NCBI GenBank assembly: GCA_002633005.1
Contig: NMRA01000391.1
Coordinates: forward strand, 298,159-362,158
Length of the DNA: 64,000 nt
Reading direction: 5' to 3'
Source: Phoronis australis
Lineage: Eukaryota; Animalia; Phoronida
A program made the position numbers and the translations under genes. The notes beneath the pieces were generated by a model. That model had not been told where the DNA came from and ran no database searches. It worked only from the letters and a program-made list of their open reading frames with translations. Positions within the stretch are counted from its first letter, which is position 1; every line of letters begins with the position of its first letter. Below, in pieces: positions 1 to 64,000 of the stretch.

Positions 1-1281
1 GATTTATAGCTGCTGTTCTAATTGTATGATATTGATATTTACCTCACACNAAAGTTTTTATTGTATTAATTTCAAGGGCATGGAGTCTTCTACATGTCCA
101 TGTTATTATTTTTAGTTTTCTCGTGGGGGCAGCTTCGCTATAAGGGTACAGCTTACTGCTGGTTTTTCACAAGACGGAAACGTACCTCCACGAAAACAGT
201 TCCAGTGTTACCATGGTAACCGATATTGCGGTTTCGGTGCCGTTTTTACTGACATTGGTCATGAACCTATCATGTGATATCAAAATTGTTCAGAAACGAT
301 TCTGTTTGAAGCAGAAACTATGGAGTAGAAAATTTGGTCAAAAATGACTCATTCCACACCAAGAAATTGCCTCATTTTGCCCCCCAGAACACTTCCCTTC
401 TATCTCCTAAACCACCAAACTTTGTGGTGTCATACTTCACCCATTTTCTCTCATCCCTAATATGATTTATCAGACTAAACATGGATCTGAATGATTGACC
501 CCCCACCTTGCCGCTTGTTGGCTGTACTGTGGTCAGTGGATCCGTGGACTGATACTTAAAGCCTCAATTTTCTGTTTTGACGGCATCTTATTCAAAAACA
601 AGCCCTTTTTGTCTGGAGAACAACATCGATAGCATAGTGTCTGTTTCATTTGAGTCTGATAAGCTATTTTTGAGATATCGTGTTGGCAAAATTTGAAATT
701 TCATCACTCGTAACCATAAAGTAAAACATCAACTTTTTACCTGGAGGTAAAGTACAGCATGAAGAGCTAAACCATTAATGGGCAGGCAAATTTGGACTTA
801 AAATTTACGGCTTAAAAATAAAAGTGATATGACATTCGATTGCCAATCACAAAAGAAAGGCCCGACTTAGACATCATCGTACCAAAATGAACAACAAAAA
901 AATTGTAAAAATAAAATAAAAGCAGTTTACGCCTTTCTTGCTCCTGCTGTGGTTGCACTCAAGCGTGGATTTCGATCGACGAAACGGTACTTGCCACTGG
1001 GCCGGCCTGGCTGGGAAGCGTACAAGGTAGCGTTCAGGTGTGATGATCTCATCGATCACTTGGTCCGCCCATCTGCTGGCAGCTCGACCATTGCCTGCTG
1101 TTTCTCACTGCATTTAAACACCGCCAAAGTAGCCGTTTATTCGAAAATAATCATGTAAGGAAACGCCCAACCACGTTACACGGTGACCATAGATGCACGA
1201 CAAAAAGAAGAATATTGTCGAGTCACTACCGTAATTGATGCGGGCTGGAATAGTTTCAGAGATTATGCCAACACAATGAAA

Positions 1282-1329
1282 TATGGTATATTATGTGATA
1301 CTAATTATGGTATATTATGTGATACTAAT
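1282..1329. repeat. 24-bp tandem duplication
   Basis: tatggtatattatgtgatactaat x2. Confidence 0.95.
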
Positions 1330-2189
1330 TGACAGAAATCTTTTCAAAGGTCTTTTAAACACATGCTTTGCTAATTTTTTAACTTTTTGAATAGAATGAA
1401 CTAAACAAGTCGAAAAGCGTACTAGATAAATATTCTAGGTCCAGAGCGGAAGTACATTGAAAAGTGCCTCAACAAACAACAAATTTAAAAGCGTAAGGTA
1501 TGGTTTTACAGCTTTTTTTGTTACAAATTCAAATGAAATATCAAAAGTGACCTGTGACTAAAAGTTAAGAAGTTGTGTTTTTACAACTGAAAACAATTAA
1601 GCTAAACTAATAAAGCTTTGTGATCAATCAATTGACAGTGTACACAGATCATACAATGGGGCTCATTTATCTTATGCTGATAAACCCACTGAAATCTTTT
1701 GTGCACTACATGGCACTTCGCTTTTTGGAAAACGCGGCACTTTCGAACTTTACTTCACCAGGCACTGCTGCGACTTGTCTCCATTAAAATGAGTAATTGT
1801 GAATAGCAACTCCGCTACAACTGGGCTGATAGCAGAGATTGTTAAGTCCACTCCATTAATATTGTGTCTGAAGTCACCCATTGAAGTGTGTATTATCTGC
1901 GATTGGTAAACATATTTTGGGTGTTTTGATCAAGTTAGTTCGTTCTTAAAATTTCACACACGGACAGTACTAGGAACCGTTAATTAGTTTCTAAGTTCAG
2001 GATGTTCCTCCACAAACTTGTTTTATTTCAGTTTTGGGTTGACAATTTTTGATCTTTGAACTTTCGGGCAATGGTGATTTAAAACCTAGAGTAATCAGTG
2101 GTAGTTACCAGTTTGGAGTATCTTATTCTGTCAATCAGAAATGGTTGCTAGATAACATTCTAAACTTGACTGTGTTGTTTTGTTCACAG

Positions 2190-2291
2190 GTTGTACAAGT
2201 ACCCGAATGGTCAACCTTATTTCTCAACATATTTTGATGCTGTCTGGGACCTGTATGTTCTTGTTACCACAGCCAATGATCCGGATGTAAT
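2190..2291 (+). CDS. TPCN3: TPC3 exon: domain I pore helix and filter (LYKYPNGQPYFSTYFDAVWDLYVLVTTANDPDV)
   Basis: Acceptor tgttcacag|G, donor AT|gtatgt; TTANxPDVM motif. Confidence 0.92.
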
Positions 2292-5200
2292 GTATGTTGA
2301 TTATAAAACCTTTCCATCCTAATCATTGTACAATCCTGAACAAGTACAAGCGTTAACTTGTCTTTTTTCATGACTGGAAATTACTGATCCAAAACAGAAT
2401 TTGCCATTTGCTTAGTGTGCATGTCTCAAGATAAAAATTACGACATTAATTATGTATGCACATGATTATCTCTCGTTTCAGGTAATTCAGTTATGAAATG
2501 TTGGCAATCTTGATTTACACAGCACATTCATATAATCTGGATTATGCTTTGCTAAATACTCGCTTTACAAGATAATCTCCTGAGAACCAACAAACACTAA
2601 TGATGAAGAACTGTTTCAGGATGCCAGCGTATAACAAGAACAACTGGTATGCGCTCTACTTCATGTCTTACTTGGTCATTACTCTGTATATCTTCATGAG
2701 TATCTTACTGGCCGTCATTTACAACAATTACAGGAAACACCTCAAGGTAATCTGTCAGTGTCATGTCTCTGAACAATAACTTAACTCTCAGACATTACTA
2801 ACTTCACCTATTACCGTTGACTCGATGACTGTTTGAAGCGTGTAACATTTCACTTAAAGGTGCATTTTCTCAGTGCTTAACTGCCAAAAACAAAAAAAAT
2901 GAATGAACCCATTTAAGCTCGTAAAATAAGTCTCATGATATTTTATAGAGTAATGGAATTTCTATTAGCAATATGAACATTGAAGCTGTCAGTGACTCAA
3001 CAAAATATCTCAGAGTTTATTCTGGTTCGCCAACCCTAAAATTGCAAATTTCAAAATGGTGCATGTATGCATTGCTTGTGACTTGAGTTATGGGCTTATG
3101 TGGCAACAATTCAGGATCAGGTGAGCTGGGTAAACCCCAAAGCGCGTTGTTTTGGAATTTGTCTTTAATAGCCTAACAGCAGTAAAAGGCTTTTTAGATT
3201 ATTTAGCTAAATGCTTTTCTCTGCGTGTGTGTGTTTTTAGAATGAGGTAAAGGCAGCAGTATACATGAAGCGCAGAAAACTTGCCGAAGCGTTTGAATGT
3301 CTGAAGTGTGTTCAGGATGGCAAGGACGTGATCACGGAGGAGCGCTGGTTTGAATTGATGAAGTTTGTACTGCCAGGAAGAAGACAAGAAGAGATGGAGA
3401 TATTACTCTGCGTCATTGATGAAAGTGGGGACGGATATATTGGTAGTTATTATTATTGAAATCGTCGCATATGGTTAAACTCTACAGAACAGGAAGTTAG
3501 TCACTAAGGGAGGGGCAGCATTGTTTTTGCGCATTCAGGTGCCATCACAAATTTGATAATTATGGACTTTGACAGCTTCATGAAATTGTACACATGCAAG
3601 GCTGTCATTCAAAAACTGTTCACTTTAACAATTGGCTGTTATTATCTAGTGAAGTTAGGAGTCTTTTGAATTATTTAGGTTTTGCCTTTGTACTGATTGG
3701 TGTTCAGTGACTATTTAACTAATCCAGAACTTGTTGATTTTTCAGTGAAGAAAGACTTCCTGAACGTGGCTGACCTACTAAACGTTGAACTCTCCGAGGT
3801 CCATGAGCGTCGGACACTGATTGAACACTACCTTCCTAACCTGTACTTCTCAGCTGGCAGTGAAATAGTCAAGATGGTAGTCAAACACAAGTGAGTGTAG
3901 CAGACATGCTACTGAGGAAGTGACAATACAACAGTGGTTGTAATATTCTGACATAATGTATCCAGAATATCTTGTGTCAAATAATTTACTGGTCAATAAA
4001 AGGTTTAACATTTATATATGGTAGGTGAATGATACAAGAAGCTAATAACCATGACTAAATAAGGCTTGAGATATTACCAGTAAACAAGAATATTCTCAGA
4101 AAACCTATTAGACTGAGTAACAGGATATTCAAGGATTATAGTACATCATTATTTGTCAAATTTCATGTGCCATCGTCAAAGTTATGGCAAAAGTTGTAAA
4201 AGCCAGAAATCGTGAGAAAGTTAATCATGAGTCTTTGAAAGTTGTTAAATCTTGATCTGAAATTGTGTCGATATTTCAAGTGGAACACACTAATTTTGTA
4301 AACTTTTAGGAAAACCATTGTAGACTTTTTATTACTGACTGTCTATTATTTAAAACATTTAAATTTCTCTTATACACATTATAGTTTTTCCACACTTGAC
4401 TTATGTGGCCTCGTCTTATTTTCTCAAAGTTATTGCAAAAATACTTAAATCTTTAAGTTGTGTTGTGCCAGAATTCTCATCTAAAACAAACATTTTCGAA
4501 ATTCTTGATATTTTGTTTGCCAGCAGTGTGTTTACAGAACAACTGTCATGAAACAAACTGTATCTTGGTACGAACTTTTTTATTAATTGTAGGGAGGTAG
4601 ACATAAAAAAGTGACACTGTTGGTAATTGTTTTGTGCAACAAAAACCAGATTTTTATGGTATTTACCAATTTAACACTATGGTATAGACACATCTCACCA
4701 ATTTAGGACAACTAATTTAAGTTTATTTTCTCATTTTTTCAAGATACTTTGCATCAAATCCATGTTCGGTCATGTCACCAACTTTTGAAAAAATGGTCAT
4801 TCACAACAACATTCAAAGACATTGAAAAACGAGAAAAGAGCAACATTGCCATTTGTTTTTGTCCAAAATAGGTGAGATTTTACCATAAATATTCCAGATT
4901 AGAGCGCGCAGTTTTCAAAATATAAATTTCAATCTGGCCTGCTGCTAAGCATTCCCAGCAGCCTTTTGTCCTGCAGCCACATCTGTTGACACACAAACCA
5001 GTTATCTACCACACTTCAGAGTTACTATGAAGTCATTGCTTATGCAACAATTGCTCAGCTTTACTATAGAGTAATTACTGTACAAGTCATTGTTAAGGCG
5101 ATAATTGTTCTACTTCACATCTCAAAGGGAACTTGGATTAGTTTAATATGTGATATTGTAGGTCTTACTAGCTGTTCTTGTACTGGTCTTATCTCCATTA

Positions 5201-8200
5201 AAGTACAAGGTACCACAGAACGGGCTGGGTTTCGAATAAAATCCAATGCAACTTTTTTAGTTATTTTTCTCTCAACACGTCACCAGCTCATCCACTGGCA
5301 TTGTTTTTACTTATTAGGTTCTTCCGTTACTTCTTTGACCTGATGATCGTTGTCAATGCTTTCTTCATCGGATTCGATGTTCAGGAGGCTGAGTGGTTCT
5401 TTCTGGTCCTCTTCTCTTTAGAGATCATCCTCAAGATGTACACGTTTGGTCTGTGGAGGTTCTTCTCGGCACTATGGAATGTGTGAGTACTGACTTGTTA
5501 CCCATGTATTCTTATACAGCCTGACTAAACCACACTAGCTATACATTGGCTATTCAGAAACCACAAGGGGTAATAAAATAAATCTTCTCACCCAGGACCA
5601 CAAACTTTTTGTTAATCTGTGTTTTCTTAGACAGGTCAACTGAGACAGTTGTATGACTTTGGAGCAGGGTTCTCAAAATCTGCTTTCACTGACCTTGCTT
5701 GTCAATTTCAAAAGGCCTTTTGTATTTGAACGACGTCCATAATTTACAACCATCAGTAAAATAAAATTCTGAGCCATTACCCCTCCAAGCCCAAAATGAT
5801 GCCTCTTGTATTCAGTGTGTCGTGAACAGCCTAATGATAACATGGGGGTTGTCTGTTATATTTATTGTCTGTCTGAGGTTAAGAGTTGGTGATGTCAACT
5901 GTATCTTCATCATTACGGTAGATTAAAGCTGCGTTTTCTGTTCAGCTGGTTTAAAACCAAAAATCGAAGGCCTTTTCCTCACATATAATCAGTCTCCTAA
6001 TATGCGTTACCGTGATAGGATTCTATTTCTGTTTCCAACACAGTCACAGGCAATGCATACATGCGCCATTTTGGAATTTGCAATTATATGGTTACCACAA
6101 TAAAGTCTGAAGCATTTTTTCTTGAGCCACTGATGATTTTGTTGTTAACAGATTGAATACATTCACAGTAATATCAATTTTATGGGAGTGAAAGGCCCAA
6201 TTCGATTTTCAGGTTTTAACCCTGCAGTTACACAGGGTGAAATCATAGGTTATAGATAACAGAGTCGCAACTCCAACATTTTCTTTTGTACTATCCCAGA
6301 GGAGGCGCTACTCTCCTAAATTACCAATTTCATTTTCTGGTTTGTGTGTTGTGACGGGAAATTCTCGCTGTCCAGTACAATGAAAATAAAAATAATTTCG
6401 GCATTGAAACGCTGTTCAAAGTCTTCCAATAATTGAACTGTTGGTATCGTGAGTACTTTTGGCACCCAACCACACAACAGGCAACCCTGATTAGCATACG
6501 ACATACTTCTGGAAGTAAAACTTGCTAATTTTACCAGGCGTTGCCAGTGAAAAATGACATCATGGCTTATGCGTAAGATCACAGATTTCGTCCATTGACA
6601 ATATACGGAGTTGGCGGTCCATGTACTGTTGTCTATGGTGAAAAAGAGCTTTAACTGTTATTCTTAGCTAATTTGATTATGTAAAGTTTTGATGGCTATT
6701 TTGGTTAGTCATTAAATGTGTTAGTTCCAAAATGGATCCTGTAGTGTCGTATGTCCTCCATTATCGTGGGTCCCTTGAGATTATCTTGTTCACCTTTGAA
6801 AGCATGACATCAATGACACTACAGACTGGGCCATAAAAAGTTGATAGTTTCAGTGAACACAGAATAGGTGATATAAATCTCAAAGCAATGGATGTGCAAC
6901 AATAGTTTTGTGATTTATTATTTCTGAATCTCCAAGCCCTCATATTGAAACAACTGCAACTTACTGACTAATTCTCATTTAATTCACAGTGCAGTTTTTG
7001 TTGGTTCCTATAGGTTTGACTTTTTGGTCATTGGCGCAGCTCTCGTCGCTTCCATTGTTGAAGCCTGTATTGGAGAATGTAAGTAGATGATGTGACAACC
7101 AGCAATTATTTTGCAAATCCTGCTACTTTTCATTAGTTTTAAACTTCAAAATTAATTTTGATTCAACATCTATATTAAATTGTTTGAAAAAGATACTAAA
7201 AGAGCTAAATTTAACTCTGCTGTTTAAAATGAAGTTTAATAGACAAATAGTACATTAATTTAGTACCAGTTTGTTAACATCCATGACAACTGCAAAAGAT
7301 CATTATGACACGTCATGCCAGTCCTTTTTGTTCATATGAAAGCCATGTCCTGCTGCCAGATTGTGGGCCCTTTATATGATCTGAGGTACGTACAACAAAG
7401 CGAGTGCCTTGCTTGTGTTACATAAGTCCTAGCTGGTGTTTTGCAAGTAAAAAGTACATAGCAAACAGTAGCATCAATAACATGACTTTGACCAAATTTG
7501 CTTCAACGTAAATCTTCAAGATGAAATCTCAAAAATGCTACAGTTTTTAAGTCATTCTGTTATCGTTTTATGCAAATTGAATTTTTTCTTAAAAACCATG
7601 AAAGTTACATTTTTAATAAACCCTCTTGCAAAAGTGGATCGATTTAAAAACAATTGCTAACAATGCTTTTGAGAACAGTGCATTAAGCACAGCATTTGAA
7701 AGTGTCATGTGAATCCCATCAGCCATTTCTGAGATCTGATGTTTAAAACTTAACCAAATTTTGGCATTTTTCTGGGGACCTACATAACATTAAAGCCCCA
7801 TCAAAAATCATCGATGAAGACCAATGTCATGGTTCTTGTTTTGCAGTGGATACCTTTATTGTTGTTTTTTTTTGTTCTGTTTTTTTTTCAATACCTCGAG
7901 TTAGCATTCTTGATTTCTCATCACTCCATACACTGCATTGAATGTATAGATTGTTTCAACCAGAGGATTGACCGCCACTTAGTGCTTTTTGTAGTTTCAT
8001 GCTATGAACATTCCCACTAAATAAGATTGGTTCTAACCCCAGTGGTTAAGGTAAACGGCGGGGTACAGAAAATTGAACTAGACCGTATTTATCCACCTTG
8101 GCTGAGTCGCGCTCGGCTCACGATCAAAGGGATGCCGCCGAGCTGCTCTAGTCATCGAATCACGAACGAGGATAATTGGCTTCGCTCATGCGGATATGAT

Positions 8201-11200
8201 CAGCTGATTAAAATCTAGCTAGCAGACTGTACTTTTTATGGAGAGAGTTTTATGTAGTTTTTACTGTAATATTTGAAAAGAGGAGCGAAAACAAATATGA
8301 GTACAACTTTGAATTTTTCAAATCGGCCCAGGATAAGAGATTTTGCAACACAGCAACACTCATGATTACTTTCATTCGGCGCGCACTAATACAAAAATAT
8401 AGGANNNNNNNNNNNNNNNNNNNNNNNNNNNNNNNNNNNNNNNNNNNNNNNNNNNNNNNNNNNNNNNNNNNNNNNNNNNNNNNNNNNNNNNNNNNNNNNN
8501 NNNNNNNNNNNNNNNNNNNNNNNNNNNNNNNNNNNNNNNNNNNNNNNNNNNNNNNNNNNNNNNNNNNNNNNNNNNNNNNNNNNNNNNNNNNNNNNNNNNN
8601 NNNNNNNNNNNNNNNNNNNNNNNNNNNNNNNNNNNNNNNNNNNNNNNNNNNNNNNNNNNNNNNNNNNNNNNNNNNNNNNNNNNNNNNNNNNNNNNNNNNN
8701 NNNNNNNNNNNNNNNNNNNNNNNNNNNNNNNNNNNNNNNNNNNNNNNNNNNNNNNNNNNNNNNNNNNNNNNNNNNNNNNNNNNNNNNNNNNNNNNNNNNN
8801 NNNNNNNNNNNNNNNNNNNNNNNNNNNNNNNNNNNNNNNNNNNNNNNNNNNNNNNNNNNNNNNNNNNNNNNNNNNNNNNNNNNNNNNNNNNNNNNNNNNN
8901 NNNNNNNNNNNNNNNNNNNNNNNNNNNNNNNNNNNNNNNNNNNNNNNNNNNNNNNNNNNNNNNNNNNNNNNNNNNNNNNNNNNNNNNNNNNNNNNNNNNN
9001 NNNNNNNNNNNNNNNNNNNNNNNNNNNNNNNNNNNNNNNNNNNNNNNNNNTGCCGTAGGCTCACTACAATAAGCGTCCCCTCCCCGTGAAATGAATTTTT
9101 CTAAGCGTTTGTTTGAGCCAATACAGTATACAGCTTTCCACCAAGGCTAGGTGATGCAAGACATTATTCTTTGTTGCATTATAGTAACTGGTCTTGGCTA
9201 ATTATCATTTTATGGCCTGGTCATCCATTCAGCCAAAAGTAGTTCCAGAGGTGGCTTATCAGCCAATTATTCACGCATGCTGACTCACAATAGAAGCCTG
9301 ATAAGAGTGAAGGTGGATAAATGCGGTGTTCCTACAGTTTCGTGTTTTAGTGGATGTGTTCACGACATGTGAAATTTGTGACCAGCTTGATCTAATTCAC
9401 GCAGCATGTGGGACTTAAATAAAAAATGTCACTTCTTGTGTCAAGTGTTTATCAAAATTGCCTTTTCTGATCAGATTGACGATGTACCTAACAGTTGGTC
9501 TGTGTGCTGTGAATCCCTAGCAGTATTTGTTATTAAACGAGATAGTCAGATGAAATTATTTTTTACGCACACAAAAAGGCTAATTATTTAAAAACCCACA
9601 ATCGTCACGTGATTTTGGTTGAATAAATGAAATTCAATTACGTTGCCACCGATTTGTATCTTGCTAGTGACTTCGTAACATTTACTGAATGCACCCTGAT
9701 CTGAGTGTCTTTTCAAGGTGCTGGCGTCTGTTTCATGATATGCGACTTAAAAGACTGAAGTCACAAATTTGTTCTTACGCTCCACACAACTATTCCTGAA
9801 AAGTAATTGAGTCTCACTTAAGGAAAAATGCAAAGTGTCTAAGAAAATACACAAATAAATGCTAGTCGCTTACTTTATTCATTCCAGGCCTGGCTTTTCA
9901 GAATCCATAGGGGTTAATAACACAATTATTATCTTATCAGCCGGGGACCATAAACCCTTTGTTAAGCTGTGTTTACTTGCATGGGCCAACTGGGACAGTT
10001 GTATGACTAAGAGCAGGGATCAGAAAGAACTGCTTGCACTGACCTTGCATTTCAATATCCAAAGGCCTATCATGTGAATGACTCCTGTGATTTACAACAA
10101 AGTCCCTCCTCCCCCACAAAATTCTAAGCTACTACCCCTTGCAAGCCCAAAATGTTCCTACCGTTATTTCTAGATTGTGATGCGACTCATAATTACTTGG
10201 CTCAACCTTTTTGCAGCAAGTGTGATGTGGGAGCATAAAATGTTTTGTTTTGAGTCTTAAGTCACTTTCATGAAAGAGACCCCTGCTGGCCTTTATTCTG
10301 ATTGTTGGCACATTACAGTTTCTGAAGAAGACCTCACCATGGACATTTTACTGGTGTTGAGAGCACTAAGATTAATCAAATTTGTCGCTAATATAGACAG
10401 GTATCTATCTTTATTAACAATAAGGTGGTACATGTACCATACAGACTGGAAAACATGGCGTCCCACTCTGAGTAACATGATGGACGTTCCCTCATTCGAA
10501 TGCAAAGGAAAGGCTAGAAACTTTTTGGTGTTTACTAGTCTAAGATTACAAGTCACCAGTTGTTAGTCCCCTGGCTTTTACCGTGTTGTGCATTCACCTC
10601 CGTTATGTGGCAGCTGGCATACTATCGGTTTCAAGCATTGTGTTGCGTTCATGTTCACAGAGTAAATACAATGACCGACTCAAGACTGAACACAGCCTGT
10701 GTTTAATAGCGAGATGGTCATTTGATGTTTGTTCTGTGAAATAGAATGCTGTTGAAATGACAGTCACGCTAACTAGATCATTTCTGTGATGTTGCAATGC
10801 ATTACACAGGTATAGTTAACCAGGGTGAGGGAAATTATGTTTAAGATAACTCAGTGATTTGTAATTTAGTCAAAACAACACCAAATGCTGGCTTCTCTCT
10901 TTAGTGCTGCTATTGTCTCACGTGCCGTCAAAAAACTAACTTTTTACGTTAGACTAGTGCTGTTACCACTACTAAACTGATCTCTACCTGTTTGTGTAAC
11001 TCTGAAGAGAAGTATTCTCTGAGCTTAGAAAAACTGTTCTTACCAAGCCTTGAAATGCACTTTTCATTTGAATAAGGAATGGTTTACAACCAATTACATA
11101 TCGGTATGTAAAAAGTTAGTTTTTGTCGCGGAAAGTGGGTGTCATAGCCTTAAAGACTATTTCTGGCCCCCAAAACTCTCAGTCTCCACCAGTCTGTATT

Positions 11201-14200
11201 ACTGGGGTATACAAGTCTGACTGTCTGCTTGATGTATCATCACACTGAGTTGTTGTTTTGATTTTTATTGTGAAGAACCCTCAGCTTACAAAATACTGTA
11301 AGGTGCCAGGGGGCCATAGTATTTAATATTCAACACGATGATTATTCATCAAGTGTCCTTAGTGATATTGTTGCAGATGGCTCTTAGAACACTGCGACCA
11401 GAAGCAATTTGGTTGATATTTTGGCAATGGCTGTCAGACTTGTAAACAGTTGGCCTTCGTTTGCTTATTACACCCTCAAGTCAAAGTTTTCATTTTCAGC
11501 TGAAGATATCAGTCCAACTCTGGACTTTCTCTTGGTTCTCCGTGTTCTCCGAGTGGTCAAAATCATTAGTGGCCTCAACAGGTAGAACCAACCTGGTGGT
11601 CCTCTGCATGTGACACTGGTTGCATGTCTCTTGACTCAATCCTTCCACTTTGCATGTCTGTGGCAAGTTTTACCAAAGCAAATACAGTCGTAAAACAAAA
11701 TCTTAAGTGCTTCATTTAAAAAAAAGATGTATGTATAAGCTGAATAAGTATTAAATACTGATTGAAAATTTGATCTGAAGCTTATCGTTAGTTTCATTTA
11801 TTTCTAACAAGATATCATAAATACCTCCGGAAATTTCTGACAACTGTTGAAAGCTTTTGCCTTCCTTAGTGGTTAATAGGTGGCACTGAACAAGCAGTCA
11901 AGCCGCATTACAACGAATGCTGTGAGGACCTTTCCAAAACGAAGTTTACTGTATGTCATTTGTATTCAGTACAATTTGTTTGGGACTTGAAGCATGGAAC
12001 ATCATAAAATGTAGATGCTTAGATAAAAGTGACCGAAGGCAATAAGTATAGTCAACAAAAAATTTGAAGGTGTTTTTTCTGGATTGAAAAAAGGAACTCG
12101 CAATTATTCCATTTCATCTTTCAAACAAATCTGTTTCAGTTAAATTAAAAAGTCTTTTATCATTTGTTCAGTTTCATGACTTCTATGTATTGTGCAACAA
12201 AATGTAGACTAAAAAGTCGTCAGAATATACAGCATGATGGAGGCATGATCTGCTATACTCCTTGTGCGTAAAGCCTAACTACAATTTTGGCGTATTTTAC
12301 GGCTGGTGTTGTTGGTAAAATGAACTGCGGTTTGTAGTTGGTGTCGGTGTCCACGCCACTTAAACATCAAAGCGTTCTGTTCTTTGATTTTAATATTGAC
12401 TGATAACCCCATCGCACTCTGTGGATCTTCATCAGTCAACGTTTGCTAGCATACACTCTTCTGCAAATATTGGTCGTTTTATTGAAACATTAACAACTCT
12501 TGTTGCATTATGATGTGACATTCATCATTGGAATAATTGTGTAATTGCTGAGTTAAACGTCATGATTACATAGTTACCCGTGCTTTATTTTATAAACCCA
12601 CCTGTCATTTTGATTTCCGACTTACCATTGAAAAATTGGTATCAGAAGTTGTTCCTTTCACAGACTGAATTCTGAGCATGGGAAAAACTGACAGATTGCT
12701 CGAAACCAGGCTTAATAATTTTTTTTAAGCATTGTTGTGTTCCCTCATTCATTCAATACAAGATTCGTCATTTTACTGTACGATGTTATGATTTAAAATT
12801 ATATAAGTGGAGGTTGAGAAATATTTTTGCCACTAAGTCGTACATTCGTCTTCTCTAATGGAATTTTAAGGAACTGAAACTGCTTTTCAATACCCAAATA
12901 CCATACTGGCATATGCATTGAAGATCAAATTTCTTTCCTCCACTGTGACGATTCACCACTAACTTCAGTGCACATCATATTCAAACGATTAATCGGCAAA
13001 TTTACTAAAGCCTCTGGCCATTTCTTTAAGCCCGTTTCCAAGCAACACACTTTTTAACCAAAAAAGCTAGAACAATTGAACATTTTAAGGGCATCTTGCT
13101 TTCACTGCACTAAAACTAAGAGTGAAGTTTGGCCAAGTCACCTAAGTGAAAGTCTGTGCGTTATTATCAAAGGCACGCGTTATGATACTTTTTTGATATT
13201 TAAGTTCTGTTTATTGTAGCCTAAGTATAGGTCATGCACCGTGAGACTGTCACCATAGTGGCATAGAAAACTAGTTCTTAGTTCAAATTGTGCAAACTCA
13301 ATGATTTAAGACGTATTTTGAATACATTGAATGGGAGATGCTATGGAGGCGATTGCCAAGATATCAGAGCCTATCCACATAACCTCAGAGTTTGACGGAA
13401 TAGCTTATGTATTTCAGTTTATTCAAAAATATTACCCGTCAAAAGCTTAATGAACTATATGTGGTAATGTACATGATAATGTCACTCAGAAATAGACAAA
13501 CTTTGTATCAAATGAGCATAGTCATTCCTGTGCACCAAATGCAATTGGCTGACTAAATAAGGCACTAATTAGTGCATTAACTATTCTGCTAGTCAGGTAA
13601 GTAATACCATGGAACTAGTAAAGGTGGCTCTTGTAGTTAGTGATCTCAAGTTGTTTTTGATAGATGGTGGGTAATTATTTTAAATATAGTCTTACTGTGT
13701 GGACATGCTTTGTGTGAACTTTTAATGCTTCTGATTTCATTAACAGTCTCACTTTCAGATTGTGTAGTGTAACTTATTAACCAGTGGCGACTAGTTCAGC
13801 AGGGCTGATGACTCTTGCCGTAAAGATTCTAACAGAAACCCAGGCAGGCATTAATTGACTTCAGACGTGCTCTAGACCCAGTCTCTACCTGAGTTTATGG
13901 ACTAGATCAAACTATATGACAAATAGCAAGCATCTGCTCAAATGTCACAACTATAAGAAGTGGAGGCCCAGCCAATGTAGGGAAGATGGGCTGTTTTAAT
14001 TTGAGCATACCTTCCCTGGTTCTTAATTAAGAGTCCAGCTTGTGTTGAGTGCAAACCTGGCTTCTGTTAGAAGCTTTACATTATGAAGAGTCTCTTATTG
14101 TGAAGTAGGGGCTAAGTTCAATTGTCTGCCTGCTAGCAAACTGAGTTGTATTTTTATTGGCTAAAAGACAGTATGAAGCCAATTTGTTCTATGGGTTCTA

Positions 14201-17200
14201 ACATTAGATAAAGTTTGGGCTCATGAGGGATTGAAGTTTGGGGCTTTTGATGTCACATTCTGCTTTGTTAAAACTCTGGAGTAAAAATGGTCCTGTTCGT
14301 GTAAAATGTTGGTAAAAAGTGTATCTTGAGAATTTTTGTAATGGACCAGTATTAGTATGTCCTACTTTTAATGATGAAGTAGTCTCCACCATTCTATGTT
14401 GTATTTTCAGAAGCTTTCAAATTTCAATGTTGCGTTTTTCGTTTATTACATTGTGATAAGCGTTTTAAATTTTGTGTTAGGTTTTATTCGCTTTAGTATC
14501 CACTTGTTTTTTTTCTGTAGTTTAAGTGTTTTTACTCTTTCACATTCTTTTGTATTAGTTCTTTTTTAATTTCTGATGTTGTGTTTGAATTTATCAGGCT
14601 TGATTTTTGTTGATCTTTGCTTTATTTTTTATCAGGTTCAAAGTGATAATTCAGACAATTGTCAACATTGGACCTTCAATTCTCACTTATGGCGGTGTGC
14701 TGTTTGTAAGCTGATTTTGCTTCCTTCTTTTTTCTCATTCAAACTGCTTTCATCTTGCAAGCAAGTTGTGCTTTAAAGTTCTTCAATTTTGGACTAGCAT
14801 TTGATTCGAAACAGTGTGGCACTGTGATTTTGACAGTGCAGTTTGCTACAAAGTAAAGATTGCAAAACCGTTATACCATATCCACTCTGAAATTTTGTCA
14901 TTGTTAGATATGTTGTTTTTTGTACTTTATTGTTTCGCGCAGCCTGTATTGCGAGATTCTGAAATCTGTGACGACACCCGACTAAGGAAAATAAACAAAA
15001 TTCACCTTGTCTGAAATTGAAGATAGTACTGTACCATTTGATTTTCTCTTGCCTATTAAATGCTTAATATTTGTTACTTTTAAATCGCAGTTGTGTGAAA
15101 AAATATTAAATTCGGTTTTGTGTAGTTTTCTTCAGGGCACGCAGTGTGTGCATTTTCACTGAGCCAGAGCTCATTCAAAGAGTGCTATGCCGTTTTTCTA
15201 GTATGACAGCATTATTTCTTAGAATACCATAATGCAAAGCTCAACATTTCCTAGGTGACGCTATAGTGAAACAAGGTGGCGCTAGTGCACTTCCTTCATT
15301 AGCACTGCCAAACAATTCCAACCTGAATAACTGCTATTAATAGTAATTGTCAATCTGTGGCTATCTCTAGGTACTGTACTATACATTCGCCATCATTGGT
15401 ATGGAAGCGTTTCAAGGTCTCATCCGATATTACAATGAAACAGAAGTGACTGCAGATCCCAAGAAGATGTACTGCGGTAATAAGGCACTGATGAACTCGA
15501 CGTTCTATAAGGATGGGTACTGCGCCAACAATTTCAATGACATCTTCAAGTCCATTGTTATTCTGTTTGAGCTCATGGTGGTTAACCAATGGCATGATAT
15601 CCTTTATGATGCAATAAACAAAATGTTTCCTTATATGGAGATTCAGCCTGTTATAGCGAGAAATTCTTTGTTGCTTTTCCTTTTTTAAACATTTTGCCTA
15701 GTAAACAGAAATGACAATTAGTTTATTAATTGTGGATTATAGTATAAAATATTGCGCAGCTTCACAACACCTTGCATACTTTCCTTGGCATGATATTTTC
15801 CTCTTTGAGTTACTTTCTCATCTGTGCGCGAGTGTGATAGCACAATTCTTTATGAAAGCATTGAACGAGACTGGCATTAGTTCCGTTATGATCTGATGTG
15901 ACACGTGTGTGCTAATTCACTAAATATTGAATGCTGTTCGGGTAACATTACCTTGGGATATACTGTTATTACCTTGGGATATACTGTCTCACACAGTGGC
16001 AAATGTCCAGTGTTGTAACAGTCACAAAAATAAGTCACTGTGAAACGAGGCAAGTCAACATTAACTTCTTGTTTTCTGTCATTACAATATGGTCAAAATA
16101 GGACTCATGAGTAGTTTTGGGCTCAATTAACTGCTGTAGTTTTATTTTATCTTATTTCAAATTTATCCAGTTTTAACTTGCCAGGGTATTGAGTGCTCAT
16201 TTTACTCTTAAGTTTATGTTCTGCTTTAAGACACCAGTAACGTGTTGCTTCTGCACTGCAGAAATAGAATGTCCAACAGCTCAAGGATGCATGTTGCAAG
16301 TACTTATGTCAAACAACACATTAGGAGACAGTAGAGGTGGTCATGTTTTAACTGTTACATATTCTGAGACCGTACGCGGCGTTTCCTCATTTGTCCTTAA
16401 CTCTTGTCACTGTTGGCCGAAGGCTTCGTTCTTGTCACACATTCTGCAGCCAAGATTTACTTCTTTGCTTTCCACATTGGATGTGTTATCATTATTCTAA
16501 AGTAAGTGCTTGTCAGTTTTAAAAGTGTTGTTAAAGATTCAGTAGCTTTTAATGCATTATTTCAGATGTGAACTTTATTCAGGTTAAAACTGCTATAAAC
16601 TTGCCTTCTGTCAAAAAATCACTGCTAATCTAAGTTGAAGGAAAAAATTTAGACCAACTTAGACCAACTTCATAAGGGTAAGTGGTTGGTAAGTGATATA
16701 AATTGACAAAAATATTTTGTTTTTTTTCCTAAGGCACGGCAGCTTTATATTGCTCTTAGTAATTTCCATTAGTTACGTGTACAGTAACTTGTTTTCCTTA
16801 TCTTGCAAAAACCGGAAATGTCAGTAGGCGCTACATCACATTTCCCAACAAGCAACTGTGAATGCTTCTTACAGGGTGACCTTCCACAAGGCTTTGAGTT
16901 TTATGACCAGCTTCTTCTGTTTGCGTATTAGGGAACAGAGATGGGGTGTCAGTGATAACCACTGCCTGTTCTTTACAACTTTTTTCTGCCCATTTTAAGT
17001 CATTAGTATGGAGTACAGAAGTAAAACTGGTCATTGAAAATTGAACTATTTCATTGTTTGATTGGTGTACCAATACCTTTTGTCATGTCACGTGTGGTGT
17101 TTCTTTTTTTGATTTTCATTGAATTTGGCCGCTGTTATAATGAAATGCTACTTTATTGCATGCTCATAAATTTAAAAAATATTCAGGGTATGGTGATGAT

Positions 17201-20200
17201 TTTCTACTTTGTTTGTACTAATCCGACCACCCAAGTAACGACGATGGTGGAGACTGAGCTAACTACTCTTAGCAGAACTTTGCTTGGCTGTCTGGAATTA
17301 CTTTGACTACCGGTCGCTGATTCATTGCCAACTTGAGGGACAAAAAGTTGTGACCTGTGCTGTATTGCTGGTATAATGTTAATGCTTTTTGCATTTACTT
17401 TCAGTATTTTCACTGCATTTATTTTGGAGGCCTTCATCCTTGAGTACTCCTTATCCAAGAATAAACTGGAGACAGTCGTTGAAGCAAAGATCAGGGAGCT
17501 GGGATATGGCCTTGGACAGTGAGTTCTTTGTGAAGTAGCTAGTGATTGGCTTTGGGAGAGGACAGCCGGGTTGTCCCATCCACAGTGGGTAGGGATCCAG
17601 CTCCACTTGGTCAAAAGAGAACCCACATCAGGCTAACAGGTTTCTATTAAGGAGACGGTGATGCCTTCCCATTTTTGGACAGATTTAACATTTTCTGCAC
17701 CACCTAGTGGCCATTTTTATTATTTTCAAGTCTGTTTTTGGTGTCGGCCTCCCTATCTGCTGAACTGCGCAAAAGATCGTGAAAACTAGCAAATGTGTTC
17801 CTGCCAATATTACTATGGCTGACATTGATTTTCATATGAGTCTTACTACTGTTGCACCCCCTAGTGACATTTTTTGCATTCGTGGCCACATCTCCTAATC
17901 ACTTGCAAGATTTTTGTTTTGCTATGAATGTGCCAGATGACAATGATTTTCGGACAGATCCAACTACTGCAATTTTATATTTTATAAGTTTACCTCTGCA
18001 ATTTCAAAGTTCCAGAGTGCGATGGACGATGATATTATGCATTTTTGGATGGATGTGAAGTATTTTGCTCAACCTAGCAGCCATTTTTATTATTTGAGTG
18101 TTTTAACATCAGCTTCTTTATCCGACTAACTGCTCAAAGGGTCATAAGGATGGCAGATGTTTTCCTCCTGAGGACAGCGCTACTGATGGTGATTTTTGTA
18201 CGGGTCTTACTACTGTGGGGCCCCCTTGTGGCAATTTGTTCTGGATCCACAGCTGTATCAGCTAAACCCCTTACTGGATCTTTAATGTTTAAAATGTGAC
18301 TAGTGTAATCCTAATAAACATGGCAACGTGATTCTATAGCCCGACAACAAGTTGGGAAGATGACCCTTGTAGCCAACATCATATACGACTGATTAACTCT
18401 ATTCTGGCATTTAGGGTTGGAGTACCAGCTCTCTTTTGTTCGATAATTGCTCTAATCTCCAATAAGATCATTTCTAGCCTGACTGGGCTGTGCTGTTAAA
18501 AATAAAAGTTAAGTTATAACATATTTGAACATAAACCGATAGCATTTCTGATTTCCTCGTCAAATGCTGATCATGTTTAGTTTTTGAATCGCCAAAATCG
18601 CCCAACTACAACGACCGAAGTTACGACAAACTTTTCTTTCCAAACCTACGAATTTGCTTTAGGTTTGACTTCGTTCACATGTGGTCTGTAATAAGCCTGG
18701 TGTATAATTGGCCTGCTTGTTATCATATGGGACAAAAGAGTGTGCTGGGCAGTTAACAAAGGAGCTAAATGTTATCACACGCTCACAACCCCCTACGTCT
18801 GGTAAAGTCATTGAATGAGAGCACGCCGTAATGCATACAATTTGTGGTGCAGTCTTGGGTGCATTTCAGTGTCTTGTGTTGTTGCTGTATTATGATTTAT
18901 GACATTCACTTAGGCACGTACAACACTGTTAATTTCGGTCTTTTAGTGTCAATTAAGTTTGATCTCTCATTGAATACTAGCATGGTGTTATACTGCACTA
19001 TTAGCTGGTTCTCAACTGATCTCACCAAACTCTCAAAATATTCAATTAATGTAGTTTGAATTTTCAATACTTATGAAATTGCGTATGTTGTGTGGGACCA
19101 GAGGCGAGGTAGATGGTTTTACCCATGTTTGAGGCAACTGGAGTGAAATTTTGGAGCAAAATAATATTAGAAACGTTTCATGCAAGTCCATTGTTCATCC
19201 AGTGCATACGTACTTTTAACGTGTTATCTGTTATAAGTGGTTCAGCTTTCTGTATTTAATTGTTTTACAGGAGACCAACCAAAAGACGTGGTCAGTCAGA
19301 CGAGCCAGGGCTGGTAGACAATATAGAGCTGCAGGAGTCTAGTTTAGAGCGAAGTGACTCCAATGAGAGTCTACCTGACCTGCAGCAGGAGCAGGGACTG
19401 AGGTTTCATTTGCAACGACAACGTAAGAACTGTTAACTCATTTTAGCCGACTCCTATTGTGATATTTGGTGACAGCACATATGTGATGAATGACATGAGT
19501 CATTTGCGTGAGATCGTGTTCAAATTATAACTTGTTGATAACCCTGAAAAGGAAATGTCTAGTGGTATAAAGCTGGTATGGCTATCCACTGAACAGTCAA
19601 GCTACAACAATCACTTTTCTGCTGACAGAAACTTATCAAAGCAAGAGTTGCTGTGATAGTGGGACAGCTATTGTGGGTGTGGAGGGGAAGGCAATCATTT
19701 TTAGTATAATTTTTGGTTAATTTACGATTTTCTGGATATCCTAGATATTCCCTATATTCCCTTGGGTTCTAATTAATTATGCATGCGTCGATCCCTTTGG
19801 AAGTTACGTTCACGTCTCGTATCATTCCTTGCTAGCTTTGTTTGTTGGATGATTTATTGTGGACATCTGCAACATATGACACTGCACTTATCAAAAAAGC
19901 ACTGCTAACAAGTGAGGATGGAGAAGAGAAGCAAAATGCCAATAGTGTGGCATCCTTCTTCAGACCATATTTAACAGTTACCTTTAGGATATCTGCAATC
20001 ATGTTCTTTTCATAATCTGATGGCAAGAAATTTTTGCCACAGTAGTTTTTTAATTGCATGGCAGCGTGAATGGGCCTTGCTGCATTGTCCACATGAAAAA
20101 GCCAACTATGACGGATTTTGTCATCCACTTGAAATCGGTGAAACGGAACTCGGTCCTATACTCGTTAAGAGCACGTGATGTTTTGCATCCCGGTATGCAA

Positions 20201-20788
20201 CAACGACTTCCAAGCATGTGGAAAAATACTCAAATGAAAGCAAATAACAGTCTAACTTGTCACAGGCTGACATACACAATGACACATCCAATGTCAAACA
20301 CAGTCTGAAGGACATGTAAACAAAGCTGTTTTGGGAATGATTTGGGCCACAAACTTCACTACTGGAGGGATTCTTACATAGTTAATTGGAATCTGGGAAT
20401 TTAATTATCTTGAAAATGTATCGAGATAACTAGCAAATCATAATTTAATCAAAAATGTCACTTAAAATTGCTGCCTTCCCCTTTAAATGCAAGTTGTATA
20501 AGCCCTCGATGTATTTTCAAGAGTTTTGTTTTTTGATATTCAGTACTTCTTAGAATTTTTAGTGTCAGCAATCAAAAGTAAAAGTATGTGAGAGATGTTA
20601 CTTGGTAATGGATAGAATATGCTTATTTATTCATTACTTGTCCTTCAGGAAGCAAGAAAGTTGATATTTTGCTCCAGCAAATGTTTGAAGGTGAAATTGA
20701 TCCCGAAGACCTGGGGCCTGAAGTATTTGATCCTGATGACATGGATGAACCTATACCAAGAAAGTTGACATTGGATCAAGTCACATAG
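2190..20788 (+). CDS. TPCN3: Two-pore channel, TPC3 clade (5'-partial, spliced; domain I pore to C-terminus). Exons 2190-2291, 2620-2746, 3241-3442, 3746-3890, 5318-5482, 7014-7078, [10319-10400 OR 11500-11581], 14636-14705, 15371-15596, 16411-16501, 17405-17518, 19271-19422, 20649-20788
   Basis: Manual splicing gives one open frame with consistent phases: ...WDLYVLVTTANDPDVM|MPAY...LAVIYNNYRKHLK|NEV...EF-hand linker...S1-S4...ELMVVNQWH|VLAEGF...IL|NIFTAFILEAF...LDQVT*. The VVNQWH filter and YNNYRKHLKNE are TPC3-like. Confidence 0.9.
2620..2746 (+). CDS. TPCN3: TPC3 exon: domain I S6 (MPAYNKNNWYALYFMSYLVITLYIFMSILLAVIYNNYRKHLK)
   Basis: Acceptor tttcag|G, donor AAG|gtaatc; in phase with neighbouring exons. 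Confidence 0.93.
3241..3442 (+). CDS. TPCN3: TPC3 exon: interdomain EF-hand linker (NEVKAAVYMKRRKLAEAF...IDESGDGYI)
   Basis: Acceptor tttttag|AAT, donor G|gtagtt; overlaps ORF 3265-3459. Confidence 0.9.
3746..3890 (+). CDS. TPCN3: TPC3 exon: end of linker (VKKDFLNVADLLNV...VKMVVKHK)
   Basis: Acceptor ttttcag|TG, donor AA|gtgagt. Confidence 0.9.
5318..5482 (+). CDS. TPCN3: TPC3 exon: domain II S1-S2 (FFRYFFDLMIVVNAFFIG...LEIILKMYTFG...ALWNV)
   Basis: Acceptor ttattag|G, donor GT|gtgagt; EIILK and WN motifs of voltage-sensor domains. Confidence 0.93.
5545..5815 (+). repeat. Dispersed repeat, second copy at ~9888-10172
   Basis: Collinear shared blocks ggacca.aaac, gacagttgtatgact, cactgaccttgc, aaggcc, caagcccaaaatg. 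Confidence 0.85.
5923..6220. mobile_element. Non-autonomous DNA-element family; related pieces at ~2854-3085, ~38580-38796 and ~62365-62480
   Basis: Shared motifs in either orientation: catgcgccatttt, ttaccgtgataggattctatttc, gggagt.a.aggcc.aattcgattt; TTAAAG ends. Confidence 0.6.
7014..7078 (+). CDS. TPCN3: TPC3 exon: domain II S3 (FDFLVIGAALVASIVEACIGE)
   Basis: Acceptor cctatag|G, donor T|gtaagt; completes WNVFDF. Confidence 0.9.
8405..9050. other. Assembly gap (N run) in the TPC3 S3-S4 intron
   Basis: 646 consecutive n bases. Confidence 1.
10319..10400 (+). CDS. TPCN3: TPC3 alternative S4 exon A (FSEEDLTMDILLVLRALRLIKFVANIDR)
   Basis: 82 nt, acceptor ttacag|TT, donor AG|gtatct, phase 1 to 2; RxxRxxK S4 pattern. 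Confidence 0.85.
11500..11581 (+). CDS. TPCN3: TPC3 alternative S4 exon B (SEDISPTLDFLLVLRVLRVVKIISGLNR)
   Basis: 82 nt, acceptor cattttcag|CT, donor AG|gtagaa, phase 1 to 2; homologous to exon A; not in the ORF track. Confidence 0.85.
11605..11656 (+). promoter_or_regulatory. Three TGCATG (RBFOX) motifs just downstream of S4 exon B
   Basis: TGCATG at 11605-11610, 11621-11626 and 11651-11656. Confidence 0.65.
14636..14705 (+). CDS. TPCN3: TPC3 exon: S4-S5 linker and start of S5 (FKVIIQTIVNIGPSILTYGGVLF)
   Basis: Acceptor ttttatcag|G, donor TTT|gtaagc. Confidence 0.9.
15371..15596 (+). CDS. TPCN3: TPC3 exon: domain II S5, luminal loop, pore helix and filter (VLYYTFAIIGMEAF...NNFNDIFKSIVILFELMVVNQWH)
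   Basis: Acceptor tctctag|GTA; ends at U12 donor G|atatccttt. Confidence 0.92.
15597..16410 (+). other. U12-type (minor spliceosome) AT-AC intron, 814 nt
   Basis: 5' site ATATCCTTT at 15597; branch point TCCTTAAC at 16394-16401; terminal AC at 16409-16410; removal restores the frame NQWH|VLAEGF. Confidence 0.92.
16411..16501 (+). CDS. TPCN3: TPC3 exon: post-filter helix and domain II S6 (VLAEGFVLVTHSAAKIYFFAFHIGCVIIIL)
   Basis: Follows the AC acceptor; donor AA|gtaagt. Confidence 0.9.
17405..17518 (+). CDS. TPCN3: TPC3 exon: end of S6 and C-tail (NIFTAFILEAFILEYSLSKNKLETVVEAKIRELGYGLG)
   Basis: Acceptor ctttcag|T, donor CA|gtgagt. Confidence 0.9.
17703..18250. repeat. Diverged direct duplication (~17703-17885 and ~18073-18240)
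   Basis: cctag..gccatttttattattt ... gtcttactactgt ... cccc occurs in both copies. Confidence 0.8.
19271..19422 (+). CDS. TPCN3: TPC3 exon: C-tail (RPTKRRGQSDEPGLVDNIEL...GLRFHLQRQ)
   Basis: Acceptor ttttacag|G, donor C|gtaaga; open frame whose phases match both neighbours. Confidence 0.8.
20649..20788 (+). CDS. TPCN3: TPC3 last coding exon (SKKVDILLQQMFEGEIDPEDLGPEVFDPDDMDEPIPRKLTLDQVT*)
   Basis: Acceptor ccttcag|GA; TAG at 20786-20788. Confidence 0.82.
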
Positions 20789-20923
20789 AATGAACCTACA
20801 CCAAGAAAGTTGACGTTGGATCAAGTCACATAGAATGAACCTATACCAAGAAAGTTGACATTGGATCAATCACATAGAATGAACCTATACCAAGAAAGTT
20901 GACATTGGATCAAGTGACATGGA
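20745..20923 (+). repeat. Four-copy 45-bp tandem repeat spanning the TPC3 stop codon
   Basis: Unit atgaacctataccaagaaagttgacattggatcaagtcacataga starting at 20745, 20790, 20835 (1-nt deletion) and 20879. Confidence 0.97.
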
Positions 20924-23391
20924 ATATTTCTATCTGTTGAGTTCTGTAGGAATTTGACTTATCACATCATCAACAATTTAGCTGCGCCTTCTTGAGCATT
21001 GGCGGTAACCCCTGACTACCTAGAATGACTGACAGTAACTTGTCGGCGATACAAGTTTAAAGCTCCAGTGCCCCAACCTTTGTCATTTTTTGTCAAAAAG
21101 GGCTTGTGTATTAGATCACATAGCTGTTCATAAAATTGATCTTGGCTTTAACTTATTCAATTCACCTGCCAAGAATTGCATGATAACACTTGACTTTTAT
21201 CTTACTCAATTCATCTGTCAAGAATTGTACGATGAAACTTGGCTTACCTCAAAATCCAACTGCTGCCTGCCGGTTTGGTAATTGGCCTAATTATGTTGCA
21301 CAAACAACAGAATTAATGAGAAGCAGAATACTGGCACCATTGTTCGATAGTTTTGGTTTCTAAATTCAAAAACTTAATAAACACGTCGTGTACTTTACAC
21401 GAATATGCTATTTAAAAATTTTCAATACGTAAATTTAAAAAGTACTTCGTTGCCCACAATGTTTATGTTGGGTCTGATTACCTAGAGAACAATAACATCA
21501 TCAGTCTTTGGTGTCCCGGCAGAAACTATGGAATTCACTATGTTGCATAGTGTCTTTGATCATTGCAGCAGATTTCAAGATGTGCAAACTGGTTGAGTTC
21601 ACGAGTCTTGATCACTGAGGGAGTCAACGTAGGATTCTTTTCATCAGATTAAAAGTGATTTTGGACTTGTGTGACTGAAATGAGTAATTTGGAATTGCTG
21701 CGATTTCATTTTATGTCGTAAGAGCAGTGTGGCTACCAGTCAATAAGTGATAGGCCGGTTCCATGACCAAACACTAGATGGCATCATCAGTTGGTGCGTG
21801 GGCTTGAACTGGGTTAAGTTCTCTAGATGTAGAAAGCTTAGGAAGGAAGCTTGTGTGATCATGTGCTTCGCTTGTATCACATGTCTGGCATGTCATGTGA
21901 CGTCTTGCACATGTGAAGTCTTGCGCGATGTTACATCTTTGTAAGATTCTCACATCTATAGAAGGCACGCCTGTCCTGCATGCAAATAAATCTGACAGTA
22001 ATTAGAGATTCTGTTGTCTGGAGCACTGCTCTGGTGTGACTTTGATGGGTGACAAAGCTAAACTAGGAAATCATGATTGTAATATTTTTACCGTAATGAA
22101 ATTCTAAAATTTGAAAATGGACCTTTGTATGCATACTCTGCCCTGACTTGTGTTGGTAACGGAAAAGGAATCTTGTCATGGTAAAAATATGAAGCACATT
22201 TCAGGAGAGCAAATGGCTTAATTTAACTTTTTTGTTTAAGAAGTCAAACAGTTGTAAACATCACCAGTTTCTGTCCAGAGTATTCACTATTCCACAATTC
22301 ATTTCATTCACTGCTTTATTGTTGTGATGTAGAGACTAATGTGTTAATTGGTTTGCATCACACAAAATGAACTTAGATCAGTGCTCATGATATCAGGATT
22401 GATGGCACTAGCGGTTCTTGTACAAATCTATTCAAGAAGTACAAAGTGCCCTGAAGTGGTCGCGAGTACTTGATATAAGCTTTCCTCCCTGCGTCTACTT
22501 TTTATGTTGTGCTACATTTGACCATTTGGTTTTGAATTGATGCATCTTTGTGATCTCTTTTACGGCACTTATAGGACTTAATTTTTTATATAGTTAAGAT
22601 TTATCTTCATTGTTGCCATTTTGCACACTCGTTCTTTCTGTTGCATATGTCATCATGTGAAATATTAATACTTGGTGGGGTTATTTGCTATTTTGCCAGT
22701 AAATATTTCAAGGAAGATTGTGACTTCTGTCTTGGTTAGCTTGACAGTTTTGTGCCAATTCCTTTGTTGCCCTTGTTGAATGTAGTGTAGTGTAGTCTTC
22801 CTGTTATTAATGACCAGAAGCATAATGTGTGGGTATCATATTAATTAGCAGATATCGTGACTATATAGCAAAGTCATGAAGCAGCACTGTACTTTTGTAT
22901 TATGATATCTGATATACTCACTCTTGGTAATGGGGATGAAGTACTTATGTATAGAATTTTTTATTTTGGAAATGGATTTCGAGGTAAAATGTGATTTTTT
23001 TTGATAGCATAATCTGTGACCATTTAGCATAATTTTTTGAACAAAGTATGTTTATGTTTAATACTTACCTCATATTAGAGTTTTGGATTATTTAGCGACA
23101 TGTTATTTGTATGGAGTGTAATAAGTAAAAATGGATTCTCTCTGCTGTCTGAGTGCTTGAGCGAGACCATGGGCGCTTTTGGAGGCTCAAAATACAGTGT
23201 ACCTTCAAACACAATACAAGTTTAAGATGCAAAAATTACCTCCACCTTCACCTGCAATCATGGATTGCTGGAAATGTAAAATCCATGATTGAAATACTTA
23301 TACCTGTGCCAACGTAATTCTGCCACTGTTGTGAGCCCAGGATGACAGGAGCAGATCTGCATATGTGTATGCGTGTTCCACGCTCTTTTTT

Positions 23392-23397
23392 AATAAA
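23392..23397 (+). terminator. Candidate TPC3 poly(A) signal
   Basis: AATAAA at the end of a ~2.6 kb TG/T-rich UTR-like stretch; another AATAAA lies near 21985. Confidence 0.35.
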
Positions 23398-24854
23398 GTA
23401 ATTTTTAATTTAAAAATGAAACCCAATCTTTGCTTCACTTATGGGTGGTAGATTAATGATTGCAGACCTCCATTTCCTCTTTGAAATTTGTAAAAACTGT
23501 CATTATCTCGCTGCAGCGTAATGAAGATGACTCAAAATTTGTTAAAGCAATGGAAACTAGGTCATTCTGTTATACACATTCGTTGATTTTTAAAGAGGCC
23601 ATTTTAATCCTTTTTAAAAAAATGTCTCTGTTATCAAAAACATCCTATGATATAGTTCAAATCATCATGGCTTACAGATTTTTTTCTTAAGGTTTGGGAT
23701 TTGGCAAATAATTTTACTTTCAAATAATAACTTTATTTACTTGAGGGGGTTGGACACAATGAAATGTTTGTGAAGTTGTGCACTATTGCCTCAGTGCTAC
23801 AAATCCGCTGCAGCAAAGTGCCGGGAGTCACCGAACTTACTTGTAAGCATTTTTTCTCGGAATTTGGGTTTGGAAGCTATCAATCTGGCTTGAGAAGACA
23901 GTTTAAACCAGCCAGGTTTGGCCTTTGTCACACTAACAGGATAGCGATTCACCGTTACTACGCCTACTTTAAGACAGCGTAAAATGAGCCAACTGCCTTC
24001 TAGATATGTTACTAAATACGTGTAGTTTTGTGTAACATAACTTTGTTTCTTTTTATTCCACACAACGACTGATTAATTACTACACAGTTTATGCCCCTCA
24101 TATTACGTGCCCCCATCGGAAACCCCTCTTGACCTATCGCAGCCGACTGGTCATTGCCGTCATCTGTGTGAGCAGCACATTACTGCACCAACCACAGCCT
24201 GAACACCTGATCACCTGCAGGGACAGTCAAAAATTTTAAAAGTAGTTTGTTCAAGAAACGTTACCAATTAGAAACATCGCAGACGTTTGACATCGATGTC
24301 GATTGTTATCCCGGTACGCGATTTCTAACCAAAACAATCTAGATTGCCTTTACCACTGAGCCAACACTGAGGAGCCGATATCTGTGCAATTTCTGTTTGC
24401 AGCCAACTGTTATGTTCCAGAACGACGTTTCGCCTGCCTGCACGAGATTTGAGCCTCTTCCTGACCACTACGTGTGGTGAAAAATTTGTGTAGTCATGCT
24501 TCTGTACTCTGACAAAAAACTTATGGATATCTAAAATATTGCTTGCGCGCGTAGTACGCGTACTCGTGTATTGAGTTTACTGTGGGCAGATGGCTTCGAG
24601 TGCAAAATAAAAAAGAAATAGAGACAGTCCTATTTTAGCCAGGTGGGGCTGTGATTGGGGTTACAAATTTGGGCGATATTTCACTATACTACAAACCAAA
24701 ATGAATAAGCTAGAATTGTGTCTCGCATCTATACCTATGGGCCTCGCGAAGATGAAATTGCCGCGGGGCTGCTAGCAGGTCGGTTCGCTGGATTTGAGTT
24801 TTCCAACATTGGCTATTAGTCTTGTGGTAAGAATGAGACCGAAACTTAAATCAA

Positions 24855-26345
24855 GCAAAAATTGTGATATCCCATCCCATTCCTATTCTCGCATTGATAT
24901 GAAATCCCAAATTCATATCAAAATGGTGAAAAACCCGCGGGGCCCAAATATAAATTTCGGAAAAATGCACCCCGGTGGCCGTTACTATTATTTTTCACTG
25001 AGCGCTATGCGCCAGTTCCCACTAGGCCTACATTGACACCCTCTGGGAACAAAAGTGGCGTGAACGGTGACTTTCAAAAATGAAATTGAAGGATGCCACA
25101 TTACTTGTTTCGTGTTTGGAACTGTAGACCCGAGTATTGTTCTAGGCCTACTATGAAACATTGGAATCGAGACTGTCGACTTTTTTCCTTATGTACACTC
25201 TCACTACTTTTCAATATAGGTGGCGCTGTGTCAAATGGTAAATATTCCTCCAACGCGCTTTCTGTGATAGTATTCCTGTGATAGACAATAGGTGTCGCTA
25301 AAACAAAAATTGCCGACAGAATTTAGAATCTTGACACGACTGATTTTATTCACGTTAGGAACAAAATAGAGTATCTAGAAAATAAGTGGAAATATTGGAA
25401 GCCACGGAGTATCTTCCTCGAGGCTTTCAACTATTTTCCTTCTGTGTTAAATTTTCACCTATGTATCAATTAAAGCGGCAATAAACCCGAGTATCGTTAA
25501 AGAAACTAAATTTTGAGACCACTTACCGCTATCGAACTAATCTCAACTTGCATCTAACTCAAATGAGAAATGGTTTCAGAGCACCGAAAATTTGGCAGTT
25601 CGTTAGTGAAGTTTGATTATTGGTTGTTAGTAAGGGCCGCTGGATTTGTCTAGTTTTAAAAATCCCGTCTCGTTGAGCGGTATCATCTGAACGAAACTTA
25701 TATGAAGCAAAAAATGTGACATCCCATCATATTGCAAAACTCGCTTGATATGAAATGACACCCCAACTTTATGTCAGAACAGTGAAAAAGCCACCAAATC
25801 TATACTAGAAAATTTCAACATGCGTCCCATCTCAGCCCAGATATCCCCTTCGGGAACAAAGGTGGTTTTATTTGTGATTTTCAATAGATAAACATCAAAA
25901 AAGGGAAACAGAAGGGAGCCAAAAATTACTCTTGTGTTGTTATATCTTTCATGTTTTATTAAACATTACCTAATTATCATCGACGTTATTTCCTTGAGAA
26001 TTGCTCCAAAGCGATACTTCTGACATACAATAGGTGTCGCTAAAGTAAAAATTGATAGAGAATTCGGGATCTTGATACGACTGATTATTTATATTGGGAA
26101 TAAAGATCAGTATCTAAAAATAAGTAGCAAAATTAGAACTGGGAAGCATCTTCTTCGAGGCTTACAATTATTTTCGTTGAATGTTCAAATTACAGAGTGG
26201 TATATTTGTATTAATAAACCCGCGTTGCGTTCAGAAATAAGCTGTATAGTTAGACTACCTACCGCTATCAAACTAACAAAAGTTAAAACCTACTCAAATG
26301 AAAAGTGGTTTCTAAGCTTGAAAAAATAACAGTTTCTTAGTGCAT
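24855..26345. repeat. Diverged tandem duplication of about 0.7-0.8 kb between the two genes
   Basis: Collinear matches: ttgatatgaaat, gggaacaaa.gtgg, caataggtgtcgctaaa, cttga.acgactgatt, taccgctatc, tcaaatga.aa.tggtttc. Confidence 0.8.
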
Positions 26346-27476
26346 GGGATCATGTTCGGCGCATAAAATGACCCGCCGTGACAAGCTGACTTGTAAAGCA
26401 ATGACAAACTGTTAATCCTTTCTAAGTTGAGAAGTCCCCTCTAATTTTGACTAAGGAAAAATGTGAGAATCTTAAATCAAGAAATGTAAGAATCTTAAAT
26501 CAAGAATTAGTATTGTGACGAAAGGCGGATTTATAGACGCTTTAAAAGGATTAGTATATTAATAAAAAAATATTTTCTAAAACTTATGATCTAAGTATAT
26601 CAAAGTAAGCTTTCCAAGTGACAAATTGCAACGATAAATTACATGAGAAAATCGAGAGCGTCGTTTTTTGCCAGTGTAGCTCTAAATTTTGACCCAGTGA
26701 GAAATGACTCCAACGGTAGTTTTTCAACGTTGAAAAAATTATTACGGTTTTTCAATGTGTTTAAATTTGGTCTCGAATAATTTTCATCCCGTGAAAAAAA
26801 CGCCGTCACTGTTGAAGGGGGCGAGGCATTTTTAACGGTTTCGTGTAATCAAATACTAAAGCAAAGATAGTTCGGGTTAAGGGGTGGCACCGTGCGTACT
26901 CCAGGTGCCACTTCTCAGGGGGAGCGAAAATGAAAATTGGGGGATGTTGAAAATTATTCCCAAGTTGGTGAGGACTCATGAAGGGGCGCCGAAAACCTTT
27001 GGTGATGTCCGCCCCCTCTTCACAACACTGAGCACAATTTTCCATGCCTTCCATCATGTAGTCTCGCGACTCGGTGCGGGCGCCTTTGTGGGAACATTGG
27101 CAAACGAAGTGATGACGCGCATAAATAGTTATCTCACACAAAGACTTCATTTCTACATAATCGGACTAGAGCAGACAGATTGAAACAAAACAGTACAAAC
27201 GAGTTGAAAATTCTCTGAACATCATCGGGCGTCTAAGTGGCTTACGGCCAATCTGGCGTAAATAATTGGAGCTGATCGCTTGAAATGCCTCGCAAGGTTT
27301 AGTTAAAACAGCAGCGTACTGCGTGGTAAAGACTGGCCAAAAATCGTTTTTAGTATACTACTTCCTAAAAACGAAATGGAAATTTTGATTATAGACAGAA
27401 ATTCCGACGTTTTTAGTGATTTTAGCGAGGTAAAATACCGAGAGTAATCTGAGCTATATTTACGGAACAATCACTT

Positions 27477-27517
27477 TAGACATGAGCCGCGCCAAAAAGT
27501 CTAGACAAATCACGTGA
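27477..27517 (+). promoter_or_regulatory. Candidate TGF-beta/BMP response module upstream of Smad6/7: AGAC, GCCGCGCC, 5 bp, GTCTAGAC, 4 bp, CACGTG
   Basis: Sequence agacatgagccgcgccaaaaagtctagacaaatcacgtga; palindromic SBE at 27499-27506 and E-box at 27511-27516, about 650 bp before the ATG. Confidence 0.65.
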
Positions 27518-28162
27518 TACGCAATTGCCAATAGGAGGGAAGCTTATCTCAAGCAGTTGTTTAGCTTGTTTGGTTCTACGGATTATTCAAAATAGGGGTG
27601 GTAACCAGTCTTAGGTGCGATTGTCACTTCGATGGATATTAGAAATATCATTCAATTTTAAACTTAATTCTCAAAATATATGTAAAAAATTGATGTAGCG
27701 TGATTTATTTGTTATGTTTTATTCAATGGTTTCTGTTTTGATCACCAGGTAGAAACACTGCACCCCTAAAATACGTAGTCGGCCCTAACCATTTAATGCT
27801 GGCATTAAGAATATCAGTGCTGTAGCGAAGTCTGTACGTAAAGTCAATTTCTTTCACTCAAACGTTGGTTTTTCTATGTTTTGAGTGACTTTTTGGATTA
27901 ACTGACGTTCAAGACCCTGTGAAGACTTCTACGGATAGGAGTAATCGTTTTCACCACTGCCTTTGTGTGGGTTTCGTGTTATTCACTGTAAAGTGCCCTC
28001 GGAGACAAAGTCCGAGTGTCCAGTCTCACTGGCACCAGCCGTTCTATATATTGCAAGTTTATACAAATTACGGCCAAGTCAAGCCGCATTACAGCAATAC
28101 AAGTATGCGCTAACTCGTATTCAGCGGTGTAGAGTAGTGGCCCATGAGAGTGAACACGCTGT

Positions 28163-28562
28163 ATGTTTCGCTCTAGAAAGAGCGGCCAAACGAAGCGTTT
28201 GTGGAAACTCCGGACTATATACAATGAAGCCGACCGTTCGATTGAAACACCGGAGGAGTTGGAATTAAAATCACTATGCCAGTCGTTACTAAAAAGATTG
28301 CATGAAGACCAATTAGACGTCTTAGCACAGGCGATAGAGAGCAAAGGCGGGGAAACGACTGAATGTCTCCATTTGCCAAAGAGAGAGCTGAAGCTGGGTC
28401 GACGGACGGTCAGCCCGCTCGTTTTATGTTGTCAAATTTGGCGTTGGCCAGATTTGCGACATGATCACGAACTCAAGAAATTGACTTGTTGTTGTACACC
28501 CTCCGGTGAACCAGATTCTATCTGTTGCAACCCCTACCACTGGAGTCGACTAATGCAACCAG
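28163..28562 (+). CDS. SMAD6/7: Smad6/7 coding exon 1 (N-terminus, MH1-like)
   Basis: ORF 28163; donor CCAG|gtgaag after HWSRLMQP. Confidence 0.93.
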
Positions 28563-31500
28563 GTGAAGTATTTCTGTCGTTGTTTCTCACGTGTGAGTTT
28601 ACGCTAGTGGTTTCATTCATAACTTATGCGCATAGCACAAATGTCACGATCATTGGAGTGGTCTTTATATTGTAGTCAAGTACTACTTTCCATAACTTTG
28701 ACTGTAATTCAATGGAGACGCTGGTCTGTAGCAGTAAAGGTGACTTGGTGCATTCTTTTACGTGGTTGTCTGGATTTGTGTGAAACCATCTCACATTGAA
28801 GATTAGATGTCAAAAAGCTTTAATCAAATACTTATTCACTGGCTGGCTTTATTGACTCAGATTGCAGTCTTGGAATCTAGGTTGATTTATTACGTAAACG
28901 TACTTTTCGCAAAATGATTTTAATGTTGAACTTCACCACTTGTGTCACACGTGAGAGGTATAATTCAAGGGGAAGAATTAGATCTAGGACTGGCATTTAG
29001 AGAGATTGCATGAGAGGATTCACAAAATATTAATATCATGTGTGTACGTTAATGGAGTCCGATTGTAAACAATAACTGTTGCATGCCTCTAAATATTTGG
29101 AGCTGATTGATATTCATTTATAAAACATGATCAATTCTGCTCTTGTTATTGAGGAATGTCCTCTAACCGTATCAAGTTAAAGGGTCGAGTTAAAAAACTG
29201 TATCGTGGAACTTTCTCATAGTTAAGCAAAAATCTGATTGTTATGTATCCAACTTTTGAGTTTTACCCTATTTTTTTTTGTTTTAACCACTGTGTTTAGG
29301 GGACATGTGATGTGTCATGGCTTATGTCCCGAAACACAGGCACCTTTAAGTAGCCCTTTACAATATAACATAATAAAGAGATCTTTATTATGTTATATTG
29401 TAGAGGGCTACTTAAAGATGCCTGTGCCCGAAACAATTTTTGATGTCTTCAGCTGTACTGGGTCAAAGTGGCTATAAACCAACATTCCTAAAACATGCTT
29501 ACGTTTAGTTTGAACTACTTTTTTCTATAAAACTGGCCTCAACTTGTTCCTTAACCTGAAGAGAAGTGGTTTCTGAGCTTGGAGAACATTGACAGTTTGT
29601 TATTGCTTGAGACCACACTCTCATGGGCGGCGCACCATAAGGGGCTGGGGGGGGGGGCTATAGCCCCTCCCCACTTTTTTCAGGGCTGTGCCGCCCATGG
29701 TCTATGGGCGGTGCACCATAGGGGGCTAGGGGGTGGGCTGTAGCCCCCTTTTATGTGCTGTGCTCCCCATGGCTCACCACTTCAACTAACCCATGCTGAC
29801 CAGAGCCTGTTCTCTGAACCAATGAAGAATTGTCTGATTTTCCAATCCCAGAAATCATCTCTCATTTGACCAACAGGAGACAAATTTTATTTCGGAAAGT
29901 GGTTTAAATCAAAAGTTTGTTTTGTGTTAGAAGGTGAGTCTATAACTGCTGTAAAGCCTCCCTTGAATGGTACCGCACATGAATTTGATTGCTACAGTTA
30001 TGTTGAACCACTTTGAGTACACCAATGTCATGTAATGAATATTTAAGGTTATTGTCTTACATTTGTCTACACCGCTTCATCTATATAATGCAAGAACCCT
30101 TATGGTAATCCTCTATTCAATACAACTACTTTCGTTCAGTGTTCAATGTTCTCACACTGCTGCAATAGGATACGAACAGACTACTTGACTTACCTTATTT
30201 TTTATGGCCCTGCGTTTGAGTGATGAAAACCTGATTTCTTCTATTTCTAAAGTATTACTGGTACTATCTAGGTAGCCCAGTGTATCTAAAATAATAAAAA
30301 TCTGTTCAAGTCAGTATAATTATTGAGTGGGCCCTTTGCTTACGAGGGAGACCCCATTTTTGCGCACGACCCCTGTAGGTTAGGTGGTAAAATCTCTCCA
30401 GTTTAAGACGTATTGTGGCCAACTAGTGAAATTTTGTTAGTCCATTTTTTCATAAAAGGGATGTCATTCCAAATTAATGCTTGTCTGCATTCACATTTCA
30501 ATGCGTAAAACATAATATTTTGTGAAATGTTTGATTCACAGCAATGTCAAGAAAAATGAAAAAAATGCAGTTTTGGCAATTGTTGTTCAAAATTGGTGAG
30601 ATTTTATCAGAATGGATAATCTGTGGACTGGTCTTTAGGACGAGTTTTGTGAGGGGAAAAATACTTCTAGCCAATGGGCTTAGAATGGTAATTTAATGAC
30701 AGACTTGTATTTTTTTCAGAATCACCGCCTCCTGCATACAGCTTACAGTTCTTACCTAACAAATCAGGTATTTAAAATTGTCCTCCCTCCAGTTGTTTGT
30801 TTATTCCAATTCAGTTAGCTCTGCTATCATTTTTTCTGTGTGAATGGATTCAGTTGCAGAAACTTTTCTTAAACCTGCACTGGCAAGTTGTAAGGCATCC
30901 CGGGTATGTTTGCAAATTTGACGAGTTTTTATGAGACAATAGGTCTTCTGCTGCCAATTTTGTTCTTTTAAATGCATGTTTGAGCTTCACTGCCCTTTTC
31001 TTAGTTGGAGTTAAAATAGGTCAGTCTCCTTCTCAGATTTCATACATTATGGACTACTTTTAGGAAACCTCTATTTTTATGCCTGTTAGGTCAATATTTG
31101 GGTTGTAGTACTGGTTATCAGTTGTTTGATAAATGGTCCAAATGCCTTTTTCATAAAGGTGTGTGAGGGAAAATCTTCAACGAGGAAAGTAAGAATTCTG
31201 TTTTCAAGCTGACAAGTGATGGTGCTAACTGATTGCCTTGTCTTTATTTCAGACGACGAAGAGTCTCCGCCTTCATTACACTCTAGTACAGAAACGGCAG
31301 GTTTCCCCACCGACTTGCAGTTAGTTACAGGTAAGCCAAACAAGCTTTAGATGTGTGATTGTGTTAAGTCAGATTGGGGCTGACTGGCTAGTTGGGTTGA
31401 CGTGTGGACAGTTGAAGGGGTCCCCTAACTGCAGTAGAACTGATAGAGTTGTGCTGGAGTTGTTGGCATTGTCGCTACTAGTGTTTCAGGGTGGGCTGAT

Positions 31501-34500
31501 AGTTGGGGTCGTGGGGTTAAGAGTAGGGAATGTCTTTAGCAGACTCACTAGGCTAACAGCCGGTGCATGGCATGGTTTAGTCACTGACCCTGAACCCACA
31601 TTTGTTGTACTCAGGCCTGTGTTATGAATGAGTCTGTCATGCATATTTGACACATGTAAAACTACTGGCTGTTGTAGCTGAACTGACAGTTATCAGTCTT
31701 TTCTCAACACAAAGTACATCTCCTTGTTTCTTTGATTTGGGCTTGGCATCTATGTTTGTGGGCCAGGTAAACCAGCCTCTGGTTTTTCATGTCCCAACTT
31801 TTCCACTGCATTTGGCGTTTCATTAACTGTTCTTTCATTAAATCATTGACTATCTGGTGAATAACTTTAATCGTTTTTAGTATCCATTTCTGTCCATACC
31901 CAGGAGGCATGCGTGTTATTCAACTTGCCACATCCTCAAATAGCAACTGGTCGCAGGCTTAAGATTTAGTTTAATTTTAGTTGAGCGGAACACAATTAAG
32001 AAAGGAAACTCAAATACCTTTTTTAAGAAACCTGATCCAAGTCGAGCCGAGACTGAACGTCACTGTTAGTTGTCCAGCCTGGCACCAGGCCTTGTCAATT
32101 ACTTCTTGTTTGATGAAAAGAATACTTTATTACAATTGACATCCCCTTACTGGGCGCCGCAGTTTTTCATCTAAGGACAGATATGTGTTTTTAGGCGGGT
32201 GCTTTTCTAGAATTAGAAAAAGGGCAGCTCTAGTGGCCACTAGCCACTAATGTGGACTAGAGAGATTTTGTTGCTGTGGACTACAGTGTTTTAAAGATAT
32301 TCATGGATGCCAGTCATAATCTCTAAAAATGGCTTAAAATCTTTGCAACAGGATGTTTTTGTTTAAGTAGCTATTTCATACATGTAAATTAGTACTTTGT
32401 AAGAAAAATCACTGTGCTGCTGGCATTAACCAGTATTCTAGTGACAGAAATTTTGCAACTATGTCTTTTGATGATTTTGTCTTGAGATTTTGCTGTGAAA
32501 CTAAGCATCTGTTTTCTTGATCTTAAAAAATTGTTGTGAATATAATTTTTTCTCGGGGCTAACCCAATCTGGCTTTGTAATGATTTTTGTTCACATTTAT
32601 TGTTGTGGTAGACAGGCTATAGTGGTTTAGCTTGGTAATGCCTGAGAGAGGGTTACCAGCCTTCGGGCTTCTGTGTAACATTTTTCAGCGCTTGTAACTA
32701 CAGACTACCGACGCGGGTAATTCCACTAGGTATCGCTAGCTTTAATGACTTGTAATCAAGATTTTTTGTTCCCTTTACCTGTCTGTAGCAGTCTCGGGTG
32801 GAGACAGTTGCGAGAAAATCTAGCCTGTTTATGATGCAATATGGCTTACAAACAAAATTTTGTTTCGTTTTTTATTTTTTCATAAAACATAAGAAGCAAC
32901 ATTATTATTATATTTAGGTTTTACACCATAGCTATGCTAAAACCTTTAAAGAATGTAAATTATCAATTTCCGTAATTGATGGAATTTTTCTGTAAGCACA
33001 AGCATGCTGTACATTGATTCTTAATAGTTTAATGAACTATTGCTAATAAACTAACATCCCCTCTCTTTATAAAGTATTATATAATACATTGGGTTGAAAA
33101 ACAATGCGAGTTCATGGGGTTTGGCAAATTATTTTGCAAACTGTTTTCTGATTGGTCATTCAAAAGTTACTTTTAATCTTTCCTATGGTAATACGGCTGT
33201 ATTTTCTATGGCGACTACTGAGTTGGTTGTTGATATACCAGCTCTGAGGAGTCAACTCGTCCACTTGGCGGTAGTCTTCTTAAAGAGACAGTTCCTTTGT
33301 TTGTCTTAAAGATCAATAACAAATTTAGGTCAACCTTATTTCATAACAGTATGTATTATTTGTTGTATACTGTGATGTTCCTCAAACATGCATTAGATTT
33401 CTATATTTTTTAATGATAGAAAATGCTACAGTAAGCAAATTGATTTCGTTTCACATCAGTATTGTTTCGGTATTGAGCAGGATACCTTTTCAGTCTAATC
33501 AGTGATATGTTACTTAGTATGTGTGTATGGTTAGCAGAGCCTGCGGGTAAAACAGCCTGTCGTAGCTTGTGTGCCTTGGCAACCATGTGTCTAATAAAGC
33601 ATACCATGCCGACGCATAGATTAGTGCCACCAACTACCTAATTTTTCAATACAGAAAACTGTTAATTCGCAACATATTACTCACTTTTAAATTAAAAGAA
33701 GTTAAGTGTTGCTCATCCTTGTTCTTGTGAAAGTTTATGTTATACTATATTATGTGGTATTGGGGAGAACGTCAAACCCTTTCAATGTGATTATAAGTGA
33801 CTTGAGGCTTTGTTGGCCTCGAAAGTAGCAACTATTCAGTTTTGCAAGCTCGTCTATCAGTTCAGCTTGCAGGGTTTCCCCACTCCTTGCACAGTATTGT
33901 GTGCCGCGATGAACTACGCTTTATTCCATTTGTTGTCAGGCTCCAGGGCACTTGATGGATCGAATGAACACCACTTGGCAAACTACCCTGCCCTGGCAAA
34001 GCTATGCCAGGATTGCTAGCGGTAATTTTTTATTCCCAGCTATTGTTGTCGCTTGGTCTGCTGTACTTTGCAAGTTGCATTTTGTTCAAGATTATTTTTT
34101 GTGGATTATTGACCTGGCTTCTTTTTTGATTGGGGTGTGTCATTTGTTTTAAGGCATCAATGAGGAAGTTGGCCCAAAATTGTTTCTAACCTGGAAGGGT
34201 GGAGTATCGTGAAAAAATTCCATCTCTGAGGATGAACTCTCCTGACTCTATAGATTTGTGTAATTTAGCTTGGAATGCGCTGCTACTTAACTTGTTAGAT
34301 TCTGCCATGTTTCCCCCGTTTCAACACACTCGGTGCACACAGCATCAGTAATGCAATTTCAGCTCTTCCCCAGCAGTTGTTCACTTGCGTGACTGAATAC
34401 AATCTTGGCCTAGCCCACCACTCAGCCTTGACTGACTCACTGATTACAGGGGGTGATTCTGTAAACAAACGAGACTGGACATGGATTCCAGTTTCTTGGC

Positions 34501-37500
34501 CGAGTACTGGGCTGTTTGCAACTATGTTTTTCTTTTGGGGGCGGGATGCCTGAAGTTGGGCATGGAGAAAGGTCAATGTTTTCAGGGTCCCCAGTGAGCA
34601 AAAATCCAAACGTGGTGCGAATTGTGTCTTGTTTGTTGTGTTCTAATCTTCCTATTTAGTCTCAGGAACTGTTATAGCTTACATATTATTTTCACTTGTT
34701 GATCATGTTACTATCATCTGTATGTCAAAAGAATAAATATAGGTACCACCATGTAACACTTATGTGGATCATTTGTATCTCAAAAGAATAAATATAGGTA
34801 CCACCATGTAACACTTATGTGGATCATTTGTCTTGTGAAACTGATAGAACTGGAGGTTTTCAAACATGGCTCAACAGTTAAAACCTGGCTTAGAACTGTT
34901 CATGCATTGTTCAAAATTTCTAAAAAATGGCCCATATCCTTCCAAACATGATGCAGCACCATGTTTGACTATATGTAGGGAGTTTTGGGAGAGCCATGAG
35001 CCGAGCTGTCTCACTCAGGTGATCTATAGCTGGCTGACAGCTCACGTCAAGGTGTAAAAATACCAAAATGAATGAAGTTGTGGTTATTTCATTCAGGTTC
35101 TTTTTTTGAGGCATGCAGCTCGGCTCATAGCTCTCTGTCTGCGGTGGCCTTTAGTGTAGTTCTGTTGAAAACTTATTCAGGATAATTCAGTTGTCAAAAA
35201 GCCATTAAAGAGTACTGTGTGGATTATCAAGCTGCTGAGCATTGATTGTTTCTAGCATCTTTGATTTATCCAGTGAGACATTTCAGTGATTTTTCTCAGT
35301 TTTACTTCCGTTGAAAACATTTTAATGAAGACCATGTTGGTATAACTTAATAGTTCACTTTGATTAAACAAGACTTTGTAGTTGTTTCAGCAGCAAAGAT
35401 CATGTTGAAAATTAATAAAATACTACAAATAATCACAAGGTATCAGGCCAATGGACTTTCTGTGGCTGTTTTCATCATATTTGGTTAGCCATTCCATATT
35501 TCAATGGTTTCCCAGAAGGAGAAGTTGGTCCAATGCTTTGTGTCAAAATTACCCTGTGGTCCTGCATGCTATTCATTCTACAGTTACTGAACAGCTGTTA
35601 TGTAATGGGAATAGTGAGCGACAAAGACAATTATCTATGACTGTCCCTGAATAGCAATGTTCAGCTGGTCTTGTCTGTTCTTTGTTATGGTACTAAAATT
35701 AGTCCTGCTTGTTAGAGATTCTTTGCTTTGTGCATTTCCATTCCTAAATTGGCATATCCCCTGATTCCCTATGATTTACGCATGATTTGTCTAATCGCAA
35801 ATTAAGAAAAAATTCAATTCATGGTCTCAACTGAATTTCCAACACCATTTTAACTTTAAGGTGGGAAATGCTTACCAAAATAACCTGGAGTTCATATGAA
35901 TGTTCCTCTTTATGTACTATGCACTATATGTCACAAAATAAAGACTTAGCAAATTTGTTGTATGCAAATGGTTTCAATGCCTTACTTCAATAATGGGTTT
36001 CTCTCTGACTTTCATGTGGTGCTGTTATCTAAGCAGTATGAAAGAAAGGATTTAGCTACTATCCCTATTAGATAGGGCATTCTTTTTGAACTTTGATGTT
36101 TCTTATCACATTAGTTGCTAAATTTGCCTTTAATCTGTCTCATTGAGGATGGAGTTTGTGTTGTTTGTTATGCCTAATTTCATGGTGTCCGGTCTCCAGG
36201 TGGTTATCCAGTGGTGGTTGAGAATCACAGGCGTTCCTGAGTGAGATACTCCAGTTTTGATACTTTTTAGGTGTCTGTGAAGTCCAGTGGCGGTCATGAG
36301 CTTTTATAAGCATTTGCACATCCAATTTCTTGCCGCGCATAACAAATAACTATGATAAATGGGACAGTTATAATCTGTCTGTAATCTATTCATCAGCCAC
36401 TGCCAGGTTGGTGTTATTTATGGTTGTATTATTAAAAGTATGTCCACTCTGGTAAGTCGGCAGTCGCCTTGTTTGACCGCAACTCCCTAAATCGTCGATG
36501 TGTTGACATTAGTATTCAAAAGGCCTTATATCGTAATGTACTTTTCATACGCATTCTATTTTGAATCTAAAATAGATCTTCCAGGTATTTTCATACCAAT
36601 TATGATCCGTTACTGAAATTACAGTCATGGAATTTTGTTTATCTTTAAATCCAGTGAGCCCCCAAGCAGTGTAAAATGATCGTTAGTAAAGATAGAACAG
36701 TTTTATTGTTTGAATTGCTGAGTGTTTGGTTACCCTCAGTGGATGAAGTTGGGTCTTAGAGCGTGCTTTCAGTCATATTTCCAAGTATCTCCNTCCCCCC
36801 CCCCCCCCCACAGCACATCTGACTGTCCCGGTCGAATGCCAACACTATACACTTTGTATGGCAAAGCTTATTCCAATTTGAAACGAAGCGATTGTTGAAA
36901 TTGCAATTTTTACAAAAGGTAGCTCAATGTTCTCCACAACCTGCTCTGACACGATACCGCGTCAATTTTGAAAATGAAATTTCAGTTCCGCCATATTGTC
37001 AGTGTTTGGAATTGAAAGTTGAAGCCGTGTTGCTGATACAAATGTGTGGCACTTCTCCATTCAGAAATCTTGGCATTTCCAGGCAGGAAAGTCTGTCTGA
37101 GGAATTATATAATGATGACAACTACCAGCAGATAGTGACAAAATGACAGGTGGTGCTTGTCTTCACCAGGATCCCGCTGTGGATAGGACTCCAAGTTCCT
37201 CACTCCATTGTTGTTAACCATGGCAAACATCTTCAACAAGTTGGCAACAAATTGTAAAATTGTATCAACACGTCTCTGGTGGTAGTCACCTGCAACAGTT
37301 TTGTTACAAATTCAATAATTTGTTGCAAAAAACACCAGCTGTTGTGTTGGTAGTTGATATCTAGAACTGGTTTGAGTTCCTGGACCACAAGACATAACTT
37401 GCAGTCTCTGCAAAATATCTTCACTTATGGAATGGAAACGCTAAAGTCAATAATCCCATAACTCAACTCTCTGACATCACCGACCAATCACTTCAGAAGC

Positions 37501-40500
37501 CACCATTTTGCTTGGATAGGCTAGTACTCAACAAGCCCTCTTTTTTCACTCTTGGTAATTTTGCGAAGTTTTGCGAGATCTTGCTTTCTTGCAAAGAACT
37601 AGGTCGGCGGAATGCTCTCCTCCAATGTCTTTTTTAGATGTATTACTGGATTCTGGGCAACTAGGCCCCCACCTGGGTCAGGAGCCCCTAATAAAAAAGA
37701 TCCATACCAGTTGAGCTGAGGTAGCCCCCATAGGCGTGCACTGGCCCTCACCCTTGATTGTGTGGCACCTACTCCAGTGGACATCACTTGACAATATTTG
37801 AACCCTCTTTTGGAGTCTCGAACCTTCCGTTTGGTTGATATTGCAGAGAATGGGCCTTAAACCTAGCTCCATAATAAAACCACAAAGCACCTTTAATGGG
37901 GTACATTTTTGGAAGTCTTGTGTGAATTAGCTCCTTCATTAGTCTTGATTTGCTCACGTACACCAGGTACCAACAATTCTGGTATGCCACCAAATGAGCT
38001 GGCAGCACTCTCACTACCCCACTTTTGTCTGTCCGTTTGAATACTTGAAACTCATCAATCCTAATTGAAGCGAATAAGATTGAAATGTCTGTCAAGACAG
38101 CACAGCTCCAACCTACATAGTCATTGCCAGGGTTACACAGTACGCACGCTACACACTCACTGCTGATTCTCCCACTGCTGAGGAATACCTGGCACGGATC
38201 ATTGGCACCAAGCACTCAGCCACTGGCTTGATTTGTGACTGTATTTATAGCTAGCATGGGCTATAGTAACTGGTGGCTGATGACGCCAGTGGGCTGCCGC
38301 ATTAAAATGATCTTGGTTTACAATTATGGGTCATTAACTGCATTGCAAATGTGTGGATGTTTCCAGAAATGTCATACAGTGCTGATTTTATAATAGACTG
38401 TTCTGTCCTCACTTTAGGTTGAAGCGCAAGCAGAACTGTGTCATAGCTCTGTTTGTTTGATGGTGAATATTTGGTTTTTCTAAGTATTAGTTTGTTGCTT
38501 TTTTGTTTTCAAAAAATTTCGTAAGTTCTCCTTACTGTGGTAAGATTCCATTTCAGGTACTTACTGAATTCACTGCCAAATGTGTACATGCGCCATTTTC
38601 AAATTTTAGGGTTGCCCAACCTCAATAAATTCTGCAGTGTAATCTTGAGTCCCTGATGGTTTCGGTGTTCTGGTTAGTAACAGAGAAATGGGTTGTAGTC
38701 ATGGTGAGGAATATTACAAAGCAAATTTTGTGGGAGTAAGAGGCCTAATTCGATTTTTGTTTTTTAGCCAACTAAACAAGAGGAAATGAAACTTAAGTGC
38801 TTTATGGAGTTATTCACTATGTCTGTTATTTGGCACATAATAATCATCATAGTAATGTTAAACTATCTCTGTTAGAGTACAGCTTCAAACTAGTGATCAC
38901 TCATAGTCTCAGGGTGTTCTTTAAATCCAAACCCTGACTGGCCATGCCCCAGGCGCCTACATGAGGAGGTGTCAGATTGCTAGAGTTTGCTCGCAAGGGT
39001 TCTCATATTTAACCTTACTGTAGTTAAGGGTGTTGTGAAGTATGACATAGCATATAAAAAGCATTAATGTCCATCAGAAGTGGAATGCTGGTATTTCTGT
39101 GACCTTCGGGTGACCTCGTTAAGATTAATGTAAACTATGAAACTATGAAATGTTTGAATTTAGTACCTTTTATGTGATGTTTCTTATCCTATTTTTAGAT
39201 AAATGAAAAGTGCGTGCCAGAACAATAGATTAGGCAATCTTTCCTGGGTTTTCCTTCACACTATTTTACTATCCTGCTTAGACCCTATCTTCTGACTCAA
39301 GGGGGGACCTAATAGCTCCCATTGACTATTCTTATAGAGGGCATCTCCTGAGGTACATTTCATAGATTATCATACTCTAAAGTATTTACGCTGAGAAATT
39401 TCGCTTATAGAGCGGAAACGGTGAATTCTTTCCCAACATCTTACCTCGCCAACCAATCACTAACATGGTTTCCAATTTGCTGCAAGTTTACACACGAAAC
39501 ACTGTGGTCTTGTTTTTTCACAAGTCTTGTGTCTGCAGAATGCATCCCCAATAACTTATAATTAGTGGTGCCCTGGTGTATTCCTAACAGAGCGCTAGCA
39601 TGATAAGTCCTATGTTAGCTTCACTTTTGGTCAGCCTATGTGCGACCAGCCTTGGTCAGCGGTGACGTGTGACTCTTTTTCATGTCCATTGTATTCTTGT
39701 CAGTTGAAAAGCTGCTCATCTTTTCTTGGATCGGTGCCAGTAGATGATACTGAGGAGATGGTCTTTAATTTTGAAGTTGTTCTGTGTTAGAAAAGTGTTG
39801 CTAGCTGTATATGGTAAAATATGGCATATTCCGGGAAAAAAATAGTTGCCTAAATTCATCGTTTTTCATTTTTTCAAAGGTTTGACTTCGTTGTGAATGT
39901 CATAGCTACTCAAAATCTCGCCTGATGCCAAGCCATGGAAAAAATGGTAAATCGTTGATTTTGTGCTACCTGTCCTTTATGAAAAATCAGGGAGGCAAAG
40001 TATCACATACCTGCCATATTGTGTCCTAACATTGGAGATGTTGTGCCACAGTTTAGAGGTTCAAGCCGGAGCCACGTCAATACACTTAAATTTTGGGTAT
40101 AATTTATTTGAATGCATTCATCCCGTTCCGATCCAATCGCTCATAACTTGTGAAAAGAAGTCCATCTCAGCTTTAGTATGTCGGTTTCAGTATAAAGCAT
40201 AACATATTTCATTTTACGCTGCGTGAAAAAAAGTTGTGTGGTTGCTGTCGCTTATATTACCCTGAACTGTTCTTGTACTGGCTATGCCGTTATCATTAGT
40301 TTTGATTAGGAAATAAGATATATGTACAATTAATTGATTTCTCAATAATAAGTGTAAAATGATTAGATATTCCGACTCCAGTCCATTCATATCCAGCGTA
40401 GATTGCTCAGTCATGTATGCAGATGTGAGCTTACAGTGCACTTATAACTGTTGGAGCCAACGGGCACGCTGTCTCCAGTCTTATTGATCCGTGCTAGGGC

Positions 40501-43500
40501 CGTGTCTTGGCAGAACTCACCGGCATTGGTCTAGTTAAATATGCACGCCATGCATGGTCTGTGTTTGACCAAGTCTCCCCACTCTGGCTGGAGGTGTGTG
40601 CGTGTTTGTGTGTGCTTGTATGAATGTAGGTAATGCTGGGGGATTAGTGTCTCAGGTGTTGGTAGCCTGCATTCTGATTCATGCAGACCCAGTTGGCCAA
40701 CAGCTCAGCCTTGTCTAGTCAGTGTGTCTGGTCAGTCTACCAAGACTGGCACCAGGCTAATTAAGTCCAATAGAATCTCAACCTGGGGCTGTGACTGTTG
40801 AATACAAGTGTGCGCTGCCTATCCCTCTTAAGGTTTACTAGTTTATCTCTCACTGTTAAACATGCAGATTTTTTTCATGGAATTTATTTCCAGCTTTAAA
40901 CCCAACTAAGGCTGTTTGTTCTGTCTTAAATCAAAGCGGGTAGTTTAGTATTGGTTAACAATGTAATTTATTATTTATAAATTTAATTTTTCAGTTTTAA
41001 TATTTTTATACAATTTGGTATTTATAAACTACAAATAAATTCCTGGAAACTAAATTGAATAATTTCAGCTGGTCAGAGACTCCAGGATAATAAAGTGGAT
41101 GTATTAAGAACAGACATTGATAAGGCGAAGATAGCCACTGGTCAGTTCTGTTTGCCTAAGCAGTTAGAATGCATAGGGTTATTAAAATTGAATTTACATA
41201 TGGATTTAGTGGGAGCTTTAAGGCCTGATTGTGGCTCAGTTGACATTGACCAATATGACATAACCCCTTACAGAATGGCTGCTTGGGCAGAATAACTTCA
41301 AAGGGGGCTCCTGTTGCTTCTTTTTAATTTACATGATGGTAGGTCTCTTCAGTTTATGCAAGGGGGGGGGGGTCTGAGTGAGTGCACTTTGGAAGATGTT
41401 TATCTGCTGTGGGAATTGAACCAAGAAGTCTTGTCAGAGACGTTGTTTACTTTCCAGTTGATGTGATATCTCTGCTTCCAACTCAGTTTTTAGGCTCTGC
41501 TGTTTGCAGAGTGTAGGGTAACAACTGAGGAATGTAGTCGCACACAATGTGTTGTTGCTTTGGTCAAAGCCATTACTTACAGTCTGTGTAACTCTCAAGT
41601 GACTATTCCCTTGACCCAGGCTACTGACAGGGGATACTTGCAATGACTCCATCAAATTGGTGACCAGTGGTCAAGCTTAGCTAGGTCCTCATTAGGTTAA
41701 TGTATTCATGGACTGCTGTAGGTTGGTAATTTTGGTAGTGTGTAAGAAAATTTGCAGCTTTCCTTCTACTTAAGAATTAGTGACACTTGGTTTTACAACC
41801 GTGTTTGTTATTTCTTGATGTTTAACCAAGGTGTTGGTCTCTTACCGAGTTGTGGCCTTTTTAGCTGTAGGCTGCCTGTGGTTATTTGTTGTCCTTGTTT
41901 GACACAGAAGTCAGTTGAGTTGGGTGGGCAAACACACAGGAAAGCTTGAATTGTACGGATTGAATGAGAGAAGATCAGGTTATTCTGTGCACAAGGGCTC
42001 GATTTAGGATCAGTCAACACTGCTGTTGTGGCTTTCTGTGCTGCTCAGCCATAAGAAATGAAGAGGATTTACTTACTCATTGCTTTTTGTTGGAGCCTTT
42101 TGAATAGGGTCAAGATGATTTGCAAACATGGGGGCTGTAGAGTGAGCAGACATGCTTGTTTAGTTGGCCTTAACTGGGCCTGTTTTATTGACTTGTTTTA
42201 GCATTAATAATGTCAGTTTTGTGTGCCTGACCAGTGACATTCTTTTCTCATTCAATTACTTTTTTTTCTAAAACGTTCAAATTACAACGGATGTACCCTG
42301 GTGGTGCTTGGCACAGTTATGAAAGAGACTTTGACATGAGGTTTGAAATCTCTTCTTTTTCGTATTTTTGCCAATAAACTTTACCCCTTCAGCTGTGTAA
42401 TTTGGCCATGTTTGTCTACAACTGGCTTATTTTTTCTCCTTTTTCACTTAAAATTGGACACGTCCTCACATACATACTGCCTGGTGACAGTAACCGTACT
42501 GCAAGCAAATGTCCTCCTCTAATTTTCACTGCCTCCACTCTTCAAAATTATGTACGATTGACCTAGCACTAGTGTGAATATGAGAGTTGTGTTGATAATG
42601 CTTAGGTTGTAGCTCCTAGTGTCAGCCAGGCACACTTGTCTGTCACAGAGTGTAAATACCTGTACAACTTGATGGCATAGTTCTCAGTACACAGATGAAA
42701 AATGGGGTCGCTGTGAGAGCTGGTTTCCATGAAAATCCGAGTTTGTTGAGTTCAACTAGGCTCATTAACTCGGCAACTCGACACTTTGGTTCACTCTAGA
42801 AATATTTGGCGCTACGTTTCACCTTAAAGTACTCTATTTTTGAATTTTGACTTCTTTTCCGGTACTATGGGGGTGGTTTCTTGTTCGATTTAGTCAGAAA
42901 TTGTTGACGTGTAAAATAACTAATATTTTCAGTAACCAGTGATGCTGAAAGGTTAATTACCAGTAGTTCTTGGGTCCTGTGTGCGGAATGTTGGCTGTGT
43001 TTCCCACACAGCTTGTTGGTATTCAGCATGTGAACTAAATCTTTTTTAGGAAAACTGGAATGAAGTTTCTATTTCTTTGCTTGCTACTTTTAAAAAGTGT
43101 TTTTTATTACACTTGGTTAATAGCAAGAGAAATTGAGTTATTCATTTGGTGGGTATAATTGTTTCTGTTAGTCATTGTGTGTGCTGGTATATCCGGGTAC
43201 TATTAAAAGTAAATGCCCTATTTTATGTAGGAGGATGAGGGTTTTAACAGACTGTAATTTCTTATTTGTTTTCATGCAAAAACTGTGGTCACATGATTAT
43301 ATGTTGCTTGATGTTTAAACCGTAAAATTTAGACAGACTTACCCTATAACAGGTTGCTCCTGGAACGAGGTTTTTAAGTGCTGTGTGGATGGTATTTAAA
43401 CTAGCGCAACTTACCCCACTTGCGACAACTTACCCCACTTGTGACAACTTACCCCACTTGCGACAACTTACCCCACTTGTGACAACTTACCCCATTTGCG

Positions 43501-46500
43501 ACAACTTACTCCACATTATTGAGGTGGGTAACTTGTTCTAGGGTAACTTGCGCCACTTCTAATTCCTGTGTGGCCGCAAACTTGGGGCAAGGCGGAAGTA
43601 ATTATCAGCTGCAGTTATATAAAGACGAGTTTTCTTTTGCGCGCCATGTTTGCGTTAGGTATTTATTGTCACGCACCGAGCGACAACTTCCGTCTTACCC
43701 TAGGTGGTTATTGGATCTGCGTGTGTGTGGACGCTCCACTTAAAAGTGGGGTAAGGTACTCTAGTGCACGTTGTTCTAGGGTAGGTTGTGTGTGGATGGG
43801 ACTGAAGATAAGAAATGGTTTCAACCTTCATTATTACTCAAGATTATGCTTGGTGCTTAAAATGATCTGCTATGGCAAGCCAACTCTTTAAGCCTTGCCT
43901 AAAGCCATAAAGAATATTTAGTTTTTAATAATTAGAAATTATTTCTCACAAGATGAGACCGATTCTAAGCAGCAAATTGCACAAAGTAAAATTCACTTTT
44001 AGACAGAAGGCACTTATTTGTTGCACCTTAAAGGTTTATATTTGGTGGAAATTATTTGTCCTCTTTGTGGCCTAGGCCTGGTCACAGGCAAATAGCATTT
44101 GTTGAGACACAATTTGTCATTCCCTGACCTCGCACTTTGTAAACTGTGTTTGTTATCCTTGAGCTGCTTAGCATCTTGCACTTGGCCACGTGGTAAATCT
44201 TCACTTATTTTGCACAAAACTTGTCATGTTTATATCGTTCAAGGGCTGATAGCTCTGATGCAAAAATTGGAAGCTTTACTATGATAATTCTTCATTCATT
44301 TCGCAGGCCGAGTTATTTTGCACACCCAAAATTATTTGCAAGAATAATATTTTGTCTCTTATTCCACACCAGGCTACTGGGTGGCAATATTTCTTACCTC
44401 ACCTAATTTGCACTTACGAAATGTCTAGGCAAAGGTTTTCACTACAATATATTTCTTTTTGCTTGAGTGTGAAATCTATTTGTTTTCTTTGTTTGATTCC
44501 CTGTTCATGTAGGGATAACAACAAGTGGTTCGTTGGCCAATCAAGGGTAATAATTTGGTGTAGTTTTAACAACTTAGCATCATAATTTTCATCAATGTTC
44601 TTTTATTTTCAAAGTGGGGAATACCTTTGGGAGTACTGATGTACTATTTGGCGGCTTCTTGCGTATTTGGATTTGCATTGGTGACTGACTGACCGGTATA
44701 GTTTTAGAAATGACAAGATGTTTGAGTCTATAAATGCCTTCAGGTTTGCAGCAGTGAAATACGTATGGAAATTCGTAGTCTTATTATCCAAATTTTAATG
44801 GGTAATAACGGTAGTTATTTTGCATGTGAACTATGAATAGTTTTTTCATATTTCATCTTAGGGTAACGTTATTTCACGAACACATAACTTACCGGTAATA
44901 ATATTGGCAACCATAGGCCTCATTTCATTTAATTAACACACCAGCAGTTGGTGATGCTTGAGTTCTTCACTTAACTCCCCAGGCCCATTAAGTTTGTATA
45001 TTCAGTTTATTTTGGATTAATTTATTCAATTTATTTTTTACAAAATATGTTGAGAAACACTGTAACAGTTATTTTATAACATCTAGATCTGTTAAATGAA
45101 CCTGACAATGGACCAAAATTATCTTGACATTTATTTTAGACAAAGTAAGTTTCAGTTATGGACCATATTGTGTGCTACATAGGTGAAGAGTTATTATGTA
45201 GTGTGTCTGTTAACTGCGCTCTTATTAAATACCCTGACATTGGATTTTTGTTATCAGTAACAAGTTAAAAAGGCAGATTACAGTGGAGTATGTGACCCCA
45301 GTTAGCTGGATGCATTGCGTGAAGTCGTTAACAGTGGTGTGCGACTATCTGTGTCCCTGGTGGGCCACCTCCCCTGAACTGGTCGGTGTTTGCACATGTC
45401 CCAGCCTTATCAACAAATCAATAGTTGAATGTGCCACTAATAACTACTCCTAGATAGGCACCTAACTAGGTCTTTATCTCAAGTGTACACATCCGCTGGT
45501 GTGATCACCTTCACATTAATTACAATGCTTGGTTCTTTGTTTTATGTTTAAGAAAAATTCTTAAACAGTTTCCTACCCTTGTTCAGCGCTAGCACCATTC
45601 CTTTAAAGGGACATTATACGCAAGAAAAGGGACTTTCTGAGATCAGCATCTGCACGGTGTAGAACTTGCAATTCTGCAGTTGCAGCCTAGTGCTCTGCTG
45701 GGGGAGCTAAATCTGACTCAGTAAATGGCAGAATATTCTAAGTGTATGCAAACTCACTGGCCTTGATTTCAGTGAATGTCTGGCAGACAATGATGGCAAT
45801 TAGTAATAAAATTACAAAAACAATGGATTTTGTTGTTTTATAGCCCTGTTCATATCTTATAACTTTAAGAGGTCTTTTCCCTACATCATTGATCCCAAAA
45901 ATGCACTTTTCATCCACAAAAGCGATAGTGTCCCTTTAAGATGACACTGGGTCTTGGTTATCACCACTTCCTTATGACTTGGGTTGCCTAAGTTGTAATT
46001 AGGAGAGCCCTTATTCCCCATTCACTCTGGCATTGGTCTGATTTATTAGACAGTTCACACAGTTGCTGGACAGATTAAGCATCAGAGAAAGTTGCCTTGT
46101 CTGAATTTCCCCCTGGTGTTAATGTTGTGGAGGTCTACTGCCAGGGATATCTTGCTATTTTCTGGTTGCAGGCTTGCTGGTTGAAGCTCACCCTGTTTCT
46201 GGAAAAGTGAATTTCGCTTTTTGTCAGTGTTTAAATACTAAAGCACTGTCAAGTGGGCCCAAGTTGTGCCTGGAGCCACTTATGCTTGTTCAAAGTGCCC
46301 ATGTGAACACAGTTTAAAGCAGCATTAAAACGTGCTTTTTTCATAAGCCAAGGTTTGATTTGGGCCACTTACTGGTGTAAAGTAGTTGTTCCTTGTTCAG
46401 TTAAACTCTTGGCGCACTTTCCTCACAGCAAATCGCTCATAAGACAATTTTCCATTGAGAAATTTTGGATTATGGAGTGGAAATAATTATTTAATTACTA

Positions 46501-49500
46501 TGAACTCTTTATAATTCAACATTTCAGTCTCAGTAACCAATCACTTCAATGACAGCTATTTTGCTAGTAAACTTAAGTAAGGTTCCTCCCTCCCTTACCC
46601 ATGAAACACTCTCCTTTCGTTAACATGACCTTGTGCGATTTTGCCAAACTCGTTCGTTTTCCAAAATGCACCCCTGATCTTGTTCACTCCTTAATATTGT
46701 TAGGTTGTTAAGGAAAATTGGATTTCTCAGCACCGTGGGAGATCATTTTTAGTATTGGCATGGCGATAGGTTGGTTTGGTTATCTGACCTGTAGATATTT
46801 CTCATTCACTCAGAGGATGGCATTCACTCATTTCAACTAGAAAACTTGTCAGTTTCTACAGGACACTGCAGTGTAATATTAGCGTAGAGTTTGGAGTGAT
46901 ATTGGATTTGTTGTGTTTCTCAGTGTCAGACATGAAATTGAATACCCAGTGTTATTGTAAGGGTCTAACTTTGTGGTCATTGTAGTTTGTTAAAATTCAA
47001 AGTTCCATGTTCACAATGTACACCACCTTTTTGAATGGAAAATGTGATGCAAATACCTTGATATATTTTCAATTTCCTTTCAACTTAAGAACTGTTCTCA
47101 GAGAAAGAAAACAGCAAGGAGAGATGTTTGGTCTTGTCGCATGAACAGGACATCCTTAATCTGGTTCTACAATGTTTGCGGTAGAATCTTACCCATTTTC
47201 GGACCAAATAATTGCCAAAAAAGACCTTTTTCATTTTGAAAATTTTTTTCTGGTGAATGCTATAGTACAGAACATGATCGTTGAATACCATTAATTTAGT
47301 GCTTCGTATTTTATGGAAAATGAGAAAATAAAATATCGCCACCAACGGCGATATTGTGTCCATTGTGGTGGATTCCTGGTACATTTCCCATTTTTGCAAT
47401 GTTTCAGAGATAATAGTTAAAAACTACTTTGGTGTGACTGCATCCTTAGGTTTCATAAGTCTCATGACTGTATTGTTTTCAGTGGAGACCAGTGTGAACT
47501 GCATGCTGGCTATATCTGGTATGTTGTGCTGGCACTGGCTCCAATCTGTCTGTCATCTGAGGGTTATCAGTCATTGACAATGTCATCAATTGGAGATATA
47601 ACCAGGCTCAGAACACATGATGTCAGACCCATCTCCTGTCTCAGATTGTTGGAATTGGTAGTTCCGTCTTTTTTCTTTCAGTTTTGAGGCTATTGTTGTA
47701 CAGTTATTTTGTGCAAATTGACTTTCCAAATCGTTACTGATGAGCGATTGTTTTCTGAATGCTCAGATATAAAGGATGTTATTTTCTTCAGTAGCCCAGC
47801 TCAGGGTTTAGCTATTTCCATTTTCAAAAATGAATGTCTAGGTGTTGACAATTTCAGATTCATACTCCCTTGATTGGTCTATGCTGTTCTGTGTAGTCCC
47901 TGGGCTGCATTATATCACACTGTAGTCACTTGTGCTCTCTTGGTAAGTGGTGTTTCATCCACACAACTGCTCAGTGCTCCAGGCAAGACATTTTAACTGT
48001 TTGTGTTTGCTGTGAATAGCTTGAAAAGGCACCAGGCTAAAAGTTATGATTTGTATTTGCGGTACGCTCCGGTGGTCGTTTGAAGGTGTCCTTTGTGCAA
48101 TTAAAGACGGGCTGATAGGGCCAGTGTTGCTGTTGGCTTGATGGTATTTTCCTACGCAAATTAGGCGTAGGGCAGCAGTTTAGCCTCTCAACAAATTGTT
48201 GGCTCTGCTCTAGCCAGGTTGTGTTCATTCCCAGAGTCACAATAGACATGCAGACCTGAGGACTCAATAGGGACAACAATAGCTGCCCCCACGCTACCTG
48301 TGCCTAGTTGCATAGGGGTGACAGCAGTGCATATACCTTTATTGACTTAGTCCCCAGTGCTGGGACGATCGTCTCACGTTTCCTCCCCGCTATCCCCACC
48401 TGCATGTTGGTATGTTTAGCTGAAGGTCACCATAGAATATATTGTTCGCTTGCCGTGGCTTCACCTGGAACTTTGGGAGTGGTGGTTTCAGGGTCCCCAG
48501 TGATAATGTATATTGTACATAATGTCATGTGAAATCTAATATCTTGGGAGCAGCATGGAAACTTTCCCCCTGCAATATGTTTTCTCCTTGTCTGTGGCTG
48601 GGTTTCAACATGAACACCACTCCCCTTGAAATTCCAGCTTAGTACTAGTCTGTAATGATTGCCCAGTAATTCACCCATGTCTTTACTCTTCATTATTAGC
48701 TGTCTGTTGTTCAAAGAATGTTTTCTTTTCCATGACAATAGGCTCCATTCATTCTTGACCCAGGGCTTTTAATCTGTCAAAGGCACAACTACCATAATTG
48801 CCCATTTGCAAGGCTCAAAAGAGGTCGTCAGTGTTCAGTTAACTTTCTTGGGGCTCCTGTGAGGGCTACCTGTTATGTTAGATTTGTATAAAGATTATAT
48901 GCCTTTTCATATCAGTAAGTTTTTGTCTGGGGTCTGTTTCTTGGTGCATATGTTTTTACCTTTTGTTTGTTATCTCAATATTGTCATGCAAAGAGAAAAG
49001 ACTGAATTTTCATCAAATTTTACTACAAAACTTGATTTATACTCCGGCACCACATGTTAGAGAAGAGTGCTTGCACTTTAGTTATACCTGAAATGTGGGT
49101 ATAATTAAGGCCACCTTTCGCAACACGGTTCTTCGTTAATGATTGCTTGCTGACTTCAAGTCATTAACCAAGATTCACTGTTAATTGTGCGTACATTGTG
49201 CGTTAATGCTAGCTCGCCAATTCCAAGTTGGTGGACAGAGCATGGCTGGTTGTATCTTGTACATTTGTTAGATTGATTAGCATTGGAATGTTTGGGGAAT
49301 ACTGAAAAATTCACCGTCAGTATTGGCTACCGCATTATGAGTAGTTTATATGCTAATTGTGTGTTGCTTATTACCAAGTTACTGGAAAAAGATATTATTC
49401 TAAAGTCATGTCCAGATTACGAGTTACCCTAGAATAACTTGCCCTAGAGTAATGCCCTAGTCAGCCGAGCATCCACACTGCACACACACACCACCTTGTG

Positions 49501-51935
49501 ACAAAAATGAAGCTGGTAACCGCTAACTAGTGATTCGCATATATTGTCAGGTCATGGAACAGGCGTTGTACTCTCTTACCCATCGCCCTATTGCCACCTT
49601 TACGATGATGACCAGTTAATTCCAACAGTTTTTCTATTCTTTCAAAACAATCCCTTCTAATCTGAGGAAGATGAAGGTTAAGGCTGACTTTATTGTGGTA
49701 ACTGTGTCATACAAAGGCTCCATTGGGACTAGTAATATTCCTTGTTTGAGGCACATTGCTGAAACATAGCATGAAACTTACTCCAGTCAGCATCAGTTCT
49801 CTCCTGTATAAATGGCTTTAAGAGCATTGCTCATTTTGATGCAGGTTGTTAACATGAGACTGTAGTCCTCTCAGCTTGCTTTTCACAGTATCTCACAGAG
49901 AAATGCCAGCTTGTTTTCACTCTTAATTAGCAGTTGCCATGGCAACACCAGTGCAAGTTTATTAGAAGTGACAGGGTTGGTCTGAGCTGCAGTTTTCCAC
50001 TGATTAGTGCCCACACTGGGCCATTGATGTTTGCCCTCGTCTCCATCATGATCAAAGCAGAGCTACGTGGGACATTTTCTCAATTTCCACTATCTCCAAG
50101 CTATTTCTCCTCGACACTGGGTATTTAGGGGATCAATTAGAGCTTGTCTGCCTAAATGTCTGCCATGTAAGGGTGACAAGTCAAATTTGCCACTGTATTA
50201 ATTTTATGCAAATAGTAATTCCATCCCAGCGGCTTCAGATGCTTGAAAGCTTAATTCACCTCATTCACTTTGTCGGTCTTTTTTGGTATATACGGCCTGT
50301 TATTGAATCTTATTGGCTTATTGACTGTCAGAATCGTTCTATAATGTCATGGCCAATAGCTCCTTCAGAACTTGTGGAGTCTACATGGATGCCATAACAA
50401 TTTAATGACCATTTTTTATGCTTCTTAAATTGCATGCCTTAAGACCCCCATTAATGTCTCACTGATGTCTCTGTGTGTTGAATGGTAGCTAGTCTCAGAC
50501 AGTGAGTGAAGCCAGACTTGTCATAGCAGTGGTTTCAGGCATGTTTGGAGCCAGTGTGAGCCCTGTTGGTTGCTTGCTGTCTACCGCAGGCTCTTGCCAC
50601 TCCACTCTGTTTACTCACCGCCTATTATATTAATCAGATATTTTTGTCTACAACGGGTTTTTTAGTTTACCACTGGCTCCTCTTGAAAACTGCACACCAG
50701 ACAATTTCCTGTTCACCTCATCTGGCCAGACTTTTATATGACCCTGAGCAGTGGTGGAAAGATGCAATCTTATCCCTGTTTATAGCACACCTTATATTTT
50801 TATAGTCCTTTAATCAGGGTCATTACATGAGGGTAAGAGACCATTTGCTGTTCCATCTAATGTCGCCACCCCCTGTGTGATCGGGTTTAGATGCTGTGGC
50901 TCAACATGAGGTCTTCCACAGAGCCTGCAGCCTAACACATTCTTGTCAGGGGTTGGAGCCTAGCAAATCACCAGCGGAGACACGCAATATTACACTGCAG
51001 GTTTTATGAGTCTGGGAGCATGCGTAAAAAACAACTCATCTTTTTAGACCATTTATTAGTCATTTGCATCTAATAAAAGTATGTCTCCAGCATTTGTAGT
51101 GGAGACATACTACACAGACATATTTCTTATTATTCTCTGGTCGTGTCCTTACGTTGAACTTCTGCAGGAGCTGAAATTACATTTGACTGGTTGCATTTCA
51201 TCACGTTCCAGAGTATCCTGTCGTTACTCCTTTTGTTTAAAAAAGATACAAAATGTGCGAGTCATTTTTTTAATCTTGAGATGTCAGGCTACCACTGCCA
51301 GTGTATAATTTACATCTAATTTAAATCCAAGACATATCTCGTTTCTTGAACATTCGGTATTTAAAATTGCCAAGTGTTAATTTCTGTTTTTATTTCTTGC
51401 AGACTCTACAGGTGCCCACTCCAAGCCGTACTGGTGCAACGTGGCCTATTGGGAGTTACGACAGAGGGTAGGCCGATTATTTACAGTATTTGATGACAGT
51501 ATGCATATATTTCAAGACCTACCTCATGGCAATGGCCTCTGCTTGAGTGTTCTGCAAAAAGAGCCAGAGACTGCTGCAGTTCGAAGGACTAGAGAGAAAA
51601 TTGGCCTTGGCCTGACACTAAGCAGGGAGGCTGATGGTGTTTGGTGCTATAACCGCTCTGAGTACCCGATCTTTGTTAACTCGCCAACATTGGAACCTCC
51701 AAACTCACGGACATGCATAGTTCGAAAGATTAAGCCTGGATATTCTTGTAATGTGTTTGACTATGAAAAGATGGCTGAAGTACGCAAACTGAGTGAGCAC
51801 GACCCCACCGATGGACCATATGACCCCAATGCTGTGCGCATCAGTTTCGCCAAAGGCTGGGGACCATGTTATACACGACAGATTCTGACTTGTTGCCCCT
51901 GCTGGCTGGAAATATTACTGAAAACTAATAGGTGA
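28163..51935 (+). CDS. SMAD6/7: Inhibitory Smad (Smad6/7 orthologue), 4 exons: 28163-28562, 30720-30767, 31253-31330, 51403-51935; 352 aa
   Basis: MFRSRKS..KRLWK N-terminus, degenerate MH1 ([16 protein letters not shown]), PY motif, and MH2 ending [10 protein letters not shown] with no SSXS; all GT-AG introns are phase 1; total 1059 nt. Confidence 0.93.
29623..29771. mobile_element. Dimeric GC-rich mini inverted-repeat element; second copy at ~55187-55330
   Basis: catgggcggcgcac...poly-G...gccgcccatg unit in tandem; the same dimer recurs at 55.2 kb. Confidence 0.8.
30720..30767 (+). CDS. SMAD6/7: Smad6/7 exon 2 ([16 protein letters not shown]; PPxY WW-domain-binding motif)
   Basis: Acceptor tttttcag|AA, donor G|gtattt; resembles I-Smad ESPPPPYS. 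Confidence 0.88.
31253..31330 (+). CDS. SMAD6/7: Smad6/7 exon 3 ([26 protein letters not shown])
   Basis: Acceptor tatttcag|AC, donor G|gtaagc; STET motif of I-Smad linkers. Confidence 0.85.
34719..34831. repeat. 55-bp near-perfect tandem duplication
   Basis: tcaaaagaataaatataggtaccaccatgtaacacttatgtggatcatttgt starts at 34725 and 34780. Confidence 0.95.
43407..43512. repeat. 19-bp minisatellite, about 5.5 copies
   Basis: caacttaccccacttg(c/t)ga units; reverse-oriented gggtaacttg motifs follow. Confidence 0.95.
45607..45935. mobile_element. MITE with TTAA target-site duplication (Kolobok/piggyBac-type ends)
   Basis: TTAA|agggacattatacgc ... gcgatagtgtccct|TTAA. Confidence 0.75.
51403..51935 (+). 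CDS. SMAD6/7: Smad6/7 exon 4 (MH2 domain)
   Basis: Acceptor ttcttgcag|AC; WCNVAYWE...RISFAKGWG...CPCWLEI; TGA at 51933-51935. An in-frame alternative AG lies at 51410-51411. Confidence 0.95.
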
Positions 51936-54053
51936 TACTGTCTGCACGCTGGGTGACGACGGGATATTTATTTCAATTACGGGTTGTTTCGTCCTCTGAA
52001 TTTTGTGCCAGGATCAGTGGATTATCTAGCTTAGTAGCAGAAGCTTCAACCTGCTGTGTCAGGTCACTGAGTCATGTGGGCATTTGTGACCGACGACCTC
52101 TGACTTCTGACCTACGCAGGGAAATCAGCACAATACCTGTGTTTTCAGGCAATATAAAAAGAGAGCATTCCATGAATTCCAAAGAGTTCTCTGAGATCAC
52201 TCTGAGCGTTATGCGTCAGCGTGGCAGAGTCTAGTGATTCTCGGTAAAAGACTAAAAACCTGTGCACTGGCCACTTTATTGTACAGGTAGCATGTAACAG
52301 TATTTTTGTCTCTCTGTGAGAGTTTGTTAGTTATACCTCAGTGAGTTCAGTAGAATAACAGGCATTAATTGTCCAAGCAGTAGCACCTGAGTAGAGGTTA
52401 TCACTTGGACAATGGTCATTGACTCTCGTTTATCATCAGGTGATCTCGCTATGTTGCAGCTTACTTCAGAAATATCTGGTAAAAATTGTTCCCTTTAGGA
52501 TAAGCCAAGTTTGGTTTAAAAGAAAAAATTGCAGTTTTGTAAGCATTATTTGTCTGGTGCAGTTGTCACTAACATTGTTGAGTGCTCATCAATAGTTTCC
52601 ATTCTAGTAATTACATTTGTTAACAGTGAAATTCAAGGATAATCAGTAATGACAATTTCTTCCTGAACAAACCAGGTTAAAATCTTAGTAGCCAGCCTGT
52701 CTCCATGCGCATTTGTTTGGAGAATAATGCTCCCCATCTGGTTTGGTTAATAAGACAATACCATTAAATCAACTGTTGATATTTAATTTACCAGCATTTG
52801 CCCAGTGAAGCAGACCCTGGCTGGCGAGTACATTAATTGCGTGCCCAGACTACAGTCGTCATTCATAGATCAATTTTTAATAAGGTTAATTACATCGGAG
52901 TCACCATTATTGAGAGACGCCATTGATTCATGAGATTAATCCCATTGGGAGGCTATTTGGACACTTGACTGGTCGCATAACAATGGCTGCATGGCTGTTA
53001 CTGAGGAGCAGTGTGTGCAGTGGAGCCTTCTCATTCCCCTGAGGAAGGTCCTGGTGAGAGCTAGAGATATTCACCATTTGCAGCATCACATCTTGTGTCC
53101 AGTGAAAATCATGGTTCATATGTCTGTAGATTGCTCGAAATACACATAATTATTCAGTAAGACTGCTGGTGGTCTTTCTGAATGGTGGAAGCTGACTTTT
53201 TATACATGTGAAATTCCTTTTTTTTAACACAAATTGACTGGCCAGTTTGCTTACACAGAACTTCTGCACAGTTTCTACTGTTTGCAGTTCATATCAGGTG
53301 TAACACTGAAGTATAATCACCTTGTGTTTATTTATTTTTACCTATGCAGCATGTTCACAACTTTGAATGGGGCTATAATAGGCAGAGCTACATACAGTTG
53401 TATTAAATTAAGTCTAAATCGTCAATGTCAAAGTTGGACAAATAAAAGTTCACAGCTGTAAATCTAGATTCAGAAGCAATCAATAGACTTTTCGCACATA
53501 AAACTGGGAATTCCAATTCGACCATACTAACTATAGAGATTTCTAAAGATGGTGTTGTATGTGGTTTCCTTTTTCGAAGAATGTCCTCCTTTAATAACAA
53601 TCTAGTCGTTTCTATTTTTTTTAATCACCTATTGTATTGTGAATCCCTTTATTTATTGTAAATATCATTAGACAGTTAATTATAAGTGAACAACAGATGT
53701 ATCAATCGTGTTCTTTCGTACTATTTTTTATTGTATTTACTTTCAACTGCGCTGCAACATGTCGAGTTTTGAAATGTTGGACCAATTGACTTCGAAGAAC
53801 GTGATTACCGAGATAAACGTGAAATCAACAGTTGTTTTTGAAGCTTCAAAGCACTTGTTTGTTGACTGTGTCAGCCAGTGACTTGATGTTATTCTATTAA
53901 GTGAATACACGTTTTGTATTGTACAATTTGTATAATTATGTATATTGTTACTGTGTATGGGTTTTCTTGTGAAAACCAATGCAGGGGGATGATATATACC
54001 ATCGTATGCACTGACTACGTTGATTATATCATGTTTCTATTCTTGCAATATCA

Positions 54054-54059
54054 AATAAA
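54054..54059 (+). terminator. Likely Smad6/7 poly(A) signal (3' UTR about 2.1 kb)
   Basis: AATAAA followed by a T/GT-rich tract; AT-rich UTR with TGTAAATA at 53657; composition changes just downstream. Confidence 0.55.
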
Positions 54060-57000
54060 ATAATGAAAATTTGTAACGAATTTTATTTCTGTTGTACGTT
54101 TAATGCAACCTTTTCTTTTCCCAAGTATGCTTTGAACTGGTTTCTGTTTGTCTCATCTGGAACACTTCGGGTATCTTCGTAGCCTCACCTTGTCTCGGAG
54201 GTGTTTCATACTTGCGCATGTGCGACCACATTCAGACTCAAAATGGAGAATGACGTTGAACGAGGTGGGATTCCCCTGTGATTACAGGCTTAAACGAAAG
54301 TTAGCAGCAGTGGCGGATAAAATTCCCCCAGATACCATTTGGCAGTTCGGGGTACGAATTGCTAACTACCATATGCGCGCACCAAGGGGACTCGGGGGTA
54401 TGCACAATCCATAGGCCTTGAACAAACCCCGTTTACCGTTTTTTTTTTAGAGATAAGGTTCACAAACCCAAAAATTCGAGGCCCCTANGGACGTGTGCAG
54501 ATATGAAACACCTCCAAGTGGAGATACAGACATACCTTGACTATCACGTTACTTTGTACACCAGGGCAGTCATTTTATTCTGTTTTGCTATGTACCATGC
54601 AAGCCGGTGACCTTGAAATAAAATTAATGCTCTTACTCAGAAAACGTAAGGTCGATTTTCATGAAATAGATCCCATAACCCATGTATTATCGTGCTCTTT
54701 CCAGTGGTATCACTTTCGGTTATATTTTGGAATTAAATGAAAATCTTAATGAGTCATTCAGTTAAGTATCCCGCTAATAATGTTCACCGTACTTTTGTTT
54801 TATTTGTCAGTATTTTGCATTTGATATATCAAGGCCCCACCTTGGTCCGCCTGTGTTCCACGCAGGTGTGTTACAATGATCTTTCACACAACGTGGCGCC
54901 GCGTGCGTTCACAGCTATTTATAGCACAATGTCCGATCTCGCCTGCTCTATTCCCCCAGGGGATAATTTGAGGCTACGAAAATATCCAAGATGTTCTGGA
55001 TGTGTTTTGTATCACATTTCGCAAATCGCAATATTTCGTGACGTAAATCCGAGGCTTCTCTGCAGTTTGAGCGCGATGTGCGCAAATCATTTTGTTTCGT
55101 CGACTATTTTTTAACTTTACTATTGTCATTTTGCCGTGGCCATTAGGAGTTGCGTGAACTTCGCGCGTTGAGTTTTACGACTGTGGCACGGGCGGCACAC
55201 CATAGGGGGCTGGGGGGGGGGGGGTATAGCCCTTACTTTTTTCTGTGCTGCGCCGCCCATGGTCTATGATCGGTGCACCATAGGGGGCTAGGGGACTAAA
55301 GCCCCGCTTTTTTCAGTGCTTATCGCCCGGCCATGTGTGGGGCAACGGTTATGCTGCACAATGAGGGCAGTTTGGTCCTGGTCAACTCTGAGTCATTTTT
55401 CACGGGGTCTAACTTAAATGTGAACATCGTGAAAAATCAGACCAAGGGAATTTTTCAATAGATAGGGCTAAGTGAAATGACGGTACCCCTACCGTAAAAG
55501 TGTTTGTTGTGCTTGTTCTTTTTTGCGTTTCCAAGGAGAAAATGCCTAGAAGAAACGTGTGCGGTGGGTTGTCTTCGGGCAAGCAGTTGGTTTGCAAAAC
55601 AATGTTCGAGACGACTAGCAATGAATTTGATGTTTTGGTAACGCCTTCACATCAGTTTTGCGCAGTAGCGTACTAGGGGTGGCTGCGCACCCTCGCGGGT
55701 CGTCACCTATTTTCCGCTGCCGCCCTCAAATTACCTCCACCCCTTTGTTGCGAACAATTTTCGCCATCCTCATACTTTCCTTTTCGAGCCCCCAGTAGAA
55801 GTGGTAGCCGGAGTAGGCCCTACGTAGCACCCAATGACCCCAAACCATCTGCGGGTCCTTTAGTACTTGGTTACGCCCGCCTTCGACACTGAAGGCACAG
55901 CGAGGGGTGATTTTTCACCGGTTCTACAGGAAAGGAAACTGTGAAAATGCGACTCGGGTTCGTTTGTCAACTTGAAGAATGAACCGTGTGGTCATTATGT
56001 ATTTCATGGGGTCAAAATTTAATGCTACGCCAGTACAGATAGCGACCAACGAACGGGGAGCGACATTGAAAGAAAGAGGGAGCGCTGATTCCTCGATCAC
56101 CGCAATCCAAGACAGTCGGCCGGTCTGAATATTCTACCTACAAGTACACTAAGTGCCTACATGTGAACCTGTTTCTCGGTGATACTCGGAAATCGAGACT
56201 GCATTCTAATAGATACGGGTCGGATACGGCCTCCTGACACCGGAACCCTTTTACGTCAGCGCTAAAGTTGCACACTTCCCTTGCCTGGTTAGGCAACTCT
56301 TTCGCTGCTCGAAAAATAAAGCAGACTCGCCTCATTCGCTCTGTCATTAAGTTCACCACCGTTTTCGTGTCTGTTCAGTGACATATGATCTTGTTCTGAA
56401 CCCGAAGAATGATCACTTCGCACCGCGCAACATAGCTGGTCAAACGAACGCCTTCTGCTAAGAAAATGCATCGATAAACCTAGCTTTTAAGCATTGTCTA
56501 TGAAACACGATTTACGCAGATAGAGACAGATTCCATGGCCTTGGTCTAAATTCGAGCTGCGACCCTGTGAACCCCAGTCCCGGATCAGAAGACACCAAAC
56601 CCGCGGTACATATTTCCCGATCCACAATCCTAAATTCCGTTCACGCGCCGAAATTGCTTCAAAAACGGTGACCCAACTCCACTCAGCGGGGACTCGTGAA
56701 TCTGATCCCCGGGACTGCAATTAGGTTATCGTGTGTGGAGCATTTTCGGTGACAGTATGGTTGGTATTTTTATCCCGGATTTGGTTTCTCATGGTCCGAG
56801 ACTGGGGCTCCGGGGTTCGTAGCTGAAATTTAGAGGCTCAGCAATGGAACTGTTTCTAGTCTTTGTTATGGTAATTGTTTCTGCATTGCCAAGACCTGAA
56901 AGTTAATTGTTCGAAGAAGATTTCCAGTGAATGGCGACGTGCGCGTTTTTAATATAATTCCACTAACAACAGAGGGGTTTTTCCTTCCCAGAAATGCTGT

Positions 57001-59517
57001 CACAGTGTCACTACGTACTGAGGTAAAAACTCAAAAGAATTGAATATATATCCGCTGTTTGCTTACAATTGTCAAACAACGTTTTGTTCTTTAATTTTAG
57101 CATCGTTAGGATTATAATTTACTTTGAGACTATTTTCATCAGTTGCCACGAATATACTACCTTGTCCATGAAAGTATAAGGCCATCTGTGGATTTTAATG
57201 GACAGCCTCGCTCGTAAGCCATAGGTTGATCCAGGAGTCGGACCGGGGCCCGGACATCCTGGCCCGGAGCCAGCATTAGTCGCTTTCGTAAAAGCTTGCC
57301 CTAGGCCTAATTAAACTTGCCGTATAGGCCTAATATTAGGCATTGTAGTCTCCCTACCCCTCATGACACCATGGATCCGTCAGCCATTTTTCACCAAATG
57401 GAGATCAAAAATTAGGGTTGATTGAAGAAGATCCTGAGTTGCAACTTTAACCATAATACTCGTATAGTTCAAAGTTGCGCCAAATCACACTTAAGTAAAA
57501 ACAGCACGTACGCCAATGTGCCGGAAAGTAATCAAATAATATCAGCCAATGGCGTTTTATGATCCAGTTTTATGCATTGACTAATCCAGTATCAGACTGA
57601 TGTAACCTTGTTTTCGAATCACCTTATACAAGCGCCAGTCGCTGAGTGGAATAGACTCCAAACCGGGGCTCCAAACCGACTGAACCACAGCTGAGAGCGA
57701 ACCGACGCCCGGAAACATCGGACACGTTTAAAATGCCTTACCGGAAATAAGTGTAGAACGGTCGACTACTGAAGGACAAAACAAGCTTCTTTGAGAAGAT
57801 CGCTGACGCCTCGCTGTTCGACAGATGAAATGTCATGATGATTACTAAACGTTCGCGAAATCACTGGCGCAAAAACCAGCACAAATCTGATTAGGAAAGT
57901 AAAGGAATGTTTGAAAATTGGTACGCACGGACAAAATTTCAAAAAATATAAAATATCATAGTGAAACTCTTGGTCGAATTATCGAGACTTCTTCATCGCA
58001 CCGTCAAAACTTATGACGTGCTTACGTGGACTATAAGAATAAACGGTTTTGGTATTTCCAAATAGTTCTCGATCATTTGTAGCGCTGCGATCAGAGTGAA
58101 TACACCTTTGACTATTTTGCTAAATAATTCTTTCAAATAAGAAATATGGAATGTGTCATTAGTGGAAATTTGAACCATTTGACACATTGTGGAATGAAAT
58201 GGCCGATATTCTAGTTAATCCGATAAGTAATGTGTTTATATATACTATCAATGACTTAGTGCCGACTTGACGCCGGGCTGGCTCGACCTATGTCTATTGA
58301 CCTAAAAACAACGTACTCACAGTCGCACTCGGTGAGTGACCCAATAACCGCGCATTGATTGATAAATAGATATAGGGAAATGTGGGCTTTCAGGAGTATC
58401 TACTTAACGCTGAATGTTTTCTGACATTTTCCATCTCAAAAATTATTTTTGCGACGTAGTAAAGCTAATAAGTTGGCATAAACTTAGGCCTGCATGAATT
58501 GATTCCTCTTCATTCACAGAAATGTCACGGAGACGACCATTTCCTTCAGATCATCTGATTTGAGTGCAAGGTATCCATAGAAACACACGTTTCAAAAAGA
58601 TTAATCTCTCATTGTAAAACACTATTTCATATTTTCCGTAAATTGTTTGGTCGTTTCGTCTTCATCGCTGGAGAAAGTACTACTTGCGTCGTCTGGCGGA
58701 GAGATGTGTAATACACGTTCACTTGAAGGATCGGATCGTTCTTGCTATCGACTTTATTTATATTTGAATAGTCATAACCACTATTTAAAAGTCGAGTCAA
58801 AGTAAATTATACACAAACTTTACACGGCCTGGGGCGTTTTCACAATTAGTTGTTTACACTGATATCAGTAAACTAACATGTACATATAATAAATATTAAT
58901 CAAGATAATTGTATAACAGAATAATGAAACATATTTTTGCATGACTGGATTTTTTGTTTTATTTACTTCTCGAATTAACGGGACTTGCTCATCACACTCA
59001 ACTGTCCTATAGATACTAGACGACAGTGACGTGTTAGCAGTAACGCGTTTAAGGGATCGCGCCTAATTATTGACAAAGCGTAATCTAGGGAGGGGTAAAA
59101 GGACACAATTCGTTTTAGATCCGAAAAACGCATTTTTTGGAATTGTTTTTGGACCGTATTGATTTAATGAAGTCATTAGCCTTGACCAGAGCTATAATCA
59201 GTATGATATTATCAGAAATCAGCGACTCGTCACAAATTTAAGGCTTCCAGTCAAAGCAAAATGAAGTCGAGGCGGCGACCACATCTGTTGTTTTCTGGGC
59301 GTGAAAATGGCAGTTGTAGCCCGAGTAGTCCATTAGCCCTGGATAATCCGGGCAGGCTCCACGGCTCGACCTCATAACGCAGGAAGAGTAAAAGAAACTT
59401 TGGGGAAAGCCGCACACCCAACACACGCTCACATCATAACTCTGGCATACATTTAGATATTACCGATGACAGCCACAGACGCACATGGTTTCATATGAGC
59501 TACGAGGTAGAATCGAA

Positions 59518-59686
59518 AGGGCGGATCCAGGATTTTTAGTTGGGGGGCAGGGCAGAAGAGTATTGCCCAGGATTTTCCCGGCAAACATTTGCATCAGTCC
59601 CCAAATTGCTTAATGGGACCTGTAACCTGGGAGAGTTTTAGGGGGGGCATGGCCCCATTGCCCCCCCCCCCCTAAATCTGCCACTG
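59518..59686. mobile_element. Short non-autonomous element (gggcggatccagga ... taaatctgccactg)
   Basis: Imperfect terminal inverted repeats and G/C runs; same ends as 60712-60967 in the opposite orientation. Confidence 0.7.
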
Positions 59687-60711
59687 AATCATGTAGCTTG
59701 AACGGGTTAACATGTGCTGTAAGTGTACTCAGGCTACGACAAGTCATTCAATTTCGCAATGTAGTACTGATCAAAGTCAGCCTATAAAGTCAACGGGATA
59801 TGCGAGAAATACAGGCGAAGTCCCGAAGCACATTGGTGGAGTAACCTAGATATCTATAATAAGCATTTGGGCCTTGGAATCGAGCGCGCTGGACTGCTGT
59901 GCGAGAACATGCTCGAACTTCACTGCTCGGGTAGACAGCCGGGTTGATTCATTCTTCTCGTTTTTCAGAAATACCTTGACATTCATGATACTTTTGATTG
60001 ATTTTAAGTGTAAACCTAAAATTATTTTTGAAGGACTTGTAATGTTTCAGTGCTTGACTAATCAACCAATTGAATTCTGAGCCGAGTCTCACACACATTT
60101 TCGAATGATCTCAGCTTTAAACTCGTCGCTTGCTTAATCTAGTAATCGTAACTGCAACTTTACTACGCAGTTTTTTGGTTGGATGACTACTACCAGAGTA
60201 TTGGGTTTTTCGACATCTCTCTAAAATTACATATTGGACAAAGAAAGCCTGTGAGCCGCGGTAAGGCGTAGGTGAATCTCACGTAATTCGTCAAGAAAAT
60301 AGAGGGTCACTGGCCTTGCAGATTTTTGTGAAAAGAAAAACTCATTCATTTAAGAAAATCGATGTTTTTTATGAAAAAGATCTGAACAACTGTTGAATTA
60401 CTGAATTCGTTTGCATGCATCATTGGCGCCTTTCATGCATCATCAACGGCCGGTTTGCGTTTTCAAAATGTTCTAAAAAATGTCGGGGGCAACTTCTACA
60501 TGGAAAAAGTCACAATTTACTTTAGTAATGTGTATGGGGTGGAATGGGTTTGCCAGGCCAAAAGGGTGCGTTTTATAAATATGGACGATACCTTGCAATT
60601 TGAAACATGGCGGTATTTCGTCGCAGACAAAGATATTGCACATTCTATACTACCGTATTTTGGGTACAAATTGAGTGTTTTCTCTACCTCAGGACAGGAA
60701 AAAGTAATGAC

Positions 60712-60967
60712 CAGTGGCGGATTTAGGGGAAAATTCTCCAAGATTCCAGTTGGCAGTTCGGGGTGCGAATTACTGACTAACATATGCGCTCGGGTGACGA
60801 ATGCACAAGCGTTGAACAACCCGGTTTTTTAGTAATAAGGTCCGCAAACACAAAAATTCGAGACCACCTACATCTTTACAATTTAGGCTGGTTGCGCGCA
60901 TGAGGCGAAATTCTGGTTGTTCCTGTGCCCTGCCTCCCCCCAACTTTAAATCCTGGATCCGTCCCTG
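60712..60967. mobile_element. Non-autonomous element (cagtggcggatttagggg ... tcctggatccgtccctg); internally similar copy at ~54308-54485
   Basis: TIR-like ends; shares tggcagttcggggt.cgaatt, catatgcgc and caaaaattcgag with the 54.3 kb copy. Confidence 0.72.
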
Positions 60968-63900
60968 ATAACGTAAATTAAATGGCCACGTTTTCTGATG
61001 ACGGATGCGTTCAACGCAGAAACACCAAGATGTAAAAAATCTTCCCTAGACAAAGTTGTCGTCATAACAGGCTTGCAGACATTCGTGTGCGCCAAGTGTC
61101 GCCGGTCTAACCAGAACAAATCACTACAATATATAATGGAAATTGTGCGTAATATTTCCCAACAAAACAAAATATTTTGTTAGACATAATATCTAACTTA
61201 AACATCAAATATTTATCAATGCTTGGAGCCGATGAATCGTTTCTCTGGCGCGGATTGCTAGACAACAACTGCAACAGTTGTTGTTATCTATGTCAAGGGC
61301 TAATTCACGTTTTGAGCAAATGTACACGCAGTGTGAAAAGGCACTCTCCGCATTACAAAGGCAGAATTAGAGAAGTTGTAGTTTGTTGTTTCCTCGTGTT
61401 ATCAAAGGTGTTTGTTATTGTCTAAACATTTGTTTCCTTAAACATTGTCTGTTGGTAAAATTTTCTCATTCTATTGGAAAAGTCCAAAATTAATGCAGTG
61501 ATGCGCTAATACCATTGCCAAAGGAAGATGCGCACCGCCAACTCAACTGAGAAGCGTGCCCTGAACTGCGGAATAGTCGGTACATGTTCACTTCTCAACG
61601 CCACCCTGAAGGCATCAAATGAAAAGCTTTCACTTGTGTCAAGAGTTTTATTTATATCAGCATTTTTTCCTTTATCCCTAACCGCTAATTACGTGTAAAT
61701 GAAGAAGGAGTCAATGTAAACAAAATGGCCGCCGTCTTCGCGTACGATGTTCAGTGAAACGTTTGCCTGCAGGCGCTACAATGTCGTCTGCCTTCTTATA
61801 TCGTCAACTAATGATTGGCTAAAACCCTTGTTGTTACGAGATTCTATGGATTAAATCTCCACCGACGCCAGACACGACGATGATGGTGTTAAAATCACAA
61901 AAATATATTTGTTTACCTCATGTAAAAACCAGATGGTTTTCGGACGTCTCTATTCCATTGGCCGATGACACGTCTGCCAGGAGGTGACTAACCCCAGGGT
62001 GACGTCATTAGCCCGACAGAAAAACATCGTTTTTGAATTCCAACACGTTTGATTAACAAGAAGAAAGTGCAAATTGCAGGGTATGCTTTTATAAATTGTG
62101 ATTTTTATAACAGCAGTATCCTTGCTTGCACTGTTTAAATTAGCAAAATCACAATGACTTCGGGAAAAATACAACGGCGAAACGAAATTCAAACTTTATG
62201 ATTTTCGTTAAAGAGACAACTCACATTACATCAAAAACAATTTTTGAATTAGGTCGCTACGAGTTGCATTTCGCCCAGTTTAGCTAGCTATGAAAATAGA
62301 GTATAATGAAAATAGAGTATCGAATATATATATAGATCTTTTACATTCGTAAAATCATCTCATTACCTTACCGTGATAGGATTCTATTTCCGTTACCAAC
62401 GAGAAAATCGAGACCATTGGCGACTCAAAAACGCTTCAGAGTTTGTAAATTCGAAAATGGCGCATATGTGCATTGCTTGAATGTGATTTGATTTGCTCAG
62501 CTCATTCGGCAAGTACTCAAGATTGGTTGAGTGTGGTAACTTGATCTTTTTAAGTCCCATAGGACTTCGTTTTAGAATTCAACATAGAGATTTTTAGATT
62601 CTATGAAAACTGTTACGTGTACGTTTACTTAAAAAATCCCGTGATCAATTTTTACGGCATTGCCGTAAGGCGGTAAAAGTAAAAAAAGTTTTATACACAT
62701 AAGATGGGCGACAAACGTAAATTGAAAACTTGTACTTTTTGTTAAGCACCTTGACAATCGAGTTTTGAAATAAAGTCATCTTTAATAAATCGGAGATTCG
62801 ACTTTTGTCAACAATTAAGAAATATTCAGCTAACTCGTTTGTTTCTGACTCTCTGTCAGAATTGACCTCCACTCCAATCACTAAGTGGACTTGATGCCCA
62901 TGGGTCTCGCTCGTTGCACTGTATATGAGTGTGGTACGGCAGCCAACTTTGACTTAGCATGCAGGCCATAAATATTTCTATTATCAAGAAATCTACAAAC
63001 TACTATACAGTGTAGATAACTGTGCTCACGTGCCGTACCGTTTTAGCCAATGAGGTTATCTCATTGGTTATAGCGCTCATTTTTCTCGTCTGCTTTTAAA
63101 GTAAATCAAATGTCAAAGTCGCTTTTGAGGTACAATTAAAAGGATACCAAACCCGGTTTTGGCCTACTAACAGATACTAAAAACAACTTACACATCCAGT
63201 TCTCTGTAACAAAATAATGCTCTGTAATCATCGACAACCCTAAAAGTTTGGAGGAAAATTTTAAAACTCCTTTCAAAGTCTGCTAAATGGGCAAGCGTGA
63301 CGTACACATTTAGCGAATTACACGGCAATTTAGGGAAAAGACCACCCACTAAGAACCGTGATATCCAATTTGTGAAATATGAAGTATGAGTTTTTAGTTG
63401 ATTTCTAGTTTATCCTTTACCTTTCAAGATTGACGTCAATGTTGCGTTAACAGGTGACAGAACGAGGCTTGGTTGAAATCATCGAAACAGGGATTAGTAT
63501 TCTTTTAAAAGTATCGATAGCACACTTTTGATCGAGTAGTGTTGAATGACAGGTAAAAGTAAGAGTAAACGTAAAAATCTTAAGTTCTCTAATGACAACC
63601 AAACAACGGAAAAGTACACCTTTAACTGGCTTTAACTGTATTAGTTGACTTTCCGTAAGTCATGCAGCCTTCACCAGTCCTAGGTCCACGTTTAATGGTT
63701 AACTCATATAAGATATTATTAAAGAAAATAAATGACAGAATGTTTGTGAAACGTCATGAGAGTGAATTTCTGTCACTTTGTGTTTGTTTTGCCAGAAGCA
63801 CCATGATCTTCTATGGTGAATCTAGGCGAATATTCATCTAAACGTTAAGTACTAAAATCTCAAATAAAAGGGAAGATTTCGTAAATTACAGCAAACCATG

Positions 63901-64000
63901 TATTTGTGGTTTTACTTATAAAAAGTGAAGTTCAATATCATTAAAATATGTCGGTGATATGTCATTAGAGCACCATTAAAATATCTAATTTTATTTTAAA

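Follow-up and report, generated by a model that had tools for sequence, protein, structure and literature searches.

Two homologous voltage-sensor exons are alternatively spliced in a TPC3 gene of Phoronis australis

Introduction

The window analyzed here, a 64,000-nucleotide stretch of Phoronis australis DNA, contains, from the domain I pore onward, the exons of a two-pore channel gene in which the exon for the S4 voltage sensor of domain II (DII-S4) occurs twice. Does this gene make two channels with different sensors, and what decides which copy is used? DII-S4 is reported to be the main voltage sensor of TPCs and to determine, through its conformation, whether gating is by voltage or by PIP2 (PMC9963007). 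We consider it likely that an old tandem duplication led to two mRNAs, each with one copy, that these encode two working, differently tuned channels, and that the choice between the copies is made by Rbfox proteins acting after the second copy.

Results

The gene was assigned to the TPC3 subfamily. Its pore exon matched the structure 6V1Q (zebrafish TPC3) at 74 bits, compared with 36 bits for mouse TPC1 and 30 bits for human TPC2, and 6V1Q was also the top structure match of the inter-domain linker exon. In a tree without a TPC1/TPC2 outgroup, the protein nested among named TPCN3 proteins and grouped with spiralians. The pore filters of the model read TTANDPD and VVNQWH, against TTANSPD and VVNQWH in 6V1Q. 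The window holds the part from the domain I pore to the C-terminus (559 aa), and domain I S1-S5 lies upstream of it. All exons are on the + strand. Those at 2190-2291, 2620-2746, 3241-3442, 3746-3890, and 5318-5482 encode the domain I pore and S6, the inter-domain linker, and DII S1-S2, according to the gene model, RNA-seq joints, and structure match. They are followed by a constitutive DII S3 exon at 7014-7078 (joint 5482>7014), which provides the common upstream donor. The common downstream acceptor belongs to a constitutive exon at 14636-14705 (joint 14705>15371), which encodes the DII S4-S5 linker and the start of S5. The remaining exons, at 15371-15596, 16411-16501, 17405-17518, 19271-19422, and 20649 to a stop near 20790, encode the DII pore, S6, and the C-terminus, as judged from the gene model, the structure match of the pore exon, and RNA joints up to 19271.

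Between the two constitutive exons lie two adjacent, homologous exons, A (10319-10400) and B (11500-11581), each encoding the S3-S4 loop, DII-S4, and the linker entry. Both are 82 nt long, with AG/GT ends, 5' phase 1 and 3' phase 2; the coordinates, lengths, phases, and peptides given in a first-pass annotation of this DNA were reproduced. The exons are identical at 39 of 82 nucleotides (48%) and 11 of 28 residues. A profile built from 148 natural TPC3 S4 segments was run over the window in six frames, the 646 Ns that precede A at 8405-9050 being outside the scan, and scored above zero solely at the sites of the exon pair (47.0 and 30.0 bits; the next place scored -19.4). No second copy of any other exon of the gene in the window was found. 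The likeness between the introns flanking A and those flanking B was not above that of shuffles, in agreement with their earlier description as unrelated. Searches of the PDB with the 26-aa exon peptides gave no informative match.

The reading frames of the possible mRNAs were compared, counting from the first exon in the window. With A alone or B alone the frame is open for 559 aa. Inclusion of both exons leads to a stop at AG|C TGA after 296 aa, and skipping of both leads to a stop at T|GT TCA AAG TGA after 271 aa, confirming in the spliced frames the two stops that had been predicted.

We examined splicing in stranded RNA-seq reads of 151 nt from three runs of one study (X2, X3, and X4; about 18 to 19% of each run). 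All four joints that the first-pass annotation had singled out were found. The joints to and from exon A were covered by 7 reads (7078>10319; 3, 2, and 2 in X2, X3, and X4) and 10 reads (10400>14636; 7, 3, and 0), and those to and from exon B by 18 reads (7078>11500; 8, 3, and 7) and 20 reads (11581>14636; 13, 4, and 3). The sense strand carries all four, and X2 and X3 each contained four and X4 three. There are two spliced TPC3 mRNAs, one with A and one with B. Exon A takes 7 of the 25 reads that cross the upstream joints and 10 of the 30 that cross the downstream ones, or about 30% of these low counts against about 70% for exon B. Along the path through B, all 11 introns up to the acceptor at 19271 were confirmed by RNA-seq joints. 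Another run, X1, consisting of contigs, was left out of the junction counts; no contig lies on A and just the last 19 to 22 nt of B are covered, and these contigs give exon A no independent support.

Neither an A-to-B joint nor one skipping both exons was present in the five-row joint table, in which a joint is listed with at least three reads in a run and two starts, so that two or fewer reads per run would escape. The earlier claim that exactly one exon must be used holds for the full-length protein, where the frames demand it. At the splicing step, strict exclusion is weakly bounded, because joints with fewer than three reads per run are unlisted and nonsense-mediated decay would hide other products. 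Such decay would quite likely remove stray transcripts with both exons or neither. In SCN genes, however, nonsense-mediated decay is reported to be other than the main cause of exclusivity (PMC12772994).

A candidate for the regulator of exon choice was found next to exon B. Three TGCATG motifs (the Rbfox element, UGCAUG in RNA) are located at 11605-11656, at +24, +40, and +70 after the exon B donor. Nowhere else in the 64 kb do three such motifs lie within 100 nt (Poisson 1.4e-5 per 100 nt; 0 of 20,000 dinucleotide shuffles). None follows the donor of exon A, and the other 11 donors are followed by one in total. From this arrangement, Rbfox proteins are putative regulators and would fairly probably steer the A/B choice. 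Knockdown of Rbfox2 is reported to lower SCN9A 5b inclusion (PMC12772994), and in Caenorhabditis elegans unc-32, UGCAUG after the second exon is reported to promote the first (PMC3585155); given the unc-32 precedent, the Rbfox effect may run in either direction. In neurons or muscle, Rbfox would be clearly more likely to promote B than A.

Other routes to exclusion were examined at the exon pair. For a docking and selector RNA structure of the Dscam type, the best duplexes reached -29 to -30 kcal/mol, compared with shuffled means of -30 to -31.5 (200-nt flanks, 15 shuffles each, 8405-10118 excluded as target), and the 25 longest of 87 inverted repeats contained no shared arm. The SCN9A RNA-structure element had no match at the pair. 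Steric exclusion was set aside, as the A-B intron of 1,099 nt is not very short; a distant branch point for exon B is conceivable. A U2/U12 mismatch found no support either, the sole TCCTTAAC in the gene being at 16394, in another intron.

The proposal that both copies are under selection was supported by the codon-position pattern and by neutral simulations in a within-gene comparison of A and B. Identity at the three codon positions was 8, 19, and 9 of 26, and 8 of 10 shared residues are written with different codons. Neutral decay to the same divergence left D, R, R, and K/R in place, free of stops, in 27 and 16 of 20,000 runs; in decay to half the divergence (57/82), the charges, 11 hydrophobic positions, and the exon end survived in 0 and 2 of 5,000. 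On this sequence evidence, the aspartate and three gating charges of DII-S4 (D, R, R, K) are kept in A and B alike under purifying selection. Both exons have the S4 register D-x-x-[FL]-x-x-R-x-x-R-x-x-[RK] of zebrafish and Xenopus tropicalis TPC3, and D511, the leucine equivalent to F514, and the three basic residues are identical in the two. With the same gating charges in A and B, any difference between the isoforms is expected to be one of tuning.

Such identity at all key positions could also mean that A and B are functionally equivalent, both being kept by purifying selection through shared use and without adaptive difference. Most A/B differences do fall in the loop and linker entry, segments that vary widely among TPC3s; the A:B ratio was equal in the three runs (no difference in A share, chi-square p 0.40 to 0.78, and so no sign of regulation); and no such pair was found in the TPC3 clusters of other lineages that were compared. 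We nevertheless consider equivalence unlikely, as 17 of 28 residues differ, the net charge differs by 2, with an extra negative charge in the outer loop of A, and the clustering of three Rbfox motifs at just one of the copies points to selected regulation.

Judged by the S4 profile, exon A is the divergent copy of the pair and B the consensus-like one. A scored 34.3 bits, below 139 of 141 natural segments, and B scored 51.3 bits, with 50 of 141 below it. Three residues of exon A are unusual, and all adjoin conserved S4 positions: residue 510 is M (as in 0 of 148 natural segments), 518 is A (1 of 148), and 524 is F (0 of 148). Exon A might on these grounds encode a damped or non-conducting variant that lowers TPC3 activity or poisons dimers, comparable to the truncating Nav 18N. 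This appears improbable, since A keeps the frame, D511, and three basic residues under selection, and for an off-switch a stop or a frameshift would be enough, and skipping provides that already. The likening of this pair to Nav 18N in the first-pass annotation proved wrong, as a stop in 18N truncates that channel (PMC4309913).

An assembly artifact, in which two alleles or paralogous genes were collapsed into one locus, is extremely improbable, as had been argued before: an N gap lies 1.3 kb upstream of A and no single read (151 nt) or contig was seen to span A to B, but 9051-14636 is gap-free, A and B are each spliced to the same neighboring exons within the same runs, 29 of 30 bins have reads and the empty one is the N gap, the 48% nucleotide identity is far beyond allelic, and the other exons of the gene are unduplicated.

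Discussion

Two working channels with differently tuned sensors thus remain our preferred reading. In Xenopus TPC3, the charge of D511 is reported to favor opening; D511C shifts V1/2 from 64 to 112 mV, and restoration of the charge reverses the shift (PMC8665364). The Phoronis isoforms are predicted, with somewhat better than even confidence, to show a measurable difference in voltage dependence or kinetics. This difference may be small, because D511, the F514-equivalent leucine, and the basic residues are shared. Since A adds negative charge in the outer loop, near the D511 charge that favors opening in Xenopus, we lean weakly, by analogy, toward A opening at a less depolarized voltage. TPCs are dimers, and co-expression would therefore give A/A, A/B, and B/B channels. 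The two sensors share their gating charges, differ at 17 other residues, and sit in a channel that is otherwise the same; they would make a ready, natural test of how voltage dependence and gating mode are tuned in TPCs.

In a more far-reaching version, the swap would flip the gating mode, one isoform being a voltage-gated TPC3 and the other a channel whose sensor rests in an intermediate, PIP2-gated state, as is typical of TPC2, with Rbfox setting the mode by cell type. We regard this as quite improbable. If true, one gene would encode an excitable as well as a lipid-gated organellar Na+ channel, and the 17 residues at which the exons differ would serve as a natural map of the mode determinants.

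The exon pair is probably lineage-restricted, as far as sequences can tell. No alternative S4 exon was found in 30 TPC3 clusters of other animals (175 of 203 tested members cover the region), a comparison in which the closest protein is just 59 to 61% identical, close relatives are absent, and annotations often miss one copy. The TPC3 isoforms compared came from vertebrates and invertebrates, and a metagenome scan with the S4 alignment gave five pattern matches, of which one was confirmed, and no loci. An echinoderm lead, with A-like S4s in sea urchins and B-like S4s in starfish, was dropped, as no echinoderm cluster had two S4 forms and the Phoronis gene groups with spiralians. The Lingula isoforms P0084 and P0167/P0168 differ in S3-S4, but not by an S4 exon swap; the 13 differences between P0084 and P0168 are spread over residues 397-705, which indicates a multi-exon block or an allele. 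The equal-length Dreissena isoforms X1 and X2 differ in the last 15 residues only. TPCN1 and TPCN2 are absent from the 236 human tandem-exon substitutions catalogued in the main text and supplement of PMC8373072. The view that no TPC case had been described agrees with our search, which found none in the literature outside subscription journals and most supplements; an annotation of the genome, or a supplement, may already list the isoforms.

This kind of event is already known from Nav and Cav channels, and the right comparisons are Nav exon 5A/5N, para K/L, and cacophony IS4A/IS4B. The present pair extends convergent duplication of voltage-sensor exons from Nav/Cav to two-pore channels, in one lineage. 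In Drosophila Cav2, an IS4 exon swap is reported to change activation voltage (PMC11828482). Cacophony IS4A/IS4B, which the TPC3 pair resembles, is a mutually exclusive S4 pair in a single-copy invertebrate channel gene; it is described as lacking a vertebrate counterpart and as altering both activation voltage and localization (PMC11828482). Cacophony is a four-domain plasma-membrane Ca channel in which one of four sensors is swapped (PMC11828482), whereas TPC3 is a two-domain dimer. In TPC3, unlike cacophony, the swapped helix is the single main sensor, and it also integrates the PIP2 signal, setting PIP2- versus voltage-gating.

Drosophila para has exclusive, strongly divergent voltage-sensor exons K/L (IIIS3-4) and C/D (IIS4-5); K and L differ at 16 of 41 residues and affect persistent current (PMC4309913). 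It differs from TPC3 in channel family and domain, and its reported regulator is Pasilla/Nova (PMC4309913). Like the TPC3 exon, Nav exon 5A/5N (SCN1A-3A, 5A, 8A, and 9A) is duplicated, frame-shifting (92 nt in Nav), and encodes the S3-S4 loop and S4 (PMC12772994, PMC4309913). The Nav copies, which belong to domain I, are about 91% identical with few residue differences and are conserved across chordates (PMC12772994, PMC4309913), whereas the TPC3 copies, which belong to domain II, are far more diverged, with no counterpart known elsewhere. Rbfox is involved in Nav exon 5 splicing (PMC12772994), and the motifs after TPC3 exon B suggest that S4 exons in separate channel families came under the same regulator independently. 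The SCN5A exon peptide ends seven residues after the third basic residue of S4, at the same codon as the TPC3 exons.

Exon pair and gene identity

The TPC3 gene on the plus strand of the window almost certainly carries a real, expressed and selected pair of alternative S4 exons. As the first-pass annotation had placed them, exon A (10319-10400, +) and exon B (11500-11581, +) have the S3 exon (7014-7078, +) upstream of them and the linker exon (14636-14705, +) downstream; both are 82 nt long and flanked by AG and GT, and they are identical at 39 of 82 nucleotides and 11 of 28 residues. The gene model built from the exons in the window showed an open frame of 559 residues with A alone or B alone, a stop at 296 with both exons and a stop at 271 with neither; the stop codons match those previously named for double use and double skipping. 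When a TPC3 S4 profile from 148 natural segments was applied to six frames of the whole window, A and B were the sole positive-scoring places. A further S4 exon copy could be hidden in the 646-N gap at 8405-9050, at whose edges reads showed high, repeat-like depth on both strands.

The pore exon scored 74 bits against zebrafish TPC3 (6V1Q), compared with 36 against TPC1 and 30 against TPC2, and the closest proteins to the window TPC3 were those of Babylonia, Lingula, and Gigantopelta (58-59% identity). A quick tree of 45 rows (44 picked from 146 proteins, search unfinished, without a TPC1/2 outgroup) placed the gene within the spiralian set (SH-aLRT 96-99), nearest to Lingula (61%), with two Logan proteins as its weakly supported sister (86). 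One of these two proteins clusters with Bugula TPCN3, and these affinities make it likely that the host is a lophophorate. A tandem 45-nt unit, present in four copies at 20745-20925, contains the last 14 codons and stop of TPC3. Downstream of TPC3 is a Smad gene, presumably resembling Smad6/7, whose MH1 (28154-28675) and MH2 (51381-51935) exons lie about 23 kb apart.

Expression of both exons

The RNA data identified were a small-share contig set (X1) and three unassembled strand-specific RNA-seq runs from a single study (X2, X3, and X4), with 18-19% of each run used; the exon A/B junction counts come from X2-X4. All 11 introns of the gene model spliced via exon B were found among the 15 listed of 36 joints at 2100-19500. 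The complete joint table for 6960-14790 contained five rows, all on the sense strand, including all four junctions predicted for A and B (reads in X2/X3/X4): 7078>10319 from S3 to A (3/2/2; its span includes the N gap and was flagged as not known in between), 7078>11500 from S3 to B (8/3/7), 10400>14636 from A to the linker (7/3/0), and 11581>14636 from B to the linker (13/4/3). No row among the five joined A to B or skipped both, but up to 2 such reads per run could escape because a row requires 3 reads with 2 starts. The fifth row, 13117>13274 (0/0/3, X4 only), is a non-canonical 156-nt skip (AA..TA), probably a deletion allele within the intron.

Exon A accounted for 7 of 25 reads at the upstream junction (95% CI 0.12-0.49) and 10 of 30 at the downstream junction (95% CI 0.17-0.53), with no difference among the three runs (p 0.78 and 0.40, respectively). 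These totals of 25 and 30 reads compare with 30 and 39 at the adjoining constitutive joints, which were aligned at slightly lower likeness. Intronic sense-strand depth was about 2-9 over approximately 9600-16600, from just upstream of A to the end of a U12-type intron. Upstream introns free of repeats had a depth of about 0-2, and the intron after the U12-type intron one of 0.6. The raised depth could be a delayed-splicing block tied to exon choice and the U12-type intron, or an internal transcript from the repeat near 9100-9600.

Selection and sequence differences

The duplication is old, and both A and B are maintained. Across 26 codons they agree at 8 first, 19 second, and 9 third positions, and of the 10 residues they share, 8 are encoded by different codons. 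In 20000 simulations of neutral decay to 39/82 identity, D, R, R, and K/R were kept stop-free 27 times when decay started from B and 16 times when it started from A. At 57/82 identity, the charges alone were kept in 211 and 151 of 5000, and the charges, hydrophobic core and exon end together in 0 and 2 of 5000. Flanks of 300 and 1000 nt were no more alike than shuffles. The codon-position pattern, the neutral simulations and the unlike flanks support the earlier proposal that both copies are under selection.

In Xenopus TPC3 numbering (register from D511 and F514; labels 517, 520, and 523 inferred from spacing), A and B have D511, L514, R517, R520, and K523 in common. B is typical of TPC3 (51.3 bits, higher than 50 of 141 natural segments), with V521 as its only rare core residue (2 of 148 segments). 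A is an outlier (34.3 bits; 2 of 141 lower), and its residues M510, A518, and F524 occur in 0, 1, and 0 of 148 natural segments. A has a net charge of -1 and B one of +1. Within the outer loop the charge is -3 in A and -2 in B, and 5 of 141 natural loops reach -3; loop columns are approximate because the natural set was pattern-picked and ungapped, from 242 of 263 proteins of at least 300 aa.

DII-S4 is sensitive to change, because in Xenopus TPC3, according to the portions of the papers available, neutralization of D511 shifts V1/2 from 64 to 112 mV (PMC8665364) and a single change at 514 uncovers a PIP2-dependent opening mode (PMC9963007). These probed positions are ones common to A and B. 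The PIP2 site, which the same portions place in domain I (PMC8665364, PMC9963007), is the same in both isoforms. We consider it fairly probable that the gene yields two differently tuned channels, likely under Rbfox control.

Distribution and known comparisons

The 30 TPC3 clusters listed 205 members, of which 203 were tested (two short fragments excluded) and 175 span S3-S5; three large clusters were sampled in part (15/211, 15/34, and 15/24). Because no alternative S4 exon within one species was found among these 175 members, and a metagenome scan returned no locus, the pair is probably lineage-restricted. The Lingula TPC3 paralogues P0062 and P0084, recorded on a contig of equal length (749738), share 45% identity and differ clearly in S4; here two sensors arise through gene duplication, not exon duplication. 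Isoforms of the second Lingula paralogue differ slightly across a long block.

Isoforms with an insert at the DII S4/linker junction were seen in two Patella species (7 aa; P0074/P0169 versus P0170/P0171) and two elephant species (20 aa; P0266 and others), and one Pocillopora model also carries an insert there. Because these inserts fall at that junction, the alignments suggest that the intron position is widely shared. The Patella and elephant inserts thus involve the same intron as the A/B swap but a different mode of splicing.

The pair resembles the exclusive voltage-sensor exons described, in the text available, for Nav exon 5 (PMC12772994, PMC4309913), para K/L and C/D (PMC4309913), and cacophony, in which the IS4A/IS4B swap alters activation voltage (PMC11828482). 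Convergent exclusive exons in ion channels are a recognized theme (PMC8373072), and the accessible text and supplement of that study do not include TPCN1 or TPCN2. Our literature search found no case of exclusive exons in any TPC.

Splicing choice

Three TGCATG motifs occur within 100 nt 3' of the B donor (+24, +40, and +70). The two strands of the window hold 28 and 20 single sites, and no other place on either strand has a cluster of this kind (Poisson 1.4e-5); none of 20000 dinucleotide-shuffled sequences produced one. At the other donors (13 examined), no hexamer occurs three times in the first 100 nt. Rbfox binding downstream of an exon usually promotes that exon. In the excerpts available, UGCAUG is the Rbfox element across animals (PMC3585155), SCN9A 5b agrees with the downstream rule (PMC12772994), and C. 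elegans unc-32 7a/7b departs from it (PMC3585155).

Steric exclusion of A and B is unlikely across an A-B intron of 1099 nt. A docking/selector RNA duplex was no better than shuffles in any candidate, and a U2/U12 mismatch as the basis of exclusion found no support. With these three eliminated, the simplest account is regulated choice, in which the frame-shifted products with both or neither exon would be removed by NMD. The first five bases of the A donor, GTATCTATC (10401-10410), are U12-donor-like, and no U12 branch site precedes the linker exon. In addition, the domain II pore contains an AT-AC U12-type intron (15597-16410), for which 10/12/21 reads show AT..AC splicing. Its donor, ATATCCTTT, and its branch site, TCCTTAAC at position 16394, agree with the consensus in the available part of PMC6259924.
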